64,000 bases of DNA from an uncultured Fibrobacterota bacterium (GTDB lineage: Bacteria; Fibrobacterota; CAYVZU01), in assembly GCA_964455935.1 (NCBI GenBank), contig CAYVZU010000001.1, positions 55,142-119,141 of the forward strand, in the 5' to 3' direction. The notes under the pieces are model-generated. The model was not told the DNA's origin, did no database searches, and saw only the letters and a program-made list of their open reading frames with translations. The position numbers were made by a program, and so were the translations under genes. Position 1 is the stretch's first letter. Every line of letters starts with the position of its first letter. This document shows positions 1 through 64,000 of the stretch, piece by piece.

Positions 1-109
1 AAGCCAAAGAGCCCGAGAGCATCAATGCGCAAGAGGAAGGCGGAGCCGAGGATAACGACAAATACAACGAATAGAGGTTCTTCTGAAGAAATTTGGTTTT
101 GTAGCCCTG

Positions 110-1033
110 GTGGGCAGGCCTAATGCAGGAAAGTCAACGCTCCTCAATTCCCTTTTGGGGGAGGAGATCAGCATTGTCACGCCTCTGCCCCAGACAACCC
201 GCCAGGTCCTGCGGGGAATCCTGACCCGGCCCGAGGGCCAGATTGCGTTCGTCGATACGCCGGGCATGCACAGAGGTAAGCACGCCATCAACAAGGCCAT
301 GGCCAAGGCGGTGGAGGACACGCTCGAACCGGATCACATCGACGCAATTCTCTACATAGTGGACCTGTCCCGCGATTTCGGCGAGGAAGAATCGCTGATC
401 GCCGGGCTTGTCGCGCCCCAGAAGAAACGGGCCTTGATTCTGTTCAACAAAGCAGACCTCTGTTCCGAGCCCGGGAAGCGCATCGCCGGATTTTTCCGGT
501 CCTATCCGCCTCTTGGGGACACCGAGTATCGGATTGTGACAGCGACAAAACTCGAAAAAAAAGACGAAATCCTGGCCTGGGTTTTTTCAATCCTGCCGCA
601 AGGAGAGCCGCACTTTCCCGAGGAATACGCCACCGACACCCACATGCGTTTTCTGGCTGCGGAAATCATCCGGCGCCAGGTCATCCTCAATACCCACGAC
701 GAGGTGCCCCATGCCGCATGCGTCCTGGTCAACAGCTGGAACGAAGAGGAAGGCGCAATTCGCATTCAGGCCGATGTGGTTGTCGAGACCCAGAGCCAGA
801 AAGGGATTCTCATTGGCGAGGGCGCGCGCCGGGTTCGGCAGATCCGGCAATTCAGCAGAAAGGAAATCGCGAAGATGGCCGGGGCCAAGATCGAGGTGGA
901 GCTGTTCGTGAAGGTCCGTCCCAAATGGCGGGACAATCCCGGTTTCCTGCGACAGCTTGGAATCGATCCGATGAAGGCGAAAAAAGGTCCGGCCCCTTCC
1001 CGCCACAAAGGAGAGGGCAACCATGAGCGGTGA
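110..1033 (+). CDS. era: GTP-binding protein Era (GTPase plus C-terminal KH domain)
   Basis: G1 motif GRPNAGKSTLLN, G3 DTPGMH, G4 NKAD, Era-type KH tail. First canonical start is GTG at 110; the frame stays open upstream to a stop at 53-55 with no canonical start in that interval (a CTG at 83 is the only candidate), so the 5' end is approximate. Confidence 0.85.
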   Translation: MGRPNAGKSTLLNSLLGEEISIVTPLPQTTRQVLRGILTRPEGQIAFVDTPGMHRGKHAINKAMAKAVEDTLEPDHIDAILYIVDLSRDFGEEESLIAGLVAPQKKRALILFNKADLCSEPGKRIAGFFRSYPPLGDTEYRIVTATKLEKKDEILAWVFSILPQGEPHFPEEYATDTHMRFLAAEIIRRQVILNTHDEVPHAACVLVNSWNEEEGAIRIQADVVVETQSQKGILIGEGARRVRQIRQFSRKEIAKMAGAKIEVELFVKVRPKWRDNPGFLRQLGIDPMKAKKGPAPSRHKGEGNHER

Positions 1034-2219
1034 GATCGGCATTTCTTATCTGGAGAATCCGATCAGGGATTATGCATGGGGATCGCCCACGGCCATTCCC
1101 AGATTGCTGGACAGGCCCAACCCGCAACAGAAGCCCCAGGCCGAACTGTGGATGGGCGCCCACCCCGCGGCGCCATCCAGAATTGTTTTGCCGGACAAAG
1201 AAGCACCGTTGACGGAATTGATCGACCGCAGCCCTCAGCCGATCTTGGGAAAACGGATCGCGGACCGGTTTGCCAACAAGCTTCCCTTTCTCTTCAAAGT
1301 GCTTGCGGCTGCCGAACCGCTCTCGATTCAGGCCCACCCCAATTTCGAACAGGCCCGGGAAGGATTCGAGCGCGAGAACCGGGCGGGGATCCCATTGACC
1401 GCCGCAAACCGCAGCTACAAGGATCCCAACCACAAACCGGAAATCATCTGCGCGCTCACGGACTTTTGGGCCATGAAAGGGTTTCGCCCTTTGCGCGAGA
1501 TTGCCGGCTTTTTTTGCGCCATGAAGACGGACCTTCTAAAGGCCGAGGTGGCCGGCCTGGCAAACCCAAAGGGACTGGCCGGGTTTTACTCCAAGCTCAT
1601 GCGCCTTGCGGCTTCCGAGCGGGACCAGATCATTTCCGCCGGACTGGCTCTTGCCCGCGATCACCGGCAGGAAGGTCCGGCCTTGGACTGGGTCTGCCGG
1701 CTCTGCGAACGATATCCCTCGGATGTCGGGGCGCTTTCACTTCTCAACCTTATCCGGCTCAAGCCGGGCGAGGCGCTCTATCTTCCGGCCGGAGTTCTGC
1801 ATGCCTATCTGGAGGGCACGGGCATGGAGCTGATGGCAAACTCCGACAATGTGCTGCGCGGCGGACTCACACCCAAGCACATTGATGTGGATGAACTCCT
1901 CAGCATTCTGCGTTTCGAAACCGACGAAAAAAGCGCTCTGGAAGCGCATTCAATTTCCGAAACCGAGGACGAGTATCCGACGCCGGCATCGGAATTTCGG
2001 CTTTCCGTGATCCGCGTGCAGAATCACAAGCCGCACCTGGAAAAGGACAATAACGGTGTGCAGATCCTTTTTTGCTCCGAAGGCGAGGGCCGGATCTACG
2101 ATCTGGGCTCGCGCGAGGAAAAGGCCATATACCGGGGCGCAAGCCTGCTTATTCCTGCTTGCGTCAGCGCCTACGAAATCCAGGGCCAGACTGTCATCTA
2201 CAAAGCCAGCGTACCCTAA
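1023..2219 (+). CDS. manA: mannose-6-phosphate isomerase, class I
   Basis: Class I PMI signatures YAWGS and ELWMGAHP, plus a cupin C-terminus. ~400 aa. Start overlaps the era stop. Confidence 0.8.
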   Translation: MSGEIGISYLENPIRDYAWGSPTAIPRLLDRPNPQQKPQAELWMGAHPAAPSRIVLPDKEAPLTELIDRSPQPILGKRIADRFANKLPFLFKVLAAAEPLSIQAHPNFEQAREGFERENRAGIPLTAANRSYKDPNHKPEIICALTDFWAMKGFRPLREIAGFFCAMKTDLLKAEVAGLANPKGLAGFYSKLMRLAASERDQIISAGLALARDHRQEGPALDWVCRLCERYPSDVGALSLLNLIRLKPGEALYLPAGVLHAYLEGTGMELMANSDNVLRGGLTPKHIDVDELLSILRFETDEKSALEAHSISETEDEYPTPASEFRLSVIRVQNHKPHLEKDNNGVQILFCSEGEGRIYDLGSREEKAIYRGASLLIPACVSAYEIQGQTVIYKASVP

Positions 2220-2361
2220 AGTGAAGATGCTTGCCTTTTCCGATCTGCATGAGGCAAAAACGGCAGCCGTCCCGACCCTTTTCGGTATTTTATTTAGCCC
2301 AAGTCCGTCGAACTTGGGTTAGCGGTTGAGAAAGCTGCCGGGACAGGTAGAATCCACATCA

Positions 2362-2781
2362 TTACATTTTGATGAACGCGTTTTTAATGTGGTGCAGCCT
2401 GGGCGCGCCGTTCTCGTAAGCGACGGTGACCACGTCGAAGCGCGAGCGCAGGCGTTGGAGGCGATTCTGATAAATGTAGGCCTGGGCCAGCCGGTAAATG
2501 CGCTGCTGCTTGCGGCTGTTGACCCACGATTCGGGCGTGCCGAACGATCCGCAGCGCGCCTTCTTCACCTCAACAAAGACTGTGGTGCCATCCCCATCCA
2601 TGACAATCAAGTCGATCTCGCCGAACCGGCAGCGCCAATTGCGATGAAGAATCCTGTACCCCTGACAAACAAGGTGGTCCGCCGCCATCTGCTCGCCGCC
2701 TGTGCCTACCGCGCGGGTGTTTTTTGCCTGTTGCTGTGCGGGCTTTTGCGGGATTGTCAAATGCACCTCGTCCGGGACCAA
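2362..2781 (-). CDS. yraN: YraN/UPF0102 family endonuclease
   Basis: GEIDLIVMDG...VFVEVKKR core typical of the YraN PD-(D/E)xK family. ~139 aa. Confidence 0.7.
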   Translation of the reverse strand: MVPDEVHLTIPQKPAQQQAKNTRAVGTGGEQMAADHLVCQGYRILHRNWRCRFGEIDLIVMDGDGTTVFVEVKKARCGSFGTPESWVNSRKQQRIYRLAQAYIYQNRLQRLRSRFDVVTVAYENGAPRLHHIKNAFIKM

Positions 2782-2899
2782 TGGCTATCAGCTCAGGGTT
2801 CTTTAGTTCTCGGCTAAAAAGAGCCCGATTGCCCCTCATGCGAGCTTTTAATCTCTGGAACTTTGTCCTGCGTAACCGCGAACTGACAACCGCCAATGA

Positions 2900-4366
2900 T
2901 TATTCCATGCCCCAGATTTCGATCTCGCTGATGGGGGTAATGTTTCGCTCATCGCCGGGGTAGAAATCCAGAATCGTGACGCGCACCAGGCGAGTCTGCT
3001 TGACCGGGAGTACGCAACACTGGGCTCCGATTTCATCACGCAGGTCCCATTGATGCGTCGTGCCGTCCGCGAACCCCACCTCCACCGTGCGGGGCCGGTT
3101 GAAACGGCGGTCCACGCTTGAGGCGGCCTGAAGGCCGGAATATAAAACCATGCGCGTCACGGTCACCGGCTTGCGAAACGTGAAGAGCACATAATTCTTC
3201 TCGTTGCGAAGCCCGTCTGCGGCCGCCCAGGCAGTGCCGGTCTCACGATCGGTTAAATGAGGCAGGCCCCATTCCTTATCCGGCCGGGCGGTGGTGGTCG
3301 CTGACAGGCCGGTGCATTTCAGCGGTTTTTCAATTGCGGAACCCGGAATGAAGATCCATGCCAAAACTCCCGCAAGACAGGCGGCCAATGCCAGCGCGAC
3401 CCAGCCCAGCGGCGAGAACAGGTTGTGGCGGAAACCCCGGCGCTCGACTTTTCTGCGGTCGCCCATGCGTCGATCGGTAATCCGTTTATCCTCCTGGCGG
3501 CGGGCCGTGACGGCAGCCGCCACTTTAATGCCGCTCAGCTTCTGGTCCGCCGCAACCGAGTCCAGATCGGCCAGCATTTCGCTGGCCGACTTGTACCGCT
3601 GTTCCTTGTCCTTTTTCAGCGCCTTCAGCACGATCATGTTAAGCCGGACGGGGATATCCTTGTTCAGATCGATCGGCGCCCTGGGCTGCTCATTGACCTG
3701 CTTATAGGCGATCGCCAATGGGTTGTCCGCCGAAAAAGGCGGCACTCCGGTCAGCATCTCGAAGAGCACGACGCCCAGGCTGTAGAGATCGGTTTGCGCA
3801 TCCAGGGTCAGTCCTTCGGGTTGCTCGGGCGACATATATTCGGGCGTGCCCACGGTCATTCCGGTATTGGTGATCCGCGTATTGGCAAAGATCTTGGCGA
3901 TGCCGAAATCGGACACTGCGATCTTCCCGTTGCGATCGATCAGCACGTTGTGGGGTTTGATGTCGCGGTGAATGATGCGGTGTTCGTGCGCATATTTCAG
4001 TGCGCGCAGAATCTGGCGGGCGATTTGAATGGCTTCGCCGACCTTCAACCGCTTCTCGCGGTCGATTTTGCGGTCCAGGCTTTCGCCTTCCACATACTGC
4101 ATCACAAAAAACCGGTGGCCCTCGTCTTCGCCAAAGTCGTAGATCGTGACGATATTGTGATGCTGGAGCATGGAAATCACGCGCGCCTCGCTGTCGAAAC
4201 GATTCGTGAATTCCTTGTTGCGCGATAGCTCGGGCGGAAGCACCTTAAGGGCCACGATCCGGTTTAGCGAGTCCTGCCGCGCGCGGTATACGTCGCCCAT
4301 ACCGCCGCGGCCGATGCGTTCCAGGATCGCGTATCCGGCCAGACGAGCGCCTTCGGTCAATTGCAT
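2900..4366 (-). CDS. Ser/Thr protein kinase with TM segment and C-terminal discoidin (F5/8 type C)-like extracellular domain
   Basis: Hanks kinase motifs GRGGMGDVY, ALK, HRDIKPHNVLI, DFG, TPEYMSPE. One TM helix. C-terminal TAW...NEK...ISEIEIWG resembles discoidin/F5_F8-C. Start chosen at MQLTEG. Confidence 0.8.
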   Translation of the reverse strand: MQLTEGARLAGYAILERIGRGGMGDVYRARQDSLNRIVALKVLPPELSRNKEFTNRFDSEARVISMLQHHNIVTIYDFGEDEGHRFFVMQYVEGESLDRKIDREKRLKVGEAIQIARQILRALKYAHEHRIIHRDIKPHNVLIDRNGKIAVSDFGIAKIFANTRITNTGMTVGTPEYMSPEQPEGLTLDAQTDLYSLGVVLFEMLTGVPPFSADNPLAIAYKQVNEQPRAPIDLNKDIPVRLNMIVLKALKKDKEQRYKSASEMLADLDSVAADQKLSGIKVAAAVTARRQEDKRITDRRMGDRRKVERRGFRHNLFSPLGWVALALAACLAGVLAWIFIPGSAIEKPLKCTGLSATTTARPDKEWGLPHLTDRETGTAWAAADGLRNEKNYVLFTFRKPVTVTRMVLYSGLQAASSVDRRFNRPRTVEVGFADGTTHQWDLRDEIGAQCCVLPVKQTRLVRVTILDFYPGDERNITPISEIEIWGME

Positions 4367-6444
4367 GAACGACCTTTTCGGTGAAGAGCGAAAAACGCTA
4401 GGAATATACACAACACCGCCAAGGCCGACAATGCCAGCCACTCATCCCCGGGCACAAGTCCCAGCGTGACCTTTTTGGACGCGGTGAAATTCCAACGGCT
4501 TACCGTGAACCGCGAAACAAACCGGCTTACGGCCGGCATCTCGTCAAAAGGGGCGACCGCGCCGGCAAAAAGGATCTGCGGAATCAACGCCAACGGAAGT
4601 GCTGCCAGGGCCCGTTCGGTTCGTTGCGCGATCGCCGAGATCGCCAGACCCATGGCGGTTGCGGCCAAGGCAACAATGGAAAATGAGAGCAAATGAAAAC
4701 GCGCGGCTCCTTCCAGAGGAATCGCGGTGTTGACCAGAAAAACGAGAATCCCGGTCTGGACCAGCGCCAGGACCGCGAGAAAAGTAAATTTGGCCAGAAG
4801 GTAAGGGCCGGGCCGCAGGCCCATGCGCCGCTCGCGCTGGAGCAAGCCGTGCTCTTTGCAGATCTCTTTGACGGAATTAATGCAGCCAAACCAGATGCAG
4901 CTGATTCCCATGCAAAAAAGAAGGGGCCACTGGTTCGTGTTACGGCCAAATACAAGAAAGATCAATCCCCCGATAAGCGGCGCCTGGCCCAGCGTTAATA
5001 GCCAATGGGCGGCATCGCGCCGCAGAAGAATAGCTGTTCGGTGGCACAGCAAGGCAAGCTGGCCAAGACCCGAAGGGCGCCGCGATAGCCGGCATTCCGC
5101 GGCCCGGTCTTTTTCGGCGAAAAGCTCTTCACGGTTCTTGAGCCGCGATTCCACATAGTCGCGGTGCAGCGGCGAAGTCCGGAATCGTTCAGACAGGGTT
5201 GCGGAGGACTCGCCCTCGATTTGGCGATAAATGTCGGCGATTTCTCTGCAACCGAAATAGTCGCCCAGGACAGCGGGAGGGCCAAAAAAAATCAGCCGGC
5301 CCTGGTGCATGAGGCCGACCAGGTCGAATTCCTGCACATGGCTTAGCCGGTGCGTGGAAACAAGGACCGTTCGCCGGCGGTCCGAAATCCGGCGCAGAAG
5401 CTCCATTGTCTTCGCTTCCAATACCGGGTCCAGATTGGCCGTGGGCTCGTCCAGGGCAAGTACCCGGGGGTCGGCGGCCATTTCCATGGCCAGACTCACC
5501 CGCTTGCGTTGGCCGCCGCTAAGAAAACGAACCGGCCGGCCTGCGCACTCGTTGAGTTCAAGGACATCCAGCAGACTCTGCGATTTTCGCGCAATGTCGG
5601 TCTCCACCGGCAGGCGAAGCGCGTTAAGGGCAACCGCGAAGCGGACGGTCTCGCGGGGGGTGAGCAGTTCGGCCAGCATGTCGTCCTGGGGAACAAATCC
5701 CGAAAGCGCGCGATTGGGCCGCACGTCAAGGGGCACGGCATCGTAATAAACGCAACCGGCCGCGGGCGCCTCGAGACCGGCCAAAATCCGCAGGAGACTG
5801 GTTTTCCCTGCGCCACTGGGGCCCAGCAATCCCACAAATTCGCCCGGTTTTACGGCCAGGCTCACGGGGTGCAGAATGGGTCTGGTTCCCGCCCGTTTTT
5901 CGATCCCGGTCACGTCGATCCGCATCCCCGAGAAAGGGAGGCGCTGAAGATCGCCATTCCAGACGGCAAACTGTTCCGGACCAATCGAAAGCCGGTCGCC
6001 GTCGGCCAGTCTGGCTTTTCGTTTCCGTCCCGCCGGACCGGCAAACGATGTGTTGGAATGAGCCGTCTGAAGATACAGCGTAATGCCGCCGCTGTGCGGC
6101 TCCACCCGCTGTTGAAAAAGCGTGGAGGCCTGTGCAGGGCGATCCGCATCCGAGGCCTCCTGAATCAGCAGGATAAGAACGGCGTCGGCCGACGCGACCT
6201 CCAGCTCCTGGGTGCCGACTTGAATGCGGTCTCCGGCTGCAATCCGGTCCGCGGCAGCGGGGCGTCCGTTTAGAAACGTGCCGAACGTGCTGTTCTCATC
6301 CAGAAGAAAAAGGCCTGCGTCGCGGCGTTCGATGCAGGCATGACGGCGTGAGCAAAGGGGGTTGTTCAAAACGAGATCATTCTCGAGGGCCCTGCCAATG
6401 CGCAAGGGCCGCTCCTGGGTGGGAGAAAAAGTGCGGGTGATCAC
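4357..6444 (-). CDS. FHA-FHA-ABC ATPase-ABC-2 permease fusion transporter (Rv1747-like)
   Basis: Two N-terminal FHA-like segments. Walker A GPSGAGKTS, signature LSGGQRKRV, Walker B LALDEPT. C-terminal multi-TM ABC-2 domain. Overlaps the kinase start by ~10 nt. Confidence 0.8.
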   Translation of the reverse strand: MITRTFSPTQERPLRIGRALENDLVLNNPLCSRRHACIERRDAGLFLLDENSTFGTFLNGRPAAADRIAAGDRIQVGTQELEVASADAVLILLIQEASDADRPAQASTLFQQRVEPHSGGITLYLQTAHSNTSFAGPAGRKRKARLADGDRLSIGPEQFAVWNGDLQRLPFSGMRIDVTGIEKRAGTRPILHPVSLAVKPGEFVGLLGPSGAGKTSLLRILAGLEAPAAGCVYYDAVPLDVRPNRALSGFVPQDDMLAELLTPRETVRFAVALNALRLPVETDIARKSQSLLDVLELNECAGRPVRFLSGGQRKRVSLAMEMAADPRVLALDEPTANLDPVLEAKTMELLRRISDRRRTVLVSTHRLSHVQEFDLVGLMHQGRLIFFGPPAVLGDYFGCREIADIYRQIEGESSATLSERFRTSPLHRDYVESRLKNREELFAEKDRAAECRLSRRPSGLGQLALLCHRTAILLRRDAAHWLLTLGQAPLIGGLIFLVFGRNTNQWPLLFCMGISCIWFGCINSVKEICKEHGLLQRERRMGLRPGPYLLAKFTFLAVLALVQTGILVFLVNTAIPLEGAARFHLLSFSIVALAATAMGLAISAIAQRTERALAALPLALIPQILFAGAVAPFDEMPAVSRFVSRFTVSRWNFTASKKVTLGLVPGDEWLALSALAVLCIFLAFFALHRKGRSCN

Positions 6445-7022
6445 GTGTTGGGGGAGTCCGGCTTCATCCGCAGGATGGATAGAATTTGGCGCAGCGCTTC
6501 CTCGAAGTTGTCGTTGATAACCGTGTGCTCATAGCGGCCTTGGGTTTGGGCGAATTCGATTTCTTTTCGCGCGTTGTCCAAGCGAAGGGCGATGGCCTGT
6601 TCCGTCTCGGTGCCGCGTTTTCGAAGCCTGCGTTCCAGCTCTGCCAGCGAGGGCGGAAGGATCAGAATGCCGATATTCTGCGGAAAGACCTTGTCGAATT
6701 TTTTCTTGCCGTACACATCGATGTCGAGGACAATGTCATTGCCCTTCTCGATGGTTTCGCTCACCGGCCGGATTGGTGTACCATAGAAATTGGCATGCAC
6801 CTCCTGCCATTCGGCCAATTCGTTGTTTGCGATGAGAGAGGCAAACTCCTGTTTTGAAACAAAACGATAGTCCCTGCCCTCGCGCTCATTGGGCCGCGGC
6901 TTGCGCGTGGTGGCGGAAATCGAGAAAATGAGTTCGGGAATGGACTCCAACACGCGCTTGAGGAGTGTTGTCTTGCCCGCGCCCGAGGGCGCGCTGATGA
7001 CGAAGATTCGGCCTTTGTTCAT
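6441..7022 (-). CDS. gmk: guanylate kinase
   Basis: P-loop SAPSGAGKTTL and SISATTRKPRPNEREGRDYRFVS, matching the GMP-binding region of guanylate kinases. Confidence 0.9.
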   Translation of the reverse strand: MNKGRIFVISAPSGAGKTTLLKRVLESIPELIFSISATTRKPRPNEREGRDYRFVSKQEFASLIANNELAEWQEVHANFYGTPIRPVSETIEKGNDIVLDIDVYGKKKFDKVFPQNIGILILPPSLAELERRLRKRGTETEQAIALRLDNARKEIEFAQTQGRYEHTVINDNFEEALRQILSILRMKPDSPNT

Positions 7023-7050
7023 AAGGATAAAAATAACTGCTCAGGTCCCC

Positions 7051-7182
7051 ATGAAACCACAGAGAGAAATCCGAGTTGAGAATGAGAACACAGAGGGAAA
7101 TCTTTCCGGCGCAGCGCGCCGGAAAAGCTTTTTCTCCCCTCTGTGTTCTCTTCTCCGACCTCTGTGTTACTCTGTGGTTTCA
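7051..7182. repeat. ~130-nt compound imperfect palindrome with reiterated ACACAGAG/CTCTGTGT motifs and a central CCGGCGC-AGC-GCGCCGG core
   Basis: GAAACCACAGAG...GAGAACACAGAGGG...TTTCCGGCGCAGCGCGCCGGAAA...CCCTCTGTGTTCTC...CTCTGTGTTACTCTGTGGTTTC. Outer 12-bp arms and inner 14-bp arms pair. Lies immediately 5' of the gmk start on the minus strand. Confidence 0.5.
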
Positions 7183-7233
7183 AGATTCTTTTCAGGAGAC
7201 GTGAGTAGTTATGAATCAAATTGGGTTTACATT

Positions 7234-7605
7234 TCACAATTTTCCCCGGTGCGCCTGAAGCATGCCCTTGAGTACCTGCGCGATCAACTTGTAGGCGGCA
7301 TCGGAATTCCCGGCCCGGGCCGGCGCTTTGGGTTTTCGCATCGCGGTCAGTTTCTGCAGGGCGCCCGCGGTTCGAAGCAGTCGGGTCCGGGAATCGGAAG
7401 GCACCTTTTTGGGAAGGACGCTAATCGGGCCGGAGTTGGGGTTGGTCCGGTAACGGCATTGCATTTGGCAGTTTTGGTGCTCCCAGCACTTGCGCGTTGC
7501 CGCGATGCGGCCCGACCGCCTTCCTTCATAGTACATGCAGCGCAAACATACCCGGGACACATTGCCCGTGCTGTCCTGGCGGGATTCCCAGCACTCCATA
7601 AGCAC
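7234..7605 (-). CDS. hypothetical small Cys-rich protein
   Basis: ORF with six Cys (C..C...C.....C...C) and a GTG start. No recognisable family and no SD. May be non-coding. Confidence 0.2.
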   Translation of the reverse strand: MLMECWESRQDSTGNVSRVCLRCMYYEGRRSGRIAATRKCWEHQNCQMQCRYRTNPNSGPISVLPKKVPSDSRTRLLRTAGALQKLTAMRKPKAPARAGNSDAAYKLIAQVLKGMLQAHRGKL

Positions 7606-7761
7606 AAAATAAATGGTGCGACGACGGTGAGGCTTGAAGACCGATCATTTTCCGACAGAAGCGGATGCCGACTCGTGGAAAGGCCGAAGGCGTTTTGAAA
7701 GTTGGTCCCAACCCGCGAACGGGGCAACGGCAGCCCTATTCGCGGGCTCCTTCTTGAAGGA

Positions 7762-8373
7762 TCACAAACTGATCAGGTAACCGACATTTACTTTCAGGTT
7801 GCTGTTTCTCTGGTTAATATCATTGGAGCTGGAGACCTTCGTCAGACCGAATGTATAGCCTGCTCCGATTACGATTTTCTTTGCGGCTATGTAAGTCGTC
7901 CCAATGGCCAATCCAAGTTCAAAGGGGCTATAATCACTCCTTAAGTCCAGCATTTCCGCCGTCATTGCGCCGGTCACTGGATTCGTGTTTTCCGTTTTGG
8001 ATTCTGCGGCCAACAGGAGCCCTATTTCCAAACCCGCATTCAGGGCCGCCGCAGGAATCGGGGAAAACGAAAATTGTACAGGTACGGCCAGGTAGCCCAG
8101 GCTTTCAAAGCATTTCTTTGTGTAGATAGGATCGGGTTCCTGGATGATGGCGCCTTTGGTTACAAAATTTACTCCTGCCAACAAACCCATTTTGTCTTTA
8201 AATGGATATGAATAGCTGGCGCCCACATTGAAGCCAAGTTTTGGGCTGGTGTATTCGGCATCATCGCCAAGGTATGTCGACATATTCACTCCGCCTCCAA
8301 CCACCACGTCGCGGGCGGCAAATACCATTGCCGAAAGTGACAGGACGGCAAAGCACACCTTCAGACATTTCAT
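7762..8373 (-). CDS. outer-membrane beta-barrel protein (OmpA-like small barrel)
   Basis: Signal peptide MKCLKVCFAVLSLSAMVFA. Alternating amphipathic beta-strands ending in an aromatic C-terminal residue. Lies in a lower-GC patch. Confidence 0.6.
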   Translation of the reverse strand: MKCLKVCFAVLSLSAMVFAARDVVVGGGVNMSTYLGDDAEYTSPKLGFNVGASYSYPFKDKMGLLAGVNFVTKGAIIQEPDPIYTKKCFESLGYLAVPVQFSFSPIPAAALNAGLEIGLLLAAESKTENTNPVTGAMTAEMLDLRSDYSPFELGLAIGTTYIAAKKIVIGAGYTFGLTKVSSSNDINQRNSNLKVNVGYLISL

Positions 8374-8512
8374 GCAGGGCCTCCTTTAAGAATCTGTACC
8401 GCCATTTAAATGCCAACGTATCTTTGATCCTGCTTTGCTTTCCAGCGCCCTCCTCGGCAACGGGTTGGTTCCAGTGCTTGTCCAAATATCAATGGGCTTT
8501 TCGGCGCCGGCC

Positions 8513-9805
8513 TTATCCCACGCCAATCTTCGCCAGCGCCAGGTAATACGCCGCGGCAATCAGTGCGTAAAGCAAAAACGGCAGCAGCAGTCCCCGGATC
8601 GCTTTGGCCAGTGACGCATCGAAATGCTTTCGGGTCAGAAGCAGGCAGGCATGAATTGGCGAAAGCATCATGCCGATAAATCCTGCCATATAAGCGCCCA
8701 TGTACGTCAACGTCGTGGCCGAAACGGCGCTCTGCACCAGGGGAAGAATCAGAGGGAACGATGCGCCAATGGTGCCAAACATGACCCCAAAGATAAGGCC
8801 CGACAAAAAGGGCAACGCGAAAATTACCCCGCGCACCGGGAGATGGTATCGCACCAGATCTCCCCGAAGGCTCTGCACGGCTCCGCTCTGTTCCATCACT
8901 GCCTTAAACGCGATAATTCCCATGATCATGACCCAGAGATCCAGATTCTTTCTGCCGAAAACCAGGCCCAGCAAATCGCGGCCGGAATACGTATGGTTTC
9001 GCAGGCAATAAATGATCCCGGCGCCCAATCCCACGTAAATCGGCAAATAGGTTTTGAGTGGAAGTCTGATTCCAGCCGTTTTCTCAAGAACCTTCGAGAT
9101 TCCCATGTAGATGAACAGGGTCGCAAATACCAGAATCAGCGGGAAAACCTTCCTAAGGAAGATCCGCTTGTCCTTCTGTTTCAGGACAACGCGATCGAAA
9201 ATCCTGCCCCGCAGGAAGAAGAAGTATCCAATGGCCGTCATGGTTACGCTAAGAGGTATGTTGATGGCCACAACCTGCAGGATGTCAACCCGGGTCAGAG
9301 AAAGAAATATGATCATGCCAGGATACAGAGGCCACCAGAATTCCCAGATGTGGCGAAAGTAGTAGTTGATATTGGTCTTCTGCTCGGGCCTGACGCACGA
9401 GTCCGGAATCGCCGCCTCCACCATGGGGGCCGAAAAAAGCGCTCCGCCCGGCATGGGCAGAAGCCCGATCAAGGCAGGCATTGCGACCAGCTTAATCTTG
9501 GTGCTCTTGATCACATAGCCGAACGAATCAACGATCTGGCGCAGCTGGCCGGCCTTCTCCAGCATCCCGGAAAAGAAGAGAATCAGGGCCATCATCAGCA
9601 CCAACAGAAGGCTTTCCGCCGAGAATGCATTTTGCAGCGCGATCCAAATCGTTGCGGCTGCCCCCATTTTAAACCAGAGCCCGGTGCATAGGACGGCCAC
9701 AAACAAGGCGGCCCCAAAGGGCAGCCGCGTCTTGCCAAGGGCAATAATAAGAACAAAAATCGCAGCAATCTTAACAATGGCCGGCAGCGAGAACAGCATT
9801 TCCAT
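8513..9805 (-). CDS. polytopic membrane permease of uncertain family
   Basis: 430 aa with ~10-12 predicted TM helices and glycine-rich re-entrant-like segments. No ATPase motifs. Confidence 0.55.
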   Translation of the reverse strand: MEMLFSLPAIVKIAAIFVLIIALGKTRLPFGAALFVAVLCTGLWFKMGAAATIWIALQNAFSAESLLLVLMMALILFFSGMLEKAGQLRQIVDSFGYVIKSTKIKLVAMPALIGLLPMPGGALFSAPMVEAAIPDSCVRPEQKTNINYYFRHIWEFWWPLYPGMIIFLSLTRVDILQVVAINIPLSVTMTAIGYFFFLRGRIFDRVVLKQKDKRIFLRKVFPLILVFATLFIYMGISKVLEKTAGIRLPLKTYLPIYVGLGAGIIYCLRNHTYSGRDLLGLVFGRKNLDLWVMIMGIIAFKAVMEQSGAVQSLRGDLVRYHLPVRGVIFALPFLSGLIFGVMFGTIGASFPLILPLVQSAVSATTLTYMGAYMAGFIGMMLSPIHACLLLTRKHFDASLAKAIRGLLLPFLLYALIAAAYYLALAKIGVG

Positions 9806-9986
9806 AGGGAAGAATATACTTTTTCCTGGACCTGCCCAGATACGGTCTCCGGCAACGCCTCATGCAAAGCCGCGGCCCCGTGCGTTGATGAGCCGGGCCG
9901 TATTCTTTTCGTTTCAAGGAAAAGGCCTCCAAGAACGCCATTTGATATTACAACCAGTGCGGCCAGTTTGATATATTTAAAGAAAC

Positions 9987-10307
9987 ATGAAATTCGAGCA
10001 GCAGAACCTCGGCGATCGAATTCTGATCCGGGCCGAGGGCCAGATAGACCGGGTCATTAATGTCGATGCCTTTCGCCAGGGCTTGGAACAGGCGCCGGAC
10101 AACATACCGATTCATATCGACCTTGCGGAGGTCGAATTTGTGGGATCGGCTTTCATCAAATTGCTGATGGAATTCCGCGGCCAATACCCACGCAAAGCCG
10201 CCAATATCCAATTGGTCAATCCCCGGCCCAACACACGGGACCTATTGCATCTGCTCAAACTCGACCAGGTCTTTCCGGTCCTCTCCACAAAGCCGCCCTG
10301 CTCCTGA
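9987..10307 (+). CDS. STAS-domain protein (anti-sigma factor antagonist, SpoIIAA-like)
   Basis: 106 aa. The pattern ILIRAEGQIDRV...VDLAEVEFVGSAFIKLL is typical of the STAS fold. Confidence 0.65.
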   Translation: MKFEQQNLGDRILIRAEGQIDRVINVDAFRQGLEQAPDNIPIHIDLAEVEFVGSAFIKLLMEFRGQYPRKAANIQLVNPRPNTRDLLHLLKLDQVFPVLSTKPPCS

Positions 10308-10547
10308 AGGAGGGCAATGGGCAAGGGGTCAGGAATTAAGCGCCGTATCGGGCGCTCTTGCTTCCGCGGCTTTGCGGCGGCGGCCGGATGAGCCTGAAAA
10401 GTCAAATCAGGGGTTCGGCGCGAAAGCCACAAGACAGAGGAGCTTCGCTACGCCTTTCCATTCGACTTGTCCCTAATTCCTATCCCCTAATCCCTTCTTC
10501 GGGACATGGCTTGCCGCGGAGTGCCTCAATTATTACCTTATGTACCT

Positions 10548-11864
10548 ATGGAAATCTGGGATCAGACCCTCGCCCTTGTCAAAGAAACGGTAAACCCGCA
10601 AAGCTTTCATACCTGGTTTGCTCCCATCGAACCGCTTTCGTTCGAGAACAACACCCTGATTCTCCAGGTCAAGAACAGCTTTTTCTCCGACTGGATCCAG
10701 CATAACTATCTCAATCTCATCCGCAAGACCGTCAAGCGCGCGGCCGGCAGCGATGTGGAGATTGTGATCCACGCCGCCGAACCTTCCGATTCGCAGGCGG
10801 CGCCCGCGGGATTCGCCTTTCGACCTACGTCGTACCGGCCCGATTATCTCAATGACCGTTATGTCTTCGACCATTTTGTGGTTGGCAATAGTAATCAGTT
10901 TGCCTGCTCCGCGGCCCGGGCCGTCTCCGAAGCGCCCGGAAAAACAAAGTTCAACCCGCTCCTTATCTACGGCGGCGCCGGGCTGGGCAAAACGCATTTA
11001 ATTCAGGCTATTGGCCATTACGTCCTGCTTAAGAACGCCGGAGCCAAAGTCTATTACACAACCTCCGAACAGTTTACCTTCGATTTTATCGAGTCGATCA
11101 AAAACAATAAAATAGCCGAGCTCTCGAATTTTTACCGCAGCGCCGATGTTCTCCTCATGGATGATATCCAGTTCTTTATTGGCCGCGAACGCACCCAGGA
11201 GGAATTCTTCCACATCTTCAACACGCTCTATCAGAACCAGAAGCAGATTGTCCTGACCAGCGATCGCGCGCCCAAGGAACTGCAAGGCATGGAAGAGCGT
11301 CTGGTGAGCCGGTTTCAATGGGGCCTGTTCGTGGATATTCAGCCGCCCGATCAGGAGACACGCATCGCCATCATCCGCAAGAAAACCGAACATGAACGCA
11401 TCAGCATCCCCGACGATGTGGTCACGTTCATTGCCGATAATGTCTCATCCAATATCCGTGAACTCGAGGGCAGCATCATCAAGTTGATGGCCTATTCGTC
11501 GTTGACCAAGAAGGACATCTCCCTCGGGCTGGCCAAGGAAATTTTAAAAGCCAATATCCAAACCGAGAAGAAGCGCATTTCGGTTGATTCGATCATCGAA
11601 GCGGTGTGCAAGTTCTATGGCGTCCCCGAGAATGCGATCCGAGGCAAGAGCCGCAGCAAGGAAGTGGTCCTGCCGCGAATGGTCTCGATGTTTTTGGCCA
11701 AACAACTCACAAGCCAGTCCCTCAAGACCATCGGCCTTCAGTTCGGAGGCCGCGATCATTCCACCGTGATCCACGCGATTCAGACAATTGAAGGGAAAGC
11801 CGCGGCGGAAGCGCAATTTCAAAACGAACTCAAATCCATCGAGAAAAGCGTCGGCCCCAAATAG
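10548..11864 (+). CDS. dnaA: chromosomal replication initiator DnaA
   Basis: N-terminal DnaA domain, AAA+ Walker A GGAGLGKTHL, Walker B LLMDDIQF, and C-terminal DNA-binding helix RMVSMFLAKQLT...FGGRDHSTVIHA. Start chosen at MEIWDQ. Confidence 0.9.
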   Translation: MEIWDQTLALVKETVNPQSFHTWFAPIEPLSFENNTLILQVKNSFFSDWIQHNYLNLIRKTVKRAAGSDVEIVIHAAEPSDSQAAPAGFAFRPTSYRPDYLNDRYVFDHFVVGNSNQFACSAARAVSEAPGKTKFNPLLIYGGAGLGKTHLIQAIGHYVLLKNAGAKVYYTTSEQFTFDFIESIKNNKIAELSNFYRSADVLLMDDIQFFIGRERTQEEFFHIFNTLYQNQKQIVLTSDRAPKELQGMEERLVSRFQWGLFVDIQPPDQETRIAIIRKKTEHERISIPDDVVTFIADNVSSNIRELEGSIIKLMAYSSLTKKDISLGLAKEILKANIQTEKKRISVDSIIEAVCKFYGVPENAIRGKSRSKEVVLPRMVSMFLAKQLTSQSLKTIGLQFGGRDHSTVIHAIQTIEGKAAAEAQFQNELKSIEKSVGPK

Positions 11865-11950
11865 TTTCGGAGCGAAAAAAAGCGAATTCAGTTCGGTTAA
11901 AAACTGACAACCGACAACTGCGAACTGGAAACACCTGTCCTTGGAATGGA

Positions 11951-13096
11951 TCAGCCCTGAAAGACCGTTCGGCCCAGGTCTTCAATGGATTCGAAATCGA
12001 AGTCGTGATCGGTGTATTGGCTGCGGATGATGTAGGAGGGCATATAGGGCCACAGAATCCGGTCGGAATGCTTGTCGCCAACCATGAAACAGCGCGGTAG
12101 ATCAAGATTCCATTTCTCCGCGGCCAGCAGAATCATCCCCGGGTTGGGCTTGCGTAGCAGGGATTGACGCTGGAATTCCGGCCGCGATGCCTTTTCGTGG
12201 TAGGGACACACATAGAATTCGGCGATCTTAATCTCGTTGCGCTCGAATTGTTCGGCAATCCACCGGTTCAGCGCTTCGACTTCCTGCAGCGAAAAATACC
12301 CGCGCGCCACACCCGACTGGTTTGTGACCACAATCAGTTTATAGCCTTTCCTTTGGGCCAAACGACTGAAGGAGAAAATGCCGCGCGAGAACACAACCTG
12401 CTCCCGGTGGATGACATAGCCCGAATCTTCGTTGATCACGCCATCGCGGTCCAGAAAAACCGCCTTCGACTTCTTCTTGCGATTCACAACGGCCATGAGC
12501 GCCTTTTCCATGTCCTCACGGTCGTTGCGCACGGCAAGGCACGGATCAGGAAGGCCAAGACCGCAGACATCCGGACCACATCCGGGTTGCAGGGCCTCCA
12601 TCGGCGTGGCGCGCTGAAGGGTTTCACGCGAAACCACGCGGACACCGCCATCGAGGTAGCCCTCCAAACCCGGGGCCAGACGAGTTTCCCGAATCCAACC
12701 CTCGCCGTCCAGAATGGATTGCGCGGCGTTGCCGGTGTCCTTTAAAAATTTCAGGGCCACCGCATGGCCGGCGTTCCGCTTCTCGCGCAGGTCCGCCAGC
12801 AGGGAAAAATCGCAGGGGAAGTACACGTCGCCGCGGCACACCGGAACCGAGGGGTCGAGGAGCGGAAATTGGGGCGGGCAGAAATCTTGCAGTGTGCTGC
12901 TGTACCAGACTTTGCAATTCAGGCCTCCTCCATCGCCCAACACCTTTTGGAGGGCCGGCCCGCAATCCGACGCAAAGAGGATATTCTCAATTCCCTGCGA
13001 GACCAGGTAGCGGACCCAATAGACGAGGAATGGTTCTCCGCCCAGGATAGTAAGGATTGGCGCATCCTTGGGACAAACCAGGCAGGCCGATCTCAC
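11951..13096 (-). CDS. bifunctional sugar-nucleotidyltransferase-like / D,D-heptose-1,7-bisphosphate phosphatase (GmhB-type HAD) fusion
   Basis: C-terminal HAD motifs AVFLDRDGVINED, VVTNQSGV, KPNPGM and GDKHSD match GmhB. The N-terminal half resembles an NTP-transferase fold (ILTILGGEPFL...GIENILFAS) but has a degenerate G-loop. GTG start overlaps the upstream stop as GTGA. Confidence 0.65.
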   Translation of the reverse strand: MRSACLVCPKDAPILTILGGEPFLVYWVRYLVSQGIENILFASDCGPALQKVLGDGGGLNCKVWYSSTLQDFCPPQFPLLDPSVPVCRGDVYFPCDFSLLADLREKRNAGHAVALKFLKDTGNAAQSILDGEGWIRETRLAPGLEGYLDGGVRVVSRETLQRATPMEALQPGCGPDVCGLGLPDPCLAVRNDREDMEKALMAVVNRKKKSKAVFLDRDGVINEDSGYVIHREQVVFSRGIFSFSRLAQRKGYKLIVVTNQSGVARGYFSLQEVEALNRWIAEQFERNEIKIAEFYVCPYHEKASRPEFQRQSLLRKPNPGMILLAAEKWNLDLPRCFMVGDKHSDRILWPYMPSYIIRSQYTDHDFDFESIEDLGRTVFQG

Positions 13097-13914
13097 GGGG
13101 TGGCCTCCTTGGGTATTGCGAATCGCAGAATCCGATTGCCGGCCTGATCCGTAATCCAAAGGTTTCCGGATTCGGCGATCGCGCCGCCCGGCAGAACCGA
13201 TTCGGGCAAAGCTCCCAGAACAACCATTGCATTGTCGCGAAACGAATAGAGCGCCCGGTCCAGAACCAGCAGCAGGCGGTCCTCCGCGGTACACAGGAAC
13301 CCGCGCCGCACAGGACGGGGGAGATCCTGGTTGTGGTGGACACGGCCAAACAAGTCGCCTGCCAGCAATTCACGGTCGGTAAGAATCCAGAATCGGTTTT
13401 CCCATAAAACACAATGCAGGACCGGCTTTCCATTGGCCCAAGAGATCGAGACGGGCTCCATTTGCCGGGCATGGACCTTCCAGCGAAACGCCCGCGCCTG
13501 GGACAGGCTCCAGACCAGAAAGTTGCCGCCCTTTTCATAACACAGGATTCCGCCCGGCAAAGCGTGTTGCGCCACTGGGAGAAGTTCGGCATCGAACTGC
13601 GCGATTCCCGAGTCCCGGATTCCCGCCGCATAAATCATCCCCGCAAGATCCGCCGAGAGCGCCGCGATCTCATGCCACCGGCCTCCCCCGTCATCGGTTT
13701 GCGAACGAAATTCGCCGCGCGTCGAAATTTTCTGGATCCGGCCGTTGCCCTGGTCGGCGATATAAAGGAATCCCGCGGATGCGGCCATGGCTCCCGGGCG
13801 GCGGAATTGAAGCGGCTTGCGGCCCGGCCCGCCCAAAGACAGCTCGGGCGCAAGAACGGTCGGCGCTGCCATTGCGCCGCAGACAATCAGAAAAAAAAGG
13901 CAGAAGCATTTCAT
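13093..13914 (-). CDS. secreted NHL-repeat beta-propeller protein
   Basis: Signal peptide, then repeated FLYIADQGNGRI and NLWITDQAGNRILRF NHL motifs. Confidence 0.6.
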   Translation of the reverse strand: MKCFCLFFLIVCGAMAAPTVLAPELSLGGPGRKPLQFRRPGAMAASAGFLYIADQGNGRIQKISTRGEFRSQTDDGGGRWHEIAALSADLAGMIYAAGIRDSGIAQFDAELLPVAQHALPGGILCYEKGGNFLVWSLSQARAFRWKVHARQMEPVSISWANGKPVLHCVLWENRFWILTDRELLAGDLFGRVHHNQDLPRPVRRGFLCTAEDRLLLVLDRALYSFRDNAMVVLGALPESVLPGGAIAESGNLWITDQAGNRILRFAIPKEATP

Positions 13915-14336
13915 TGCAAAACCTCGATCTTCACTTTCGCGATTCCCGAAACATCCAGTCCAATCTGCCGTCCGGCTTCTTCCGAAAGATCGATGATGCG
14001 GCCTTTCGCATACGGGCCGCGGTCATTGACGCGCACGGTCACCGTGCGGCCGTTTCCCAGATTCGTCACCCGCAGCCGGGTGTTGAAATCCAGTGTCCGG
14101 TGGGCCGCGGTCAGATCGTTTCGATTGTAGATTTCCCCGTTGGCTGTCTTTCGGCCGTGAAAATCGGCGCCATAGTAACTGGCAACCCCGGTCTGAAGAA
14201 ACCGGCCGTGGCTAAACGAGCCTCTGTCCAGCGATGCCGCGCGAATCGAGCGCTTGCGTGCCGTGGAGCGCGGTGCGGTGCTTGAGCAAAACGAAAGCAG
14301 CAACTGCGCGGCCAATACCCACGCGCCGCATCGCAT
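13911..14336 (-). CDS. rlpA: RlpA-family lytic transglycosylase (double-psi beta-barrel domain), no SPOR domain
   Basis: GVASYYGADFHGRKTANGEIY...LTAAHRTL...TVRVNDRGPY matches the RlpA double-psi beta-barrel domain. Start chosen at MRCGAWVLAAQLLL, a signal or lipoprotein-like peptide. Confidence 0.7.
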   Translation of the reverse strand: MRCGAWVLAAQLLLSFCSSTAPRSTARKRSIRAASLDRGSFSHGRFLQTGVASYYGADFHGRKTANGEIYNRNDLTAAHRTLDFNTRLRVTNLGNGRTVTVRVNDRGPYAKGRIIDLSEEAGRQIGLDVSGIAKVKIEVLQ

Positions 14337-14451
14337 TAGAATGCGGGGCCCAAGTTTGGAGATCCGACGGAATTGGGTGCCCATCAGTTTCAAGCGTTCG
14401 AAATTCAGGGTTTTAACGAAGAACAACCGGCCTAACCGCAGAATGCCGGCG

Positions 14452-14667
14452 CTATTCCTGTTTCCGCTCGGAATCCGCTCTCGACGATTTGGACTGGTCG
14501 GCATCGAGATGATCCGCGCCAAAACAGCGCGCGTGGTAATATTGACGCTTCAAATTCTTGACGGTAGAAATGGACGATTCGCCTCGCTCGATCGGTCTCC
14601 CGCACTTGACGCAGGCATAGCTGTCGGCCACAATCGGTCCTTTCGCGCCATGTTCGACTATACCCAT
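14452..14667 (-). CDS. small zinc-ribbon protein (CxxC...HxxC)
   Basis: 71 aa with CVKCG...(~25 aa)...HARC. Sits between trmH-like and rlpA on the same strand. Confidence 0.35.
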   Translation of the reverse strand: MGIVEHGAKGPIVADSYACVKCGRPIERGESSISTVKNLKRQYYHARCFGADHLDADQSKSSRADSERKQE

Positions 14668-14743
14668 CTAGTATATAAAGCGCCTTGGATGTTGTCAACA
14701 ACGCCGCGAGACGAGTGGTCTTGGAAAAAAGGCGGGGTTTCGT

Positions 14744-15517
14744 TCAGGTCTTGATCCGGGTTCCGGGATGTGTTCCCTGCGAAAACCCGTATAGGGCTAT
14801 CGAGCCGGCAATTGCCGCGTTCAGGGATTCGACATTCTGAATATGGATCTTGAGTATGGAGTCGGCCTGCGACAGAATGCCCGGCGAAACGCCGTTGCCT
14901 TCGGAGCCGATCACCAGAAGATACGGCTCATGAAAAATCGCGGAGCTCAGGTCGTCAGTGCCGGCGGCCGAAAGCCCGTAGAGAGTGAATCCGCTTTTCC
15001 GGAGTTCGGCAACGTCCAGGCACAAATTGGCGCTCCGATGAAAAGCGCAATGGATAAACGCGCCGGCGCTGGCACGAATCACTTTGGGAGAGAAGGGGTC
15101 GGCTGTTTGGGAATCGTAAAGAATCTGAGTCACGGAAAAGGCCGCGGCCGTTCGAATCAACGTGCCCGCATTGCCCGGGTCCTGTATGCCGTTGAGCACA
15201 AGAGTATTGATCTTTTTCAGCTTGGACGGCGCCGGAATCTGTGCAACGCCAACAACACCCTGGCTGGTAAGCGTGTCCGAAATTTTGGAGAACGCGCGCG
15301 ATTCAAGAAGTCGGCGGTGTGGAAAATCGCCCAGTTTCGGGAAGTGATGGACCAGATCCTCGTACTTGGACTGATCAAGAAGAATTTCGCGGACGGAATA
15401 GCCCGAACCCAGCAGGTCCGAAAGAATTTTGGGGCCCTCGACCAGAAAGCAGCCATGCTCCCTGCGGCCTTTGGCCTGCTTCAGCGATGTATAGAAAGAA
15501 ACAGGGTGTAAATCCAT
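14744..15517 (-). CDS. TrmH/SpoU-family RNA 2'-O-methyltransferase (RlmB-like)
   Basis: SPOUT motifs LVLNGIQDPGNAGTLIRTAAAF, LLVIGSEGNGVS and ESLNAAIAGSIALY, plus an N-terminal substrate-binding domain. Confidence 0.8.
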   Translation of the reverse strand: MDLHPVSFYTSLKQAKGRREHGCFLVEGPKILSDLLGSGYSVREILLDQSKYEDLVHHFPKLGDFPHRRLLESRAFSKISDTLTSQGVVGVAQIPAPSKLKKINTLVLNGIQDPGNAGTLIRTAAAFSVTQILYDSQTADPFSPKVIRASAGAFIHCAFHRSANLCLDVAELRKSGFTLYGLSAAGTDDLSSAIFHEPYLLVIGSEGNGVSPGILSQADSILKIHIQNVESLNAAIAGSIALYGFSQGTHPGTRIKT

Positions 15518-15651
15518 GGGGAAAAGTCAGACCGTTATAAAACCTGAATTGGAGGACATCACTGAATATTCGTTTGGCCGTAAAGACACCCCACCCGTCC
15601 TCCGTAGCGGTCTGCCGCGGAGGGCGGATACCGTGTCCGGTCCCTTTTTAA

Positions 15652-16689
15652 TCAGAACACCACGTCTTCCTTAAATAGAGGAATCAAGGCGCAGAGCATC
15701 AACACGCGCTGCAGCTTGCTGTCCTCGAAGCAGACCGCTCCCTTGTTCGTGGACCCGCCCATGGCGGAAGCCGCGGCAACCTTGTCGACCGCCTTGGCCG
15801 CAATTAGTTCATCAAGCGTGTTGGGATCCACAAATCGGCCCTTGCCCTCGCGTTGCATCTGAAGTTCGAGCTGCGAAATACTGAGCATGATCTTGCCATC
15901 CGCCTGCTTTTTGCCGCTGTGCTCGGCGCTCGATAAAAGGAGCTTGGCAAGGTCAAGGGCCGCCGGTGAAAGTTCCTCGCCCACCATCTTGCCGCCGCGC
16001 AACTTCACCCGAAGATAGGTCAGGTACATTTGCAATGCCGGGGCATTCAGAATCCGCGCATATTCCTTGCCGTTGTGATCCGCCGTGATCACCGCCAGCT
16101 CTTTCAAAATCAGAATGGTCAGGATCTTTTCAGTGTCGCCCGAGCTGACGCCCGTGATGGAGTAGACTTCTTCCTTCAGGCGAGCGAGCGGCACCACAAT
16201 GTGGCCCTCAACCATGGCCAGCTTCTTGCTCTGCAAAAGAAGGAGAATATTAATGACACCGGCCATGTTATTTCTGACCACATCGTCGCCGTTGCGCTTG
16301 TTTGTTTCCCGCAACCGGGAGACAACAATTTTGATCACACTCACAAGCCAGGCGGGAATCTTGGCCATCGTGGCCTCGAGAATGGTCTCGTCGATCACCG
16401 TGGCAATGACTTCTTCAATGACCTGCCCGGTCGCGCCCCGGGGCTGGTTGTCCAGCAACGAAAGCTCGCCCAGCACGCTGCCGGCCCCCAGCACCGCCAG
16501 CTCCACGGTGCGGTCGCCTTCCTGTTTGAGAATTTTCACTTTCCCGGTACGCAGGATATACATCTCGCGGCCGCTCTCGCCCTCGATGAACATCAGCGTG
16601 CCGCGCTTGAAAACCCGGTCACTGCGATTCGCCACGCCCGCGCCGGTTTTAAGCCCGGCGGGGCCCGGAGACGAGGTGGGAGCGTTCAT
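15652..16689 (-). CDS. cNMP-binding domain protein, paralog B (cNMP domain plus ~200-aa uncharacterised C-terminal domain)
   Basis: FKRGTLMFIEGESGREMYILRTGKVKI...GELSLLDNQPRGATGQVIEE is a CAP-effector fold with a phosphate-binding cassette. The linker AKIPAWLVSVIKIVVSRLRETNKR is conserved with paralog A. No evident HTH. Start chosen at MNAPTSS, overlapping the upstream stop. Confidence 0.7.
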   Translation of the reverse strand: MNAPTSSPGPAGLKTGAGVANRSDRVFKRGTLMFIEGESGREMYILRTGKVKILKQEGDRTVELAVLGAGSVLGELSLLDNQPRGATGQVIEEVIATVIDETILEATMAKIPAWLVSVIKIVVSRLRETNKRNGDDVVRNNMAGVINILLLLQSKKLAMVEGHIVVPLARLKEEVYSITGVSSGDTEKILTILILKELAVITADHNGKEYARILNAPALQMYLTYLRVKLRGGKMVGEELSPAALDLAKLLLSSAEHSGKKQADGKIMLSISQLELQMQREGKGRFVDPNTLDELIAAKAVDKVAAASAMGGSTNKGAVCFEDSKLQRVLMLCALIPLFKEDVVF

Positions 16690-17726
16690 TTGACTTTGGC
16701 ATCCTTTTTGTCGGGGGGCTTGGGCGCGGGCGGATGCAAATCCTTGCGGAATCGTTCGATCCATTCTTTAATTTTGCGAATTCGCGCGAGGCTGTCCTTT
16801 TGGAAAAGGATCAGGTTGTCGCTGCCGTCAGCCGTGGGAAACAGGGAAAGCACATCGCGGCGCTGCAAGCTCGAAAGCATGCTCTGGATCCCGGGTACGT
16901 TCTTCTGCGCCATGTCCTCAAGCAGCGCGCGCATAGGAAGCTCGGTCCCCTGCTTGGTCTCCTTGCCCGACTTTTGCGAAACGTAAATGACATTGTTGAG
17001 AAGATCCACTTCGGGATCGGATATCTGCAGTTCGATGAATTCGCGGCCGCGCTCCTTCAAGCGGGTGTATTCAATAAAAAGCGAAAACGCACCCGGGTCC
17101 CGGAACAGGAGAAATTGCCGGCCGGCCGTGTCCTTCCCTATCTCCAGCAGTTCGCGCGCCGTTAGATCGGCGAGAACGGCCTCGGTGGCGGCCCGGCCAA
17201 GACGGCACGTGTAGAAGCTCTCGGTAATGACCAGTTCGTAATCGAGCGAGACCACGCCGCTCACCACGCGCTGATGCCCCTCCAGCAAAAGACCGATCAG
17301 AGACGCGATTCCGGCTTCGCGATTGCGCAAAACACTTTGCCCCACGCGCTTGTTGGCGTCGCGAATGCGGGAGGTAATGATTCGCACTATGCTGGTAAGC
17401 CAGGGCGGGACCTTGGCCAGGATCGAGTTGAAAACAAGTTCATTGATGATGCTGACTTTGGTCGGACGCACGGCCGTCCCGCTCGCCGAGCGGGGCAAAT
17501 TGTCGAGCAGCGACATCTCACCGAGAATGCTTCCATTTCCCAGGCGCGCCAGCTCGACCGGGCCGTCTTTGCTGTCGCGCGTGATGCGAATTTCGCCGTC
17601 CTGGACAACAAACATCTCACGGCCCTTGTCGCCTTCCTTAAAGAGGACTTCCCCTTCCTTGAAGGTGCGGACGTTGGGCTGGGCGGGTCGCTGCCCGGTT
17701 TTTAGCTGCGTGCTGATGAGTGCCAT
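16686..17726 (-). CDS. cNMP-binding domain protein, paralog A
   Basis: FKEGEVLFKEGDKGREMFVVQDGEIRI...GEMSLLDNLPRSASGTAVRP. Linker AKVPPWLTSIVRIITSRIRDANKR matches paralog B. Divergent C-terminal ~200 aa. Confidence 0.7.
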   Translation of the reverse strand: MALISTQLKTGQRPAQPNVRTFKEGEVLFKEGDKGREMFVVQDGEIRITRDSKDGPVELARLGNGSILGEMSLLDNLPRSASGTAVRPTKVSIINELVFNSILAKVPPWLTSIVRIITSRIRDANKRVGQSVLRNREAGIASLIGLLLEGHQRVVSGVVSLDYELVITESFYTCRLGRAATEAVLADLTARELLEIGKDTAGRQFLLFRDPGAFSLFIEYTRLKERGREFIELQISDPEVDLLNNVIYVSQKSGKETKQGTELPMRALLEDMAQKNVPGIQSMLSSLQRRDVLSLFPTADGSDNLILFQKDSLARIRKIKEWIERFRKDLHPPAPKPPDKKDAKVK

Positions 17727-17737
17727 AGGCGATCTTT

Positions 17738-17763
17738 GGAAGTAGCGCGGGGCAAGCCATTGC
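17738..17763. promoter_or_regulatory. perfect 9-bp inverted repeat GCGGGGCAA-N4-TTGCCCCGC in the divergent promoter region between the cNMP operon and fba
   Basis: Sequence gcgcggggcaagccattgccccgcgc. Read directly from the sequence. Confidence 0.3.
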
Positions 17764-18024
17764 CCCGCGCCTCCTGCCTGGATAGAATTAAGTACATAAT
17801 CGCTTTTACAGCGGCATTAGATCAAGAGGACAGGAAGAACCGGACCAGCCGGCCTTGATCAGATTTATGGTTCCTTAAAGGGGAAGACACCATGCGGAAT
17901 TGAGGCCGCCACTCACGCTGACCGCGCCCATCTCGGGATTAATGCCAACACCTTTGAAAGCCTTCCGTGCAGGTGTTATTTTAGATGGCGCAAAACACAA
18001 AACAGCAAACACAAGGAGGCTTGT

Positions 18025-19029
18025 ATGCCAATGGTTCCCATGCGACAGATCCTCGACGAAGCCGTAAAGAAGGGCTATGGTGTCGGCGCCTACAACGTCA
18101 ACAACATGGAGCAAATCCAGGCCATTATGGCCGCGGCCAAGGAGACGCAGAGCCCGGTGATCATCCAGGCCAGCCGTGGCGCGCTCAAATACAGCAACCT
18201 GATCTATCTTAAAAAACTGATGGAAGCCGCGGTCGAGGAAAACCCCAGTCTGCCCATCTGCTTGCATCTGGATCATGGAAACAGCCTTGAATCCTGCAAA
18301 CAGGCCATTGAGCTGGGATTCACATCGGTCATGATCGACGGCTCCCTGATGGAAGACGGCAAAACGGCCAGCGATTTCGACTACAATGTGAAGGTCACGA
18401 AGTCGGTGGTGGAATACGCCCACGACCGCGGCGTGAGCGTCGAAGGCGAACTGGGAACATTGGGCGGCATCGAAGACGGTGTAGGTTCGGGCAAGGTGAA
18501 ACTGACCGACCCCGATCAGGCAGCCGAGTGGATTCAAAAGACCGGTGCCGACGCGCTGGCCCTAGCCTACGGAACCAGCCATGGTGCATACAAATTCAAA
18601 GACAAGCCGACCCTCGCCTTCGATGTGATCTCGGAGGTCCGCAAGCGCGCCCCTGGGTACCCGCTGGTCAGCCACGGCTCATCGAGCGTCCCCAAGGAAC
18701 TGGTGGACGAGGTTAACAAGTACGGTGGCAAAATGCCCAATGCCATGGGTGTGCCCATTGAGGACCTGCAGAAGGCCATCAAGCTGGGCATCACAAAGAT
18801 CAACGTGGACACCGACGGCCGAATGGTGATTACCGCCGCGATCCGCAAAGTCTTTTCCGAGACGCCCGAGAAATTCGATCCGCGCGATTACCTCAAGCCC
18901 GCGCGCGATGCCCTGCAAAAGCTGATTGCCAAGCGCATGCTCGATTTCGGGACCAACGGTCATGCGTCGGACTACAAGCCAATGACCCTGGCCCAGATGC
19001 GCGATTTCTACAAAAGCAAAAAGAAATAG
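18025..19029 (+). CDS. fba: fructose-bisphosphate aldolase, class II
   Basis: MPMVPMRQILDEAVKKGYGVGAYNVNN, CLHLDHG and SHGSSSVP match class II FBA of the FbaA/TagBP family. Confidence 0.9.
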   Translation: MPMVPMRQILDEAVKKGYGVGAYNVNNMEQIQAIMAAAKETQSPVIIQASRGALKYSNLIYLKKLMEAAVEENPSLPICLHLDHGNSLESCKQAIELGFTSVMIDGSLMEDGKTASDFDYNVKVTKSVVEYAHDRGVSVEGELGTLGGIEDGVGSGKVKLTDPDQAAEWIQKTGADALALAYGTSHGAYKFKDKPTLAFDVISEVRKRAPGYPLVSHGSSSVPKELVDEVNKYGGKMPNAMGVPIEDLQKAIKLGITKINVDTDGRMVITAAIRKVFSETPEKFDPRDYLKPARDALQKLIAKRMLDFGTNGHASDYKPMTLAQMRDFYKSKKK

Positions 19030-19050
19030 CGCTCCGGGCATTTGTCTATC

Positions 19051-19090
19051 CGAGCAGAGACGTTGCGCCCAACGTCTCTGCCTTTGTTTT
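19051..19090 (+). terminator. rho-independent terminator after fba
   Basis: Hairpin CAGAGACGTT-gcgccc-AACGTCTCTG (10-bp stem) followed by CCTTTGTTTTAG. Confidence 0.55.
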
Positions 19091-19115
19091 AGGGAGAAAT
19101 TAGGGAGAAATTTGG

Positions 19116-20282
19116 ATGCGAACCATCGCCGCAAATGCTGCCTCCGCTTTCAAGCGGCAATTTGACGCGAACCCCGAAGCTGTTGCCGTTGCCCCCGGGC
19201 GGCTGGAACTTCTGGGCAACCATACCGATTACAACGAAGGCCTGGTGCTGGGACTGGCAATTGACCGCTATGTAGCCGTCGCCGGCCGGCGCAGTGGCCG
19301 GCCAGGGGTTCGAATCTTTTCATCCTCCTATGATCAGAGCGTCGAGTTCACTCCAAAAGCAATCGCGCGCGACAAGGAATTTCGCTGGGCCAATTACCCG
19401 AAGGGTGTGATCGGCCAGTTTGTTGCGGCCGGTCACGGGCTTGGCGGCTTCGATCTGTGTATCGAAAGCAATGTCCCGCTGGGGGCCGGGGTCTCCAGCT
19501 CCGCGGCGCTCCTGGTCGCCACGGCTCTCTGTGTGAAGGCCCTCTTTTCTATTGAAATGGATCCGATGCGCACGGCACGGCTTTGTCATGCGGCGGAGCG
19601 GGATTTTGCGGGCGCCAACAACGGTTTGCTGGATCATTTCTGTTCCCTGTTTGGAAAAGCGAATCACGTTTTGTACCTCGACTGCCGCAGCCTGGAATAT
19701 GAAATCGCGCCGGTGCATGCAACAGGATTCGCTCTTGTTGTAAGCCAGACGAACGTGCGACACTCGATTGTTGAGGGCGAGTATCAGGTGCGACGCCGCC
19801 AGTGCACGGACGCCACGGCCTGGTTTTCCGCCAGAAAGCCCGGGATAAAGGCTTTGCGCGATGTGAGCCTGGCGGACTTGGACGAGTTTGGGGCAGCTAT
19901 GGATGGGGATCTTCTAAAACGCGCCCGTCACATTGTCGGCGAAAACGATCGTGTGGCGCGTGGCAAGGCTTTGCTGGCCAAAGGAGATCTTGCCTCTTTC
20001 GGACAGTTGCTTTATGAATCGCACGAGTCGTCGCGCATTAATTTTGAAAACTCCTGTCCCGAGCTGGACGCAATGGTTGAGATTGCGAAGTCGGTTCCCG
20101 GGGTTTTCGGCTCCCGGCTCACCGGCGGGGGCTTTGGCGGATGCACGCTCACGCTGCTCCAGCAGGGCAGCGTTTCTGGTTTTGAGGAGTCGGTTCGCGA
20201 AGAGTATCCGGCTCGCGCCGGAAAGATTCCGGATGTCTTCGTCTGCAACATCGCTGACGGCGGTAGAATCATCTCGATCTAA
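19116..20282 (+). CDS. galK: galactokinase (GHMP kinase)
   Basis: GalK signature PGRLELLGNHTDYNEG, GHMP motif PLGAGVSSSAAL, and C-terminal GSRLTGGGFGGC. Confidence 0.85.
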   Translation: MRTIAANAASAFKRQFDANPEAVAVAPGRLELLGNHTDYNEGLVLGLAIDRYVAVAGRRSGRPGVRIFSSSYDQSVEFTPKAIARDKEFRWANYPKGVIGQFVAAGHGLGGFDLCIESNVPLGAGVSSSAALLVATALCVKALFSIEMDPMRTARLCHAAERDFAGANNGLLDHFCSLFGKANHVLYLDCRSLEYEIAPVHATGFALVVSQTNVRHSIVEGEYQVRRRQCTDATAWFSARKPGIKALRDVSLADLDEFGAAMDGDLLKRARHIVGENDRVARGKALLAKGDLASFGQLLYESHESSRINFENSCPELDAMVEIAKSVPGVFGSRLTGGGFGGCTLTLLQQGSVSGFEESVREEYPARAGKIPDVFVCNIADGGRIISI

Positions 20283-20396
20283 AATTATATCCGGAGTAAT
20301 AGGATTTGCCCCTGCCCAGGCCTTTGAGGGCCGAATCACGCCGTCGGGACGGCGCGTCCGTTTCTCTCTTGGGCCGGTCAGGGGCAAGTTCTGTGC

Positions 20397-20954
20397 TCAG
20401 GCCGGCGCGAATCTCCAGAGGCTCCTCGATCTGATAAAGCAGGTTCGCGGGAATGTGCGGATGCCATCATTAATTCCTGGAATTCTGGAATCCATCTGCA
20501 TTTGATCCAAATGGCAACGGGCGTCAATCATGTATACCGCCTTCCGCTCCGCAACATAGGAATTTCCCCCATCGCCCCGCCGCATTTCCTCGAAATTTCG
20601 AAGGTGCTTCTCCAAAATCTCCAAACGAACGGGTTTGGCAATAATTGTGCAGGGCTCAAGAACCGGGTCCCTGGTTTCAAATGACCTGCCGCTAATCACC
20701 AGGGCGGGGCAGGTTATTCCAAGGTTTCGAAACCGGCGCAACATTTCAATCCCATCCATTTCCGGCATATTGACATCCGTGATAATCATGTCCAACTTCA
20801 GGCAAGATGTCTTCTCAAGGGCCTCCTTTCCATTTTCGGCCTCAATAACCATGGAATTCGGCCAGACAGACTCGCAGATCTCATGATACAGCGATCGCAG
20901 GATTGTCTCGTCATCAACAATTAAAATTGTAGATAAGTGTAAAGCAGATTGCAT
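20397..20954 (-). CDS. stand-alone CheY-like response-regulator receiver protein
   Basis: ILIVDDE, phospho-acceptor region LDMIITDVNMPEMDG, and conserved K in IAKP. No output domain. Lower-GC region. Confidence 0.7.
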   Translation of the reverse strand: MQSALHLSTILIVDDETILRSLYHEICESVWPNSMVIEAENGKEALEKTSCLKLDMIITDVNMPEMDGIEMLRRFRNLGITCPALVISGRSFETRDPVLEPCTIIAKPVRLEILEKHLRNFEEMRRGDGGNSYVAERKAVYMIDARCHLDQMQMDSRIPGINDGIRTFPRTCFIRSRSLWRFAPA

Positions 20955-21078
20955 AATAGTAAAGTCTCCTTATCATTTCAACCAATAAAGTAAATAAAAC
21001 TTAACCATATGTCAAGTACGCTGAGAATCGTGAAGACTCCGTTTGCTATTGCAAAAGGCGATTACTTGTTTTAATGGA

Positions 21079-21564
21079 ATGATTTCAAAGAACTTATCCA
21101 AGGTGCTTGAGGAACGCGGCCTTTCCGCCCGCACCCTCGCCAAGCGCGCAAAAATTAATGAGTCGTCGATTTCACTCTATCTTTCGGGCAAGCGAACCCC
21201 AAGCCTAAAAGTGCTGACGCGCCTAGCCAAGGTCCTTGAGGTGAGTTTAGACCGACTGGCACTTGGTCGCATTGATGAATCGGACATGGGAATAGATTTC
21301 GAACGGGTGATTCGAAAGTACCAGGATTTGCTTATTCGGGATAAAAGCGGCTCTTACAGCCTTGAAAAAGACCTTAAAGCGCGGCTTTCCGGCGCCAAAG
21401 GAAGTGCATACCAACAAGAAATTGCACGATTGCATCAGATTTTGACGCCGGAAGTGATTGCGGACCTCTATTTTCTGGACAATCCCAAATCGTTTCAATT
21501 GATCTGCGAAAAGTTACGGGAAAACCAGTCTCTTTCAGCGACGATTCTCTCCCAGCTACCCTAA
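21079..21564 (+). CDS. XRE-family HTH transcriptional regulator with ~100-aa C-terminal domain
   Basis: LSARTLAKRAKINESSISLYLSGKRTPSLKVLTRLAKVLEVSLDRL is a Cro/C1-type HTH. Divergent from the response regulator. Confidence 0.6.
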   Translation: MISKNLSKVLEERGLSARTLAKRAKINESSISLYLSGKRTPSLKVLTRLAKVLEVSLDRLALGRIDESDMGIDFERVIRKYQDLLIRDKSGSYSLEKDLKARLSGAKGSAYQQEIARLHQILTPEVIADLYFLDNPKSFQLICEKLRENQSLSATILSQLP

Positions 21565-21597
21565 ATCGGTTCGCAAATTTAAACAGATCGGAAAGCC

Positions 21598-22578
21598 GTG
21601 AGTGCTGCACCAAAATCGCGGGTTGGCTTCATTTCCTGCGAAATCTGCCTGACCCATAATACCGGCCAGGATCACCCGGAATCATCGCAGCGGCTTCAAG
21701 CTCTTGGGTTCCACTTTTGCCAAACCGGTTTGCTGGAACAACTGGTTGCGATCCCTCCCCGGTGCGCCACCCTTGAAGAAATTGCACTGATCCATAGCCG
21801 AGACTACATCAAGGCGGCTGAGCGCGACATTAAGTCCGGAGCAGCAATGCTATCCACCGGCGACACAAACATCTCGCCGCAATCTTGGAACGCCGCTTTG
21901 TGGGCGGTTGGCGGATGCCTGGCCGGAGTCGATGCAGTCATGACCGGAGCAGCCCAAAACATTTTCTGCGCGGTCCGGCCTCCGGGCCATCATGCCACTC
22001 CCACCGCGGGAATGGGATTCTGCATTTTCAATAATGCCGCAATCGCGGCGCGTTACGCCCAGCGGAAATACGGAATTGGGAAGGTTCTGATCGTGGATTG
22101 GGATCTCCACCACGGCAACGGGACCCAGGATGCCTTCTACGCAGATTCGACCGTGTTCTACATGAGCACGCACCAGAATGGCATTTACCCGATGGATCTG
22201 ACAGGCCAGGGAACCCGCGAGGAGACCGGCGCCGGGCCTGCCCGGGGGACCAACATGAACCGCCCCCTTGCCCCTGGTTGTGGCGATGGCGAATTCATCG
22301 CGGTCTTCGAGAACGATCTCTTGCCCGCCGCAATTGACTTCTCGCCCGATCTGGTGATCATTTCCGCTGGATTCGATTCGCGGCAAGGTGACCCGTTGGG
22401 CCTGCTGTGCCTCACGGACCAGGGCTATAAACGACTGACCACAATTCTCAGGCGGATCGCCGGGAAAACCGCACAAGGCCGCGTCGTCTCGATCCTCGAA
22501 GGCGGATATAATCTTGCGGGAATGTCGGCCGGCGCCGCCGCGCACGTCCAGGCGCTGCTGGACAACTCTATTGCATGA
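21598..22578 (+). CDS. histone-deacetylase-superfamily amidohydrolase (AcuC/HDAC-like)
   Basis: RPPGHHA and VDWDLHHGNGTQDAFY are the Zn-binding motifs of class I/II HDAC-like enzymes. Confidence 0.8.
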   Translation: MSAAPKSRVGFISCEICLTHNTGQDHPESSQRLQALGFHFCQTGLLEQLVAIPPRCATLEEIALIHSRDYIKAAERDIKSGAAMLSTGDTNISPQSWNAALWAVGGCLAGVDAVMTGAAQNIFCAVRPPGHHATPTAGMGFCIFNNAAIAARYAQRKYGIGKVLIVDWDLHHGNGTQDAFYADSTVFYMSTHQNGIYPMDLTGQGTREETGAGPARGTNMNRPLAPGCGDGEFIAVFENDLLPAAIDFSPDLVIISAGFDSRQGDPLGLLCLTDQGYKRLTTILRRIAGKTAQGRVVSILEGGYNLAGMSAGAAAHVQALLDNSIA

Positions 22579-23467
22579 ACAGCAATGCGCTGGCCCCAAA
22601 GAAAAGACCAAGGCAAAGGACCACCAGCGTGGCGGTCAACAGCCGGTTCCGGTGTTTCTCCGGAGGTGGAGAACGCAAGGTCGCGGCAGGCACCGGTGCG
22701 GCCGGCGTCTCGTCCTCAATCAGCGTTTCCGTGGCCGCATCGGCCACATCGCGGGCCAGCGCGCGAACCGTACTGCGAATCACATCCTCCTGATTGCACG
22801 GCAGGCAGTCCAAAAAAAACGAGTTGGAAATCGAGCCGGTTCTGGTATTCAAAAGCAACAGCTTGAAGGTGTAGAGCCGTTCCTTTCCCTCGATCTGGCC
22901 GAGTATGACATAGGGCACCCGCAGTACCCTGGCAATGGCCCGACCGCATGCCGTGTCGCTGCATTCAAGACCATACAAATCCGATTTGCGAAGCAGGGCG
23001 TTCATTTCGCCGCGGTTCATCACGTAAAAGGCATTGCGCTCTTTCAAATCATCACGGATGCGCTCGGAAAGTGCCGAAAGGTCTTCCTGCGGCACATCCT
23101 GCCCCTGAAAATCCAGAACGGCAATGTAACGCCAAAGGAAATCGTTGGACGAATCGCTTCCCGAAACCCAGGGCTGAACCTGGGCGTCCCGGATGTAACT
23201 CCAGGGCAGCTGGTGATAGGGATAGACCTTGCCGTAAATCCGCACCATCAGCACATCGCGGACGGCAAGCAGCTTGCGTTCCACGCCCTTCTGCGGCAGG
23301 TCGACGTCGAAAGTGATGATGCCGTTGGCTGAATCCAACGCCACGACGCTGCCCGTAAGAATGGTGTTGTTGCGCAGCGAAACCGCGTCCTGGGCAGCCC
23401 AGGCCGACTGCGCGAGATAGACTAGGGCCAAAACCAGAAGAGCGGTAGTCCGCTTTGCTTTGGACAT
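22568..23467 (-). CDS. secreted protein with CsgG/LpoB-like fold and C-terminal TM anchor
   Basis: Signal peptide. IAVLDFQGQ...GRAIARVLRVPYVILGQI resembles the CsgG/LpoB/FlgO fold. Pro-rich linker and C-terminal hydrophobic helix. Confidence 0.45.
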   Translation of the reverse strand: MSKAKRTTALLVLALVYLAQSAWAAQDAVSLRNNTILTGSVVALDSANGIITFDVDLPQKGVERKLLAVRDVLMVRIYGKVYPYHQLPWSYIRDAQVQPWVSGSDSSNDFLWRYIAVLDFQGQDVPQEDLSALSERIRDDLKERNAFYVMNRGEMNALLRKSDLYGLECSDTACGRAIARVLRVPYVILGQIEGKERLYTFKLLLLNTRTGSISNSFFLDCLPCNQEDVIRSTVRALARDVADAATETLIEDETPAAPVPAATLRSPPPEKHRNRLLTATLVVLCLGLFFGASALLFMQ

Positions 23468-23529
23468 AAAAAAAAAGTAACTACTTGGCACTTTCACCAC
23501 CCTCACTTTAGTCATCTCCCATCGAAGAA

Positions 23530-23582
23530 AGAGGAAAAAACCCCTCGCCCCTCCGCGGGAGAGGGTTGGGGGAGGGGACCTG
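23530..23582 (-). terminator. possible minus-strand intrinsic terminator (GC hairpin followed by T6)
   Basis: Minus-strand read ...CCCTCTCCCGCGGAGGGGCGAGGGGTTTTTTCC. Its target transcript is unclear. Confidence 0.25.
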
Positions 23583-23751
23583 AGCAGTTACAAAAGAAAA
23601 TAGCTATTTCCGGTTTGGCCCAGCACAGCGTCCTGTCCATGGCCGGCAAGGAGTGCGGCGCCCATCGATTTTCGCCGCGGTTGGCCCCTCCCCGCGGAAC
23701 CGGTTGCGGCCGCAATTCCACTTCTGGATTTTTCCTCCTGAATTGTCTATA

Positions 23752-23771
23752 TTGCGTTAACGTTAACGCAA
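23752..23771. promoter_or_regulatory. perfect 20-bp palindrome TTGCGTTAACGTTAACGCAA, putative LacI-family operator
   Basis: Read directly from the sequence, 12 nt upstream of the LacI-family gene ATG. Central CG typical of LacI/GalR-type operators. Confidence 0.55.
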
Positions 23772-23782
23772 CAACACCAATT

Positions 23783-24829
23783 ATGATAACCATCAAGGAA
23801 ATCGCCCGGCGGGCCGGCGTATCCATTGGAACCGTGGACCGGGTCCTGCACAAGCGCGGCCGTGTTTCGGACGAGACAGCGCGCACGATCGAATCCATTG
23901 TCGGGCAGTCCGGATATCAGACCAACATCTTCGCCCGCACCCTCTCCTACAGCCGTTCGTACCGCCTTGGCGTGATCATGCCCAGGCCGAACCAGGACAG
24001 CGGATACTGGGAGCTCCCGCTTGCCGGCGCCCAAAAGGCCGCCGGCGAGATCGCGGCTTACGGGGTGCAAACCCGTTTCTTCTTTTACGATCGGTTCAGC
24101 GTTGATTCATTCAAGAAAGCGCAGGGAGATGTGGCCGGATTTAAGCCCGACGGCTTGCTGGCCGCCCTGGTCATTCCTATCCTGGCCGAAGAATTTCTGG
24201 CCCAAACCGCGCCGCGGATTTCGGTTGTGCTGTTCGACTCGGATTTCCCCCTTTCCAACCGGCTTTCTTATATCGGGCAGGATTCGTTTCAGAGCGGGCT
24301 TCTTTCGGGCAAACTGGTTCACCTGCTTCTTGCGGGGAAGGGCGGGGTTGCAATCATCCAGCCCCGGCTTGACGACTTTCATCTGAGCCAGCGAAGAGAC
24401 GGATTTCTGCATTATTTCACCACCGTACGCCACCGGTGCTCGTTCGAGGTCTGTGAAATGACCAGCACCCATGACCGGGCCGCGTATTGGCGGGCCATTC
24501 AGCGCGCATCAAAAAGGCTTTCAGGCTTGGCCGGTATCTTCGTGACCGATGCGTCCGCCCATATTGCCGCCGCTTATCTGGAGCACTATCGCCTGGAAGG
24601 AAAAGTGGGGCTGGTGGGCCATGACATGATCGAACCCAACGCACAATACCTGCGAAACGGAACCATCGGCTTTCTTATCAGCCAAAAGCCCGAGGTCCAG
24701 GGCTACGAAGGCCTGTTCGATCTCTATCGGGGAATCGTTTTGCGCAAGCAAATGCCTAAAAAACGGCTTGCACCCCTGGAAATTTTTACAAAGGAAAACG
24801 CGAATTTCAACCCGGGGGAGTCTTTATGA
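23783..24829 (+). CDS. LacI-family transcriptional regulator
   Basis: N-terminal HTH MITIKEIARRAGVSIGTVDRVLHKRGRVSDETARTI and a periplasmic-binding-protein-like sugar-binding domain. Confidence 0.8.
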   Translation: MITIKEIARRAGVSIGTVDRVLHKRGRVSDETARTIESIVGQSGYQTNIFARTLSYSRSYRLGVIMPRPNQDSGYWELPLAGAQKAAGEIAAYGVQTRFFFYDRFSVDSFKKAQGDVAGFKPDGLLAALVIPILAEEFLAQTAPRISVVLFDSDFPLSNRLSYIGQDSFQSGLLSGKLVHLLLAGKGGVAIIQPRLDDFHLSQRRDGFLHYFTTVRHRCSFEVCEMTSTHDRAAYWRAIQRASKRLSGLAGIFVTDASAHIAAAYLEHYRLEGKVGLVGHDMIEPNAQYLRNGTIGFLISQKPEVQGYEGLFDLYRGIVLRKQMPKKRLAPLEIFTKENANFNPGESL

Positions 24830-25068
24830 GCAAACGATTTGTAATTGGGACGGACTTTGCCACCGATTCGGTGCGCTCCGTTGTGGTTGATGCCGATTCG
24901 GGCAAAACACCGGTTTGGGACGTGCAGGATGATCCGCGCTGGAAAGTTTGCAATGCGATAAAGCACCAGTTATGCCAACATCGGCTGGATTATGTGGAAA
25001 AACCTGGAAAAATCCATTCGCGGAACCATTTGGATTTTAGCCATCGAACATCCATGGAGGATCCATGA
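24826..25068 (+). CDS. 80-aa ORF whose N-terminus resembles an FGGY carbohydrate kinase (possible remnant)
   Basis: MSKRFVIGTDFATDSVRSVVVDADSGK matches the FGGY N-terminal beta-hairpin and the remainder is unrelated. ATGA overlaps with both neighbours. Confidence 0.3.
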   Translation: MSKRFVIGTDFATDSVRSVVVDADSGKTPVWDVQDDPRWKVCNAIKHQLCQHRLDYVEKPGKIHSRNHLDFSHRTSMEDP

Positions 25069-26543
25069 ATAACTTGCCAGTGCTCAAAATCGGCTTGGTC
25101 GCGGTGAGCCGCGACTGCTTTCCCATCCAGCTCTCGAAGAAGCGGCGCGACGCCGTCATGGCCGAGTGCAAAAACAGCGGACTGCCGGTCGTAGCGGTTT
25201 CGACCATCATCGAGAATGAACAAGACACTCTTAAGGCACTCGAAGAACTCCGGAGCAAAAAGGCCAATGCCCTTGTGGTCTATTTGGGGAATTTTGGGCC
25301 CGAGGGTCCCGAAACTCTCCTGGCGCAAAAGTTCAACGGACCCGCCATGGTCTGCGCCGCGGCGGAGGAGACCGGCAAGGATTTGCTCAACGGCCGCGGT
25401 GATGCCTATTGCGGGATGCTGAATGCCTCTTACAATCTCACACTCCGTCATCTTCGTCCCCATATCCCGGGATACCCGGTGGGCACTGCGTTGGAAGTGG
25501 CGAAGATGATCGCGGATTTCGTTCCCATTGCGCGGATCATGGCGGGACTGCAAAAACTGAAGATCTTTGCCTTCGGCCCCCGACCGCAGGATTTCCTGGC
25601 CTGCAATGCGCCCATCAAGCCGCTCTACGATATTGGCGTGGAGATCATGGAGAACAGCGAGCTTGACCTTTATGACATTTACAAGTCCGCTGAGGGCGAC
25701 CTAAATATCAAGAAGATCGCCAAAGAAATGGAACGTGAGCTTGGCAAAGACAAGGTGTATCCGGATCTTTTGCCCAAGCTGGCCCAGTATGAAACCGCTC
25801 TGCTGAAGTTTATGGAAAAGAACCTGGGCGCGTCCGAATATGGAATCTTCGCCAATAAGTGCTGGCCGTCATTTGAGAAATATTTTGAGTTCGTGCCGTG
25901 CTATGTGAATTCCCGAATGGCCGCCCGGGGAATTCCCGTTTCTTGCGAAGTGGACATTTATGGGGCGCTGAGCGAATATATGGCCGGCGCGGCAACCGAT
26001 TCCCCCGCCACGCTCCTGGACATCAACAACACGGTCCCGGCCGACATGGTGGAAGAGAACAGATCGAAGCTCAAGGGCCTCAGCGCGACGGACCTGTTTA
26101 TGGGATTTCATTGTGGCAATACCACCTCGGGGTGCCTTTCCGGATGCGCGATGAAATACCAGCTGATCATGCACCGGCTTATGGAACCGGGCAAGAATCC
26201 GAACATTACACGGGGCACGCTGGAAGGCACGATCCGACCGGGAAACATCACGCTTTTCCGCCTGCAATCGACGGCGGACGCCCAGCTCAAATCGTATGTG
26301 GCGCAAGGCGAGGTGTTGGACATCGACCCAAAATCGTTCGGTGGTATTGGGGTCTTCGGGATCAAGGAAATGGGCCGATTCTACAGGCATGCCCTGATTG
26401 GCAATGGTTTTCCGCACCATGCAGCCGTGGCTTTTAACCATGTGGGCAAGGCCCTGTTTGGCGCGGTTAAGATGCTGGGCGTGAAGGATGTCTCGTACAA
26501 CCAGCCGGCGGGCCTACCATACCCGGACGAGAATCCGTTTTGA
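25065..26543 (+). CDS. L-fucose/L-arabinose isomerase-family protein
   Basis: 492 aa. The N-terminal LKIGLVAVSRDCFP...ALVVYLGNFG architecture and overall length fit the FucI/AraA-like isomerase family. Confidence 0.7.
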   Translation: MNNLPVLKIGLVAVSRDCFPIQLSKKRRDAVMAECKNSGLPVVAVSTIIENEQDTLKALEELRSKKANALVVYLGNFGPEGPETLLAQKFNGPAMVCAAAEETGKDLLNGRGDAYCGMLNASYNLTLRHLRPHIPGYPVGTALEVAKMIADFVPIARIMAGLQKLKIFAFGPRPQDFLACNAPIKPLYDIGVEIMENSELDLYDIYKSAEGDLNIKKIAKEMERELGKDKVYPDLLPKLAQYETALLKFMEKNLGASEYGIFANKCWPSFEKYFEFVPCYVNSRMAARGIPVSCEVDIYGALSEYMAGAATDSPATLLDINNTVPADMVEENRSKLKGLSATDLFMGFHCGNTTSGCLSGCAMKYQLIMHRLMEPGKNPNITRGTLEGTIRPGNITLFRLQSTADAQLKSYVAQGEVLDIDPKSFGGIGVFGIKEMGRFYRHALIGNGFPHHAAVAFNHVGKALFGAVKMLGVKDVSYNQPAGLPYPDENPF

Positions 26544-26580
26544 TAAAGGAAAGCCGGGGAAAAGGCGTTTTGCCAGGATT

Positions 26581-26619
26581 AACAGGATATAGACGGATAG
26601 GAGTGATTGATATCCTGTT
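26581..26619. promoter_or_regulatory. 10-bp perfect inverted repeat AACAGGATAT-N19-ATATCCTGTT between the isomerase and the downstream gene
   Basis: Read directly from the sequence. Could be a hairpin or an operator. Confidence 0.35.
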
Positions 26620-26648
26620 TTCCTAACCATTTCGGAAGGAGATGGAAA

Positions 26649-27509
26649 ATGAAAATTAAAAAGATCGCATTTTTCAGAATTCCCAATTGCTACGAGCTCT
26701 CAATAGGCAAGCAGAAGCTCGTGGTCACCACAGAGTTCGGGCCGCGGATCCTCCACCTGAGCATCGGCAAGAGCGGCAATATTCTGTTTGTCGACGAGAA
26801 GCGGGAGTGCAAATACAAAGACTGGTTTCTCTATGGCGGACATCGGTTGTGGACTTCGCCCGAGACCGGTGCGACCTACAACCCCGACAATGAACGCTGT
26901 CTTATCGCGGAAAAAGAGGGCGCTCTTTCCGTGACCCACTTTGACAGAAAACTGGAGTTTAGCCGCACGATGAACTTTTCCGAACAAAACGGCCGGTTCT
27001 GTGTGGAGCATGTGATCGAGAACAAGAGCGAGGTTCTCTTTCCCGGCGCAATCTGGGCTCTCACCTGTGTTGTACCGAAGGGAATTGCCTTTTTTCCCTG
27101 GGGCACGCCGGACGAATGGAAGATAAAAAAGGCCGTGTATTGGCAGAAGTGGATGACGCACGGAAGCGATCCTGCGAGCAAGCAGTGGGTCCAGGGCCCG
27201 GACCTATTTATGGTCAAGCCCACGGGCGAAGAGGGCAAGGTGGGCACAGCCGGCTGGGAGGGCTTCATTGGAATTACCAATTCGAATTACACATTCATCA
27301 AGAAGTTCGACCGCCTTCCAACCAACGACTACCCCGACGACAACTGCGCGATCCAATGCTACACGTGCAACAAGTTTATCGAGCTGGAAACCCTAAGTCC
27401 AAACACAGTGTTTCGGCCCAACGTTCCTGTCCGGCATAAAGAGGAATGGATCCTGGTGGACAAGCAGACGAATCCTGAAAACGGCGCGGAAATCCGAAGG
27501 CTTCTATAG
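26649..27509 (+). CDS. hypothetical protein in the sugar operon
   Basis: 287 aa with a strong SD (AGGAG 8 nt upstream). No recognised motifs. Confidence 0.5.
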   Translation: MKIKKIAFFRIPNCYELSIGKQKLVVTTEFGPRILHLSIGKSGNILFVDEKRECKYKDWFLYGGHRLWTSPETGATYNPDNERCLIAEKEGALSVTHFDRKLEFSRTMNFSEQNGRFCVEHVIENKSEVLFPGAIWALTCVVPKGIAFFPWGTPDEWKIKKAVYWQKWMTHGSDPASKQWVQGPDLFMVKPTGEEGKVGTAGWEGFIGITNSNYTFIKKFDRLPTNDYPDDNCAIQCYTCNKFIELETLSPNTVFRPNVPVRHKEEWILVDKQTNPENGAEIRRLL

Positions 27510-28005
27510 GACAGCCGGCCGCCTTGGCAATCTGCGGCACCATAATTTGCCGGTCGCTTCTCTCGCGGATGAACGCAAGGGCTTTTCGGATTAATTCCTC
27601 AGGTCCGGCCATGGGGTGTGCCATACCACAAAGAATACAAATTGTTAAATCCCCAAACGCCAATATCCTCAAGCAATTCGCCTATTTGGGGATGTTTTCT
27701 TTATTTTATTTCATTATATGGGGCGTGGGGCAACCGTTCTCCTTTGTCTGGAAAAAGTTTCGGATCGCTCTCGTACTTTAATTATATTTGAGGCAGCCGG
27801 TTTCCCCATCCGGTTTCCCGCGATTCGGCGCGCAAGCATAAAATGGCCTATAGAGATTCTCAGAAGTAAGCGCCTTGATGGGGCCGTTCTCCTGATAAAA
27901 GCGAGCGGTCCATTACTGAATCTTTCATTGGGAATCGCTATATGCCGAATGCGGCGCAACATAAGATTCAGGATCATTGAATCGAAGAAGCCATCAGAGG
28001 TTTGC

Positions 28006-28407
28006 ATGCGTGGATTTGACAGTCGGGGATCCGTTCTAGTCGAATCGGCCCTCTGCTTCCCCATTCTCCTTCTTGTCGTCTTCACATGTATTCAATTGGG
28101 TCCACTATTCGTTCAGGACTTGGTGGGCGAGTATGCCCTTTACGAAATGGTTCGCCTCGGTTCCCGGGGCGAATACGGCAGCAGGAATAGCCACGACAAT
28201 CTTAACGCGGCCGAAGCCCGGGCCCGGGAAGTCTGCGGCTGGGTCCTTCCCAAACTTTCCAGCACCGAATCCCGAGCCGACCCGTTGGCAATGCATCTGG
28301 AGATGGAAATGCCCATTCAGATTCCATTTGCGCAAATTCTATTGGGGAAAAAGCGATCTGCCAGAGACGATAATCTATTGATTGAAAAAGAACTGAAGAT
28401 GCGGTAG
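28006..28407 (+). CDS. TadE-like pseudopilin
   Basis: N-terminal RGSVLVESALCFPILLLVVF is the TadE-like motif. Confidence 0.6.
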   Translation: MRGFDSRGSVLVESALCFPILLLVVFTCIQLGPLFVQDLVGEYALYEMVRLGSRGEYGSRNSHDNLNAAEARAREVCGWVLPKLSSTESRADPLAMHLEMEMPIQIPFAQILLGKKRSARDDNLLIEKELKMR

Positions 28408-28410
28408 GTC

Positions 28411-28818
28411 ATGGACCAGAACGGACAATCGTTGGTGGAAATGACAATGGTTTCTGGGCTGTTTCTGTTTGTGGTGTTTGTGACTGCGGCCATTCACGAT
28501 TTCCATCGGACACGCTATAAAACGATCGTTTGCGCCTACCGGGCCGCAACCATTGCCTCGGAGGACTGCAACGCGTCTGCCGGCTCCAACTACATTGGCG
28601 ATTTTCCACTGAAGACAATCGATCAACAGTCGGAAGTCGATGAGGATTCTAGGGGTTTTTACCGCGCTAATCTGTATACCACGGATCCCCTCTCGAAAGT
28701 CCTGCTTGGATTGGACCGCTGGATCTCTTCGGCGCGGAAGTATCCCAAAGTGAAGCGAACCTATACATTTTGGATGCTTGGCAACGACACCGGATATGAG
28801 CATGTGCTCTGGGAATAG
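28411..28818 (+). CDS. TadE-like pseudopilin
   Basis: N-terminal GQSLVEMTMVSGLFLFVVFV is the TadE-like motif. Confidence 0.6.
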   Translation: MDQNGQSLVEMTMVSGLFLFVVFVTAAIHDFHRTRYKTIVCAYRAATIASEDCNASAGSNYIGDFPLKTIDQQSEVDEDSRGFYRANLYTTDPLSKVLLGLDRWISSARKYPKVKRTYTFWMLGNDTGYEHVLWE

Positions 28819-29677
28819 GTCTTCGGAGAGCGGACAGATCCTGCTTGCCGCGGTGGCCTTGCTGCCGTTGTTATTGACTGTCGCGCTCTACGTCTACCAC
28901 CATGGCATTGTCGGGGCCAACCGGATGGACCTGGAAAACATTGCCGATGCGGCGGCCATGGTGGGTGCAATCGAGCAGGCCCGCCACTTCAACGCGGTGG
29001 CCGAGGTGAATCGGCGCATCATGAAGGCGATTGAAGAGGTCCCCAAAAGCTACAAATGGCCCCTGGGTTGCTGGCAATGTTCAAAATGGAACCTTCCCTT
29101 GCAGATCCAGAGGGATTGGCAGGAGCTTCAGGAAGAAATCGAGACTCTGGCGCGCCAACAGGACCAGGTGATCTCGCAGGCCTCCCAGGCCTGCTCCACC
29201 GCGGTGCTTGACTACATTGAATCCGTGAACAAACAGCGCGGATACGACTCCAATCCCGTCGTGATCGATTCCCTGTCGAGTTTCTACTTCTCCAATATCG
29301 GCTACAATCGCCTCGACACCTTCTACACGGTTGTGTATTGGTATACAAAAGCAAATGGGGCAAAATGCGACTGCTGCCGGCCCAAATATTGCGGCCCGGC
29401 AAGCCTTGAACTGCCCGGTGCCATGATCTATCATTTCGATAACGAGAACGAGCCGGTGGTACGGGTGAGCCTGCGCCACGAGATTACCGATGACATTGCC
29501 TTGCGCTTTTTTGGCATACGGAACCGGCAAATCAAGTTCCGCGACATCGTGGCCTGCGCAACCTCCCGGGCCAGGGTTTCAGGACAAGAGGGGACGTTTT
29601 TCAATTATGGATGGAATTACAAAGCCAATTCCTTTAAGGCGGCATTGATCAATGTTGCGCAAGAGAAGCAAAGCTGA
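28778..29677 (+). CDS. TadG/Tad_N-like pilus assembly protein
   Basis: N-terminal SGQILLAAVALLPLLLTVALYV, then a ~270-aa variable domain. Confidence 0.5.
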   Translation: MATTPDMSMCSGNRSSESGQILLAAVALLPLLLTVALYVYHHGIVGANRMDLENIADAAAMVGAIEQARHFNAVAEVNRRIMKAIEEVPKSYKWPLGCWQCSKWNLPLQIQRDWQELQEEIETLARQQDQVISQASQACSTAVLDYIESVNKQRGYDSNPVVIDSLSSFYFSNIGYNRLDTFYTVVYWYTKANGAKCDCCRPKYCGPASLELPGAMIYHFDNENEPVVRVSLRHEITDDIALRFFGIRNRQIKFRDIVACATSRARVSGQEGTFFNYGWNYKANSFKAALINVAQEKQS

Positions 29678-29888
29678 TCGCGGCGAACTGCTGGTCGAAT
29701 ACGTCCTGATCTCGGCCATTGTTGTGGCCGGCATCGCCGGCGCGATCAAACTGCTTCAGCGGCAATTCATATCGAATTCCCTGTATATGTCGGAGTGCGT
29801 GGCCAAAGGGAAAAAAGCGCGTGTGCAAGTCGTGGATACGGATCTGTATCTACGGGGCCACAAGGACATGTCGGACTTTTATCGCTGA
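29652..29888 (+). CDS. flp: Flp-family type IVb pilin
   Basis: Leader plus G|ELLVEYVLISAIVVAGIAG matches the Flp G/xxxxEY processing motif. Confidence 0.6.
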   Translation: MLRKRSKADRGELLVEYVLISAIVVAGIAGAIKLLQRQFISNSLYMSECVAKGKKARVQVVDTDLYLRGHKDMSDFYR

Positions 29889-29920
29889 GAATAGCAGGAC
29901 ACAACCAAGAAGGAGGTCCT

Positions 29921-30184
29921 ATGCGGACGAAAATGGGGCGATGTTTGCGGACTCTGCGCAACCAGAAGGGCGTTTCGGACCTGGTGACCATGGTATTAAT
30001 CATTTCGCTGGTGGCTATTGCATCGGTAGCCACGCTTACTCTTTTCTCAGATACAATCAAAGACGCATTCACGGGGATCATCAAGGTCATGACCGGTCAG
30101 AGTCACGACATGAAGGACCGGTCCTCGGAAATCAAAATGGGAAACCAGATGGATGATGTCTTCCATCAGGAATCAGGCAATTAA
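29921..30184 (+). CDS. Flp-like pilin paralog with non-canonical processing motif
   Basis: KG|VSDLVTMVLIISLVAIASVA is Flp-like but has TM in place of EY. Strong SD AAGGAGG upstream. Confidence 0.5.
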   Translation: MRTKMGRCLRTLRNQKGVSDLVTMVLIISLVAIASVATLTLFSDTIKDAFTGIIKVMTGQSHDMKDRSSEIKMGNQMDDVFHQESGN

Positions 30185-30312
30185 TAAATTCCCGGACAGC
30201 GGCCTTTCCATGAGTTCCTGCGGGTGGAAGGATGCCGCATCCATATTAGAAAAAAAGCGGAAAGTATAATGCCTTTACCTGAGCGCATCAACCGCGAAAG
30301 GCCCGGTGTTCC

Positions 30313-33300
30313 ATGGTAGCCAGGGGAATTCGGCCGTGGCTGGCCGGCGCGGCCATTTCGGCATGGGCCGTTTGCGCCGCCGCCTACGATGTGGCGTCGT
30401 CATGCTGGAATCCCATATGCAGCGGATCAAGCTGCCTGCTGGATGGAATTACGGTCAACGACATCGAGGTTCTTACCGATAGGATTCTTTTCGTGGCAGG
30501 CGGCGATCAGTTGTCCACGACCGATGGAGGAATTTACCACACCGGCGACGGCGGAGTGTCCTGGAACCGGGTCATCCTGGGAAGCGAAGAGGCCCGCGTC
30601 AACTGCATCCGGCGAATTAATGGGAGTTGGTATGCGGGCGTGGATGCGGCGCCGGCCAAGAATTTTTCCGGGCTCTGGAAAAGCAACGACGGATTGACCT
30701 GGACCGAGTATATGCAAGGCGCGTTTTTGAACACGGAAGTGTACGATGTTGCCGCCGGTCCAGACGGTATTTATGTCGGTTTGGGATTGGCGGGCAACGC
30801 GCTTTTCCGGATTGCAGGCGATTCCGCCAAGGCCGTAGTGGGCCTGCCTTCTCAGCCGGTCTATGCGCTGTGCCGGGTGAGCGGGACCCTGTATGCGGGA
30901 ATCGGCAACGCCGTCTGGTCGATTGGGGCCGCTCCCGCCAAGGTGAGCCAGGATATGGCGGGCAACGTCCGCATGATCGCCGCCGACCCGGCGGCCACCG
31001 GCGCCTTCTATTTCGGAGTCATCGGGCCCGACCGGGCTGCAAGCCTGGCGGGGTTGTTCCGTTACAGCCCTTCGCAGGCGGGCCAGGGATCGATCCGCCG
31101 GATCGGGGCAAACGGTATCACCTCGCAGCAGGTCTGGGGGATTGGGTTCAACGGGCAGGACAAGTCGGAAGTGTACGTGGCCACCTTCCCGGACGCAATT
31201 ACCGGGTCCGACGGCGGCTTCTTCTATTCGAGGGACAGCGGCGCTACATGGGCCTCGAACAACTACGGATTGCGCAATTACTGCGCGGTTCGGGACATCG
31301 GAGTCGCCGACTCGACCATCTATATCGGCCTTGGATTTCAGGGCGGGCTGTATCGCCTTGTTCCCGGCCGCGCGAGCCCCTTTGTGACCAAAAGCTGGGA
31401 AACGCTGATCCGGGGCACGGCCGGGACCGACAAACTCCTCCAAAACCTCGCCCTGCGCGATTTGGGCGGAAGCACCACGCTGAAGATCCGCAAGAACATG
31501 GAAACGGGCGAGGTGAATCCGGTTTCGATCAAGGGCAAGGTGCAGGGCGGCATGGATTACCGGCTCTCGGTTTCCGCCGGAACCTCGCTCAAGCGCAGCT
31601 TGCCGCTGGAGGCGGCGGCCGAAGCCAATGCATCTGCCAGTGCGACATTTTACGCCGTGCCGTTCCTCAACGGGGAACTGAAAGTGGACATGGCGCAGCT
31701 CGCGGCCAAAGCCGAAGCGCCCCTGCAAATGACGGGTCTGGCAATGCTCGAAATGATCGCCAGCTATTCCAACAATTCATTTCTGATTTACGCGTCCAGC
31801 AAGCTGGAAACCTGGATTGCGGGGCCCAATTCCAATGTCTGGCAATCGCTGGGCTCGGTCATGCTGGGCCAGGGTTGCGAGGCGGGCATTGAGGCCGGCG
31901 CATCAGCCGCGGCCCAGGTCAGGATGCCGGATTTCAAGGATATCTCCGACGCGCTGGGCACCGTGGGGCTCGGCCGCATTGATGTGGCCAGCGCCAAGGC
32001 CTCCGGCGACGTCAGCTTTCGGTATTGGATCGAACGGTGCCGCCAGATTGTGCCGGCCTCCACCGCCGGGTGCACGACAAACTACCATTTCGAGCAGTCG
32101 TTCCAGTTCAGCGGGGTCCAGACCGCCCTCAACATTCCTCTGCGTCTCCCCATGAACCTGTCCTTCGACCGGCTTAACAAAACGCTCACAGCGCGAAATT
32201 ACCACCGGATGGCGGATGTAAAATGCGTGGGCACCGGAACCGGAGCGCAACAGGTCATCTCCGCCTCCCTTGAATTCGACGAGGCCCCCTATTGGACCTA
32301 CAATTATCAGGCCGCCACAGGGGACTCCAGAGGAAAAACCGAGTCCGGAATTTCCCGCACCCAATACGAAATCATGGGCCCCTCATCGAAGGATTTGATG
32401 GCAGCCCTCACGGCCGATTCCCGGATTTTTGCGATGATGGTCCCTCTGGGCCCATTTTTCGACAATTCGCCGGAGCGTGCCGTGGTTACCGGAAATTTCG
32501 GCAGCGAGAAGTCGGCGGTCGAGGCTTTTGCGCGGTCCATGGACAGCCTGCTTACGGCCTTCCCGACCTGCACGCTGCGCACGCGCGTCTGGGTGGAGAA
32601 CCGGGGCGAGGAAAGCAAGAATTTTTCCACGGACGACCTGGGAATTCCCATGCTCCGGGTCGCAGGCAAGGTGGGCTTGCGCACGGTGGTTTCACACGAC
32701 AAATATGTGATCAAACGCTACTACGACACGGGCCTGGGAAAAATGGCCGAGTACGGGCAGGCCTTTTCGGATCCTGGGACCAACAGCCTCGATTTTGTCA
32801 GCATGGTTCGTTCCACACTGGGCGAAACATGGGCGGGCTTCATGCAGAAACTGCAGGATTTGGGAGGAACCATCACCGGAATTCTGCGCGCGACCGGTAC
32901 CCCCAAAGTAGCCCGGGCTGCCGCGGCTCTGGATACTTCGTTCGTCCTGGTGACGGGGCCGGACACCAATGGAACGCTCCGGTTCTCGCTCAGCAGCGCG
33001 CCCGACTCGCTACATTTTGCCTACTTCTACGACAGCACCTTCATTCGGAGCCAATCTGTCGGTTTCGGCGGCATCTTCGAAATCCTTGCGGCCGCTGATT
33101 CGCTGCCGGCTACAGGAACGATCCGGATGCGTTACTCCCGCCCCGACGCGGCCGGCCTGGACGAAACGAAGATCGCGTTTTACCGGGAACTCCGGATTGC
33201 GGGGACGGACCAGTGGCGCTTCTGGGGCGGCCGGTGCGACACGTCCGCAAATCGGTGTTCCCTGACCGTTTCTTCGCTTTACAGTTTTACCCTGGGCTAT

Positions 33301-33927
33301 GACTCCGCCCCGCCGATCCTTCAGGGCTACAGGGAAGGAACCGCGCCCGCCGGGGACACGGTGAATCGCCGGATCGACCTTTGCCTTTATGACGCAATGA
33401 GCGGAATCGAACCATCCTCCATTTCGGTAACCCTCGACGGCGCGCCGCTGAGCGCGACATTTCGCGCCTTGCGCGATTCGGTTCTTCCCCTCGACAGCAG
33501 TGCAACATACGGGCACGACTCTGTATTCGTGACCTGCTCGCGCCAGACCGCGGAAGGGAAAAAGATCGTGCTTACGGTCTTGGACCGCAGCGGCAACCGC
33601 CTTGTAGACTCGATTTCCTTGCCCAGCACAGGCTCACTCACGTTGAGCGACATTGCCTGCTATCCGAATCCTTCCAAGGCGGATGTTTTCTTCTCCTTCC
33701 GGGCATCGGCGACCTGCAAGGTCAGGCTGTATATCCTCACATTGAGCGGGGAACGGGTGCGGGATTTTGATCTCAATGCAGCCTGGGGTGCCAACGAAAT
33801 CCATTGGGATGGGCGAAACGGCGCGGGTCGAAAGGTAAGCCCGGGCGTCTACTACTACAGGTTGAAAGCGTCCAGCGAGCAGGGCGGCTCCTTCGAGGCC
33901 CTGAAAAGATTGGCGATTACGCGATGA
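30313..33927 (+). CDS. 1204-aa secreted BNR/Asp-box-repeat surface protein with T9SS-type (Por_Secre_tail / FlgD-Ig-like) C-terminal sorting domain
   Basis: Signal peptide. Asp-box repeats STTDGGIYHTGDGGVSW, SNDGLTW and SRDSGATW. C-terminus YPNPSKADVFFSF...VRLYILTLSGERV...WDGRNGAGRKVSPGVYYYRLKA fits the T9SS CTD consensus. Confidence 0.7.
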   Translation: MVARGIRPWLAGAAISAWAVCAAAYDVASSCWNPICSGSSCLLDGITVNDIEVLTDRILFVAGGDQLSTTDGGIYHTGDGGVSWNRVILGSEEARVNCIRRINGSWYAGVDAAPAKNFSGLWKSNDGLTWTEYMQGAFLNTEVYDVAAGPDGIYVGLGLAGNALFRIAGDSAKAVVGLPSQPVYALCRVSGTLYAGIGNAVWSIGAAPAKVSQDMAGNVRMIAADPAATGAFYFGVIGPDRAASLAGLFRYSPSQAGQGSIRRIGANGITSQQVWGIGFNGQDKSEVYVATFPDAITGSDGGFFYSRDSGATWASNNYGLRNYCAVRDIGVADSTIYIGLGFQGGLYRLVPGRASPFVTKSWETLIRGTAGTDKLLQNLALRDLGGSTTLKIRKNMETGEVNPVSIKGKVQGGMDYRLSVSAGTSLKRSLPLEAAAEANASASATFYAVPFLNGELKVDMAQLAAKAEAPLQMTGLAMLEMIASYSNNSFLIYASSKLETWIAGPNSNVWQSLGSVMLGQGCEAGIEAGASAAAQVRMPDFKDISDALGTVGLGRIDVASAKASGDVSFRYWIERCRQIVPASTAGCTTNYHFEQSFQFSGVQTALNIPLRLPMNLSFDRLNKTLTARNYHRMADVKCVGTGTGAQQVISASLEFDEAPYWTYNYQAATGDSRGKTESGISRTQYEIMGPSSKDLMAALTADSRIFAMMVPLGPFFDNSPERAVVTGNFGSEKSAVEAFARSMDSLLTAFPTCTLRTRVWVENRGEESKNFSTDDLGIPMLRVAGKVGLRTVVSHDKYVIKRYYDTGLGKMAEYGQAFSDPGTNSLDFVSMVRSTLGETWAGFMQKLQDLGGTITGILRATGTPKVARAAAALDTSFVLVTGPDTNGTLRFSLSSAPDSLHFAYFYDSTFIRSQSVGFGGIFEILAAADSLPATGTIRMRYSRPDAAGLDETKIAFYRELRIAGTDQWRFWGGRCDTSANRCSLTVSSLYSFTLGYDSAPPILQGYREGTAPAGDTVNRRIDLCLYDAMSGIEPSSISVTLDGAPLSATFRALRDSVLPLDSSATYGHDSVFVTCSRQTAEGKKIVLTVLDRSGNRLVDSISLPSTGSLTLSDIACYPNPSKADVFFSFRASATCKVRLYILTLSGERVRDFDLNAAWGANEIHWDGRNGAGRKVSPGVYYYRLKASSEQGGSFEALKRLAITR

Positions 33928-35111
33928 CAAAAACAGCATGGATGATCCTCTTTGCCGCGGGGCTTGGGCTCGCCCTGGATTCGCCCACGGACTACACGGG
34001 CGCAACCGCCTGCAATTTCCTGAAAATACCGCCCACCGCAGCGGGGGCCGGCCTGGCCGGCGCCGTCGTGGCGGAAAAGGGCAGCCTGGCAAATTTGTAT
34101 TCCAATCCGGCCGCATTATCCACCATCGATGTCCACACCTTCACGGCCTCACATGTTTGGTACCACGATTCCGTCTCTCTGGAATATGCCGCCGTGGCCC
34201 TGCCCGTCCCCCACCGCGGCACGCTGGCCGTTTCGGGCGGAGGCCTTTTCATGAAACCCATGGCGCGGACGGTTCAAAATCCGGCGGGCGGATACCTTCA
34301 GGACGGAGAATTCACCGCCCACAGCGGATTTGGCGCCCTCAGCTATGCGTATGCAATGAACCGCAATTCGCACCTGGGCGTTACCACGAAATTCCTGATC
34401 GAATCCATCGACGAGAACTCGGCCTATACCTTTGCCTGGGATTTCGGATACGAGGTCCTGGCCGGGGATTTTAGCGCCGGCCTCAGCCTTAGCCACCTGG
34501 GCCTGGCTATGAAGTACGGCGACGAGAATTTCGCGCTGCCGGTCAGCCTGCAGGCGGGCGGCGCGCTTTCCCTTTTGGGTAACAAGCTCCGCAACTACGC
34601 ATCTGTGGAAATTCAGAGCGACAACATCCCTGTTGTTCGCCTGGGTGTTGCCTACAGGATGCATTCAGCCTTGCGGGTGCGGGCTGGCTACCGGTTCGGG
34701 CAGAACGAGAGCGCGTGGGACGGGATTTCGGCCGGATTGGGTCTGGTCTGGAACAACGCAGCCCTGGACTATTCGCTTGCCCCCGCCGCCCTGCTTGGAG
34801 TGAGTCACCGCATATCGCTGTCCCTGCGTTTCGGGGCCAAAACGGACAATTTTTTTGACGCGTCCAAGGCGGCGGATTTCGGCCGCGCAGAATTAAAACC
34901 GATTGTCTCCGCCCCGGAGCCAAAGGACGATGCCCAGGCAACCGAGGCCTACGAACTGGGCGTGCGCTATGAACAAGACCTCAACGACATTCCTTCGGCG
35001 ATCGCAAAATGGAAACAGGCCCAGGCGCTTTCGACCTCGGTCCAGACCGAAACCTACAAAAAGGCAGCCCGGAAGCTGCAAAAATATCAGACCAGCGGCA
35101 AATCGCAATAG
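33924..35111 (+). CDS. PorV/UPF0164-like outer-membrane beta-barrel
   Basis: Signal peptide. N-terminal FLKIPPTAAGAGLAGAVVA...NPAAL resembles the PorV/LptO family motif. ~395 aa barrel. ATGA-coupled to the upstream CTD protein. Confidence 0.5.
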   Translation: MTKTAWMILFAAGLGLALDSPTDYTGATACNFLKIPPTAAGAGLAGAVVAEKGSLANLYSNPAALSTIDVHTFTASHVWYHDSVSLEYAAVALPVPHRGTLAVSGGGLFMKPMARTVQNPAGGYLQDGEFTAHSGFGALSYAYAMNRNSHLGVTTKFLIESIDENSAYTFAWDFGYEVLAGDFSAGLSLSHLGLAMKYGDENFALPVSLQAGGALSLLGNKLRNYASVEIQSDNIPVVRLGVAYRMHSALRVRAGYRFGQNESAWDGISAGLGLVWNNAALDYSLAPAALLGVSHRISLSLRFGAKTDNFFDASKAADFGRAELKPIVSAPEPKDDAQATEAYELGVRYEQDLNDIPSAIAKWKQAQALSTSVQTETYKKAARKLQKYQTSGKSQ

Positions 35112-35138
35112 GCTCCGGGGCCATCACAGGGGGGGATT

Positions 35139-35966
35139 ATGGCCGGAAATTCCATGCTGACCGAAGCCGCGGGCGTCTGGTCCGGCCTTCGAGAGAAGGT
35201 GGAACGCCTTGGCGACCAGAAATCGCTGCTCTTGGCCGCGGCCGTCGGGATCGGGGGCATTCTGCTGGTCCAATTCTATTTCATCGCCCGTGAGCGGGAA
35301 ATCGGAGGCTTCTCCAAAGTTGTCGTAGCCTCGCGGGACCTGAAGGCCGGCACCCGGCTTTCGCGCGATATGCTGACCGTGGGGTCCTTCCCCGAACGAT
35401 ACCTGGAGTCCAAGAACATCCGGCCCAATTCACTCCCGCTCCTGCTTGGCCAGAAAACCATTGTCCCCATCCGCACCGGCCGGCCGTTTCTGTGGGACTA
35501 TGTTCTCACCCAGGAATCCACAAACTTTTCCGACAAGTTGGCTGAGGGCGAGCGCGCCTACACCATCGCGGTCGACAAGACCAGCGGTGTGGGTGGGTTC
35601 ATCCAGCCCAACGACCGAGTCGACATTGTAGGTACATTCCAAATCCCGGGTGACGGCGAGGTCCTGAATGAAGTCAATCTCGTGCTGATGCAGAGCGTGA
35701 CGGTCCTGGCCGTGGGCGAGAAGACCAACAGCTTCGGCGTGAATTCGCACTACGGCAGCCTGACTTTGAAACTGGCCTCGGTCAAAGAGGCCCAGATCCT
35801 TTCCTTCGCCATGCGCAAGGGCAAAATCGAGTTTCTGCTTCGCAACAGCCGCGACGTTGCCATTGAAGACACGACGCAGCAGGTCAAGCTTAACTCCATT
35901 CTAACGGATGTCATGTATGCGCGCAAAATCCGCGGGATCCGGTCGCTGATCCGGTACGATAAATAG
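35139..35966 (+). CDS. cpaB: Flp pilus assembly protein CpaB/RcpC
   Basis: N-terminal TM helix, SAF-like VVVASRDLKAGTRL, and RcpC C-terminal domain. Confidence 0.75.
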   Translation: MAGNSMLTEAAGVWSGLREKVERLGDQKSLLLAAAVGIGGILLVQFYFIAREREIGGFSKVVVASRDLKAGTRLSRDMLTVGSFPERYLESKNIRPNSLPLLLGQKTIVPIRTGRPFLWDYVLTQESTNFSDKLAEGERAYTIAVDKTSGVGGFIQPNDRVDIVGTFQIPGDGEVLNEVNLVLMQSVTVLAVGEKTNSFGVNSHYGSLTLKLASVKEAQILSFAMRKGKIEFLLRNSRDVAIEDTTQQVKLNSILTDVMYARKIRGIRSLIRYDK

Positions 35967-35977
35967 AGGGAGCCATT

Positions 35978-37201
35978 GTGAAACGAATTTGCCTCATCCC
36001 GGAAATTGCGCTGCTTCTGTTTGTGTCGACCTGGGCAGCTGCCTACAGCTCGTACGATGTTATTGTGGGCGGCCGCATCACGATTTCCGAAAGCGACGTC
36101 GCGGAGGTGAACGTATCGGACCAGAATATAGTCCGGGTGAATATGGCCCAGAATGGACTGCTGGTCACCGGGGTCGCCGAAGGGACCGGCGCAATTAGCA
36201 TCACCCGTTCCAACGGCACCATCCGAACCATCCGGGTGAACGTATATTCCGAGAAGGCGCCCAAAGAGGTACAGGCCGAGGTCACATCGCTGCTGAAGGG
36301 CCGGGTTGATGAAATCAAGACGGACATTTTGGGCGGCGATGTCGTTCTCATGGGTACGGTGAATTCCTGGCGTGGCAAGGTGCTCCTGGACCGGATCAAG
36401 GAAATGTACCCGCAGATACAGGACCTGATCGACTACAAGGTTCCCAGGCCTTCGGTCCAGATCGACGTGCGCGTATACGAGATCGACGTGGATGGCGCCA
36501 GCAAAATCGGCATCGACTGGCAGGCTCTGACTGAGCACACGATCTCCTTCTTGGAGGACATGACCCGCCAATCAGACATCAATCAGGTCATGAAAGCGGG
36601 CCCCCTGGTGCGCCAGAACCCGTTTGACGCCACGATTCACACCATGATCAGCGACGGGGTGGCCCGGGAACTGGCCAAGCCCAAGCTGGTCACATCCAAC
36701 GGCGGCCAGGCCCGTTTCCGTGTTGGCGGAAAGGTACCCTACCGGATCCTCGACAAGGAAGGGAACGCTTCGGTCCAATTTCAGGATTACGGCATCGCCA
36801 TGGAGATCGAGCCCAGAATCGAGGCAATGGGGGGCCGCTACATCGATCTCAAGATGGGCCTGGAAATCAGCCATCTCGACTATACGGTGATGATCAGCGA
36901 CAATCCCGGACTCATCGTGCGCAGCAACGAAACGGATATCACGCTCCGCCATGGCGCCACCATGGCCATTGCCGGGCTTTTATTCACCCGCCGTGAGGAA
37001 CACCATGGGCGGCTGCCCATCCTGGGCCGGCTCCCCTGGCTGGGAAACTGGCTGTTCGGCTATACAAGCACAAAGGAGACAAGAGTGGAGACGCTGGTGC
37101 TTGTGACTCCGTATATCCTCATTGAAGGCAGCCAAATCGGGCTCGAAAGCCCCGGCGAATTCAAAGGCCAGCTTGAAGATGAATTCCGAACCCGTAAATG
37201 A
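35978..37201 (+). CDS. cpaC: Flp pilus secretin CpaC/RcpA
   Basis: Signal peptide, BON-like N domains, and secretin core with LVTSNGGQARF and ETLVLVTPYIL. Confidence 0.8.
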   Translation: MKRICLIPEIALLLFVSTWAAAYSSYDVIVGGRITISESDVAEVNVSDQNIVRVNMAQNGLLVTGVAEGTGAISITRSNGTIRTIRVNVYSEKAPKEVQAEVTSLLKGRVDEIKTDILGGDVVLMGTVNSWRGKVLLDRIKEMYPQIQDLIDYKVPRPSVQIDVRVYEIDVDGASKIGIDWQALTEHTISFLEDMTRQSDINQVMKAGPLVRQNPFDATIHTMISDGVARELAKPKLVTSNGGQARFRVGGKVPYRILDKEGNASVQFQDYGIAMEIEPRIEAMGGRYIDLKMGLEISHLDYTVMISDNPGLIVRSNETDITLRHGATMAIAGLLFTRREEHHGRLPILGRLPWLGNWLFGYTSTKETRVETLVLVTPYILIEGSQIGLESPGEFKGQLEDEFRTRK

Positions 37202-38909
37202 CTCCGGCCCGGGAGCCGTGCTCCGGGAACAGCACCTGCACATCTCCGTGCAGACCGCGCACGGAGAGACCCTGCAGCAGGCGGAGTTTCCCATTCCCGG
37301 CGAACGCGTTCGCATTGGCTCGGGGGGAGACAGCGATCTATTGGTGGAGGGTCTCGAGCCTTCTTGGGGTGTTCTTCATACGCAGCGCTGTCCCTGCCGC
37401 CTTGCGTGCTGCTCCGCCGGCGGCAGGCCCGGAGGCCGCATGTTCGAGATCACCGATTGCAGTTTTGTGGAAGCCGGCGGGGTTTATCTGGTTTTCGAAT
37501 TCCAGACGCGCGAAACACCCATGCTGGAATTTCGCCCCGGAGAGATGCTGCAGGCGGTTCTACGCCGGTACAGTCCGAAGCTTGCAGCCATAAAGGGCGT
37601 GGACCAATACGAGCAACTTGGGCCCGCCGCGCAGATTCAGCTGATCAAAATCCTGCTCAACACCGCCCTCCTGGACTCCCTGAATCTCCGCAAGATCAGC
37701 ATCGATGAGATGGGCACGGAGAAGCTCAACGAACTGGTCCAGCGCAAGATCGAGGCCCTTCTCCGCGATTTCCGGCCCGTCGTGAACGGCCGCATCGGGC
37801 AGGATGAGCTTAGAAAGGAGCTGCTTCACGATGTGCTGGGGTACGGGCCTATCACCGACTTTCTCCAAGACCCGGGCATCGACGAGGTCATGGTCAATCG
37901 CTACAACCAAATCTTCATCGAGCGCAACGGCCGCCTTGTCCTTACCCCGAACAGCTTTCTATCCGACGAACACGTGATCTTCGTGATTCAGCGCATGGTG
38001 CACAAGGTCGGCCGGACCCTCAATGAGAGCCGCCCCATTGTAGATGCGCGGCTCGCGGACGGCTCGCGCGTCAATGCAATCATCCCTCCGCTTTCCCTCA
38101 GCGGTCCCACGCTGACCATTCGGAAATTCAGCCGGCGCTTTCGCTTGGACGACCTGGTCGCCCGGGGTGCGCTGCCCAAAGCAATTGGCCGGTTTCTATC
38201 TCTGGCGGTCGGCTCGCGCCAGAACATGATCATTGCCGGGGGGACCGGATCCGGAAAGACTACCCTCCTCAATGTGGTGTCTTCCTTCATCCCTTGCAAC
38301 GAACGGATCGTCACCATTGAGGATTCGGCCGAGTTGAAGCTCGATCAGCCCCACGTGATCACACTGGAAACGCGCAATGCCAACATCGAAGGCCGGGGCC
38401 AGGTCGCCATTCGCGACCTGGTGCGGAATGCGTTGCGCATGCGGCCCGACCGGATCATTGTCGGCGAATGCCGGGGGGGCGAGGCGCTTGATATGCTGCA
38501 GGCCATGAACACCGGGCACGATGGCTCGCTGACGACCATTCATGCCAATTCCCCGTACGACACCATTTCGCGCTTGGAAACAATCGCCATGATGTCCGAC
38601 GTCGAACTTCCGGCCGCCACCATCCGCCGCCAGATCTGCTCGGCCATCAACCTGATCGTGCAAACTGAACGCTTTGCCGACGGCTCGCGCAAGCTGGTTT
38701 CCATCGCAGAAATCGCCGGAATGGAAGGCGATGCCCCGGTTCTGAAGGAGATTTTCTTTTTCAAACCGCAGGGCTATGATGCCGACCAGCGGATCCGGGG
38801 GACTTTCCAAGCCACGGGCTACGACCCATGCTTCATCCGCCAGCTTCGCGAAATCGGCCTGGAAACGGATGCCTCGCTGTTCCGCCAAGGGGAACTGAAT
38901 GAGGAATAA
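37179..38909 (+). CDS. cpaF: CpaF/TadA secretion ATPase with N-terminal FHA domain
   Basis: FHA-like N-terminus. Walker [10 protein letters not shown], Asp box, Walker [10 protein letters not shown], His box. Confidence 0.8.
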
Positions 38910-39843
38910 AACAATAGCCGTTTTGGTGGCCGGCTCCGCCCTGGCGTTCGTTTTTCTGCTCGCGCGAATCCCATCGTTGACTTTGCCGGGGGCGCTTGTC
39001 CTCTTCTGCGGGTCGTTGTGCGTTTTTCTTTTTTGCTTCGCGGCGGCCGAATGGGGGCTTCATCTTCTGCGCATCGGCTCGCAACGCTACAGCCGCAAAT
39101 TCCTGGCCGATCACGCGCAGGCCGTGGAGCAGGTATTCGGTCAGATTACAGCCCTGCAGCTTCTTTACTTGCGCGTAATCGGCATGACCTTCATTCCACT
39201 TATGGTTTATCTTTTCTCGCACCGGTTCGTGTTGGGACTGCTTTGCGCGATTCCCTGCTATTTTCTCCCTGGCGCTGTGATGCGGCTTCTTTGGCGCCGC
39301 CGGCGTGCGCGGTTCGCTCGGCAATTCGTGGAGGCCCTGACCATGATGTCCTCCGCCCTTAAGGCTGGTATGGCGTTGCCGCGGGCCGTGGAGGAGGTGG
39401 TGGACGAGATGCCTCCCCCGATCTCGCAGGAGTTCGGCTTTGTGCTAAGCGAGATGCACGTGGGCCGCAGGCTGGACGAGGCGCTTTCGGCCATGGCCCG
39501 GCGCCTTCAGCTGAAGGAACTGGATTTGACGGTGACCGCGATCAATGTCGCCTTACGCATGGGAGGCAATCTCAACCAGATCTTTGAAAGCATAACGCAC
39601 ACCATCCGAAACCGGGACGCCGTGCTGGAAAAAGTGAAGACCTACACATCCTCCAGCAAACTTTCCGGATATTTTATCGGCTGCATCCCGGTGTTCTTTC
39701 TTCTGGTACTTAATCTTCTGCGTCCGGATTTCGTCTCGATCCTGTTTCATTCCCCCCAGGGGAATTTCGTGCTTGGCGTGGCGCTGATACTTGAGGCGAT
39801 GGGATTTGTAATGCTCATTAAACTGGCGAAGGTGAGGATTTAG
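38899..39843 (+). CDS. tadB: Flp pilus assembly inner-membrane protein TadB (T2SS-F family)
   Basis: GspF-like domain with 3-4 TM helices. Overlaps the cpaF stop. Confidence 0.7.
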   Translation: MRNKTIAVLVAGSALAFVFLLARIPSLTLPGALVLFCGSLCVFLFCFAAAEWGLHLLRIGSQRYSRKFLADHAQAVEQVFGQITALQLLYLRVIGMTFIPLMVYLFSHRFVLGLLCAIPCYFLPGAVMRLLWRRRRARFARQFVEALTMMSSALKAGMALPRAVEEVVDEMPPPISQEFGFVLSEMHVGRRLDEALSAMARRLQLKELDLTVTAINVALRMGGNLNQIFESITHTIRNRDAVLEKVKTYTSSSKLSGYFIGCIPVFFLLVLNLLRPDFVSILFHSPQGNFVLGVALILEAMGFVMLIKLAKVRI

Positions 39844-40698
39844 ATGGGAATGGCGATTCATTGCGTTTCCCTTCTTGCAGTGGGAATCTCATCTTTCCTC
39901 ATCGCGCGCAGCCTGCTTGCCTGGTGGAGTGGTGTCTCCAACAATCGCAATGCCAGCCGCGAGGCCTTGCTCTTTTTGGCCCGGCTTCTGGTTTGGTGGA
40001 AAGAAGAGGACTACCTCGACATGCAAAGCAAAATGGAAATGGCCGGGGACGCGGAGCAGATCAGCGCCAGGGAGTTCGCGGGCCTCAAGGTCGCCTTTGG
40101 CGCCGGCGCAGCGCTGCTTTTCGTGCTGCTGGTCTCGCTGGCGCAGGTTCCATCCAGTGGGGCGCATCGCCTGCTGTTGACATGCGGCATTGCCTGCCTG
40201 GGATATTGGGCCCCCGATTTATGGATTGCTCGGAAGGTCAAGGAACGCCGCCAGCTGATTCTTCTGGAGCTTCCCGATTTCATAGACCTTCTCACCCTTC
40301 TGGCCGAAGCCGGATTGGATTTCGGCACAAGCATCATGACCATTCTGGAAAACAGCAAGAAGACACCCCTGATCGAAGAATTATCGCTGTTCTATGCCGA
40401 AACGAATGTCGGGAAAAGCCGGATTCAGGCTTTGCGCGATTTTGGCGCCCGGGTGGGTCTTGGCGAACTCAACCTTTTTCTGGGTTCGTTGCTGCAATCG
40501 GAAAAACTGGGTGTAGACATGGCGGCCTATCTGCGGAGTCAGTCCAACGATTTCCGCGAGAAACGAATCCGGCGGGCGGAGCGGGCCGCCCTGCAGGCGC
40601 CCATTAAAATGACGGTTCCGCTTGTATTTTTCATTTTTCCGGCCCTGATTCTGATCATGCTGGGCCCGGTGGTCATCAGCGCGATTCAATCGTTTTAG
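39844..40698 (+). CDS. tadC: Flp pilus assembly inner-membrane protein TadC (T2SS-F family)
   Basis: GspF-like domain with TM helices. Starts immediately after the tadB stop. Confidence 0.7.
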   Translation: MGMAIHCVSLLAVGISSFLIARSLLAWWSGVSNNRNASREALLFLARLLVWWKEEDYLDMQSKMEMAGDAEQISAREFAGLKVAFGAGAALLFVLLVSLAQVPSSGAHRLLLTCGIACLGYWAPDLWIARKVKERRQLILLELPDFIDLLTLLAEAGLDFGTSIMTILENSKKTPLIEELSLFYAETNVGKSRIQALRDFGARVGLGELNLFLGSLLQSEKLGVDMAAYLRSQSNDFREKRIRRAERAALQAPIKMTVPLVFFIFPALILIMLGPVVISAIQSF

Positions 40699-40710
40699 GA
40701 TGGAATTCGA

Positions 40711-41358
40711 ATGAACACGGGCACGCGCATCGTCATCAAGGCCGGCAAGACACCGGAGTGGATTCCGCATCCACGGGATCCGCAGCGCAAGGTGTTCCGG
40801 GCCCGCGAAGTGCGGCGCTCTTCCCGAAAGCGGCGGCTTTTTCTTGCCGCAATTCCTGCTGCCTTCGTTTTCAGTATCGCCTTCATGGGGTTACTCCGGC
40901 CTGAGCCGGAAGAAGGAGCGTCCTTTCACGCCGTCACCGGGCCCAAGCTGCCGCGGGCCAGCCGCCGCGGACCGCCTCCGGACTCCGTTCTTGTGGAAGC
41001 GGGCAAGCGCGCCAAGGCCGGGGACAAGTATTACGCGGAACGGCATATCGACCCAACGCGTCGGCTGAACGCAATGTCCTCCTACGAGCAGGTCCTGCAG
41101 ATGCTTGCCATCTACGGCATGCGGCCGCCGCTCTACGGCAAAACGCTTCGACAATACCATCAAGTGGATTCGGAAAATGATTCCATCGTTAAAGCCCTGT
41201 ATGCGAAGTCGCGAGTGGAGATGGAAAAGGAAAACTATGCCCTGGCGTTCCATTATCTTTCGAGGATTCTGAGGATTTGGCCTGCCCACAAGCCACAATA
41301 CGTGGCCATTAAAAACCAGCGCGAAACCGTAGGTGCCTTGATTCGTGAAGAGGACTAG
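40711..41358 (+). CDS. membrane-anchored hypothetical protein with helical-repeat C-terminus (possibly TadD-like)
   Basis: N-terminal TM helix. C-terminal YAKSRVEMEKENYALAFHYLSRILRIWP is TPR-like. Last gene of the tad operon. Confidence 0.4.
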   Translation: MNTGTRIVIKAGKTPEWIPHPRDPQRKVFRAREVRRSSRKRRLFLAAIPAAFVFSIAFMGLLRPEPEEGASFHAVTGPKLPRASRRGPPPDSVLVEAGKRAKAGDKYYAERHIDPTRRLNAMSSYEQVLQMLAIYGMRPPLYGKTLRQYHQVDSENDSIVKALYAKSRVEMEKENYALAFHYLSRILRIWPAHKPQYVAIKNQRETVGALIREED

Positions 41359-41849
41359 CCCTCCCGTTGCACGTGGAGTACAACTTGGCTACAAGCAGTT
41401 ACGGAGCAAACGGGGAGACAGCGTTCACGACGCACAGGGAAGTCGCTGCAGAATCTACATTTGAAGAAAGGCCGTGGCCGGGGCGGTTTCGGTGATGCAC
41501 ATCCCGTCCTTGTGAGAATGGATCATCGGATCCTCTACCTGCCTGCACGCAGGAAACAATATGCGCCAGAGAATGGCCTTCCCAGGCTTCCCAAAAGCCC
41601 GCGCGCGGGTGTGGCATTATCTTGTCGCAGATAAGGCAATTTGGGGCTTTGGTTTGAGTTGACTCCATACCCTCTGCAGCCCCTGGGGTGGCTGCTAAAT
41701 CCATTCACAAAATATGCTTTGCTCTGTTTTTATCCACCAGCGAGGCACACACGAAAGCTGGATTGTGCCGGTGGGCCGTTTATATTGGACGGGAAAAGGT
41801 GAAGAATTCGTTCCAACTTCCCGGTCATGCTTTTGAGCAGCGGTGAATT

Positions 41850-44800
41850 TTACGCGGGATTGGCAGTCTTCCGGCCTTTCCGTCCCAGGTAGGCCGTTAC
41901 CATCGCGGGAATCACAAACAGGGTCATCAACGTCGAGACCGCGACACCACCGATGGCCGTGATCGCAAACGGCGCCTGGATGCTCGCGGACTGAAGGGCC
42001 GCGGGGATCGACGAAGTTACAATCGCCAGGTTCATCATCAGGATCGCGTGGAACTTCGTTTTGCATGCATCCATCATGGCGTCATGAGAGCTAAGGCCGT
42101 CCTTCATCCGCATCATTGAATAATCAATCACCAGAATAGCGTTGTTGACCACCACGCCAATGAGCATGATCATTGACATGAGTGAAATCATGGAAATCGA
42201 CTTGCCTGTGATAAGCAAAGCCGAAATAACGCCGATGAATCCCAGGGGAATGGTAATCATAATGAACAGGGGGAGAACTAGTGATTCGAGCGTGCCCGCC
42301 AGAACCATGAAGGTGAGCAGAATCGCCAGCAGCGTCGCCTTGCCCAACGCGCCGAAGGACTCGGCCATCATCTCCTGCTGGCCTCCAAAATAGATCCGGT
42401 AGCCCGATGGCACCTGGATCCGCTTCGTCAGTTTCTGCAGCTCGGCCGCCTTGGTTCCCGAAGCGCCCTTGGTTACGTTGGCGGTCACCGTGACCAGGCG
42501 CTGCCGGTTCTTGCGGTCGATGTTGGCCGCGCCGCCGCGATAAACCACCTTGGCCAGGGCTTTGACCGGAACAATCCCCCGCATGGTCGGGATGGAAATA
42601 TTTTCGATCGCGTCCAAAGAATTCCGGTCGCTTTCGCCGTATTGGACGCGCATCGTAATCTCGTCGTTGGTTTCGCGGTAGACCGCGGCTTCACTTCCTG
42701 TGAGCGCGTTGCGCACAAAGAAGCCGAGCATGGCCACGTTCATTCCGTATTCGTCCATGCGCATGCGGTCGGGCACGAACTGAATTTCCGGTTTGGCCTC
42801 TTTCCATGAGCGCTGGATGTCGGCCACGCCGGGAATTGTGCGGGCCAGCGCCATGACCGAATCCGTGAGCCGCAGGATTTTATCCATATCGTCACCGGTC
42901 ACCTCAACCTGAATATCGGCCTGGTTTCCCCCGCCGCCCATGGTGGACATCTCCTTTGCCGTAAATCGCGCGTCGGGAATATCGGCCAGCATGGGACGAA
43001 TGTCCCCAATCACTTCCTTCGTCGATCGCTTGCGCTGCTTGGCATCCTTCAGGCGCAATGTCACGGCGCCGAAATTGACGCCGCTCGAGGTTCCGCTGCC
43101 GCCCAGGCTTGAATAAACATCCACCAGTTCGGGGATTTTTGAAACCCGCGTCTCAACGGTCTGAAGCACACGATCGGTCGCCGACAGGGATGTGCCGGAG
43201 GGCATTTCCACTGAGATATCAACAAGGCCGGCATCGGTGGACGGGAAGAATTCGGATCCCACAAACCGGGCCGCGAAGAAACTGGTAAACAGAAGCAGGA
43301 CCGTCGAAACGATAACCCGCACTTTGTGAGCGAGCGCCGTTTGAAGCAAGTAAACATAGCGGCGTTCGAGCCAGGACAGAAACACTTCGAACCAGGCGAA
43401 CTTGAATTGCAGGCCCGTTCGGCCCAGCAACTTGGAGGCCATCAGAGGAGCCAGCGTGAAGGAAAGGGCCAGCGAAATAATTGTTGCGGCGGTTATTGTG
43501 AGTCCCAATGCTTTGAAGATCTGGCCGGTGATTCCCTGCATGGTGGCGATGGGCACGAACACAGCCACATTGGTGAGGGCCGAAGCGATCACCGCCACGG
43601 CGATCTCCGTTGTCCCTTTAAGCGATGCCTCGTTGATCGCATTCCCCATCCGCCTGTGGCGGACGATGTTCTCAAGGACAAGGATCGCATTGGTAACCAG
43701 TGTCCCCACGGAGATGGCCAGCGACATGAGCGTGATCACGTTGATCGTGAAACCGAGCATCTGCATGAACATGAAGGTTACGATCAGCGAGGCCGGAATC
43801 GTGATGGCGGCAATCAGCGTGAGTCGAACGTCGTGCAGAAAAAGAAGTAGCAAAATGGAGGTGAGCAGAATTCCAATCGCGACATTCGAATACATGTCAT
43901 TGACCGAGGTTCGAATGAAATCCGATCGGTCGCGCACAATGCTTAGCTTTGACCCGACCGGAAGCTTGGCCTCAATCTCCCGCAGGGCTTTGGCGCAACG
44001 GTCCGCCACTTCGACCGTGTTGGCATCGGGCCGCTTCTGGATCGAGATTCCCACTGAGTTGCGGCCGTTGAAGCGGGCGCCCTGTCGAACCTCTTTGTAA
44101 GCATCCTCCACCGCACCCAGAGCCGAAAGCGGAACGCTCATGGACGGCCCTCCGGGCCGGGAGACCGGGATGCGGAGATCGGAAATCTGGTGGAGCGATT
44201 CGAACTGGCCCTTGATTCGCACTGTGTATTCTTTCCGGTCGCCGGTCACCTGGCCCCCGGGAATGTCAACGGTCTGCGCGCCGATCATGGAGGCGACCGC
44301 GGTCACCGAGAGTCCAAGCGCATCCAGCTTCTCTTTGCGCAGGTTAATTCGAATCTCTCGCTCGCGACCGCCCGTAATGGCAACGGCCGCGACGCCGGGA
44401 ATGCGCACCAGATCCTCTTTGATCTGCTTGTCCGCAATATGGCGAAGCTCCAGCGGAGGCATGCTGGCGGTCATGGCCACATCCAGAATCGGCTGGGAAT
44501 TCATGTCGAACTTGGATACCACCGGCTTTTGAAGGTCGCGGGGCAGCTTAAAGAGAATGGCGTCGATTTTATCCTTCACATCGATGGAGGCAATGTCGGG
44601 ATTGACGCCCAGGTTGAATTCGACGAAAAGAAAGCCAAGCCCTTCGGCGCAAAAGGCGGTGATGTTTTTGATTCCACTGACCGTGGTTAATTGCTCCTCG
44701 ATGGGCTTGACCACGGCGGTCTCAATTTCCTCGGGACCGGCACCAGGGTAGATGGCCTGCACCGAAACAAAGGGAAGCTCGATATTGGGCATCAGGTCGA

Positions 44801-44900
44801 TGGGCAGACCAAGAAACGCGACAAGGCCAAAGGTGACAAAGGCCAGAATCACCATGATGGCCAGGACGGGCTGATGAATACTGATTTGCGTAATTTTCAT
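41850..44900 (-). CDS. RND multidrug efflux permease (AcrB/HAE1 family)
   Basis: 1016 aa and 12 TM helices. AcrB N-terminus MKITQISIHQPVLAIMVILAFVTFGLVAF...NIELPFVSVQAIYPGAGPEEIE. Confidence 0.9.
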   Translation of the reverse strand: MKITQISIHQPVLAIMVILAFVTFGLVAFLGLPIDLMPNIELPFVSVQAIYPGAGPEEIETAVVKPIEEQLTTVSGIKNITAFCAEGLGFLFVEFNLGVNPDIASIDVKDKIDAILFKLPRDLQKPVVSKFDMNSQPILDVAMTASMPPLELRHIADKQIKEDLVRIPGVAAVAITGGREREIRINLRKEKLDALGLSVTAVASMIGAQTVDIPGGQVTGDRKEYTVRIKGQFESLHQISDLRIPVSRPGGPSMSVPLSALGAVEDAYKEVRQGARFNGRNSVGISIQKRPDANTVEVADRCAKALREIEAKLPVGSKLSIVRDRSDFIRTSVNDMYSNVAIGILLTSILLLLFLHDVRLTLIAAITIPASLIVTFMFMQMLGFTINVITLMSLAISVGTLVTNAILVLENIVRHRRMGNAINEASLKGTTEIAVAVIASALTNVAVFVPIATMQGITGQIFKALGLTITAATIISLALSFTLAPLMASKLLGRTGLQFKFAWFEVFLSWLERRYVYLLQTALAHKVRVIVSTVLLLFTSFFAARFVGSEFFPSTDAGLVDISVEMPSGTSLSATDRVLQTVETRVSKIPELVDVYSSLGGSGTSSGVNFGAVTLRLKDAKQRKRSTKEVIGDIRPMLADIPDARFTAKEMSTMGGGGNQADIQVEVTGDDMDKILRLTDSVMALARTIPGVADIQRSWKEAKPEIQFVPDRMRMDEYGMNVAMLGFFVRNALTGSEAAVYRETNDEITMRVQYGESDRNSLDAIENISIPTMRGIVPVKALAKVVYRGGAANIDRKNRQRLVTVTANVTKGASGTKAAELQKLTKRIQVPSGYRIYFGGQQEMMAESFGALGKATLLAILLTFMVLAGTLESLVLPLFIMITIPLGFIGVISALLITGKSISMISLMSMIMLIGVVVNNAILVIDYSMMRMKDGLSSHDAMMDACKTKFHAILMMNLAIVTSSIPAALQSASIQAPFAITAIGGVAVSTLMTLFVIPAMVTAYLGRKGRKTANPA

Positions 44901-44922
44901 GATGTGCTCGAAGCGCCCCGGC

Positions 44923-45981
44923 TTATTGGGCCGTCACGGTTTCGGTGACCAGCTTCACTTTGACGCCGTCGACCAGGTTGCCCATTCCGGCCTTCACAAA
45001 GAGCTGTCCTTCGTCGATTCCCTGCAGGATCTCATACATGCTTCCGCCGCGAATCCCGGTCTGCACCGCGATTTTGCGCGCCTGATCATTTTCGACCAGA
45101 AAGAGGAAATTCCGATCGCCTTCCTGCACCAGCGATTCCATGGGAACGGTGATTGCGTTTTTCCTCTCCTCCACCACAATCGAGGCGGTCACAAACATGC
45201 CTGGCCGCAAACGGCGTCCCGGATTGGCAAACAGCGCCTCGATGGAGAACGAATGGCTCGCGGCCCCGCCCGAAAGTGAAACCAACGTGACGCGGCCCTC
45301 GATTGTGTCGGACCCAAGCGCAATGCGGGCGGGCTGGCCCACGGCGAAGCGGTGAATCACGGCTTCGCTCACCTGCGCTTTGAGGCGTACGCGGTCGAGC
45401 GTTGCCAGATCCACCAGCGGCCGCCCGCGGTCAACCGTGCTGCCCAGGGATTGATAGATCTGGGTCACGGTACCGCTATAGGGCGCTGTAAGAATTTCCG
45501 TTTTGGCCGCATATTTGTAGCTGGCGCGGGCGGCCACCAGCCCGCTCTCGACCTGGTCTACGATCTCCTGGGACACCCCGCCTTCCTGGGCCAGAGCGTC
45601 AAGACGTTCCTTGGATTTTTCGGCGTTCTTGTATTGAGCCTCGGACATTTCCAACGGCGAAGGCATATCGGGATCCATCCGCAGCAGGCGTCCGCCTTTT
45701 GCGACGCCCTCCCCAACCCGGGCATATATCTCCTGCACCTGGCCCGGCACATTGCAGACCAGTGTCGTCTGGCGCTCGCCCTCCAACGTTCCGCCCACCA
45801 GTTCAATATCACGAAGAGTCCCGCGCTGCACATTGAGTGTGGTCACGGGAATGCCCTCGCGCTTCTGAATCTCCTCGATCGTCTCCGCTTTCATCTTGGC
45901 CTTCTTCTGACACGAGGCTGAGGCCACGGCCAGTGCCGCCATTGCGATCAAAATCAGAAGCGCCCGAACGTTGGATTTCAT
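44923..45981 (-). CDS. RND efflux periplasmic adaptor (membrane fusion protein, lipoprotein)
   Basis: Lipobox LAVASASC, then biotinyl/lipoyl, beta-barrel and MP domains typical of AcrA/HlyD. Confidence 0.85.
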   Translation of the reverse strand: MKSNVRALLILIAMAALAVASASCQKKAKMKAETIEEIQKREGIPVTTLNVQRGTLRDIELVGGTLEGERQTTLVCNVPGQVQEIYARVGEGVAKGGRLLRMDPDMPSPLEMSEAQYKNAEKSKERLDALAQEGGVSQEIVDQVESGLVAARASYKYAAKTEILTAPYSGTVTQIYQSLGSTVDRGRPLVDLATLDRVRLKAQVSEAVIHRFAVGQPARIALGSDTIEGRVTLVSLSGGAASHSFSIEALFANPGRRLRPGMFVTASIVVEERKNAITVPMESLVQEGDRNFLFLVENDQARKIAVQTGIRGGSMYEILQGIDEGQLFVKAGMGNLVDGVKVKLVTETVTAQ

Positions 45982-46114
45982 AGTCTCTCCTTCAACTCAC
46001 AAGAGTAATTCGTTTTCTCTCCCCGGAGCCTGTCCGCCCTGGCGGAATGGGAGAGAACCCAGGTGAGGGTGTTGGTCACCCGGCTTTTCCACTTTTCCAT
46101 GCTTCGAATATTTT

Positions 46115-47644
46115 CTATTCCAATTCTCCCAGCAGCATTTTCAGATCAATCACGGCCGCATAGAATCCAAACTGGGCCGCGCTTTGGCCAAGCCGGGCCG
46201 ATTTCAATTCAATTTCGGCATTTTGCAGATCCAGCAGAGTCGAGGAGCCGACCTCGTAAGATTTCTTCCGGATGGAGTATCCCTTTTCCGCAAGGCGGAC
46301 CACCGCGTCCATTGAGCGGAGGCGATTTCGGCCGGCCTGGATCTGGTCGAAGCTCTTCTGGAGACCGATCTCCAGCCCTTTTTCCGCCTGCTTCTTACTC
46401 TGTTCAAATGAGCGCTGGTCCGAACGCGCCTGCTTTACTTTCTGCACGTTGCGAAACCCGCTGAACAGGTTGAGCGTCGCGCCGGCAAATACTCTTTTGT
46501 CATCAATCCATTCCGGGGTCTCACCATTATCAAACTGGGAGATTTTGCTGTACGAGGCGCCGCAGTAGATCATCGGGTAGAAGTCCGATTTGGCCAGATT
46601 GACCAGCTGCTCTTGCACGCGCCCGGCGCTTTCAAGCTGTTTGCGCGAGAGATTATTTGCCTCCAATTTGACCATCGCTTGTTCCCTGGAGATACTGTAG
46701 TCATCCTTCGGGAAGTCGCCTGCGATCTCAAGGCTTTCCGGCGCATCCGGCAACCCGGCTTGTTTGATCAGGACAAGATAGGCGAGTTTCTGTTCATCGG
46801 AGGATGTCTGCAGGCTGATGAGTGCCTTCTCGTGACTGAGTTGCGTGAGAAGGGTATCGAGCTCGCTTCCCTTGCCGACAACATACCGGGCTTTGGAAAG
46901 CCGGTGTGTCTCCGCGGATAGCCGTACGCTTTCTTTCTGAATTTCGAGATTCTTTTTGGCCAGAAGAGCGCCATAAAACATCTTGCGAAGATTTCCTTTG
47001 GTCGTTTGCTCGACTTCGCTCTTCTTTGTGCGAAGGCTCTGGTTATACGCTTTCGCGATTTTGAGGCCAATACCTACCTTGCCCTGCGCGAACAGAGGCT
47101 GCGACAGGGAAAGCGAAAGCGAGAGCGACTGCGGCTTGGGCATCATGGCGCCCAACACTCCATCAAGCACATTGCTGAGGGCGTATGCCCCGGGCTCATC
47201 GGTGGAAAATGGCTGCATGATGCTGCTGATCGTGGTGGAGGTGATGTCGTTGAAGGAATGCTGATAATTGGCCGAAGCATCAAGTTTCGGCGTGGCCGAG
47301 CCATAGGCTTCATAGATCTGATAGCGGGTTTTGTTGATCTCCTCTTCGACTTTCTTGAGTTCTTCGGAATTGCGCAGGCCCGATTCAACCACCTGTTCCA
47401 CCGTATAAACCGCGGCCGGAGCCATCGCAAAAAGCAGAAGGCATAGGAAAGCAGCAATTGAGATTGTTGTCCGAGCGCATCTCAAGGAGGATTGCGCGGG
47501 CCAAAGCCTGTGTGAAAATGGTTCCGGCAAGGCGCGCGAAAAAGACGCATCAAGAGAAGATGCGCCGATGGAGCGCAACGTGGCTGGGACCGTTTGGAGC
47601 TTGGCGACGCCGGAAAGCCTCCTTGAGATGCGCTGGCAGGTCAT
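46115..47644 (-). CDS. TolC-family outer-membrane efflux protein
   Basis: Two repeats of the OEP coiled-coil/barrel motif. ATG at 47644 overlaps the tetR stop as ATGA. The hydrophobic signal-like segment starts only ~65 aa in, so the true start may be an internal non-ATG codon. Confidence 0.7.
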   Translation of the reverse strand: MTCQRISRRLSGVAKLQTVPATLRSIGASSLDASFSRALPEPFSHRLWPAQSSLRCARTTISIAAFLCLLLFAMAPAAVYTVEQVVESGLRNSEELKKVEEEINKTRYQIYEAYGSATPKLDASANYQHSFNDITSTTISSIMQPFSTDEPGAYALSNVLDGVLGAMMPKPQSLSLSLSLSQPLFAQGKVGIGLKIAKAYNQSLRTKKSEVEQTTKGNLRKMFYGALLAKKNLEIQKESVRLSAETHRLSKARYVVGKGSELDTLLTQLSHEKALISLQTSSDEQKLAYLVLIKQAGLPDAPESLEIAGDFPKDDYSISREQAMVKLEANNLSRKQLESAGRVQEQLVNLAKSDFYPMIYCGASYSKISQFDNGETPEWIDDKRVFAGATLNLFSGFRNVQKVKQARSDQRSFEQSKKQAEKGLEIGLQKSFDQIQAGRNRLRSMDAVVRLAEKGYSIRKKSYEVGSSTLLDLQNAEIELKSARLGQSAAQFGFYAAVIDLKMLLGELE

Positions 47645-48285
47645 TTGGTCCCTTTCACGCCCAGGCCGGCGAAGAGGAATTTCATAATGCGCTGGAGGTC
47701 TTCTTCCCGGTTCCCCATTTTTCGATTGCGTTTCCACTCCATAACGGTGCCCCGAATGAGAGCGCCGATATAGCGCGCCACCCACGAATCTTCCACCGGA
47801 GACGCAAACTCATGGTTTTTGCGGCCTTCATCCAGCACGCGGCAGAACACACGGTTCACTTTCTCGGTCCATTTTTGCAAATCCGGGATGGACTGGCCAT
47901 CGGGTTTGCGCAGGTTTTGATGCAACAGACAGACCGTCTGAAAATCAGAAACGGCCAGAAGAAAGGCAAAATGCTCGCCCAGAACATCAAATATGGTTCG
48001 GATTATGCGCTCCAACCGGACCAGGGCGCTTCCGTCTGTGTTGGCGGATCGTTCCATTTGAACCAGGGTGCGCTCGTGTTCGCGAACGGCCAGGTTTACG
48101 AAGATGGTTTCTTTGTCTGGGTAGTAGTTGTAGAGCGAAGCTTTGGAAAACCCGGCGGCCTCGCCAATGTCCTCAAGCCGCGCCTGGTGAAAACCCTTAT
48201 CGGCAAACACTCTGCGCGCAGCATCCAAAATCAGCCCGCGCTTGGCATCCCTAACGGCCTGGTCTTTTGTTTCCCGTGGTTCCAT
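47641..48285 (-). CDS. TetR/AcrR-family repressor
   Basis: HTH ILDAARRVFADKGFHQARLEDIGEAAGFSKASLYNYY. First gene of the efflux operon. Confidence 0.8.
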   Translation of the reverse strand: MEPRETKDQAVRDAKRGLILDAARRVFADKGFHQARLEDIGEAAGFSKASLYNYYPDKETIFVNLAVREHERTLVQMERSANTDGSALVRLERIIRTIFDVLGEHFAFLLAVSDFQTVCLLHQNLRKPDGQSIPDLQKWTEKVNRVFCRVLDEGRKNHEFASPVEDSWVARYIGALIRGTVMEWKRNRKMGNREEDLQRIMKFLFAGLGVKGTK

Positions 48286-48304
48286 AACATTCGAGTTGGT
48301 TCTC

Positions 48305-48318
48305 TGACTCGTAAGTCA
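48305..48318. promoter_or_regulatory. inverted repeat TGACTcgtaAGTCA, putative TetR operator
   Basis: Read directly from the sequence, 20 nt upstream of the tetR start. Confidence 0.4.
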
Positions 48319-48458
48319 AAATAATGTACTTGCGATCCAAACGTCAAGAAACCAGTGACAAGCAAAAAAATGGCTCTCAACTTTATTCAGCGATTTCGCA
48401 AGCGCCCTCGCCTCTCGGTGGGCGAGAGTGGGGTGAGGGGGCGCGCCGCAGGGGTCGT

Positions 48459-48887
48459 TTACGGCGTCACAAGAAACTGGTATGCGACCGTATCGCCAAG
48501 AAAGTGGTTGGCAATTACGGTGTATGTAGCGGGCAAAAAAGTTCCGGGAAGCTCAAGCACACGAGTTTCACGGACCTTTGTATCAAGGCAGACCCGACCA
48601 ATGCGCGCGTTTTCCCAGATCCGGACAAAGAACGTGTCGGCGGATCGAACAACAGCCGATGTGTCGTATTCGAAACAGTCGGAAGCACCCGTATGATAGA
48701 TCGCAACCAAGCGATTACCCCAAGCGCTGTCCGTGACCGAAACCGTGTCTTTGGACCAGGAGATCCGCACCGTATCAATGCGAACCTCGCGGCGCTCGAC
48801 AGTTACATTATTGGTGGAATCCGGGATGCACGAGAAGATCCCCAGCAAGAAAGCCGGAATAAGAAGAAGAAAAGGTCTATTGCACAT
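48459..48887 (-). CDS. hypothetical lipoprotein
   Basis: Signal peptide with lipobox-like FSC. No recognised family. Confidence 0.4.
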   Translation of the reverse strand: MCNRPFLLLIPAFLLGIFSCIPDSTNNVTVERREVRIDTVRISWSKDTVSVTDSAWGNRLVAIYHTGASDCFEYDTSAVVRSADTFFVRIWENARIGRVCLDTKVRETRVLELPGTFLPATYTVIANHFLGDTVAYQFLVTP

Positions 48888-50151
48888 AGGACATTTTTGC
48901 GCCGCAGCCGTTCATGAGTTCGACGAAGTTGGGGAATGTTATGCCCACGGCTTCGGCCGTGTCGATCGTTGTCCGACCCTCAACATTAAGCCCGGCGATG
49001 GCCAAAGCCATGACCACGCGATGGTCGCTATGACCGCGGACCTCGGCCGCATGCAATGAACTTCTTTGGATAATAAGCCCATCGCTGAGTTCACGGATGT
49101 TGGCGCCCATTTTCCGGAGTTCCTCGCACATTACATGAATGCGGTCGGTCTCCTTAAGCCGCGCCTGCGGCACATTTTTTAAAACCGTCTCGCCTTCGGC
49201 AAAGCATCCGGCCACAGCCATTGCCGGCAAGGCATCGGGCGTGGCATTCATGTCGATTTCTTTGCCCACAAGCCGGCCGCCGGTCACTGTGATTGCGCTT
49301 TTGGCCGCATCGACCCGGGCTCCCATATCTTTCAAGTATTGAAGTACGGCCTTGTCGCCCTGGGAATCGTCCATGTCCAGGTTTTCAAGAACAAACGGCC
49401 GCCCCGAAATTGCCGCCTGGACCATGAAGAACGTGGCCGAGGAGAAATCAGCCGGGATGGTGCGCATAAGCCGCCGGTATTTCTGCCCGCCATAGACTTT
49501 AATGCTCTTGATGTCTCCTTCGACCCGGTACTTGATTCCCTGGTCGTTAAGCCAGCGAAGCGTCATTTCGACATAGGGCTTCTCGTTGAGTTTCGTCAGA
49601 AGGATTTCAGAGTCCTGCGCGCAGAGCGGACACGCCACAAGCAGCGCTGTGAGAAATTGCGAACTGATTGCCTCCAGTTCGGTGCGTCCGCCCCGGAGCG
49701 GCCCCTTCACCCAAAGCGGCGCCATGTCGTTGTTGCGCTCGCAAACCACTTCGGCGCCCAGTTCCCGCAGCGAGCGGATAAGCGGCCCCATGGGCCGGCT
49801 TTGGATCTGGTGGTCGCCGGTGAATGAAATGCGCTGATCCGCCAGCGCGGCGACAGCCACGCCTATTCGAAGCGAGGTCCCGGAGTTGCCCACATCGATA
49901 GTGCCGGCGGGAACTGCCGGTTTTCCGCCAAAGCCGGTGACGCGAAATTTCTGCGGCGATTCCAGAACCTGGGCGCCAAGCGCCGTGCACACGGCAATGG
50001 CCGAGCGCGTGTCGGCGGAATCGAGCGGGTCAATGATTTCCGAGGGGCCCTCGGCCAGGGAGGCGAAATAAAGCGCGCGGATGGTATGAGACTTTGATCC
50101 CGGAATCTTCACCGATCCGGTGACTTCGGATTTTTCCACAGTGAGAAGCAT
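48877..50151 (-). CDS. aroA: 3-phosphoshikimate 1-carboxyvinyltransferase (EPSP synthase)
   Basis: PGSKSHTIRAL, LGAQV, DHRVVMALAIAGL and overall EPSPS architecture. Confidence 0.9.
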   Translation of the reverse strand: MLLTVEKSEVTGSVKIPGSKSHTIRALYFASLAEGPSEIIDPLDSADTRSAIAVCTALGAQVLESPQKFRVTGFGGKPAVPAGTIDVGNSGTSLRIGVAVAALADQRISFTGDHQIQSRPMGPLIRSLRELGAEVVCERNNDMAPLWVKGPLRGGRTELEAISSQFLTALLVACPLCAQDSEILLTKLNEKPYVEMTLRWLNDQGIKYRVEGDIKSIKVYGGQKYRRLMRTIPADFSSATFFMVQAAISGRPFVLENLDMDDSQGDKAVLQYLKDMGARVDAAKSAITVTGGRLVGKEIDMNATPDALPAMAVAGCFAEGETVLKNVPQARLKETDRIHVMCEELRKMGANIRELSDGLIIQRSSLHAAEVRGHSDHRVVMALAIAGLNVEGRTTIDTAEAVGITFPNFVELMNGCGAKMSYVQ

Positions 50152-50186
50152 TGATGTTTAATCCTGTTGTTTGTGACCGATCCAAT

Positions 50187-51278
50187 CTATAGGACGCTGT
50201 TCCAAGCTTTCTTGATCTTGTCTCCGCGTATGCCACAAGCCAACTCCACCTCGCCAACGCCGCTGGAAAGCACGAGTCGCACTGACGCATTCTGGACCTT
50301 CTTGTCGTGCAACATCGATTCCATCAGGTCCCTAATCTTGAGTGGGGGCAGGGCATGCGGTTCGAGCAGGCTGCAAAGGCGCTGCTGTTCTTCTGCGTAT
50401 TCCGCATCGATATTACCCAGAATTCGGCCCAGTTCCGCGGCCGCACGTATTCCGTAATTGACCGCTTCGCCGTGAACGAGCTTGCCGTAACCTGCGCAAG
50501 CTTCAATGGCATGGCCAAACGTGTGACCGTAGTTTAAAATGGCGCGCAGCCCGGTCTCACGTTCGTCCTGCTCGACGATTTTGGCTTTGAAGCGGCAGCA
50601 GCGCTCGATGCACTCGATAAGTGCTTCGGAGTCGCGAGAGAGAAGCGCGCCAATTTGGGTCCGGGTCCATTCAAAGAATTCGCGGCCGCCGATGAATGCA
50701 TATTTAATGACCTCGGCCAGCCCGGCCCGAAATTCCCTTTCGGGAAGCGTGGCAAGCACATCCAGATCGATCCATACTTCCGCCGGTTGCCAGAACGCGC
50801 CGATCATGTTTTTGCCCAGCGGGTGGTTAACCGCTGTCTTTCCGCCCACCGAAGAATCGACCATGGCTAAAAGCGTGGTCGGCACCTGCACATAGGCAAT
50901 GCCGCGGCGGTAAGCGGAAGCCGCAAACCCGGCAATGTCGCCAACAACTCCGCCGCCAAAAGCAATCAGCACGGCCTTGCGGTCCAACCTCTTACGCAAA
51001 AGAAAGCGGAGAATATTTTCCCAGATCCGAAGATTCTTGCTTCGCTCGCCGGCGGGAATACGGTAATTGTGCAATCGTTGCTGAAATGCCAGCTTGCGGA
51101 TGCACTTCTTGAGGTTTTTCTGGATGATATCATCCGTGACAAGGCAAAAAGCGCTGGGGTCCACGCGCAAGGCGAACTCCAGGGACCACCGCTCCAAGGC
51201 GGATTGCCCTATACGGATCGCATAACTGCGCGCGCCCAAATTTACACGAACCGTTTTCTCCGTTGACTTATTCATCAA
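50187..51278 (-). CDS. aroB: 3-dehydroquinate synthase
   Basis: NAD-binding GGGVVGDIAGFAASAY, metal site VPTTLLAMVDSSVGGKTAVN and HTFGHAIE. Confidence 0.9.
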   Translation of the reverse strand: MMNKSTEKTVRVNLGARSYAIRIGQSALERWSLEFALRVDPSAFCLVTDDIIQKNLKKCIRKLAFQQRLHNYRIPAGERSKNLRIWENILRFLLRKRLDRKAVLIAFGGGVVGDIAGFAASAYRRGIAYVQVPTTLLAMVDSSVGGKTAVNHPLGKNMIGAFWQPAEVWIDLDVLATLPEREFRAGLAEVIKYAFIGGREFFEWTRTQIGALLSRDSEALIECIERCCRFKAKIVEQDERETGLRAILNYGHTFGHAIEACAGYGKLVHGEAVNYGIRAAAELGRILGNIDAEYAEEQQRLCSLLEPHALPPLKIRDLMESMLHDKKVQNASVRLVLSSGVGEVELACGIRGDKIKKAWNSVL

Positions 51279-51598
51279 TCGGGCTTTGGCTCGCCGCCCT
51301 CGGGAGCCGGGGTCTCGCCATTGTCAGGCCCGGGCTCGTCCTCGCCCACTTCGCCCTCGCCTTCCTCGCCCTGCTCACGATTCTGAAATTCGTCCAATGT
51401 ATCACGGATTATATCCTTGTAATTGTCTTCGACAAATTCATAAATGTCCTCATCGTCCAAATCGGCATTCTCTTCCAGCAGATCCTTGATGCAATACGCC
51501 GTGGCGAGCATAATGTTCTGTACCAGGCTCTCTTCGTATAGGCGGCGGTGCTTGCCATCCATCATTTCATCGTTTTCGTTCTCCTGTGATCCCATCAT
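51275..51598 (-). CDS. small highly acidic hypothetical protein
   Basis: 107 aa, roughly 35% Asp/Glu with an EEGEGEVGEDEPGPDNGE tail. Stop overlaps the aroB start. Confidence 0.35.
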   Translation of the reverse strand: MMGSQENENDEMMDGKHRRLYEESLVQNIMLATAYCIKDLLEENADLDDEDIYEFVEDNYKDIIRDTLDEFQNREQGEEGEGEVGEDEPGPDNGETPAPEGGEPKPD

Positions 51599-51725
51599 TG
51601 CGTTCCTTTGACTGACGCCGGCAAACGAAACTCGTTTACCCGCTTCGATTCTGTCAAGAAGCTCTCATTGACCTGCAGCGTACGATAGTGGAGTGTAGGA
51701 TTATAGCAGAAAATGTTTGGGGATG

Positions 51726-52280
51726 TCAAGCACTCAGAAGGTAAAGAAACTCGCGATTTCCGCCTTTCTCGCCCTGAATTGGAGATTCGGTCTTTCCAAG
51801 AATTCGAAATCCGGCAAACGCCTCCTCTTCGACTCGCCGGAGCACCTCGTCAATGAACTCGGGTTGCACTTTCCCCTGGTTGCGCTCCTTGGGTGAGGAC
51901 TCGTAATGGGGTTTGACCAGGGTAATAGTGGATCCGCCGGGCCTCAACAGCGTCGCGGCGGGGCGGATGATCAGTTTCTGCCGTGTCCATCCGGCGTCGA
52001 TCGTCACAAGATCAACGGCCTCGGGCAGGATTACGTGGAGCGCATTGGTTCGCTCCATCACTTTCACCCGGGGATCCTTGCGGAGTTTCCATTCCAGTGC
52101 GCCATAGGCCGTATCCACCGCATAAACACGCCGGGCTCCATGCTGTAGGAGGCAATCGACAAACCCGCCGGTGCTCGATCCCAGATCGGCCGCGGTCTTG
52201 TCCTGCGCGCTGATCTTGAATTCCCGCAGCGCATGTTCCAGCTTCTGTCCAGCCCGAGATGCGTATTTGGAATCGGGCAT
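51726..52280 (-). CDS. TlyA/FtsJ-like SAM-dependent RNA methyltransferase (no S4 domain)
   Basis: AADLGSSTGGFVDCLLQHGARRVYAVD SAM-binding motif, VTIDAG, and FtsJ-like fold. Confidence 0.65.
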   Translation of the reverse strand: MPDSKYASRAGQKLEHALREFKISAQDKTAADLGSSTGGFVDCLLQHGARRVYAVDTAYGALEWKLRKDPRVKVMERTNALHVILPEAVDLVTIDAGWTRQKLIIRPAATLLRPGGSTITLVKPHYESSPKERNQGKVQPEFIDEVLRRVEEEAFAGFRILGKTESPIQGEKGGNREFLYLLSA

Positions 52281-52310
52281 ATTTTTTTATGAAAGGAGAT
52301 GGTTTCCGGC

Positions 52311-52823
52311 CTACCTACCGGCCAGAAAGGCTTGAATTGAGTCCCGCATATACGAATTCGGGTCCAGTTCGAGATATCTCTTCCAATAATCCGCGGTTTG
52401 TTGAGTTTCGCCCAAAACGCGATGGAGGTCGCCCAGATAGTAATGGCTCCGCTTCTCGTTGGGCGATGCCGCAAGCACCTTTTCGAAGCTGGCAATGGCG
52501 GGCCGGATCTGGCCGTATTTTACATAGGTTTCACCCATCGCAATCAGGAGCCGGACCTGGATGGGGCTGCCCGCCGGCGCCTGATCATACAGGTTTTGCA
52601 GCTTCGAAATTTCATCCTGAAGGCTCGTGCTTTGGCCCGCGGGGTTGATCACGATCTGCCGCTCCCCGGCCGGGGGCTGCGATGCGGGGGCAACATTGAT
52701 TCGCGTCTTGGCAGGAGCGGTCCAGGGATGATATATCAGGAGAACAAATCCAAGCAGGAATAGCACTAAACCCAAAGCGGCCAGTCCGGCCTTGTGATTG
52801 TGCAGGATTTGTTTCAATGGCAT
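52311..52823 (-). CDS. membrane-anchored TPR-repeat protein
   Basis: TM helix, then TPR-like helices (GETYVKYGQIRPAIASFEKVLAASPNEKRSHYYLGDL). Start chosen at MPLKQIL. Confidence 0.5.
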   Translation of the reverse strand: MPLKQILHNHKAGLAALGLVLFLLGFVLLIYHPWTAPAKTRINVAPASQPPAGERQIVINPAGQSTSLQDEISKLQNLYDQAPAGSPIQVRLLIAMGETYVKYGQIRPAIASFEKVLAASPNEKRSHYYLGDLHRVLGETQQTADYWKRYLELDPNSYMRDSIQAFLAGR

Positions 52824-52964
52824 CTTTAAAAAATAATATAAGGCTTTCCAGGAACGGAGTTTGGAAAGGAACGGCCTCAAAGGGCGGCTCCCGGCATGGC
52901 GCGGAGTGGAAGCAGGAACGCTCCAGGAACAAATACGTATTTTTCTTAAGGGAGCGAGCCAGCC

Positions 52965-53459
52965 ATGAATATCGATCACATTATCGAGACTCTCAACCAA
53001 CATGCGGTAAAATACCTACTGATTGGGGGGGTCCACTTTCTCTTGCGCCACAAACCGCAACTGACCTTTGATGTTGATGTCTGGGTGGACGACAAGCCGG
53101 ACAACTTGTTGCACTGCGAGAAGGCGCTGATTTCCTTGAAAGCTGAATGGGGCTCAACCGACCAGAATTGGGGCCCTGTTTCTGGGAAAAATCCGGGCTG
53201 GTTAGGGTCGCAATCCGTGTTCTGCCTTACAAGTCCATTTGGCGCAATTGATATTTTTCTCAGCGTGGCGGGTCTGAAAAGTTGGGCCGAATGCAATAAA
53301 CATGCGGTCGCCGGCAAGACGGCGAGTGGAGTTCCCTATAGGGGAATCTCCGATGAGGATTTGCTTCAAAGCCAATACGCGCTGGACAAGAAGGACCAAC
53401 ACCCCGAACGCATCTCCACCCTGGAATCCATTTTGAAAGATAAGAGCAGGAAGAAATAG
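52965..53459 (+). CDS. minimal nucleotidyltransferase (MNT/Pol-beta superfamily)-like protein
   Basis: YLLIGGVHFLLRHKPQLTFDVDVWVD fits the G[GS]-x(9-13)-DxD nucleotidyltransferase signature. AGGGAG SD upstream. Confidence 0.45.
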   Translation: MNIDHIIETLNQHAVKYLLIGGVHFLLRHKPQLTFDVDVWVDDKPDNLLHCEKALISLKAEWGSTDQNWGPVSGKNPGWLGSQSVFCLTSPFGAIDIFLSVAGLKSWAECNKHAVAGKTASGVPYRGISDEDLLQSQYALDKKDQHPERISTLESILKDKSRKK

Positions 53460-53463
53460 GACA

Positions 53464-53661
53464 ATGGCCAACCTAAAGGAAAAAGAAGAAGCCAAGCGAG
53501 ATTCGCATTGGGATCCATTGACGAAATGGAATCTGTTGCAGGAAACCATAGCTTGGGCGGAAGCGCAATCAACCGTCAAACGCAATACCCGCGAAAACCG
53601 CCTGGCCGAGCAGGCCAGAAAAAGATCTTCCGGCCGAACTTCTTTATCGCCTCACAATTGA
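53464..53661 (+). CDS. 65-aa charged helical protein cotranscribed with the nucleotidyltransferase
   Basis: Lies 4 nt downstream of the nucleotidyltransferase stop. No recognised motif. Confidence 0.3.
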   Translation: MANLKEKEEAKRDSHWDPLTKWNLLQETIAWAEAQSTVKRNTRENRLAEQARKRSSGRTSLSPHN

Positions 53662-53717
53662 CGGCCGGACTGTTTTTGAATTCGCAAAACCATCATCCCA
53701 AATTCAAAACAGGTCAG

Positions 53718-54074
53718 CTATTTCTGGTTTTTTGATTTTCTGGGGACACCCAGAATGACAACCGAAACCGTATCGGTATTCTTGTATATGACCGCAATAT
53801 GGATGGTATCCTTTTCATTCACGCGCAGGTTCAAGCTCTCGAAAGGAGTTATGAAGCTGCAGATGTTCCCCTTCCATCCGCATTCAACCGGCAATTGGTA
53901 GTCTTTCCCGCCGGGTTTGAAGAACATCTTTTCGTATTCCCCAGTGGCATTCACCTGAACATATCCGTCTGCATGGGAATGGATTATGATTGGCTCGTTT
54001 TTATTTGTGGGAGCGCCCAGTGCCGTGCCCGATATCTGCAACAAGGCAAAAAGGAGAAAAGTCGTCGATTTCAT
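53718..54074 (-). CDS. small secreted hypothetical protein
   Basis: Signal peptide MKSTTFLLFALLQISGTALGA. Low-GC island. Confidence 0.4.
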   Translation of the reverse strand: MKSTTFLLFALLQISGTALGAPTNKNEPIIIHSHADGYVQVNATGEYEKMFFKPGGKDYQLPVECGWKGNICSFITPFESLNLRVNEKDTIHIAVIYKNTDTVSVVILGVPRKSKNQK

Positions 54075-54321
54075 GAAAACCACCTTCCAGGGAATCTCAA
54101 TTCTGCCCGGTATTGACAAAGCATTCCTTCACGCCAGTCCTGGCCAATGCAAGCGGCAAATAGTATCCCATACGGGAAAATAGAAAAGAGCGCATGGGCT
54201 CATCCCCAACAAACGCATTTTCCGTGTCAATCAATCGAATAAATCTTCATTGGTTTGGCAGGTTCAGAAGGCCAAATTCCGCAAGGAGCCGCCGCGCTTC
54301 CTTTCCAAATAATGAATGGGA

Positions 54322-55092
54322 CTAATAGAACATCGCCATAGACGGAAACCGGGAAATGACGTGACTGTTCTTGGCTGGTTCGTATTCGCATACAATTCTG
54401 CCATTATGACGGACCCGAAAAACAATCGGGGTTTTCAGGACTTGGGTCAGATGATAAAAAGTCAAGAGTTCCGCCAAATCATCGGCCCAATTCAGGCTTG
54501 CATAAAGGGAAGGAAAGCAGGTTTTCCGGAGTTCGTCATAAACACTTGGAGCATCCGCGATATTCAGCTTGGGACCGCCCCCGAGGCCGTAGAAGGTGAT
54601 TCTGGACCGTCCGGCAAAATCGTACCGATCCACTGGTCGGTTGTAGGATTTCCAGATCCGCATCGTCGCTTCGGAAGAACCGCTACGACCCAGTCCGGCT
54701 TTCTCGCATGCGGGTTCCACATATGGAGTAATTGGCGCCACAAAGTCCACCACATGAGTCATTTCATGGAGGAGAATGTAGAGAAATCCGGAAAAGGATG
54801 AATTGCAGTAAACTGCAAGCTGGAAACTGGAGTCGCTGTGGGCAAAGCAGGATTGCTCTTTTCTGGTAAGTACGTCGGACAAGCTGCCCTTTAAGACAGA
54901 AGGATTAAAGAGCAGATAGCAATAGACCTGGTGCGTGCTATCCAGAACGAAATCCGTAAGCCCGCTTCCCATGAAGTTATAAAAATATGCCAACAATTCT
55001 CTTCTCCAATATTTCCCGGTGCACTTTGGGCAGATAAGCCATGCAGTCAGCAAACAGATCCATGTCCGCTCGTGTGGGCCGATACGGGGCAT
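54322..55092 (-). CDS. HExxH zinc-metallopeptidase-like hypothetical protein
   Basis: LLHEMTHVVDF motif. Low-GC island. The N-terminus may continue in another frame (see the next feature). Confidence 0.45.
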   Translation of the reverse strand: MPRIGPHERTWICLLTAWLICPKCTGKYWRRELLAYFYNFMGSGLTDFVLDSTHQVYCYLLFNPSVLKGSLSDVLTRKEQSCFAHSDSSFQLAVYCNSSFSGFLYILLHEMTHVVDFVAPITPYVEPACEKAGLGRSGSSEATMRIWKSYNRPVDRYDFAGRSRITFYGLGGGPKLNIADAPSVYDELRKTCFPSLYASLNWADDLAELLTFYHLTQVLKTPIVFRVRHNGRIVCEYEPAKNSHVISRFPSMAMFY

Positions 55093-55279
55093 AATCCGGC
55101 CGGCTGTCCATGGCGCGGGTCTCGCTTAAGAGAAAGCCGGGAGCCTCCCTGATCCGGGAAAGCACAGAAGAATCCGGCTGGAAATCATAGCTTTCCAGCC
55201 TCCTGACCGGCGACTGGCGCAGGCGGTCCAGCGGGCCAATAGATGGGCTGCAGGCGCTTTGGACGAGGGCAACAAGCAT
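54977..55279 (-). CDS. lipoprotein-signal ORF overlapping the HExxH protein out of frame (possible frameshifted N-terminus)
   Basis: MLVALVQSAC is lipobox-like. The 3' 115 nt overlap the 54322..55092 ORF in a different frame. Confidence 0.25.
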   Translation of the reverse strand: MLVALVQSACSPSIGPLDRLRQSPVRRLESYDFQPDSSVLSRIREAPGFLLSETRAMDSRPDYAPYRPTRADMDLFADCMAYLPKVHREILEKRIVGIFL

Positions 55280-55598
55280 GCAACCAAAAAGAAACCGAAT
55301 GATGGAAGGGGAACCTTGTCGGGCCTTGTTCTGCCATTTCGGGTACCTATTGCAGTAAGATCACTCCCATTTGGATCAGCCGAAAAAAAGATACAGCTCA
55401 ATCCATTCAAATAGCCTGCATAATATTCCCTATTCAAGCCGTATTTGCGTGCGATTGCTATTCCTGCGCACTTTGCAAAAGATGAATATGCCGCGAATAC
55501 CGTTCATGAAAACGTGAAGCGTTTTGTATCCTGGCGCTCGGAGCCAAACCAAGCCGCGGTTTTTGATAAAGCTAGGCCGTGGGAATCGCCGGGACGGA

Positions 55599-55901
55599 TC
55601 AGTTCCTATAAAAAAGCGGGTAGCCCTTTGGGTTTTCAATACTATCGGTGTGCAGGTCTATATCCAACTGAGGCCAATGCAGATGTGAATGGCCAAGGAG
55701 TTTCACATCCAGAATAGAGGAAACCGTGGCATCCTTGAACCAGGGGAACTCATCATAGGGCAGAAAGTGCTCATGCGCGCGCACCACGAAATTGCAGTCC
55801 CCCAAAAGCCTTCGTATTTTAATAGACTTCCTTTTTGCAGCAACTTGATCCAAAGGAGTTGGCCAATGCCGCCGTCGACTAAACCCATCCGGAAGCGCCA
55901 A
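55599..55901 (-). CDS. DUF2442-family small protein
   Basis: C-terminal PWFKDATVSSILDVKLLGHSHLHWPQLDIDLHTDSI matches the DUF2442 core. The 5' end is uncertain. Confidence 0.5.
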   Translation of the reverse strand: MALPDGFSRRRHWPTPLDQVAAKRKSIKIRRLLGDCNFVVRAHEHFLPYDEFPWFKDATVSSILDVKLLGHSHLHWPQLDIDLHTDSIENPKGYPLFYRN

Positions 55902-56255
55902 GTGAAGCTTGCCAAGGCAACCCTATCGCACACTCGCAAACCTGAAGAAATTCCTGCTGGCCAAATTTCAGGAAGAAGCACCGGTCTGCGTTGGCGCAGG
56001 GCCATGTTCCATCCTAATGGGCCGCTCTTTGAGGCGGGCGCCGCCTTCTTGCGCGAGCTGGGTGTGCTTGCGCATACGGACCAACAGTCCGGTTCCTTGC
56101 CGGCCCGATCATTCATCGAGAAAGACCCCAAAACCGGTGGCACGTATTTGAAAATTCCCATGCCAAAGCCTGACGTTCTGGCAAACCTATTTCGAACAGC
56201 CGTTTTTCTGCCGGAAGGATTGCGGCAAGCGTTTGGATCCGGCGCCGCCCGATGA
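55866..56255 (+). CDS. 129-aa basic hypothetical protein translationally coupled to jetA
   Basis: Perfect SD AAAGGAG 7 nt before the ATG at 55866. Stop overlaps the jetA start as ATGA, and jetA has no SD of its own. No recognised motif. Confidence 0.5.
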   Translation: MPPSTKPIRKRQVKLAKATLSHTRKPEEIPAGQISGRSTGLRWRRAMFHPNGPLFEAGAAFLRELGVLAHTDQQSGSLPARSFIEKDPKTGGTYLKIPMPKPDVLANLFRTAVFLPEGLRQAFGSGAAR

Positions 56256-57694
56256 ATCTCGACTTTGCCGCTCTCAGCGCCTTGCGAAAGAATCATCCGG
56301 CCTGGCGGCTGTTGATGGCGGATCATGCGCCGCTGATTGCCAGTTTCTTACACCGGGTATTCATCGCGCCCAATGTGCGAACAATGGCGCAGGGCGAGTT
56401 GGTATCGAAGCTGGAAGACGAACTGTTTCAATTGCGCGCAAGCCATGGCGCGGAAGCGTTCCCGCGGGATGCCGTCAAATACCTGGACGAATGGGCACAG
56501 AACGACAAAGGCTGGCTGCGCAAATTCTATCCGCCCAATTCGGACGAGGCCCATTTCGACCTTACCCCGGCAACGGAAAAGGCAATTGCCTGGATCGAGA
56601 CTCTCACGGCCCGCGCCTTTGTGGGGACGGAATCCCGTCTCATGACGGTGTTTGTTCTGTTGCGCCAGATGGTGGAAGGCGCGGAGACCAACGCGGAAGT
56701 CCGCCTGGCCGAGCTACAGAAGCACAAGACCGAAATTGAACTCGAAATAGAGCGGGTTCGCGCCGGCGACTTGAACTTGCTGGATGAAACCGGTCTTCGC
56801 GACCGTTTTCAGCAAATTGCCGGCACGGCGCGGGAACTGCTGGCCGATTTCCGCGAGGTGGAGCATAATTTCCATCTTCTGGATCAAAGGGTGCGTGAAC
56901 AAATTGCCGTGTGGGAGGGGAAAAAGGGCGAGCTTCTGGAAAATGTATTTGGCGAACGGGACGTAATCGCCGATTCCGACCAAGGGAAAAGTTTTCGCGC
57001 ATTCTGGGATTTTTTAATGTCGCCGTCGCGACAAGAAGAATTGTCGGGCTTACTGGAGCGTGTTTTTGAGTTTGCGGCAATACGGGCCATGACCCCGGAC
57101 ACGCGGTTGAAACGTATTCATTATGACTGGTTGGAGGCAGGCGAACAGACGCAGCGCACGGTGGCCAGGCTTTCGCAACAATTGCGGCGCTATCTTGATG
57201 ATCAGGTTTGGCTTGAAAACCGGCGAATCATGCAGGTGCTGAGGACCATCGAGAGCAAGGCCATTGCCGCGCGCGAAGCCGTGCCCGCCGGACCCTTCAT
57301 GGAAATCGATGAGCCGGCCCCGGCTTTCAATCTGCCCATGGAACGGCCGCTCTTCTCGCCGGCCTTGAAGCCGGTGATCGCGAGTCAGGTTCTCGAGGGA
57401 GGCGGCGAGAGCGTCTTGACGGACGCCCTTTTTAATCAAGTCATGATCGACAAGGCGGAATTGGCTGGCCGGATTCGGAAGGCCCTGCAAAACCGCCGGC
57501 AAATTACCTTGGCGGAATTACTGGCGGAACACCCGCTCGCATTGGGCCTGTCGGAATTAATCGCGTATTTGTCATTGGCCGGAGAGGACAGGAAGGCTGT
57601 GTTCGATGAAAGCCGGATTGAAGTGGTAGGGTGGAATGACGAAAACGGCAATCCCCGACAGGCCCGGTTGCCCCGGATTATATTCAACAGGTAG
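56252..57694 (+). CDS. jetA: Wadjet JetA (DUF3375, MukF/kleisin-like)
   Basis: 480 aa. Position and size fit the four-gene Wadjet arrangement. Coiled-coil-rich with a winged-helix-like terminus. Confidence 0.75.
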   Translation: MNLDFAALSALRKNHPAWRLLMADHAPLIASFLHRVFIAPNVRTMAQGELVSKLEDELFQLRASHGAEAFPRDAVKYLDEWAQNDKGWLRKFYPPNSDEAHFDLTPATEKAIAWIETLTARAFVGTESRLMTVFVLLRQMVEGAETNAEVRLAELQKHKTEIELEIERVRAGDLNLLDETGLRDRFQQIAGTARELLADFREVEHNFHLLDQRVREQIAVWEGKKGELLENVFGERDVIADSDQGKSFRAFWDFLMSPSRQEELSGLLERVFEFAAIRAMTPDTRLKRIHYDWLEAGEQTQRTVARLSQQLRRYLDDQVWLENRRIMQVLRTIESKAIAAREAVPAGPFMEIDEPAPAFNLPMERPLFSPALKPVIASQVLEGGGESVLTDALFNQVMIDKAELAGRIRKALQNRRQITLAELLAEHPLALGLSELIAYLSLAGEDRKAVFDESRIEVVGWNDENGNPRQARLPRIIFNR

Positions 57695-57698
57695 TCCC

Positions 57699-58307
57699 AT
57701 GGAACAGCCAAACGCCGCAACCGATGCTTTTCCATGCGTGATGATCGCTCTTATGAAAGGCGTTGTGTATGGAGAGGCGGACGCGGGTCTTTGGCAGAAT
57801 CTGCTGAACCTGCAAAGCCGGGTGCGCGACTATGTTTCGGTCCTGGGATTGGAGCTGATGCTCGACGAGCCCGAGGGATATGCCTGGCTGCGCTCAAGGC
57901 CGGTCGCCGAAGGCAAAGATCCGCTGCCGCGGCTGATTCCCCGAAGACAGCTCTCATACCCGGTGAGCCTTCTGATCGCCCTGCTTCGCAAAAAGCTGGC
58001 CGAATCCGATGCGGGAGGCGGAGAGACGCGGCTGATTCTTAGCCGCGATGCGGTGGTGGAAATGCTCCGGGTGTTTTTTCCGGCCGGAACCAACGAAGCC
58101 CGCCTTGTGGATCAGATCGATGCGCACCTCAATAAGATCGCGGAACTTGGATTCATTCGCCGCTTGCGCGGCCGCGAGGACCTCATCGAGGTACGCCGGA
58201 TTCTTAAAGCCTTCGTGGATGCCCAGTGGCTGGCCGATTTCGATGTGCGCCTGCAAACCTATTGCGAAAAAACTGGCGACTTCGATGAAAAGGGGAAGCA
58301 GGACTAA
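57699..58307 (+). CDS. jetB: Wadjet JetB (DUF4194, MukE-like)
   Basis: ~200 aa acidic protein placed between JetA and the SMC-like JetC. Confidence 0.7.
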
Positions 58308-61300
58308 TGCAGGAGCAGCTCGATTTCACCACAAGCGACCACCAGGCGGGTTTCCGCCTGCATCGGTTGGAGGTGTACAACTGGGGGACGTTCCACCACC
58401 GGGTCTGGTCTCTTTGCCTTGATGGCGCGAACTGCCTTCTTACCGGTGATATCGGGTCCGGAAAGTCCACCCTGGTGGACGCAATCACGACGCTGCTGGT
58501 CCCAGCCCACCGAGTGGCTTACAACAAGGCGGCCGGGGCCGAGGCAAAAGAACGGACCCTGCGATCCTATGTTCTGGGCTATTATAAAACAGAGCGCAGC
58601 GAAACCGGACAAGCGGCCAAACCGGTGGCCTTGCGCGACCATAACAGCTATTCGGTGATCCTTGGCGTTTTCCGCAACATTGGATACGATCAGGAAATAA
58701 CCCTGGCCCAGGTTTTCTGGTGTAAGGACCTACAGGGCCAGCCGGCCCGCTTCTTCCTGGTATCGGATGCGGCCCTGACAATCGCAAAGGACTTCGCCGA
58801 TTTCGGCAATGACATCAACCACCTCCGCAAAAAATTGCGCGTAAATCGTTCGATCGAAATCTTCGATGGTTTTTCGCCCTATGCCGCAGCGTTTCGCCGG
58901 CGTTTTGGTATCGTGAACGATCAGGCCCTGGATCTGTTCCATCAAACCGTGTCCCTGAAATCGGTGGGCAATCTTACGGATTTTGTTCGCCAGCATATGC
59001 TTGAAGCCTTTGAGATCGAGCCGCGCATCGAGGCATTGATTGCCCATTTCGATGATTTAAGCCGGGCACATGAAGCCGTTCTCAAAGCAAAGAATCAGAT
59101 TTCCCTGCTCTTGCCCCTGGTGGAGAACTGCGAGAAGCACCGCGACATTGGGCGACAACGGGAGATATGGCGCAATTGCCGCGATGGATTGCGCGCCTAT
59201 TTCGCTTCGCTAAAGGCCGGATTGCTGGAAAAGCGGATGGATCATTTGGAACAAGAGCAGATCCGCCGGTCCTCCAAGATCGAAGCGCTTACAGAGGTCC
59301 ATCGTGCACTGAATGCAGACCGGGACAGTTTGAAACAGGCCATTGCGGAAAATGGCGGGGACCGCCTGGAGCGGATTAAGGCGGAGATCGAGGCCAGGAC
59401 CGGGGAGAAGGAGAAGCGCCGGAAGCGGGCCGAGCGGTATGACGAACTGGCGGGGCAGCTTGAAATGCTCTCCGCCCAAAACCTGGAAGCATTTGCCTCA
59501 AACCAAGCAGCCTTACGGGCAAATCTCCGCGTGAGTGAAACAGCGGAAACCAATTTGCAAAACGCCTTAACCGAGCTTTCGGCGGACATGAAAAACCTCC
59601 GGCAGCAACACGCGAACCTGACCGCGGAAATTGAATCGCTGCGGCAGCGCCAAAGCAACATCAGCGATGCGCAAATTCGAATTCGCCGCCTTCTTTGCCG
59701 GGACCTGAATCTGACGGAAGAGACCATGCCGTTTGTCGGCGAGTTGATCAAGGTGCGCGAGGAAGAGGTTGCTTGGGAAGGCGCAACCGAGCGGCTATTG
59801 CATAATTTTGGACTTTCTCTTCTGGTCCCGGACAGCCACTACTCCAAAGTCGCCGAATGGGTTGAACACACCCATTTGAATGCGCGGCTCGTGTATTACC
59901 GGGTGCGGCGGGAATCAATGGGCGATCAGCCTGAATTGCATCCCGATTCCCTGGTTCGCAAGCTGGCCATTAAGCCGGATTCCGAATTCTACGGCTGGCT
60001 CGAACGGGAGCTGGCGCGGCGCTTTGATTATGCCTGCTGCGAAAGTATCGAGCGATTCCGCCGGGAAAAGGAGGCCGTTACGCGTGCCGGACAGATTAAA
60101 TCCGGCGGCCAGAGACACGAGAAAGACGACCGTCATCGCATCGAAGACCGCAGCCGGTTCGTGCTGGGCTGGAACAATCAGGCCAAGATCGCCGCTCTGG
60201 CCGGGCAGGCCGGACATCAGGAAAAACGAATCCAGGATTTCGCCGGGGAGATCGTCGTCCGCCAAACCGAACTGGAACGAGTAAAAGAACGTCGAATTCA
60301 AATGGCGCGATTGGGCGAGTTCCCCGATTTTGGCGAATTGGAGTGGCAGCCTCTTGCCGTAATAATTGCCGATCTGGAACGGGAAAGGCAGGCATTAGAA
60401 GCGGCCTCGGACATATTAATGACCCTTTCGACGAAGCTGCAGGCCGTCGAGGAAAAAATCGGGGTCGCACAACAGGAGCTTGATGCCGAGAAAGAGGCTC
60501 GGGCCAAAAACGAGGTGAAGCAGGAACAGGCCCGGCAGATGCTGCAATCCTGTCGGACCGTAATCGAATCCATGCCAATCGCGGATCGTGAGTCCTTGTT
60601 TGCCATGCTCGAACCTCTGAGAACGGAGGCGTTGGAGGAGCATACGCTTGGCGTGGAATCCTGCGACAACCGTGAACGGGACATGCGGGACTGGCTGCAA
60701 AGAAAGATCGATAACGAGGACAGGCGGATTCGCGAGCTGGAAGAGCGCATTGTCAAAGCCATGGAGGATTACCGGCATCAGTATCCGCTGGAGACGCAGG
60801 AGGTGGATGCCGCTCTTGGCTCGGCAACCGAGTTCATGGCCATGCTTCAGCGCCTGCGGGCCGACGATCTCCCCCGTTTCGAGCAGCGATTTAAGGAATT
60901 GCTCAACGAGAATACAATCCGGGAAGTGGCGAACTTTCAGTCGCAGCTTGCGCGGGAGCGCCAGACCATCCGTGAACGCATCGAACGGATCAACAAATCT
61001 CTCAAGGCGATCGAATACAATCCCAGGCGGTTCATTGCCCTCGAAGCCCAGGCCAACCAGGATCCCGAGGTGCGGGATTTTCAGGAAAATCTGCGCGCTT
61101 GCACCGAGGGAGCGCTCACCGGCTCCGAAGATGAGCAATATTCCGAGACAAAGTTCCTGCGGGTAAAGTCTATGATCGAACGCTTTCGGGGCCGCGGCGG
61201 CAGCAGTGAACTGGACAAACGATGGACCGCCAAAGTAACGGATGTACGAAACTGGTTCGTATTCGCCGCCTCGGAACGATGGATCGAGGACGGGACCGAA

Positions 61301-61672
61301 TACGAGCATTACACGGATTCCAGTGGCAAGTCCGGCGGTCAAAAAGAGAAGCTGGCCTACACGGTCCTGGCCGCCAGCCTGGCCTACCAATTCGGGCTTG
61401 AATGGGGCGAAACCCGGTCCCGCACTTTCCGTTTCGTGGCTATTGACGAGGCCTTTGGCCGCGGGTCCGATGAATCGGCCCGTTTTGGCCTCAACCTCTT
61501 CCAGCGTCTTAACCTGCAATTGCTGATCGTCACCCCTCTACAAAAAATCCATATCATCGAGCCTTTTGTGGCCGGCGTGGGATTTGTTCACAGCGAATTG
61601 GGCCGTGAATCCATGCTGCGCAATCTCACCATCGAACAATACCGGGCCGAGCGCGAAGCCCGGCGCGCATGA
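58307..61672 (+). CDS. jetC: Wadjet JetC (SMC/MukB-like ABC ATPase)
   Basis: N-terminal Walker [10 protein letters not shown]...[17 protein letters not shown], long coiled coils, and C-terminal signature/Walker [15 protein letters not shown]...QLLIVTPLQ. 1121 aa. Confidence 0.85.
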
Positions 61673-62847
61673 ACATGTGGACGCGCGTTATGGATATCCG
61701 CCTTCGCCTGCGCAGGATGTGGGACAAAGGCGTCTTCCTGCGAACGCGGATATCAGGGGAGGAATTGTTTCCCCTTCGCCTGATCTTAAAACACCCAACC
61801 CCGCGTGAACTGGCGGAACGCTTCGCGCAAGCACAAGAATGGATTGCCGCCATTGGCGTTGGCGATAAATCCGAAACCGGAAGCGGCTATGAAGTGGAAT
61901 GGCGGGAAATCAACCATCGACAATTGGGCCGAAACCGGCTTGCCGTGGCTGTACAATTCGAATCCGAGAGCGATGTTCTGGCATTTTTGGGCAAACAAAA
62001 GCAGGCCGATGCTTTCTCACGTCTCGTGGAAAATGCCAGCCGTTCATGTCCGGAGATAATGCCCTGGCTAGCCCGCTATCCCCTGCGCGCCTTGGAGCAT
62101 CTTTCCCAATGGCCACAGCATATGGCGGTATTGGATTGGTTGCGCCGAAACCCACGACCCGGGATTTATATCCGCCAAATGGAAATTCCGGACGTGGATA
62201 CAAAATTCATCGAAACCAACAGAAAGCTACTCTGTGAGTTGCTGGACATGGTTTTGCCGGAATCCTCCATCGACCGCAATGCGGAGGCCGGAGCGTTTGA
62301 GCGGCGTTATGGGTTCAAAGAGAAACCGGCTTTAATCCGTTTTCGTCTTCTGGATCCGGATCTCTATTTAAAGGGCCTTTCGGATCTGGCCATCCCGGCC
62401 GAACAATTTGCGCGATTACATCTCCCTGTCCAGCAGGTATTTATCATGGAAAATGAGATCAACGGTCTGGCTTTTCCCGGCCGCAAAAAGAGCTTGGTGA
62501 TTTTCGGGCTTGGCTACGGCCTCGACCGCCTGGCCGCCGCGGAATGGCTGCGCGCGAAGCAAATTTGGTACTGGGGCGACATCGACACTCATGGTTTTGC
62601 CATGCTGGACCAGGTCCGCCACTATTTTCCGGCCACACAATCCTTATTGATGGATCGAGAGACTCTGTTAAAGCACCGGGCTCTCTGGGTAACGGAAAGC
62701 AGCCCAACGCAACGCGAACTGTCCGGATTAACCGAGGCGGAATTGGCGCTCTATAACGACCTGCGGCGGGACCGGCTTGGGCCTCGAATCCGGCTGGAGC
62801 AGGAAAGAATCGATTTCCGCCGGGTAAAATCCGCGCTTGGCGCGTGA
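61669..62847 (+). CDS. jetD: Wadjet JetD (DUF2220, Toprim/topo-VI-like nuclease)
   Basis: C-terminal toprim-like acidic motifs FIMENE and [10 protein letters not shown]. 392 aa. ATGA-coupled to jetC. Confidence 0.85.
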
Positions 62848-62908
62848 TCCCGTCGCATTGAACCCGTTATTCGTCGGTGCGCCTAATACAAGCTCTGTCC
62901 ACCGATAA

Positions 62909-63145
62909 TCACCTCTTCCCATTTCTGGTGGGCAGATGCCTGCGCGCCACGACACGGAAACCGGATTTACGCACTTCGGCTACACACTCCTCCGTGGTCG
63001 ACCAGAAGTATTGTACATCCTCACCAACCACGATATAGGGATCAATACCTTCCAATCTCGAATTCACGCCGGTCAGAAACACTCCGGGACTGCTTTGGGA
63101 CATGGCAAAATTGCAATTAGACTGGAGGACAGTGGCCAAAGGCAT
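62909..63145 (-). CDS. hypothetical small ORF (possible gene remnant)
   Basis: 78 aa with no start context or recognisable family. Lies between jetD and the toxin-antitoxin pair. Confidence 0.2.
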   Translation of the reverse strand: MPLATVLQSNCNFAMSQSSPGVFLTGVNSRLEGIDPYIVVGEDVQYFWSTTEECVAEVRKSGFRVVARRHLPTRNGKR

Positions 63146-63226
63146 AGAGGCGTTAAAGCGCTGAGTTGCGAAGAAGGTGATTAGAAAATGTGGGGGGGGG
63201 CAAAATGCCAGGCGTAATCAGGTAGA

Positions 63227-63589
63227 CTACCTGCGAATTCTTAGCTTTCTGTTTTGGTATGTGCAAAAACATCCTGCAAGCTTGGCGGAATATTTGTTTA
63301 TTATTTTCGAAACCACAGCCACCTTCTCTACCCCGGTTGCCTCATCAAGTCGCAGGAGCAAAACGCCAGCGTGCGTCCGGCCGGAATTATAAACGAGCTC
63401 ACCGAAATCCTTGTCCATTGTGACAACCATCCTGTTTTCCAGGACGGCCAGCCTCAAGATTTCCTCATCGGACATCTTTGCATTAAGTTCCCGGACGGAT
63501 TTTACATCGTATCCCGCCCTTACGAGATACTGCTCGACCCTCAGGCCAACGCCGAGATCCACGAGGAATTTAGCAGGCGAACCATTCAT
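63227..63589 (-). CDS. DUF5615 (PIN-like) putative toxin
   Basis: MNGSPAKFLVDLGVGLRV...LAVLENRMVVTMDKDFGEL is the DUF5615 fold, paired with DUF433. Confidence 0.7.
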   Translation of the reverse strand: MNGSPAKFLVDLGVGLRVEQYLVRAGYDVKSVRELNAKMSDEEILRLAVLENRMVVTMDKDFGELVYNSGRTHAGVLLLRLDEATGVEKVAVVSKIINKYSAKLAGCFCTYQNRKLRIRR

Positions 63590-63590
63590 T

Positions 63591-63824
63591 CTACTTGGCC
63601 ACTTCGAAGACCTGCTCCTCGCTCACCAACTCGGCAGCGTATTGCAGCACGGCCTGGATATCCTCTTTTTCGAGTTCCGGATAATCTTCGAGCAAATCCG
63701 GAACTGGTACGCCATTGGCCAAAGCTTTCAAAATCTGCTCTACGGTGATCCGCAAACCGCGGATGGTGGGTTTGCCAACCATAACCTTCGGGTCGACTGT
63801 GATGCGAGAAAGGAGATCTACCAT
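63591..63824 (-). CDS. DUF433 putative antitoxin
   Basis: VMVGKPTIRGLRITVEQILKALANGVPVPDLLEDYPELEKEDIQAVLQYAAE is the DUF433 core. Its stop is adjacent to the DUF5615 start. Confidence 0.7.
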   Translation of the reverse strand: MVDLLSRITVDPKVMVGKPTIRGLRITVEQILKALANGVPVPDLLEDYPELEKEDIQAVLQYAAELVSEEQVFEVAK

Positions 63825-64000
63825 TTTTTGCCTCCGCTTACGCCTGGTTCCACTCAGGGTAGCATTCTAAATATACCGAAAATTCGCCGGGTCTACCAAT
63901 TGTCGGAAACATTGGGGAAACCGTTATCAAAAAGCAGAACGGCCAATTCACCGGAACCAATTCGCTCCAGCCAGCAGGATATCCGGGGCTATCCGGTGCC

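Follow-up and report, generated by a model that had tools for sequence, protein, structure and literature searches.

Genes at the locus

In the 64,000-nucleotide stretch of DNA that was analysed (the window), four genes follow one another on the minus strand: gmk, a gene encoding a fusion of FHA, ABC ATPase and ABC-2 permease domains, the gene of a Hanks-type Ser/Thr kinase and, beginning 118 nt downstream of the latter, a gene of the UPF0102/YraN family (Table 1). Reading of the junctions revealed that gmk (stop TGA) and the transporter gene (start GTG) share 4 nt (GTGA, 6441-6444), and that the transporter and kinase genes overlap by exactly 10 nt, in agreement with the sequence-only reading, which had described the two genes as adjacent with an overlap of about this length. 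This overlap implies that the transporter and the kinase are translationally coupled, and we infer that they are also co-transcribed. The open reading frame of the kinase spans 2900..4441; the ATG at 4366 was taken as the start, since it is backed by the alignment of orthologues and by a public annotation of 488 aa (an NCBI-sourced protein). The Guanylate_kin Pfam domain was found on the genes orthologous to the window gmk, which is 43-74% identical to the syntenic gmk of relatives. The GC content across the region is unremarkable, and no further FHA or kinase genes were found in the window.

Table 1. Position of the genes and features of the locus, in window coordinates
Feature	Coordinates	Strand	Evidence or remark
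gmk (guanylate kinase)	6441..7022	-	ORF call; first gene in conserved block
FHA-(FHA relic)-ABC ATPase-ABC-2 permease, 695 aa	4357..6444	-	Pfam FHA, ABC_tran, ABC2_membrane
FHA-1, residues 1-95, intact	6160..6444	-	Pfam E 1.8e-15; PDB; nine strands, pLDDT ~80-90
Inter-domain linker EASDADRPAQASTL, residues 96-109 (~14)	6118..6159	-	Alignment; predicted disordered
Decayed FHA-2 remnant, residues ~110-170	5935..6117	-	Alignment with syntenic relatives
Nucleotide-binding domain	5215..5919	-	Pfam; invariant columns; all motifs intact
ABC-2 type transmembrane domain, six long helices	4366..5082	-	Pfam ABC2_membrane; AlphaFold helices with pLDDT above 90
10-nt overlap ATGCAATTGA, transporter stop/kinase start	4357..4366	-	Sequence read
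Hanks-type Ser/Thr kinase, 488 aa	2900..4366	-	Kinase domain, Arg-rich juxtamembrane segment, one TM helix, C-terminal discoidin-type ectodomain
Kinase catalytic domain, residues 12-264	3575..4333	-	Pkinase E 9e-60
Juxtamembrane motif KRITDRRMGDRR, residues 294-305	3452..3487	-	Alignments; conserved
Single TM helix, residues ~316-342	3341..3421	-	Hydropathy maximum 320-342; weak FixQ TM match 322-343
NADase-type discoidin / F5/8 type C-like ectodomain, residues 356-488	2903..3301	-	Profiles and predicted fold
UPF0102/YraN-family gene	2362..2781	-	Pfam UPF0102 E 4e-28; syntenic fourth gene

The transporter retains one intact FHA domain

The Pfam matches of the transporter cover residues 15-77 (FHA), 191-336 (ABC_tran) and 462-655 (ABC2_membrane), and TIGR00955 was matched with 177 bits, under its cut-off. 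The nucleotide-binding domain (NBD) carries the Walker A motif GPSGAGKT (208-215), Q253, LSGGQ (308-312), LALDEP with the Walker B and catalytic residues (329-334), and H365. In Foldseek, the AlphaFold model (pLDDT 88.6) found ABCG2, ABCG25, ABCG5/G8 and ABCG1 as top matches, with TM scores of 0.75-0.80 on the target. According to this model, the protein is an ABCG-like half-transporter.

The sequence-only reading had assigned two FHA domains to this protein, of which the first stands and the second proved to be a shortened relic. The best solved-structure match of FHA-1 in a PDB search was FHA-1 of Rv1747 (6CAH, E 2.4e-8). We regard it as a putative phosphothreonine-binding domain: the binding residues G17, R18, S32 and H35, each kept in 90% or more of 64 homologues, are present, and the Asn of the 'TNG' motif, conserved in the peptide-binding loop, is replaced by Phe54. 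The linker that follows has a pLDDT below 50 at residues 97-109. The sequence-only reading had singled out this segment for its possible threonines; S98, S107 and T108 are the only candidate acceptors, and T108 is the sole Thr in ~14 residues, so that a long Thr-rich linker is not present.

Over residues ~110-170, neither Pfam nor the PDB search returned an FHA match. The alignment with syntenic relatives revealed a deletion of ~17 residues here and the loss of GR and SxxH, whereas across the wider family the G, R, S and H of the second FHA are each conserved to 90% or more. With hhalign the remnant reached only E 0.0018 (49 columns) against the FHA-2 of relatives, whereas the latter matched FHA-1 with 98.9% probability; AlphaFold predicts seven strands in it (pLDDT 55-71). 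The same in-frame decay was observed in two independent metagenomic relatives (loci L002 and L003), and it is therefore not an assembly error. The second FHA is retained in the syntenic relatives L004-L007 and L089-L092. The decay of FHA-2 took place in the subclade to which the window belongs.

The kinase carries a discoidin-type ectodomain

All catalytic motifs and the one hydrophobic helix that had been claimed for the kinase were found. It has the Gly-rich loop (GRGGMG, 19-24), the VAIK lysine (VALK, K41), HRD (HRDIKPHN, 133-140), DFG (153-155) and the APE/SPE motif (SPE, 179-181), that is, the complete set of a Hanks-type kinase, and T163 and T166 of the activation loop are invariant in the alignment columns of its orthologues. 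The best NCBIfam match of the kinase domain was Stk1/PknB (NF033483), with 377 bits under a cut-off of 450 and restricted to model positions 9-286; with this score and no PASTA repeats in the protein, its identification as a PASTA kinase was rejected. The juxtamembrane motif, KRITDRRMGDRR in the window, recurs in the Fibrobacterota kinases that lack an ectodomain, and its form KRITDRRxGDRR is common to orthologues with and without an ectodomain in the alignment. Because an Arg-rich segment precedes the TM helix, the topology is predicted to be N-in, C-out.

The discoidin-like nature proposed for the C-terminal domain was borne out by two curated profiles, PF25302 (NADase_transloc F5/8 type C, 31.0 bits, cut-off 27) and NCBIfam NF047619 (NADase_discoid, 68.4 bits, cut-off 38), which cover residues 356-483, while the classical PF00754 (F5_F8_type_C) gave no match to the kinase protein at E <= 0.1. 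The domain to which both profiles refer takes its name from the translocation domain of the NAD glycohydrolase of Streptococcus pyogenes. A D-x4-T-x-W motif (373-380) is conserved, and 13 residues are invariant across 11 family members. The AlphaFold model, of moderate confidence (pLDDT 74, pTM 0.73; its residues 15-30 below 50), agrees with the profiles in predicting a galactose-binding-domain-like beta jelly roll. Foldseek related this model to the folds of APC10/Doc1, 3NNG (F5/8 type C), CBM32 and neuropilin b1, the first three with E values of 1e-5 to 1e-4 and TM scores of 0.55-0.68. From the family name and these structural neighbours only, we infer that the ectodomain binds glycans. What sets it apart from other NADase-type discoidin domains is its fusion to a kinase: among the 150 best representative homologues, a kinase domain is present in eight, three of them from the window's clade, and the remaining homologues are mostly small secreted or membrane proteins, or multi-repeat proteins.

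The gene block is conserved in Fibrobacterota-type lineages

The order gmk, FHA-FHA-ABC, STK (the kinase) is kept in nine independent loci, with kinase identities of 40-73%, and the YraN gene occupies the same place in L002, L004, L005, L007 and L089-L091. The same four genes, in identical order and orientation, are found in Chitinispirillum alkaliphilum (GCA_001045525.1, L089) and in MAGs of Fibrobacter sp. (L090) and Chitinivibrionales (L091). The transporter and kinase genes of relatives overlap or lie at most ~40 nt apart. Judging from this synteny, lineages of the Fibrobacterota type inherited the module from their common ancestor and keep its gene order, gmk, ABC, STK, YraN, throughout. 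The block has been annotated, and literature searches found no study of it.

The kinases of this Fibrobacterota block have 50-60% catalytic-domain identity to the window kinase and a single TM helix as well, and they differ from it in ending a few residues past this helix (~360 aa); their transporters have two profile-detectable FHA domains, against one in the window. An ectodomain is present in the kinases of L002 and L004-L007, and absent from those of L089-L091 and of most Fibrobacterota relatives. Because the orthologous kinases of syntenic relatives stop just past the TM helix, the discoidin ectodomain is best read as an addition, a gain in the window's sparsely sampled lineage. That this lineage is not actinobacterial, as had been supposed, agrees with the position of the kinase domain, nearest to kinases of Chitinivibrionales, Chitinispirillaceae and Fibrobacter, and with a DnaA ~52% identical to those of KSB1, Calditrichota and Zhuqueibacterota. 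Its description as T9SS-bearing is weakly suggested by the sole match in the window, Por_Secre_tail, whose score of 20.1 bits is under the cut-off of 23.

Among syntenic relatives, the transporter is 29-38% identical and the kinase 52-60%. The faster divergence of the transporter could mean a looser functional coupling.

Comparison with known kinases and distribution of the pair

PknF (Rv1746), a Hanks kinase, and Rv1747, an FHA-FHA-ABC exporter, are encoded by a two-gene operon of Mycobacterium tuberculosis. PknF phosphorylates Rv1747 and modulates it positively, for which FHA-1 is required, and the linker of Rv1747 consists of ~100 disordered residues with the phospho-acceptor threonines T152 and T210 (PMC3138270, PMC8339232). 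The comparison supports the classification of the window pair as a Hanks kinase with an FHA-ABC exporter of the PknF/Rv1747 type. Both pairs consist of a single-pass kinase adjoining an ABC half-transporter in which an N-terminal FHA and the NBD precede a six-helix ABC-2 type TMD, and they presumably share the logic of an FHA-read phosphothreonine that modulates the exporter. The equation with PknF/Rv1747 made by the sequence-only reading thus holds for the type of pair, but not for its details. In M. tuberculosis pknF precedes Rv1747 (PMC3138270), whereas in the window the transporter comes first; the window transporter has one intact FHA, a decayed FHA-2 and a ~14-residue linker; the kinase bears a discoidin-type ectodomain, for which the kinases beside the sampled actinobacterial FHA-ABC loci gave no match; and the pair is set inside the gmk...YraN block. 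With FHA-2 decayed, the regulation of Rv1747 by a pair of FHA domains and a long, multiply phosphorylated linker cannot, by its domain composition, operate in the same way in the window protein. Likewise, the short linker makes the multivalent linker-FHA clustering and phase separation described for Rv1747 unlikely here.

With the PASTA kinases (PknB, PrkC, Stk1) the window kinase shares the Hanks domain, one TM helix and an extracytoplasmic sensor, which in those proteins binds glycans or muropeptides. It differs in its sensor, a jelly roll of the discoidin/CBM32-like kind, and in belonging to a diderm bacterium of FCB type.

The sequence-only reading had described the arrangement as known from mycobacteria; in the wider survey it is not exceptional outside Actinobacteria. 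Fusions of FHA, ABC and ABC2 domains were found in Planctomycetota, Chloroflexota, Acidobacteriota, Ignavibacteriota, cyanobacteria, Bacillota and archaea, and a Hanks kinase lies within 5 kb at seven of the 27 sampled FHA-ABC loci of other phyla. An analogous ABC-kinase adjacency, with a PP2C phosphatase nearby, was observed in Ignavibacteriaceae, and the pairing also occurs in Bacillota, Vulcanimicrobiota and Actinobacteria. The window transporter is ~29% identical to Rv1747 and 28-32% to those of the actinobacterial loci. In the comparison with Rv1747 homologues that the sequence-only reading had proposed, a crude, distance-based NJ tree of the NBD+TMD region without support values, the actinobacterial transporters form their own clade and the window sequence falls outside it, grouped with one sequence from Ignavibacteriaceae and the syntenic relatives, which argues against orthology with Rv1747; nothing in this tree suggests a transfer from Actinobacteria.

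Proposed mechanism and alternative explanations

We hold it to be moderately probable that the two genes, co-translated and conserved together, encode a module for signalling and transport, in which a glycan-type signal would pass from a single-pass Hanks kinase through FHA-1, a domain of the phosphothreonine-binding type, to an ABCG-like homodimeric exporter. The kinase has an intact catalytic core, and its predicted topology places the CBM32-like domain in the periplasm. Binding of a glycan-type ligand, for example a sugar derived from the envelope or from a polysaccharide, may then cause dimerisation of the kinase and autophosphorylation of T163/T166. FHA-1 of the transporter would read a phosphothreonine either in the activation loop or juxtamembrane segment of the kinase or in the transporter's short linker (T108), and this docking may alter the ATPase or transport activity of the exporter, or its assembly. 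By analogy of fold, the exporter probably carries a lipid or some other hydrophobic envelope component; adjacency and overlap of the genes indicate co-expression, not a substrate relationship.

It seems rather unlikely, though it deserves to be weighed, that the genes are co-expressed housekeeping neighbours and no dedicated pair, with the kinase as a pleiotropic regulator like PknB or PrkC, FHA-1 reading phosphothreonines from other kinases or proteins, and the gmk/YraN synteny reflecting a conserved operon. In relatives the block does lie amid gmk, YraN, tyrS, tsaE and topA, and the Stk1/PknB model, albeit under its cut-off, is the top match of the kinase domain; moreover, 20 of the 27 FHA-ABC loci of other phyla have no kinase within 5 kb, and transporter and kinase evolve at very unequal rates. 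However, direct ABC-STK adjacency is preserved across several orders, in loci whose kinase identity ranges from 73% to only 40%, the two genes overlap or nearly so in the window and in relatives, and the same pairing arose or persisted in the four other groups named above. In addition, kinase and transporter are cognate in the sole case that has been characterised (PMC3138270).

A reversed signal flow is improbable. The transporter would here sense flux or substrate load, as Bce-type systems do, its FHA would recruit and control a kinase that acts on other targets, and the discoidin domain would merely localise the kinase to envelope glycan. FHA domains can serve as kinase-docking scaffolds. 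FHA-kinase binding has been reported (PMC8339232), and the kinases of most Fibrobacterota relatives, having no ectodomain, must depend on a signal from the cytoplasm or from within the membrane, of which the transporter is a possible source. Nevertheless, no precedent is known for a Hanks kinase that takes its signal from an FHA-ABC exporter, and the direction of signalling is not readable from sequences.

A role of the pair in defence against phages, with a kinase of the PD-T4-6 or MADS type, is very improbable, as the matches that suggest it (PADLOC PD-T4-6 models on residues 11-290, E down to 5e-106; mad6, E 2e-80; NCBIfam MAD6, 192 bits against a cut-off of 460) span the generic kinase domain only, and the kinase is membrane-anchored, has an ectodomain and is a syntenic orthologue in a phylum-wide housekeeping block instead of a variable island. 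Horizontal transfer of a mycobacterial or actinobacterial pknF-Rv1747 operon is hardly credible either: FHA-1 of Rv1747 is the nearest solved structure to FHA-1, but identity to actinobacterial transporters is not above that to other phyla, and the tree, the opposite gene order, the affinity of the kinase domain and the regional GC content all speak against it.

We thus favour the kinase-exporter module. Since pairs of a kinase and an FHA-ABC protein are widespread outside Actinobacteria, the pair in the window represents an uncharacterised variant of them and not a surprise.

Gene Organization and Conservation of the Module

The module comprises four minus-strand genes arranged head-to-tail, whose coordinates are collected in the table below together with those of other features of the window. 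The stop codon of gmk overlaps the GTG start codon of the transporter gene by 4 nt (GTGA), and ATGCAATTGA contains both the stop codon of the transporter gene and the ATG of the kinase gene, in agreement with the 10-nt overlap that the sequence-only reading had described. A mechanical call of the kinase ORF allows an upstream start at 4441; the orthologue alignments and the 488-aa product under the NCBI source support the ATG at 4366 as the predicted start. The overlaps imply that the genes would be tightly coupled in translation. A promoter and terminator scan of positions 2000–8500 gave counts that lay within the shuffle expectation, FCB-type promoters being outside its coverage, and no further kinase or FHA genes were found in the 64-kb window.

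Positions of the module genes and of other features in the window
Feature	Position	Strand	Basis or remark
gmk	7022–6441	-	ORF; first of four head-to-tail genes
FHA-ABC transporter gene (695 aa)	6444–4357	-	ORF
FHA-1 residue F54	6283–6285	-	
Ser/Thr kinase gene (488 aa)	4366–2900	-	ORF and orthologue-supported start
Juxtamembrane motif KRITDRRxGDRR(x3)RR	3452–3487	-	
UPF0102/YraN gene	2781–2362	-	fourth in head-to-tail row
Small ORF ahead of dnaA	9987–10307	+	presumably a STAS-type anti-sigma-antagonist-like gene
dnaA	10506–11864	+	
Gene of 1204-aa protein	30313–33927	+	
RND efflux set	41850–47785	-	
Type I Wadjet system	56252–62847	+	PADLOC
JetA/DUF3375	56252–57694	+	PADLOC
JetB	57636–58307	+	PADLOC
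JetC (1121 aa)	58307–61672	+	PADLOC
JetD	61669–62847	+	PADLOC

Each of the loci that the kinase searches recovered has the order gmk, FHA-FHA-ABC, kinase, usually with YraN next. Kinases bearing the ectodomain are encoded in the relatives' loci L002, L004, L005, L006 and L007 (kinase identities of 40–73%), and kinases devoid of it in Chitinispirillum alkaliphilum (L089), a 'Fibrobacter sp.' MAG (L090) and a Chitinivibrionales MAG (L091). The latter kinases are 50–60% identical and likewise have the juxtamembrane motif and the TM helix, but their sequences end a few residues past this helix. Since they are clear orthologues, the discoidin domain has been added, in this lineage specifically, to a conserved kinase that otherwise has no sensor. 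These loci show that the adjacency of the ABC transporter and the kinase has been conserved over the long term; that the two proteins are co-expressed and not cognate is, in our judgement, unlikely. The gmk gene always lies directly upstream of the FHA-ABC gene (window, L002, L004–L007 and L089–L091), and YraN is described as nuclease-like.

The FHA, ABC_tran and ABC2_membrane architecture was found in all of the best 120 transporter matches, among which the named taxa are Planctomycetota, Chloroflexota, Acidobacteriota, Ignavibacteriota and one archaeon. A genome scan added, among the matches listed, Bacilli, Vulcanimicrobiota, cyanobacteria, Armatimonadota and many Actinobacteria. A Hanks kinase lies within 5 kb (≤5 kb) in 7 of the 27 FHA-ABC loci among the matches listed, non-actinobacterial ones included; these 27 loci, with the FHA region aligned, are a cross-phylum sample from a genome-contig scan with a generic LDEPT pattern. 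The kinase/FHA-ABC pairing is widespread in public genomes, and for groups other than the Actinobacteria our literature searches turned up no study of it. A locus from an Ignavibacteriaceae MAG (L092, GCA_013388545.1, 2036–3437 and 6001–9564) encodes on one strand a Zn-ribbon-FHA protein, a PP2C phosphatase, a Zn-ribbon-FHA-FHA-ABC transporter and a 421-aa Hanks kinase. The kinase is directly downstream of the transporter and the phosphatase and second FHA protein are upstream, forming a fuller phospho-signalling cluster.

A Kinase With a Discoidin-Type Ectodomain

The Pfam Pkinase domain covers residues 12–264 of the kinase (E = 9e-60), the Hanks motifs are complete (GRGGMG, K41, HRDIKPHN, DFG and SPE), and T163 and T166 of the activation loop are both invariant in the orthologue alignment. 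The protein has one hydrophobic helix (approximately residues 316–342), and the Arg-rich segment KRITDRRMGDRRKVERRG just N-terminal to it predicts an N-in, C-out topology. Residues 356–488 matched PF25302 ('NAD glycohydrolase translocation F5/8 type C domain') with 31.0 bits (curated cut-off 27) and NCBIfam NF047619 ('NADase-type glycan-binding domain') with 68.4 bits (curated cut-off 38). An AlphaFold model of this region, obtained from an alignment of 11 family members (pLDDT 74, pTM 0.73), matched APC10/Doc1, a Bacteroides F5/8 type C domain, CBM32 modules and neuropilin b1 in Foldseek (E values of 1e-5 to 1e-4, TM 0.55–0.68). With two profiles above their cut-offs and a predicted fold that agrees, the discoidin-like ectodomain that had been proposed for the kinase is confirmed. 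These results show an active-looking, single-pass kinase whose discoidin-type domain is predicted to be extracytoplasmic, and we infer that this domain binds a ligand. A reversed flow of the signal, in which the transporter would be the sensor, seems to us improbable.

The ectodomain family has 411 representative homologues (E ≤ 1e-3). A kinase domain is present in 8 of the best 150 of these 411; three belong to the window's clade, and the other five fusions among the best 150 are apparently of independent origin. No description of a discoidin-kinase fusion was found in our literature searches, surveys of bacterial kinase architecture mention neither discoidin nor the FHA-ABC pairing, and the literature searched yielded nothing that treats the translocation domain of the S. 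pyogenes NADase as a CBM. With this fusion, the repertoire of bacterial Hanks kinases is extended by a rare candidate glycan sensor.

The juxtamembrane motif is near-invariant in orthologous kinases with or without the ectodomain (L002, L004–L007 and L089–L091), a conservation that exceeds what the positive-inside rule needs. It might be a docking site, or it might bind a lipid or a nucleotide. T297, in the juxtamembrane segment, was rejected as a universal FHA docking site, since it is Val in three family members and hence no conserved acceptor.

An ABCG-Like Transporter With One Intact FHA Domain

The transporter contains FHA (15–77), ABC_tran (191–336) and ABC2_membrane (462–655) domains according to Pfam, and all its ATPase motifs are intact. 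The solved structures nearest to its full-length AlphaFold model (pLDDT 88.6) are ABCG2, ABCG25, ABCG5/G8 and ABCG1 (TM 0.75–0.80 on the target), indicating an ABCG-like half-transporter. Among solved structures, the N-terminal FHA domain is closest to Rv1747 FHA-1 (6CAH, E = 2.4e-8). The exporter is active-looking and ABCG-like, with a single intact FHA domain. Of the two FHA domains originally proposed, the N-terminal one therefore stands, and the second is not detectable, having decayed. L004–L007 have a second FHA with G-R and S-x-x-H, as do at least 90% of 64 homologues. The window, like its two closest relatives (60–62% identity, from independent metagenomes), has lost approximately 17 residues of this region, GR among them, and has substitutions in SxxH and in the TNG loop. 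Using hhalign, the remnant aligned with the relatives' FHA-2 with an E value of only 0.0018 over 49 columns, and the relatives' FHA-2 matched FHA-1 with 98.9% probability. AlphaFold models the remnant as seven beta strands (pLDDT 55–71), preceded by a 14-residue linker (96–109) in which residues 97–109 are predicted to be disordered and T108 is the single Thr.

In FHA-1, an aromatic residue or His stands clade-wide where the canonical S-T-N-G-T peptide-binding loop has Asn (F54 in the window; loops STFGT, SKHGT and SKYGT), and the GR and SxxH motifs are retained; this replacement may alter phosphopeptide specificity. Among L004–L007 and L089–L091 the transporter is 29–38% identical, versus 52–60% for the kinase catalytic domain and 43–60% for gmk, so that it diverges much faster than its neighbours.

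Lineage and Genomic Context

On the kinase domain and the synteny, the affinity of the window is with Fibrobacterota-type bacteria. DnaA has a few relatives at 66–73% identity, followed by proteins of KSB1, Calditrichota, Zhuqueibacterota and Bacteroidota at approximately 52%. Together, these data indicate a deep, sparsely sampled, FCB-like lineage that is clearly not actinobacterial, as had been anticipated; one source sample was a groundwater metagenome. In a crude NJ tree of the NBD and TMD region, the actinobacterial transporters, Mycobacterium among them, formed a clade separate from the group of the window. Acquisition of the pair by transfer from Actinobacteria is highly improbable in view of the identity levels and this tree. 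The lineage had also been described as T9SS-bearing; the single sign of this within the window was a sub-threshold Por_Secre_tail match (20.1 bits, cut-off 23). This match, the sole T9SS hint checked in the window, is on a 1204-aa protein with no recognisable domains except a C-terminal FlgD_ig/T9SS-sorting-like segment.

The dnaA gene is approximately 4 kb from the module, so the window is probably near the replication origin; its cumulative GC skew has no clear turning point. The RND efflux set consists of an AcrB-family pump (1016 aa, E = 1e-235), an OEP/TolC-like outer-membrane protein (556 aa) and, between their genes, a 352-aa ORF that is possibly the periplasmic adaptor. A complete type I Wadjet (JetABCD) anti-plasmid system gave very strong PADLOC matches for 4/4 genes. 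That the kinase of the module is itself a defence kinase is very hard to sustain, as its PADLOC and NCBIfam matches are generic kinase-domain matches below the curated cut-offs.

Comparison With PknF/Rv1747 and Proposed Mechanism

To our knowledge, Rv1747/PknF is the only kinase-controlled FHA-ABC exporter that has been studied, and debate continues over its substrate and its regulatory logic. In this system the transporter is phosphorylated by the kinase, with a positive effect on its function, and FHA-1 is needed (PMC3138270, PMC8339232). By analogy, ligand binding would activate the kinase of the module, FHA-1 would read a phosphothreonine of either the kinase or the short linker, and its docking would change exporter activity. 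The arrangement had been considered of the PknF/Rv1747 type; this holds in that both would work alike, but the module has neither a functional FHA-2, nor a long phospho-acceptor linker, nor orthology with that system, and its gene order and kinase sensor domain differ. Because FHA-2 has decayed and a long Thr-bearing linker is absent, compaction or clustering through the linker, as in Rv1747, is unlikely here, and the module may be a simpler, one-FHA version of the Rv1747 mechanism. Esr signalling of Actinobacteria (2026 preprint) has a similar kinase-to-FHA logic, but it is an unrelated system.

Taken jointly, the results are compatible with a phylum-wide, near-essential envelope-homeostasis circuit built on an FHA-gated ABCG-like exporter and rewired in the window's lineage, a reading that we hold tentatively, as possible. 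If true, a single FHA domain would be the means by which a Hanks kinase gates an exporter of lipids or glycolipids in Fibrobacterota-type bacteria, a formerly sensor-less, tail-anchored kinase would have gained a periplasmic glycan-sensing discoidin domain, and the window's own subclade would have lost the second FHA, leaving a minimal one-FHA, linker-less Rv1747 mechanism that dispenses with multivalent clustering.

The module would not surprise a specialist. Its practical impact is limited, as the organism is uncultured and every component is from a known family. The module is sound and well conserved, and is useful for comparison in the Rv1747 problem. Fibrobacterota-type lineages have conserved the same pairing, which is seen again in other phyla. 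Its natural variants differ in having or lacking a sensor ectodomain and in having one FHA domain or two, and some have almost no linker; as a set for comparison, they allow one to ask which parts of the Rv1747 model are indispensable.

Follow-up and report, generated by a model that had tools for sequence, protein, structure and literature searches.

Introduction

A long palindrome of reiterated heptamers lies directly in front of the guanylate kinase gene (gmk) in a 64-kb stretch of DNA from an uncultured Fibrobacterota bacterium (hereafter the window, meaning the whole 64,000 nucleotides analysed). The question raised by this locus is whether such a structure is a control element of gmk or a local copy of something more widely spread. 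A preliminary description, based on the sequence alone, had offered three possibilities, namely a hairpin RNA (attenuator or small RNA), a REP-like repeat family, or an array of binding sites. The palindrome described there was confirmed, together with most of its reported details. Its interpretation, however, was only partly supported, as the REP-like option proved correct in kind while the gmk leader or attenuator was not supported. The element is better understood as a gene-less copy of a dispersed palindromic repeat found in at least 17 bacterial phyla and some archaea, whose gene-carrying relatives enclose a small gene of unknown function ("GxxExxY") with a predicted nuclease fold. No description of this repeat was found in Rfam or in full-text literature searches.

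Structure of the element and its genomic context

The features of the element are collected in Table 1. In addition to the arms noted before, an outer pair of arms extends the dyad to about 180 nt. The exact 8-mer ACACAGAG occurs three times in the element (7088 on the plus strand, 7139 and 7160 on the minus strand) and once elsewhere in the 64 kb, whereas about 0.57 occurrences are expected and 0 of 100 shuffles reached 4. The preliminary description had counted this 8-mer five times, but the other two copies are CCACAGAG. Thus, it is the heptamer CACAGAG that occurs five times. The gmk-sense strand folds at -81.8 kcal/mol, against -46.5 +/- 4.2 for shuffles (z = -8.4), and the other strand folds at -74.1 kcal/mol (z = -7.6).

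Table 1. Coordinates of the palindromic element and its neighbours in the window
Feature	Position	Strand	Observation
Core palindromic element	7051..7182		ORF-less family member; ends AACCACAGAG (7055-7064) and CTCTGTGGTT (7170-7179) with 105 nt between the two 10-mers
Left outer extension arm	7033..7050		ATAACTGCTCAGGTCCCC; 18 nt, 83% complementary to 7195-7212
Right outer extension arm	7195..7212		GGAGACGTGAGTAGTTAT; pairs with 7033-7050
Left terminal arm	7052..7064		TGAAACCACAGAG; family terminus AACCAC plus the first heptamer CACAGAG; 13/13 complementary to 7170-7182; terminus conserved in the family
Right terminal arm	7170..7182		CTCTGTGGTTTCA
Left inner arm	7084..7097		GAGAACACAGAGGG; second intact heptamer on the left side; 14/14 complementary to 7137-7150
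Right inner arm	7137..7150		CCCTCTGTGTTCTC
Extra heptamer copy, right side	7160..7167		CTCTGTGT; its partner on the left side has decayed (AGAAATCCGAG)
Central GC-rich hairpin	7103..7125		TTTCCGGCGC-AGC-GCGCCGGAAA; 7103-7112/7116-7125 pair 10/10 with a 3-nt loop; variable centre, differing between family members; followed by a T-run on the + strand
Small Cys-rich ORF	7234..7605	-	123 aa; conserved upstream neighbour of gmk in this clade; no Pfam match
gmk (guanylate kinase)	6441..7022	-	ATG at 7022; start codon 28 nt from the core element

The preliminary description had also stated that 7200-7760 holds no convincing gene, which is wrong. The minus-strand ORF in this interval is a conserved small Cys-rich protein that sits directly upstream of gmk in four related contigs, at 63, 50, 33 and 31% identity with the Cys pattern kept. 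In these relatives the spacer between the small ORF and gmk is 7 nt (contig L007), 18 nt (L009), 54 nt (L008) or 145 nt (L005). None of these spacers contains a palindrome, and they fold weakly. The palindrome is therefore a lineage-specific insertion and not a gmk leader. Covariation at the gmk locus was uninformative, as all four contigs carrying the identical gmk are the same strain and are 100% identical across the element.

A widespread family of heptamer-armed palindromes

An exact scan of 185,579 species-representative genomes (596 Gb) for AACCACAGAG-N90-120-CTCTGTGGTT returned at least 120 loci, whereas the chance expectation is estimated at about 17. Of 124 matches, 120 carry additional exact CACAGAG heptamers in both arms, which the search pattern did not require, and the heptamer spacing is 8 nt (146 cases) or 9 nt (167 cases). 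The hits cover at least 17 bacterial phyla plus Methanosarcinales and Methanothrix. Complete genomes that hold the family include those of Gemmatirosa kalamazoonensis, Bacteroides finegoldii, Vineibacter terrae, Chitiniphilus shinanonensis and Sorangium So ce388/1335. Family members are about 110-140 bp long with termini (T)T/G-AACCAC ... GTGGTT-A/C(A). Each arm is an array of CAC-purine heptamers (CACAGAG; elsewhere CGCAGAG, CACGAAG, CACAAAG or CACGGAG) repeated every 8-9 nt. The 5' arm is purine-rich on either strand, and the centre is variable and often self-complementary.

The window copy has the family termini at the family distance, yet it is atypical. It carries 2 heptamers on the left and 3 on the right, and its 5' arm is purine-rich, but its heptamer spacings are 31, 21 and 10 nt instead of 8-9, and it ends GAAACC rather than TTAACC or TTGAACC. 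A metagenome copy (L133) shares about 88% identity with the window arm over 48 nt and keeps the same three-heptamer arm layout, so this looks like a subfamily rather than decay alone. A metagenome scan for the window's own subfamily found 9 general family members but did not recover the window's own locus, and says nothing about copy number in this genome. Several genomes hold multiple copies, with 3 copies per 8 kb in three loci (L070, L085 and L112) and at least 6 per 50 kb in Gemmatirosa, whereas only one copy exists in the 64-kb window. A BLAST search of plasmids with the window element gave no match. Among viral contigs, only 3 palindromes and 1 GxxExxY locus were found, so phages are not an obvious vector.

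With respect to location, the window copy lies between two genes. About 100 of the 124 copies lie outside rough ORF calls, and the other 20 fall inside rough ORF calls that are presumed to be spurious. All four gene orientations occur and no neighbour gene recurs. An all-against-all BLAST of about 240 flanking ORFs gave only small clusters of housekeeping genes, plus a pair of GxxExxY genes. No RAYT gene or transposase was found among these neighbours.

The symmetry of the family was examined further. Outer extensions of 3-8 bp or more are seen in a subset of members, but outer-flank complementarity is only moderate (48-58% against 30-36% for shuffles at offsets 1-8). Additionally, the inner part is only modestly more similar to its own partner than to other elements (0.56 against 0.46). 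It is therefore not claimed that every copy is a perfect full-length palindrome. In 122 copies, no combination of offset and length (2-5 nt, offsets 0-12) stood clearly above shuffled controls as a target-site duplication, and where flanks are related they are complementary, not direct repeats. In 49 tandem-gene contexts, the stems showed no sense/antisense bias in G·U pairs (175 versus 179) and folding energy showed none either, so there is no evidence for a strand-specific RNA. Rfam gave 0 matches at the gathering threshold in the window and in 18 family loci. At E <= 10, a search of 6900-7800 returned only spurious miRNA-hairpin models far below their gathering scores.

Literature searches with the element's own motifs (ACCACAGAG, CACAGAGGCACAGAG, CUCUGUG, and CACAGAG in connection with MITEs), and on palindromic repeats in Planctomycetes, GxxExxY, PDDEXK_3/PF13366 and PDDEXK with inverted repeats, found nothing that described the element or its association with the gene.

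Association with GxxExxY genes

In 14 of 17 loci examined, GxxExxY genes are bracketed by the same kind of heptamer arms. The gene encodes a protein of about 123 aa (PF13366/TIGR04256) with a Cas4-like PD-(D/E)XK fold, whose function is listed as unknown in the sources searched (PMC3424549). Its nuclease activity and DNA binding are only inferred. Conserved acidic and lysine residues of the protein alignment include E27, D67, E77 and K79. A PDB sequence search with GxxExxY gave no hit, and PADLOC and PHROGs gave only weak Cas4 or unknown-function hits. Arms flank the gene in loci L086 and L107, the latter being a Fibrobacterota MAG that has both the gene and the palindromes, as well as in L142, L146 and L148. 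Three blind picks (L151, L154 and L156) and the viral-contig locus L157 show the same. Among 8 plasmid or chromid records of cultured bacteria, 5 are positive, namely Bernardetia, Bacteroides finegoldii, Gemmatirosa, Sphingomonas and Treponema. In B. finegoldii the two arms are about 90% inverted-identical over 30 nt (TTCACCACAGAGGACGCAGAGGACACGGAG ... CTCTGTGACCTCTGTGTCCTCTGTGGTGAA). WP_032839887.1 is a GxxExxY protein of this species. In Gemmatirosa the gene-less and the gene-flanking palindromes use the same CGCAGAG heptamer. Furthermore, many database GxxExxY proteins carry N- or C-terminal extensions that are translated arms, for example TELHREVTERHRE and NHDHEGHEE.

However, three of the first GxxExxY loci were picked because their proteins had extensions, which biases that part of the sample. 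Three of the more distant homologues (40-44% identity: Prevotella, Persicobacter and Fusobacteria) lack clear arms. Only 2 of about 120 palindrome loci have the gene nearby, and there is no GxxExxY gene within the 64-kb window. The arm order around the gene also varies (L-ORF-R, R-L-ORF-R-L, or arrays), hence the gene might be a secondary invader of the palindromes rather than their mobiliser.

Interpretation and alternative explanations

The element is most likely a gene-less, non-autonomous member of a repeat family paired with the GxxExxY gene, analogous to REPIN/RAYT, and this reading is held with fairly good but not full confidence. The lineage-specific insertion between the small Cys-rich gene and gmk, the existence of a widespread family and its link to GxxExxY genes rest on direct observation, whereas the mechanism, mobility, the exact insertion boundaries, the nuclease's activity and binding, and any effect on gmk are inferred. 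In the proposed mechanism, the GxxExxY protein would recognise the heptamer arrays, or the hairpin or cruciform they form, and would mobilise or maintain both its own cassette and the gene-less palindromes in trans, much as RAYT transposases relate to REP/REPIN elements. Locally, the operon transcript from the small ORF into gmk would carry a hairpin of about -82 kcal/mol 28 nt before the gmk start codon. As this hairpin has no U-tract in the sense direction, it would more likely act as a processing or stability site than as a terminator.

Among the alternatives, the one that survives best, although unlikely, is that the palindromes spread by some other, unknown route and that the GxxExxY gene is a homing-endonuclease-like secondary invader, which would cut gene-less palindromes and copy itself into their centre by repair. 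The window element would then be an empty target site rather than a derivative. The cleanest gene-carrying forms (L146, L157, L158 and L159) indeed have the ORF exactly in the centre of an L...R palindrome, no target-site duplication was found, and the arms would provide homology for repair. Moreover, PF13366 shows mixed bacterial and archaeal clades, indicating transfer (PMC3424549). However, this does not explain how hundreds of gene-less palindromes disperse. In addition, many loci (L107, L148, L154 and L160) have the reverse arm order (R-ORF-L) or the gene lies between two complete palindromes, and cleavage remains hypothetical in this view.

It is less likely still that the family consists of hairpin terminators or insulators acting in both directions, with dispersal being secondary or due to convergent evolution. 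Flanks are A-rich on the 5' side and T-rich on the 3' side on either strand, and 39% of element sides have at least 5 T in 8 within 12 nt of the stem. In the window, the central hairpin plus T-run scores as a terminator on the + (antisense) strand only, where the tail is TTCTTTTC. On the other hand, 61% of element sides lack a usable T-tract. The gmk-sense side of the window copy has none (TGGGGACCTGAG), and the tail on this strand, UGGGGACCUGAG, is not a U-tract, so it would not terminate the operon transcript. Convergence cannot explain near-invariant AACCACAGAG ends and heptamer arrays across phyla, nor does this reading explain the link to a nuclease gene, and elements occur between divergent genes as well.

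An array of binding sites for a host DNA-binding protein (a nucleoid protein, regulator, or DnaA/ParB-type factor near the origin), with the palindrome as a by-product of site symmetry, is very unlikely. The five heptamers lie at spacings of 10, 21 and 31 nt, roughly whole helical turns, dnaA lies about 3.3 kb away, and TTAACCACA resembles a DnaA box at 8 of 9 positions of the consensus TTATCCACA. However, family copies are spread along large contigs and complete chromosomes far from any origin. GC skew across the window was uninformative. The usual 8-9 nt spacing is not helical phasing, and the bases preceding AACC vary (TT, TG, CT), so the DnaA-box resemblance is not conserved. No single host factor with this specificity is known to be shared by Planctomycetota, Bacteroidota and Methanosarcinales. 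A binding-site array may still hold in the sense that the heptamers are likely recognition sites for a family-associated nuclease, which is inference.

Finally, a gmk-specific cis-regulatory RNA (leader, attenuator or riboswitch-like hairpin) or a small RNA gene selected to control gmk is largely refuted, since, despite the stable sense-strand fold, the perfectly complementary arms and the closeness to gmk, the palindrome is absent from the same spacer in four related contigs, the same architecture recurs at more than 120 sites with unrelated neighbour genes, neither the strand-bias tests nor Rfam gave support, and no promoter-like site and no sense-strand terminator were found.

Comparison with known systems

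REP, BIME and REPIN elements with their RAYT (TnpA-REP, Y1 HUH) transposases are likewise short, dispersed, extragenic palindromic repeats with no target-site duplication and the ability to form long hairpins. Their many gene-less copies per genome are matched in some genomes that hold the present family, whereas the 64-kb window has only one copy. They also share a small nuclease-type gene that is itself flanked by the repeats, a ratio of many repeats to few genes, and family-specific sequence variants per genome. REPs are imperfect palindrome units of 20-40 nt with a conserved GTAG or CGTC tetranucleotide at one end (PMC3733652). In contrast, the present arms are arrays of 7-nt repeats at 8-9 nt spacing without a GTAG or CGTC tag, and the text of that paper contains no CACAG or CTGTG motif. 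The associated protein has a PD-(D/E)XK (Cas4-like) fold and is not an HUH Y1 transposase. Moreover, nearly the same end sequence is shared across at least 17 phyla and archaea, whereas REPs are species-specific, and mobilisation is only inferred here.

Bacterial MITEs (for example Correia/NEMIS, ERIC, RUP and BOX) resemble the element in their length of 100-180 bp, terminal inverted repeats, intergenic location (often inside operons and co-transcribed), ability to fold as a whole hairpin, and, on the reading preferred here, derivation from a gene-carrying element. They differ in that no target-site duplication was detected here and no DDE transposase parent was found. The only gene sharing the ends is the GxxExxY gene, in a gene-carrying form of only about 0.5 kb that encodes a minimal PD-(D/E)XK protein, and the inverted repeats are internally reiterated heptamers.

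Homing endonuclease genes with their target sites, and IVS-type cassettes bounded by long inverted repeats, such as 23S rRNA intervening sequences carrying small ORFs, offer a further parallel, by analogy alone in the rRNA case. A small selfish nuclease-type ORF sits in the centre of a structure whose two sides are homologous to gene-less sites elsewhere, a long stem encloses the ORF, and insertion is tolerated inside conserved operons (fabD-fabG, phoH-gatB), as with fabD-GxxExxY-fabG in Sphingomonas. Here, however, the targets are themselves a dispersed repeat rather than a single conserved host gene site, there is no intron or intein context, and any cleavage is presumed by analogy. TIGR02436 four-helix-bundle "23S rRNA IVS" proteins are a candidate for another small ORF family that may be carried between the same arms. 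Intrinsic (Rho-independent) bidirectional terminators share a stem-loop with an A-rich 5' flank and a T-rich 3' flank with a sizeable minority of copies, but the present stem is several times longer, most copies lack a T-tract, and a sequence-conserved repeat architecture and a gene association are not features of terminators. Integron attC sites (no R''/R' cores, no cassette array), parS, dif, CRISPR, and cyanobacterial STRR heptamer repeats (period 7, not palindromic) were also considered and rejected.

Significance

For this locus, a tempting gmk leader is replaced by an insertion, and any effect on gmk expression would be a side effect of a selfish repeat. More broadly, the presence of the same element type in at least 17 bacterial phyla and in Methanosarcinales, with nearly invariant ends, is unusual for REP-like repeats. 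Its pairing with GxxExxY genes gives a concrete, testable function to a protein family of unknown role, in a search for which all 8000 scored candidates passed E <= 1e-10. This reading predicts that the protein binds or cleaves heptamer-array DNA, that copy numbers co-vary, and that sites differ in presence or absence between strains. There are also practical consequences, as these palindromes sit inside conserved operons such as fabD-fabG, phoH-gatB and the methylmalonyl-CoA mutase subunits, are likely to break assemblies, and are translated by gene callers into spurious protein extensions. A bolder possibility, which can be put forward only tentatively, is that the palindromes and the GxxExxY (PF13366) genes together form a previously unrecognised class of mobile or selfish DNA spanning most bacterial phyla and some archaea, in which a minimal Cas4-like PD-(D/E)XK nuclease would play the role that RAYT plays for REPINs, or a homing-type role. 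If so, this would assign a function to a very large orphan protein family, and would also explain a common source of intergenic hairpins, assembly breaks and mis-called protein extensions.

The palindromic element and its local context

The preliminary description of a compound palindrome directly upstream of gmk was confirmed in the sequence. The outer arms TGAAACCACAGAG / CTCTGTGGTTTCA are 13/13 complementary, the inner arms GAGAACACAGAGGG / CCCTCTGTGTTCTC are 14/14 complementary, and the centre is a 10-bp GC-rich hairpin, whereas a further 18-nt pair with 83% complementarity extends the dyad to about 180 nt. However, it is the heptamer CACAGAG that occurs five times, twice on the left side and three times, as its complement, on the right, while the exact 8-mer ACACAGAG, which had been counted five times, occurs three times here and only once more in the 64 kb, against 0.57 expected. 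The gmk-sense strand folds at -81.8 kcal/mol (z = -8.4) and the other strand at -74.1 kcal/mol (z = -7.6). No other such element exists in the window. Two further long-range inverted repeats, one with 20-nt arms at 95% complementarity and 121 nt between them and the other with 16-nt arms at 88% and 111 nt between them, both lie inside long minus-strand ORFs and have no heptamer arrays. The coordinates of all features are collected in the table below.

Coordinates of the palindromic element, its neighbouring genes and related features in other sequences
Sequence	Feature	Coordinates	Strand
Window	Palindromic element	7051-7182	
Window	Outer arms	7052-7064 and 7170-7182	
Window	Inner arms	7084-7097 and 7137-7150	
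Window	Central GC-rich hairpin	7103-7125	
Window	18-nt extension arms	7033-7050 and 7195-7212	
Window	Palindrome with its outer arms	7033-7212	
Window	gmk	6441-7022	-
Window	Small Cys-rich ORF	7234-7605	-
Window	FHA-domain ABC transporter	4357-6444	-
Window	dnaA	10506-11864	+
Window	dnaA and the probable origin region	9800-11864	
Window	Inverted repeat with 20-nt arms	47474-47634	
Window	Inverted repeat with 16-nt arms	45170-45312	
L161/L166, Sphingomonas parapaucimobilis NZ_CP155749.1	GxxExxY cassette with heptamer arms	482837-483265	
L167, Gemmatirosa kalamazoonensis plasmid 1, 969000-1018999	Palindromic elements	6501-6648, 16403-16523, 19239-19405, 24600-25261, 32974-33041	
L023	Related element with CACGGAT heptamers	2482-2611	
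L051	Related element with CACGGAT heptamers	4089-4227	
L026	Related element with CACGAAG heptamers	1487-1814	
L133, metagenome contig Ga0074045_10000032	Element with an arm similar to that of the window	6120-6340	

The gmk gene was identified by its Pfam match (Guanylate_kin, 6e-41). The organism is an uncultured member of Fibrobacterota, and its best named gmk relatives are Raymondbacteria, Chitinivibrionales and Chitinispirillaceae. The stretch 7200-7760 had been thought to hold no convincing gene, but this is not the case, as a 123-aa Cys-rich protein without a Pfam match, conserved directly upstream of gmk in this Fibrobacterota clade, is encoded there. Its homologues lie directly upstream of gmk in contigs carrying the closest gmk relatives, at 63, 50, 33 and 31% identity, with a conserved pattern ECW..R.DS.G....VCL.C.YY...CW.YQ.C...C. 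In those relatives, the spacer between the small gene and gmk is 7 nt (contig L007, as read from the sequence), 18 nt (L009), 54 nt (L008) or 145 nt (L005), none of these spacers contains a palindrome or heptamers, and all fold weakly. In the window, the spacer is 211 nt, of which the palindrome with its outer arms takes up 180 nt. The four contigs that encode the identical gmk are the same strain and are identical across the element, and thus give no covariation. It is concluded that the palindrome is a lineage-specific insertion into a normally tight gene pair.

Additionally, an FHA-domain ABC transporter follows gmk in the window and in the related contigs L001, L002, L005/L006, L007 and L009. 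In L007 and L009, it is followed by a Ser/Thr kinase with a NADase_transloc domain and a UPF0102/NERD protein, whereas the 491-aa product at that position in L005 has no Pfam hit on record. This may be a signalling module linked to gmk. The genes to the left of dnaA (DUF401, an OMP, the small ORF, gmk and the FHA-ABC transporter) are all on the minus strand, and the replication origin is therefore probably near 9.8-10.5 kb, about 3 kb from the palindrome, although GC skew was uninformative.

A very large family of dispersed palindromic repeats

One genome per species (185,579 species, 596 Gb) was scanned for AACCACAGAG-N(90-120)-CTCTGTGGTT, and at least 120 loci were retrieved, against about 17 chance matches expected from uniform base frequencies. 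The matches are not due to chance, as 120 of 124 carry further exact CACAGAG heptamers which the pattern did not require, most of them on both arms, with a spacing between heptamer starts of 8 nt (146 cases) or 9 nt (167 cases). A typical copy reads aatt-AACCACAGAG-G-CACAGAG-GA-CACAGAG-aag ... variable centre ... ctt-CTCTGTG-TC-CTCTGTG-C-CTCTGTGGTT-aatt. On either strand, the 5' arm is purine-rich and almost free of T, while the outside flank is A-rich on the 5' side and T-rich on the 3' side. The hosts span Planctomycetota, Acidobacteriota, Verrucomicrobiota, Alpha-, Beta- and Gammaproteobacteria, Myxococcota, Bacteroidota, Ignavibacteria, Chlorobiota, Chlamydiota, Nitrospirota, Desulfobacterota, Omnitrophota, Chloroflexota, Gemmatimonadota, Bacillota, Abditibacteriota, Fibrobacterota, Edwardsbacteria, and the archaea Methanosarcinales and Methanothrix. 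Several genomes gave more than one locus, and some 8-kb loci hold three copies (L070, L085 from Vineibacter terrae, and L112). Moreover, copies within one genome share subfamily-specific spacers and sometimes longer outer arms. About 100 of the 124 copies lie outside rough ORF calls, whereas the other 20 fall inside rough ORF calls that are presumed to be spurious. They occur between tandem genes (49), convergent genes (19) and divergent genes (15), and their neighbours are unrelated housekeeping genes.

Variant heptamers, namely CACGAAG, CGCAGAG, CACAAAG, CACGGAG and CACGGAT, also exist and are sometimes nested inside or adjacent to CACAGAG-type copies. For instance, related elements with other heptamers lie nested inside or tandem to CACAGAG-type copies at the family loci L023 and L051 (CACGGAT) and L026 (CACGAAG), and L010 and L026 show tandem clusters of elements. 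In the planctomycete loci L042, L073 (Singulisphaera) and L056 (Gemmataceae), the heptamer element is embedded in a larger conserved palindrome (CCCCATAGGCACCAACTTAAGGAACTC ... GAGTTCCTTAAGTTGGTGCCTATGGGG), which suggests mosaic, BIME-like composites of several repeat types. Furthermore, metagenome contigs hold more copies. One of them, L133 from a 45% GC organism, has an arm about 88% identical over 48 nt to the arm of the window, including its unusual heptamer layout, and may be the same subfamily in a different host.

Comparison with known element types

The preliminary interpretation of the palindrome as a hairpin RNA, a REP-like repeat family or an array of binding sites is only partly supported. 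No Rfam family matches, either in the window or in 18 family loci. There is also no evidence for a strand-specific RNA, since in 49 tandem-gene contexts the predicted stems hold 175 G·U pairs on the sense strand and 179 on the antisense strand, and folding energies do not differ. The symmetry is therefore at the DNA level, or applies equally to both strands. The family is not a classical MITE, as no flanking direct repeat of 2-5 nt at any offset stands out from shuffled controls and no transposase is nearby. It is not REP in the strict sense either, as there is no GTAG or CGTC tag, no 20-40 nt unit and no RAYT gene (PMC3733652). Terminator function is possible for some copies only, as 39% of element sides have at least 5 T in 8 within 12 nt, and in the window only the + strand, antisense to gmk, looks like a terminator. 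Additionally, not every copy is a perfect full-length palindrome, since outer flanks are complementary only moderately above control and inner parts match their own partner only a little better than they match other elements.

Association with GxxExxY genes

Among the neighbours, one small protein occurred twice (L086, and L107 from a Fibrobacterota MAG), and in both cases it is flanked on both sides by arms of the element. It is a GxxExxY protein (TIGR04256, 3e-46; Pfam PF13366 PDDEXK_3, 1.5e-44). The family is very large, as all 8000 scored candidates passed E <= 1e-10, and many members sit on very short contigs, which suggests that the repeats break assemblies. Many database members carry spurious N- or C-terminal extensions that are plainly heptamer arms translated by gene callers, such as TELHREVTERHRE..., ...NYREDANRRDAENAE, NHDHEGHEE, TTKFTKNTKN and DAENAE (proteins P0121, P0124, P0135, P0155, P0169, P0202 and others in the set of homologues). 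By manual count, this applies to about 21 of 29 extended proteins, or 13 of 21 after collapsing nine near-identical proteins into one.

The DNA of further loci was then examined. Three loci chosen because their proteins have extensions (L142, L146, L148) have arms, as do three loci chosen blind among 123-aa proteins on long contigs (L151, L154, L156), although L151 and L156 share the same phoH-gatB setting and are not fully independent of each other. The single locus found in viral contigs (L157) also has arms. Of eight loci from plasmid or chromid records of cultured bacteria found by tblastn, five have arms, namely Bernardetia, Bacteroides finegoldii, Gemmatirosa kalamazoonensis, Sphingomonas parapaucimobilis and Treponema saccharophilum. 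These include all four with at least 43% identity to the query other than Prevotella, plus Treponema at 43%, whereas Fusobacteria is ambiguous and Prevotella and Persicobacter are negative. In total, 14 of 17 loci are positive.

The cleanest form is [..ACCAC + heptamers]-ORF-[heptamers + GTGGT..], which in B. finegoldii reads TTCACCACAGAGGACGCAGAGGACACGGAG ... ORF ... CTCTGTGACCTCTGTGTCCTCTGTGGTGAA. Other loci show R-L-ORF-R'-L', a gene between two complete palindromes, or whole arrays. These cassettes sit in spacers of highly conserved operons, which at the loci from S. parapaucimobilis (L161/L166) and B. finegoldii (L159) and at L151, L156 and L148 are fabD-[cassette]-fabG, radA-[cassette]-FAD protein, phoH-[cassette]-gatB, and methylmalonyl-CoA mutase large subunit-[cassette]-B12-binding subunit. 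The gene-less copy of the window sits between the small ORF and gmk in just the same way. In a 50-kb stretch of the Gemmatirosa replicon (L167), there are at least six elements, three of which are nested composites with a CACAGAG-type palindrome inside a CGCAGAG-type palindrome. The GxxExxY gene lies between two complete CGCAGAG palindromes, and the gene-less elements use the same CGCAGAG heptamer as these two. However, a 50-kb stretch of the Sphingomonas replicon has only the gene-linked arms.

Possible mechanism and significance

The analysis itself establishes that the window element is a member of the family, that it is an insertion relative to related genomes, that the family is dispersed and intergenic, that GxxExxY genes are bracketed by the same kind of arms, and that the protein has a nuclease fold by its family matches. 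In contrast, it is only inferred that this predicted nuclease recognises the heptamer arrays, or the hairpin or cruciform they form, and that it is responsible for spreading or maintaining both its own cassette and the gene-less copies. This could be REPIN/RAYT-like or, alternatively, the gene could home into gene-less palindromes, and present evidence does not decide between these two versions. At the gmk locus, the operon transcript should contain a very stable hairpin 28 nt before the gmk start with no sense-strand U-tract. Judging from sequence alone, processing or an effect on mRNA stability is therefore more plausible than termination.

Dispersed palindromic repeats with a cognate enzyme gene are already known. 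Three things appear to be new, namely the arm architecture made of reiterated CAC-purine heptamers, the near-invariant ends across at least 17 phyla and archaea, and a predicted PD-(D/E)XK partner. No description was found in Rfam or in the searchable literature, although the coverage of the latter is incomplete and prior description cannot be excluded. As a gmk regulator, the element is ordinary, being an inserted repeat, but as an entry point to this family it is of high interest.

Follow-up and report, generated by a model that had tools for sequence, protein, structure and literature searches.

Two genes, here called A and B, lie in tandem on the minus strand of the window (the whole stretch of 64,000 nucleotides that was analysed). 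Gene A (16686..17726) encodes a protein of 346 aa and gene B (15652..16689) one of 345 aa. The reading frames, Pfam matches, AF2 models and Foldseek searches give both proteins the same architecture: a cNMP-binding β-roll, a hinge and C-helix, and two winged helices (WH1 and WH2). A closes with a short Lys/Pro-rich tail that has no Cys or His pairs, and B terminates 5 residues past its last helix. The ATG of B (16689-16687) and the TGA of A (16688-16686) form a joint ATGA at 16686..16689 on the minus strand, read as translational coupling. The longest open reading frame for B begins at 16764, a start inside A; in relatives, the start of B and the stop of A have 4 nt in common at 29 of 36 loci. 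Both genes are real, and the description in the initial annotation of two adjacent, overlapping paralogs is borne out: A and B share about 30-34% identity (34% over 253 aa by BLASTP, E 1e-50, far beyond chance). A protein identical to B (P0042) is present in public groundwater metagenomes. Both proteins have a pI of ~8.3-8.9 and similar charges per domain, so a charge asymmetry, with A and B as basic versus acidic subunits, was dropped from consideration.

The usual third gene of the unit (14744..15517, minus strand) encodes a 257-aa SpoU/TrmH-family RNA 2'-O-methyltransferase, identified by Pfam SpoU_methylase (E 1.7e-32) together with an MRM3-like substrate-binding domain; its best matches among PDB sequences are 2i6d (TrmH family) and 7qiu (rRNA methylase). 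In the window this gene starts 134 nt past B, and on the other side a class II fructose-bisphosphate aldolase gene (fba, 18025-19029) is divergent from A. The surroundings are thus as initially annotated, including a perfect inverted repeat in the fba/A gap, GCGCGGGGCAA-TGGC-TTGCCCCGCGC (17745..17770, minus strand; 11 nt + 4 nt + 11 nt), which lies in the 5' leader of A, 18 nt upstream of its ATG. The repeat region folds as a stable hairpin (81 nt, -32 kcal/mol, z -2.9). The repeat is absent from L090 and L091, two relatives that are 78-85% identical, and for this reason it was not accepted as a conserved operator. Within the fba/A intergenic region, conservation among the window, L090 and L091 is highest in a block at 17796..17825 (minus strand; TTGATC, 18 nt, GATTAT), a candidate sigma-70-type promoter that may drive the A-B(-SpoU) unit. 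Scanning the rplS-A and GGDEF/MpsC intergenic regions of 18-30 species for palindromes and k-mers turned up no conserved palindrome, and only a terminator-like hairpin was recovered. Rfam at its gathering threshold gave no match in the window or in nine related loci. Elsewhere in the window, ~40 kb off, there is a Wadjet system with its own JetB.

Each protein contains a CAP-type cNMP domain with a complete phosphate-binding cassette, as had been noted from the first. Pfam places cNMP_binding (PF00027) at aa 20-104 of A (E 2e-20) and aa 25-108 of B (E 1e-16). The cassette of A, GEMSLLDNLPRSA (17484..17522, minus strand; aa 69-81), has ten residues that are invariant in 24 A-type sequences (G69, E70, M71, L73, L74, D75, P78, R79, S80, and A81). 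In B the cassette is GELSLLDNQPRGAT (16429..16470, minus strand; aa 74-87), with G74, E75, L78, L79, and D80 invariant in 54 B-type sequences and P83, R84, A86, and T87 at least 90% conserved. Both therefore possess the intact cassette (G-E ... R-[ST]-A) by which cNMP-sensing CRP/FNR proteins are recognized. The segment initially described as a near-identical linker is the hinge and C-helix, and it is the best-conserved stretch common to the two paralogs. It reads VPPWLTSIVRIITSRIRDANKR in A (17346..17411, minus strand; aa 106-127) and IPAWLVSVIKIVVSRLRETNKR in B, so the proposed pattern holds in both proteins except that B has a K where [IR] had been written. AF2 predicts two helices in A (108-127 and 136-151) and one continuous helix in B, where the hinge and long C-helix extend over aa 113-154 (16228..16353, minus strand) and include SRLRETNKR. 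Invariant positions in this region are P107, W109, I113, I116, R120, R122, D123, and N125 across the 24 A-type sequences, and W114, R125, L126, and R127 in the C-helix of the 54 B-type sequences. Used alone as a phmmer query against the PDB, the hinge and C-helix gave no match.

The contacts made by these residues can be compared with those of Bd1971, whose nucleotide-binding domain (NBD) matches A and B in fold and in residue spacing. There, R108' from one subunit makes contact with D63 in the P-loop of the other (PMC12750041, PMC6717892). The Bd1971 residues E58/M59, D63, and R67/S68 are spaced as E70/M71, D75, and R79/S80 are in A (PMC12750041, PMC6717892), and R108' and N113, which lie 41 and 46 residues past R67, correspond to R120 and N125 at the same offsets past R79. 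In B, E75, D80, R84, R125, and N130 occur at the exact spacing of Bd1971 E58, D63, R67, R108', and N113.

The C-terminal ~200 residues had been regarded as an uncharacterized module with no HTH or other known output. In the AF2 models (pLDDT 81.7 overall for A and ~90 for its aa 140-330; 83.3 overall for B) this region of each protein contains two winged-helix units with pLDDT ~90. WH1 of A (17052..17321, minus strand; aa 136-225) is predicted as a diverged CRP-type wHTH with H-E-E-H-H-E-E-H topology, and WH1 of B (16000..16218, minus strand; aa 158-230) as another, with a third helix of acidic and hydrophobic character. WH2 and the C-terminal helix occupy aa 237-327 of A (16746..17018, minus strand), with conserved YVAQKSG, LDLRRR, and RIKKIKEWLPRF motifs, and aa 242-340 of B (15670..15966, minus strand), where they end in a WLPxFKEE-type motif that is common to A. 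The claim that there is no known output is true only at Pfam and NCBIfam thresholds: searches with full-length A and B and with their C-terminal halves returned only cNMP_binding and noise (TAtT, E 0.07-0.15; MksE, E 0.025), and neither window protein reaches the Pfam threshold of any HTH family, PF13545 and PF00325 included. HTH_Crp_2 is detected at E<1e-3 in just 2 of 36 C-terminal sequences of relatives. Searched against PDB sequences with hmmsearch, the C-terminal profiles found the NtcA DNA-binding domain as their best match, at only E 0.26; an A-only C-terminal profile gave nothing meaningful and did not retrieve 9sfa, and WH2 of A has no match in Pfam or among PDB sequences.

Profile-profile comparison reaches further for the first half of the region, where it yields the alignment to a Crp-type HTH that the initial annotation had itself named as refuting its view. 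In hhalign, the match of the B family to classical CRPs runs from one end of the CRP to the other, with the wHTH inside the alignment (probability 99.5%, E 3e-23), and B through column 226 coincides with the end of the classical proteins; the WH1 profile alone matches the classical CRP C-terminal domain with a probability of 75% and E 2.6e-5. The WH1 part of the family C-terminal HMM also matches CRP-length proteins (212-256 aa) of other phyla, in their C-terminal domain. HTH_Crp_2 covers the matched domain in four of the six such proteins checked, of which only L043 scores above the Pfam cutoff (36.7 bits). Judged from these profiles, WH1 is homologous to the DNA-binding domain of CRP and strongly diverged from it. 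The divergence extends to the positions that read DNA. In the hhalign alignment the CRP base-contact motif (R-E-x-x-R type) is absent from B, where the classical "sRe..sR" columns face an acidic/hydrophobic G..E.EN. The third helix of WH1 starts with a basic KKKE in the A consensus and with GRAATE in the A of the window; in B it has the acidic E.EN. The net charge is ~+1.5 for WH1 and ~-1 for WH2, so the winged helices are not strongly basic.

The full domain arrangement has a precedent among solved structures. With either model as the Foldseek query against the PDB, the top match is 9sfa (E 7.9e-18 over 329 columns for A; E 2.7e-17 over 331 columns for B), the solved structure of Bd2879, which consists of an NBD followed by wHTH1 and wHTH2. 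The alignment takes in WH2 of A against the second wHTH of 9sfa. Classical CRPs are found with E values of 1e-10 to 1e-13 over ~200 columns. The same tandem winged-helix module also occurs on HEAT repeats in place of an NBD, in a protein encoded 3 nt upstream of a sigma-70-family gene, and this proximity links the module to transcription.

The pairing of A and B is strict. A lies directly upstream of B in 36 of 36 complete Fibrobacterota loci examined, including 29 GTDB species representatives, and no lone A or lone B was found in these loci. Both genes are conserved in every relative examined, and the possibility raised initially that only one of them is kept in relatives does not hold. The 4-nt overlap is present in 29 of the 36 loci, the others falling within -6 to +1 nt. 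The pair is intact in at least four different genomic contexts. In most genomes it comes right after ffh-rpsP-rimM-trmD-rplS, or else after rplU-rpmA, and one lineage has trxB-A-B-surA with neither ribosomal genes nor SpoU. Natural fusions of A and B, in that order, are found in P0183 (700 aa) and P0185 (699 aa), which belong to two separate 50%-identity clusters; the P0183 fusion occupies the same position after rplS as the pair does. The SpoU gene directly follows B in the window, in L090 and L091, in one further contig, and in 25 more complete loci (26 when counted by tblastn, one of these at a distance of ~3.9 kb), and in related loci its start usually overlaps the B stop. It does not adjoin the pair in L009, L012, L022, L024, L036, L041, or the fusion locus L092.

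Since A and B always occur together and are sometimes fused, they probably work as one two-subunit regulator. The explanation that we favor, with about an even chance of being correct, is that they are the two subunits of a single cNMP-gated receptor of the CRP superfamily, with the architecture of Bd2879 and the function of a DNA-binding regulator. The ATGA-coupled message would supply A and B in a 1:1 ratio. They would form an A:B heterodimer through their C-helices, or in some lineages a pseudo-dimer within one fused chain, and the C-helix, as in this class of proteins, would serve as the dimer interface and reach across to the nucleotide pocket of the partner. Occupation of both pockets by cAMP or cGMP would shift the P-loop and C-helix and so reposition the tandem winged helices, which could then bind to DNA and alter how a regulon is transcribed. 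Computation establishes the domain identities, the homology to CRP, the similarity to Bd2879 and Bd1971, the conserved ligand contacts, the strict pairing, and the fusions; the heterodimer, the ligand, the binding to DNA, and the target genes are inferred. Several observations weigh against this explanation: no operator was found and the inverted repeat of the window is not conserved in close relatives; neither window protein reaches a Pfam HTH threshold, and even at E<1e-3 HTH_Crp_2 is seen in no more than 2 of the 36 C-terminal sequences of relatives; B has no RE..R base contacts and the winged helices are not strongly basic; the C-terminal domains of Bd2879 are beyond the reach of the sequence profiles, and Bd2879 is itself only a putative transcription factor. 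A plain transcription-factor model also leaves the frequent coupling to SpoU and to ribosomal-protein operons unexplained.

A first alternative is that A and B are CRP-like regulators that each form a homodimer and act independently on a regulon of their own, adjacent only through tandem duplication. In its favor, all characterized CRP/FNR proteins, Bd2879, and Bd1971 are homodimers (PMC12750041, PMC6717892). The divergence of A from B and the differing third helices of WH1, basic in the A consensus and acidic in B, fit different targets. We nevertheless consider this interpretation unlikely, because the pair remains unbroken through 36 complete loci and at least four contexts with the ATGA overlap kept in 29, A-B fusions occur in two independent clusters, no lone paralog was found in Fibrobacterota, and the strongest conservation common to both paralogs falls on the dimer-forming C-helix. 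The neighborhood of the pair raises a different alternative, in which the winged helices bind RNA, the ribosome, or the SpoU/TrmH enzyme, and cNMP tunes rRNA 2'-O-methylation or ribosome biogenesis in place of transcription. This would agree with the position of SpoU after B in most loci, usually with overlapping start and stop, with the movement of SpoU along with the block away from rplS in the window, L090, and L091, with the placement of the pair behind ribosomal operons, with the TrmH-family and rRNA methylases that are the nearest solved relatives of the methyltransferase, and with the absence of basic recognition residues from WH1 of B. Yet SpoU is not beside the pair in seven loci and is about 4 kb off in L015, the trxB-A-B-surA lineage dispenses with both SpoU and ribosomal genes, and WH1 is homologous to a DNA-binding domain; the synteny does not extend beyond one phylum, where the gene order may simply have been inherited. 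In most loci, moreover, a terminator-shaped hairpin stands between rplS and A, and the association with ribosomal genes may therefore be one of position. An output of this kind is distinctly doubtful. A related form, in which the A-B receptor, as a heterodimer or a fused chain, is no conventional transcription factor but a cNMP switch on the translation apparatus whose winged helices recruit or gate the coupled SpoU/TrmH enzyme or bind rRNA or r-protein mRNA, is very doubtful, although it would explain why the trmD-rplS operon ends with this unit in most of the phylum.

A role in defense or chromosome organization was considered because aa 18-138 are matched in PADLOC by the models for PycTIR and Pycsar effectors (E 1e-10 to 1e-6), NCBIfam MksE gives a weak match to B 230-294 (E 0.025), and a Wadjet system is present in the window. 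The PADLOC matches span only the cNMP-binding domain, however, a TIR or transmembrane effector is missing, and there is no cyclase next to the genes; throughout the phylum the locus has the character of a conserved housekeeping site as opposed to a variable island. The MksE match scores 14 bits where the cutoff is 400, the pair has no SMC or kleisin gene beside it, and the distant Wadjet genes have a JetB of their own. It is exceedingly improbable that A and B are Pycsar-like anti-phage effectors or condensin-type tandem winged-helix ("kite", MksE-like) subunits, and domain content and context effectively rule out both readings.

CRP-family receptors are the textbook model of bacterial allostery, built on one gene and a symmetric homodimer. 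We know of no earlier account of a CRP-type receptor made obligately from two genes, and limited literature searches found none. Literature searches likewise found no paper on the A/B family, in keeping with the original remark that it has no described function. The fold and the arrangement of an NBD with two wHTH domains were already known from Bd2879; the pairing in all 36 Fibrobacterota loci, the fusions, and the usual neighbors, rplS before the pair and SpoU after it, are new. Should A and B pair, their receptor would have a built-in asymmetry, with two different nucleotide pockets, two different heads for reading DNA, and a total of four winged helices in each complex, and it would be useful for engineering and for the study of asymmetric allostery, at which the asymmetric crystal dimer of Bd2879 already hints. 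The pair gives cNMP signaling in Fibrobacterota (Chitinivibrionia-type lineages) a conserved and probably central receptor, and it provides a fold and a likely role for ~100 sequence clusters that so far carry no annotation beyond "cyclic nucleotide-binding domain-containing protein". The repeated coupling of the pair to an RNA methyltransferase is a lead.

Pycsar effectors combine a TIR or transmembrane effector with a PycC cyclase encoded nearby, whereas A and B have winged helices and no cyclase among their neighbors. Kite proteins (ScpB/MukE/MksE) are encoded alongside SMC and kleisin genes, neither of which accompanies the A-B pair in any locus. Bd1971 (PDB 6HQ3/6HQ5) is a cAMP-sensing homodimer whose output is an EAL phosphodiesterase (PMC6717892), in contrast to the winged helices of A and B. 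Classical CRP/FNR proteins, including E. coli CAP, M. tuberculosis CRP, C. glutamicum GlxR, and NtcA, have the β-roll, C-helix, and winged HTH in the same order as A and B, and the best PDB sequence matches of B are M. tuberculosis CRP and GlxR, reaching ~residue 190. They differ in that each is the product of one homodimer-forming gene of ~200-250 aa, whereas A and B form a fixed pair of paralogs of 345-346 aa, or a fusion, with ~120 extra residues that make up the second winged helix; the HTH of A and B is too diverged for Pfam thresholds, and B lacks the RE..R base-contact motif.

The closest relative in architecture is Bd2879 of Bdellovibrio bacteriovorus (PDB 9SFA; CASP16 target T1298), a putative transcription factor whose function is itself unproven (PMC12750041). 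Its NBD (1-118), wHTH1 (125-228), and wHTH2 (237-335) follow the same order as the corresponding regions of A (~20-127, 136-225, and 237-327), and its NBD belongs to the Bd1971 type and has a crossover C-helix (PMC12750041). In the C-terminal domains the likeness is confined to the predicted fold: the structural alignment has 15-22% identity, no sequence similarity is detectable in these domains, and the A+B and A-only profiles miss 9sfa at E<=10. Another protein, P0241 (378 aa), was tested as a relative of Bd2879 and is not one. The cassette of Bd2879 is degenerate, with T65/S66 in place of R/S, whereas that of A and B is a canonical R-S/G, and Bd2879 carries a disordered Zn-finger tail where A and B have no Cys-rich tail. 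Finally, Bd2879 is the product of a single gene and forms an asymmetric homodimer (PMC12750041), whereas A and B are two paralogs that always occur together or as one fused chain.

Genes A and B are adjacent open reading frames on the minus strand that encode cNMP-binding proteins of 346 aa (16686-17726) and 345 aa (15652-16689), respectively. The TGA of A and the ATG of B overlap as ATGA at 16686-16689; an alternative B start at 16764, giving the longest ORF, falls within A and finds no support among relatives. Pfam cNMP_binding domains were identified in A (residues 20-104, E 2e-20) and B (residues 25-108, E 1e-16). The proteins share 34% identity across 253 aa (E 1e-50) and, judged by sequence, are clear paralogs. 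As claimed in the initial annotation, a gene for a SpoU/TrmH-family methyltransferase (SpoU; 14744-15517) is located downstream, 134 nt 3' of B, the class II fructose-bisphosphate aldolase gene (fba; 18025-19029) is divergent from A, and a perfect inverted repeat (11+4+11 nt; 17745-17770) lies between, 18 nt 5' of the A start codon. The repeat folds into a very stable hairpin in the leader of A and is not kept in L090 and L091, loci from relatives with 78-85% identity. The conserved portion of this intergenic region is a TTGATC-18 nt-GATTAT block (17796-17825), which looks like a candidate promoter. A protein identical to B is carried on groundwater metagenome contigs, and the relatives bearing names are Chitinivibrionales, Chitinispirillaceae, and Fibrobacteres MAGs.

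Two homology searches split the A-type and B-type sequences cleanly into two clades. When each species was represented by a single genome, a scan recovered 32 full-length B-type loci, all from Fibrobacterota. These were combined with loci fetched by exact protein look-up, and in all 36 loci complete on both sides an A-type gene is directly 5' of the B-type gene. The two genes overlap by 4 nt in 29 of the 36, and their junction falls between -6 and +1 nt in the remaining seven; the three apparent singletons are all cut by contig ends. The pair is kept across differing surroundings: trmD-rplS-A-B-SpoU-(convergent PAS-GGDEF)-MpsC in the majority of genomes, rplU-rpmA-A-B-SpoU on one contig, fba<>A-B-SpoU in the window and its close relatives, rplS-A-B with convergent tyrS, and trxB-A-B-surA. 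An exhaustive HMMER search of 1.84 billion representative proteins with the C-terminal profile returned only 105 clusters, nearly all of them 320-350-aa proteins in which the module begins near residue 130. Two clusters are A-B fusions, P0183 (700 aa, annotated "Fibrobacteria bacterium") and P0185 (699 aa), each with one cNMP-binding domain per half, with A as the closest match of the N-terminal half and B as that of the C-terminal half. The P0183 gene (L092 6001-8103, "Fibrobacteria bacterium" MAG) is directly 3' of ffh-rpsP-rimM-trmD-rplS, the usual site of the separate pair. Genes for two subunits of one complex are classically recognized in genomes by strict adjacency, translational coupling, and gene fusion, and to our knowledge the C-helix mediates dimerization in all characterized relatives; on these grounds, the simplest reading would be an A:B heterodimer. 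The proposed pair is borne out as real, ancient, and functionally undescribed.

The phosphate-binding cassettes of A (GEMSLLDNLPRSA) and B (GELSLLDNQPRGAT) retain the Gly-Glu and Arg-Ser/Gly-Ala positions, which are invariant or at least 90% conserved among 24 A-type and 54 B-type sequences. Measured from the cassette Arg, A residues E70/M71, D75, R79/S80, R120, and N125 have exactly the offsets of E58/M59, D63, R67/S68, R108', and N113 in Bd1971 from Bdellovibrio bacteriovorus, as do E75, D80, R84, R125, and N130 in B. In Bd1971, the C-helix of the partner subunit supplies R108', which touches the P-loop residue D63, and M59 makes a stacking contact with the base (PMC12750041 section 2.6; PMC6717892). 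By these offsets, the "near-identical linker" of the initial annotation corresponds to the hinge and C-helix, which in such sensors forms the dimer interface and also contributes to the ligand pocket of the partner. This double role would account for its being the most conserved stretch common to A and B. A separate motif, LKTGxRP (A residues 8-14; 17685-17705), is conserved in all A-type proteins, with L8 and R13 invariant and K9, G11, and P14 at least 90% conserved, yet is predicted by AlphaFold2 to be disordered. The B counterpart is looser (GLKTGAG). This N-terminal segment of A could be a docking peptide.

The C-terminal halves of A and B gave no Pfam or NCBIfam match. AlphaFold2 models built with family alignments (overall pLDDT 81.7 for A and 83.3 for B, ~90 over the C-terminal 200 residues) contain two successive winged helices, WH1 and WH2, at residues 136-225 and 237-327 of A and 158-230 and 242-340 of B. 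With hhalign, the B family aligned to 12 classical CRPs through their last residues (probability 99.5%, E 3e-23), and WH1 alone aligned to the CRP C-terminal domain (75%, E 2.6e-5). The best PDB match to the C-terminal profile was the NtcA DNA-binding domain, in register and with an E of only 0.26. Within the family HMM, the WH1 half also matches the C-terminal domain of CRP-length proteins (212-256 aa) from other phyla; Pfam HTH_Crp_2 was found there in four of six proteins checked, above the Pfam cutoff only in L043 (36.7 bits). On four lines of evidence, WH1 is evidently related to the CRP DNA-binding domain. Sequence relatives of WH2 are confined to the family, and its weak alignment to WH1 (E 7.5e-4, probability 25%) is compatible with an old internal duplication.

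In Foldseek searches of the PDB, both models matched 9SFA best (A: E 7.9e-18, 329 columns, 22% identity; B: E 2.7e-17, 331 columns, 16% identity) over practically the entire chain, followed by classical CRPs (E 1e-10 to 1e-13, ~200 columns). TM-scores are low (~0.37) because relative domain orientation differs, a difficulty also described by the 9SFA depositors for CASP16 predictions of that target (PMC12750041). 9SFA is B. bacteriovorus Bd2879, a putative transcription factor in which the nucleotide-binding domain (1-118) is followed by a pair of winged HTH domains (125-228 and 237-335) and a disordered Zn-finger tail; its dimer is asymmetric and has a crossover C-helix like that of Bd1971 (PMC12750041). 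Its C-terminal domains were not retrieved by sequence profiles of the A/B family. Given this layout and the full-length match, the A/B architecture is not unprecedented. The initial observation was essentially right and its interpretation half right: the supposedly unknown C-terminal module lacking an HTH is predicted to be a CRP-derived tandem winged helix for which a solved precedent exists.

The evidence favors, and does not prove, DNA binding as the output. WH1 descends from a DNA-binding domain, and Bd2879, the sole structural precedent, is considered a transcription factor. The tandem winged-helix module is also joined to N-terminal HEAT repeats, with no sensor domain, in P0210, P0216, P0245, and P0203, and in the one neighborhood examined such a gene (L093 7689-9695) is 3 nt 5' of a sigma-70-family gene (9698-10570). 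However, the CRP base-contact motif is not retained in B, neither winged helix is markedly basic, and no conserved operator was found in the inverted repeat compared among the window, L090, and L091 or in intergenic-region scans. The methyltransferase is a competing lead, and an output tied to translation is rated a minority possibility. SpoU is 3' of B in the window, L090, L091, the rplU-rpmA contig, and 25 further complete loci; its start usually overlaps the B stop, it relocated with the pair in the window's lineage, and among solved structures its product is closest to a TrmH-family enzyme and an rRNA methylase. That rating reflects a link that is not universal, with SpoU absent from ~7 complete loci (fusion locus included) and ~4 kb distant in L015, and the terminator-shaped hairpin separating rplS from A in most genomes.

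The first 20-70 nt past the rplS stop (L004-L041; e.g., L014 3733-3800 and L021 3895-3960) contain a conserved box, [TA]GTAT[TCG]AT, mostly TGTATTAT, which in 25 of 30 loci is located 20-33 nt past the stop. Next come a hairpin with conserved arms, GGAGAAGA ... TCTTCTCC, resembling SD/anti-SD, and a T-run. This element has the shape of an intrinsic terminator, yet is unusually conserved among species whose proteins are only ~45% identical; box and hairpin had no Rfam match. Downstream of SpoU, most relatives (L004-L040) conserve an MpsC-domain gene and, in convergent orientation, a gene for a PAS-GGDEF diguanylate cyclase, both missing at this position in the window. This arrangement may link cNMP and c-di-GMP signaling, as in Bd1971.

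Elsewhere, the window contains a complete type I Wadjet anti-plasmid system (JetA, JetB, JetC, and JetD; 56252-62847; PADLOC E 4e-220 to 0). Since dnaA is present (10506-11864; Bac_DnaA, DnaA_N, and DnaA_C domains), the window may be close to the chromosomal origin; its GC-skew profile has no clear switch. A gene for a Ser/Thr protein kinase (2900-4441) and the end of one for an FHA-domain ABC transporter (4357-6444) overlap, which suggests a phospho-threonine-regulated exporter.

Nothing in these findings conflicts with established principles, and a natural heteromeric CRP-type receptor, if true, would be instructive for allostery. A and B are classified as a Bd2879-like CRP-superfamily member proposed to consist of two subunits (or one fused chain), so far found only in Fibrobacterota, and are distinguished from Bd2879 by the degenerate cassette and Zn tail that belong to the latter.
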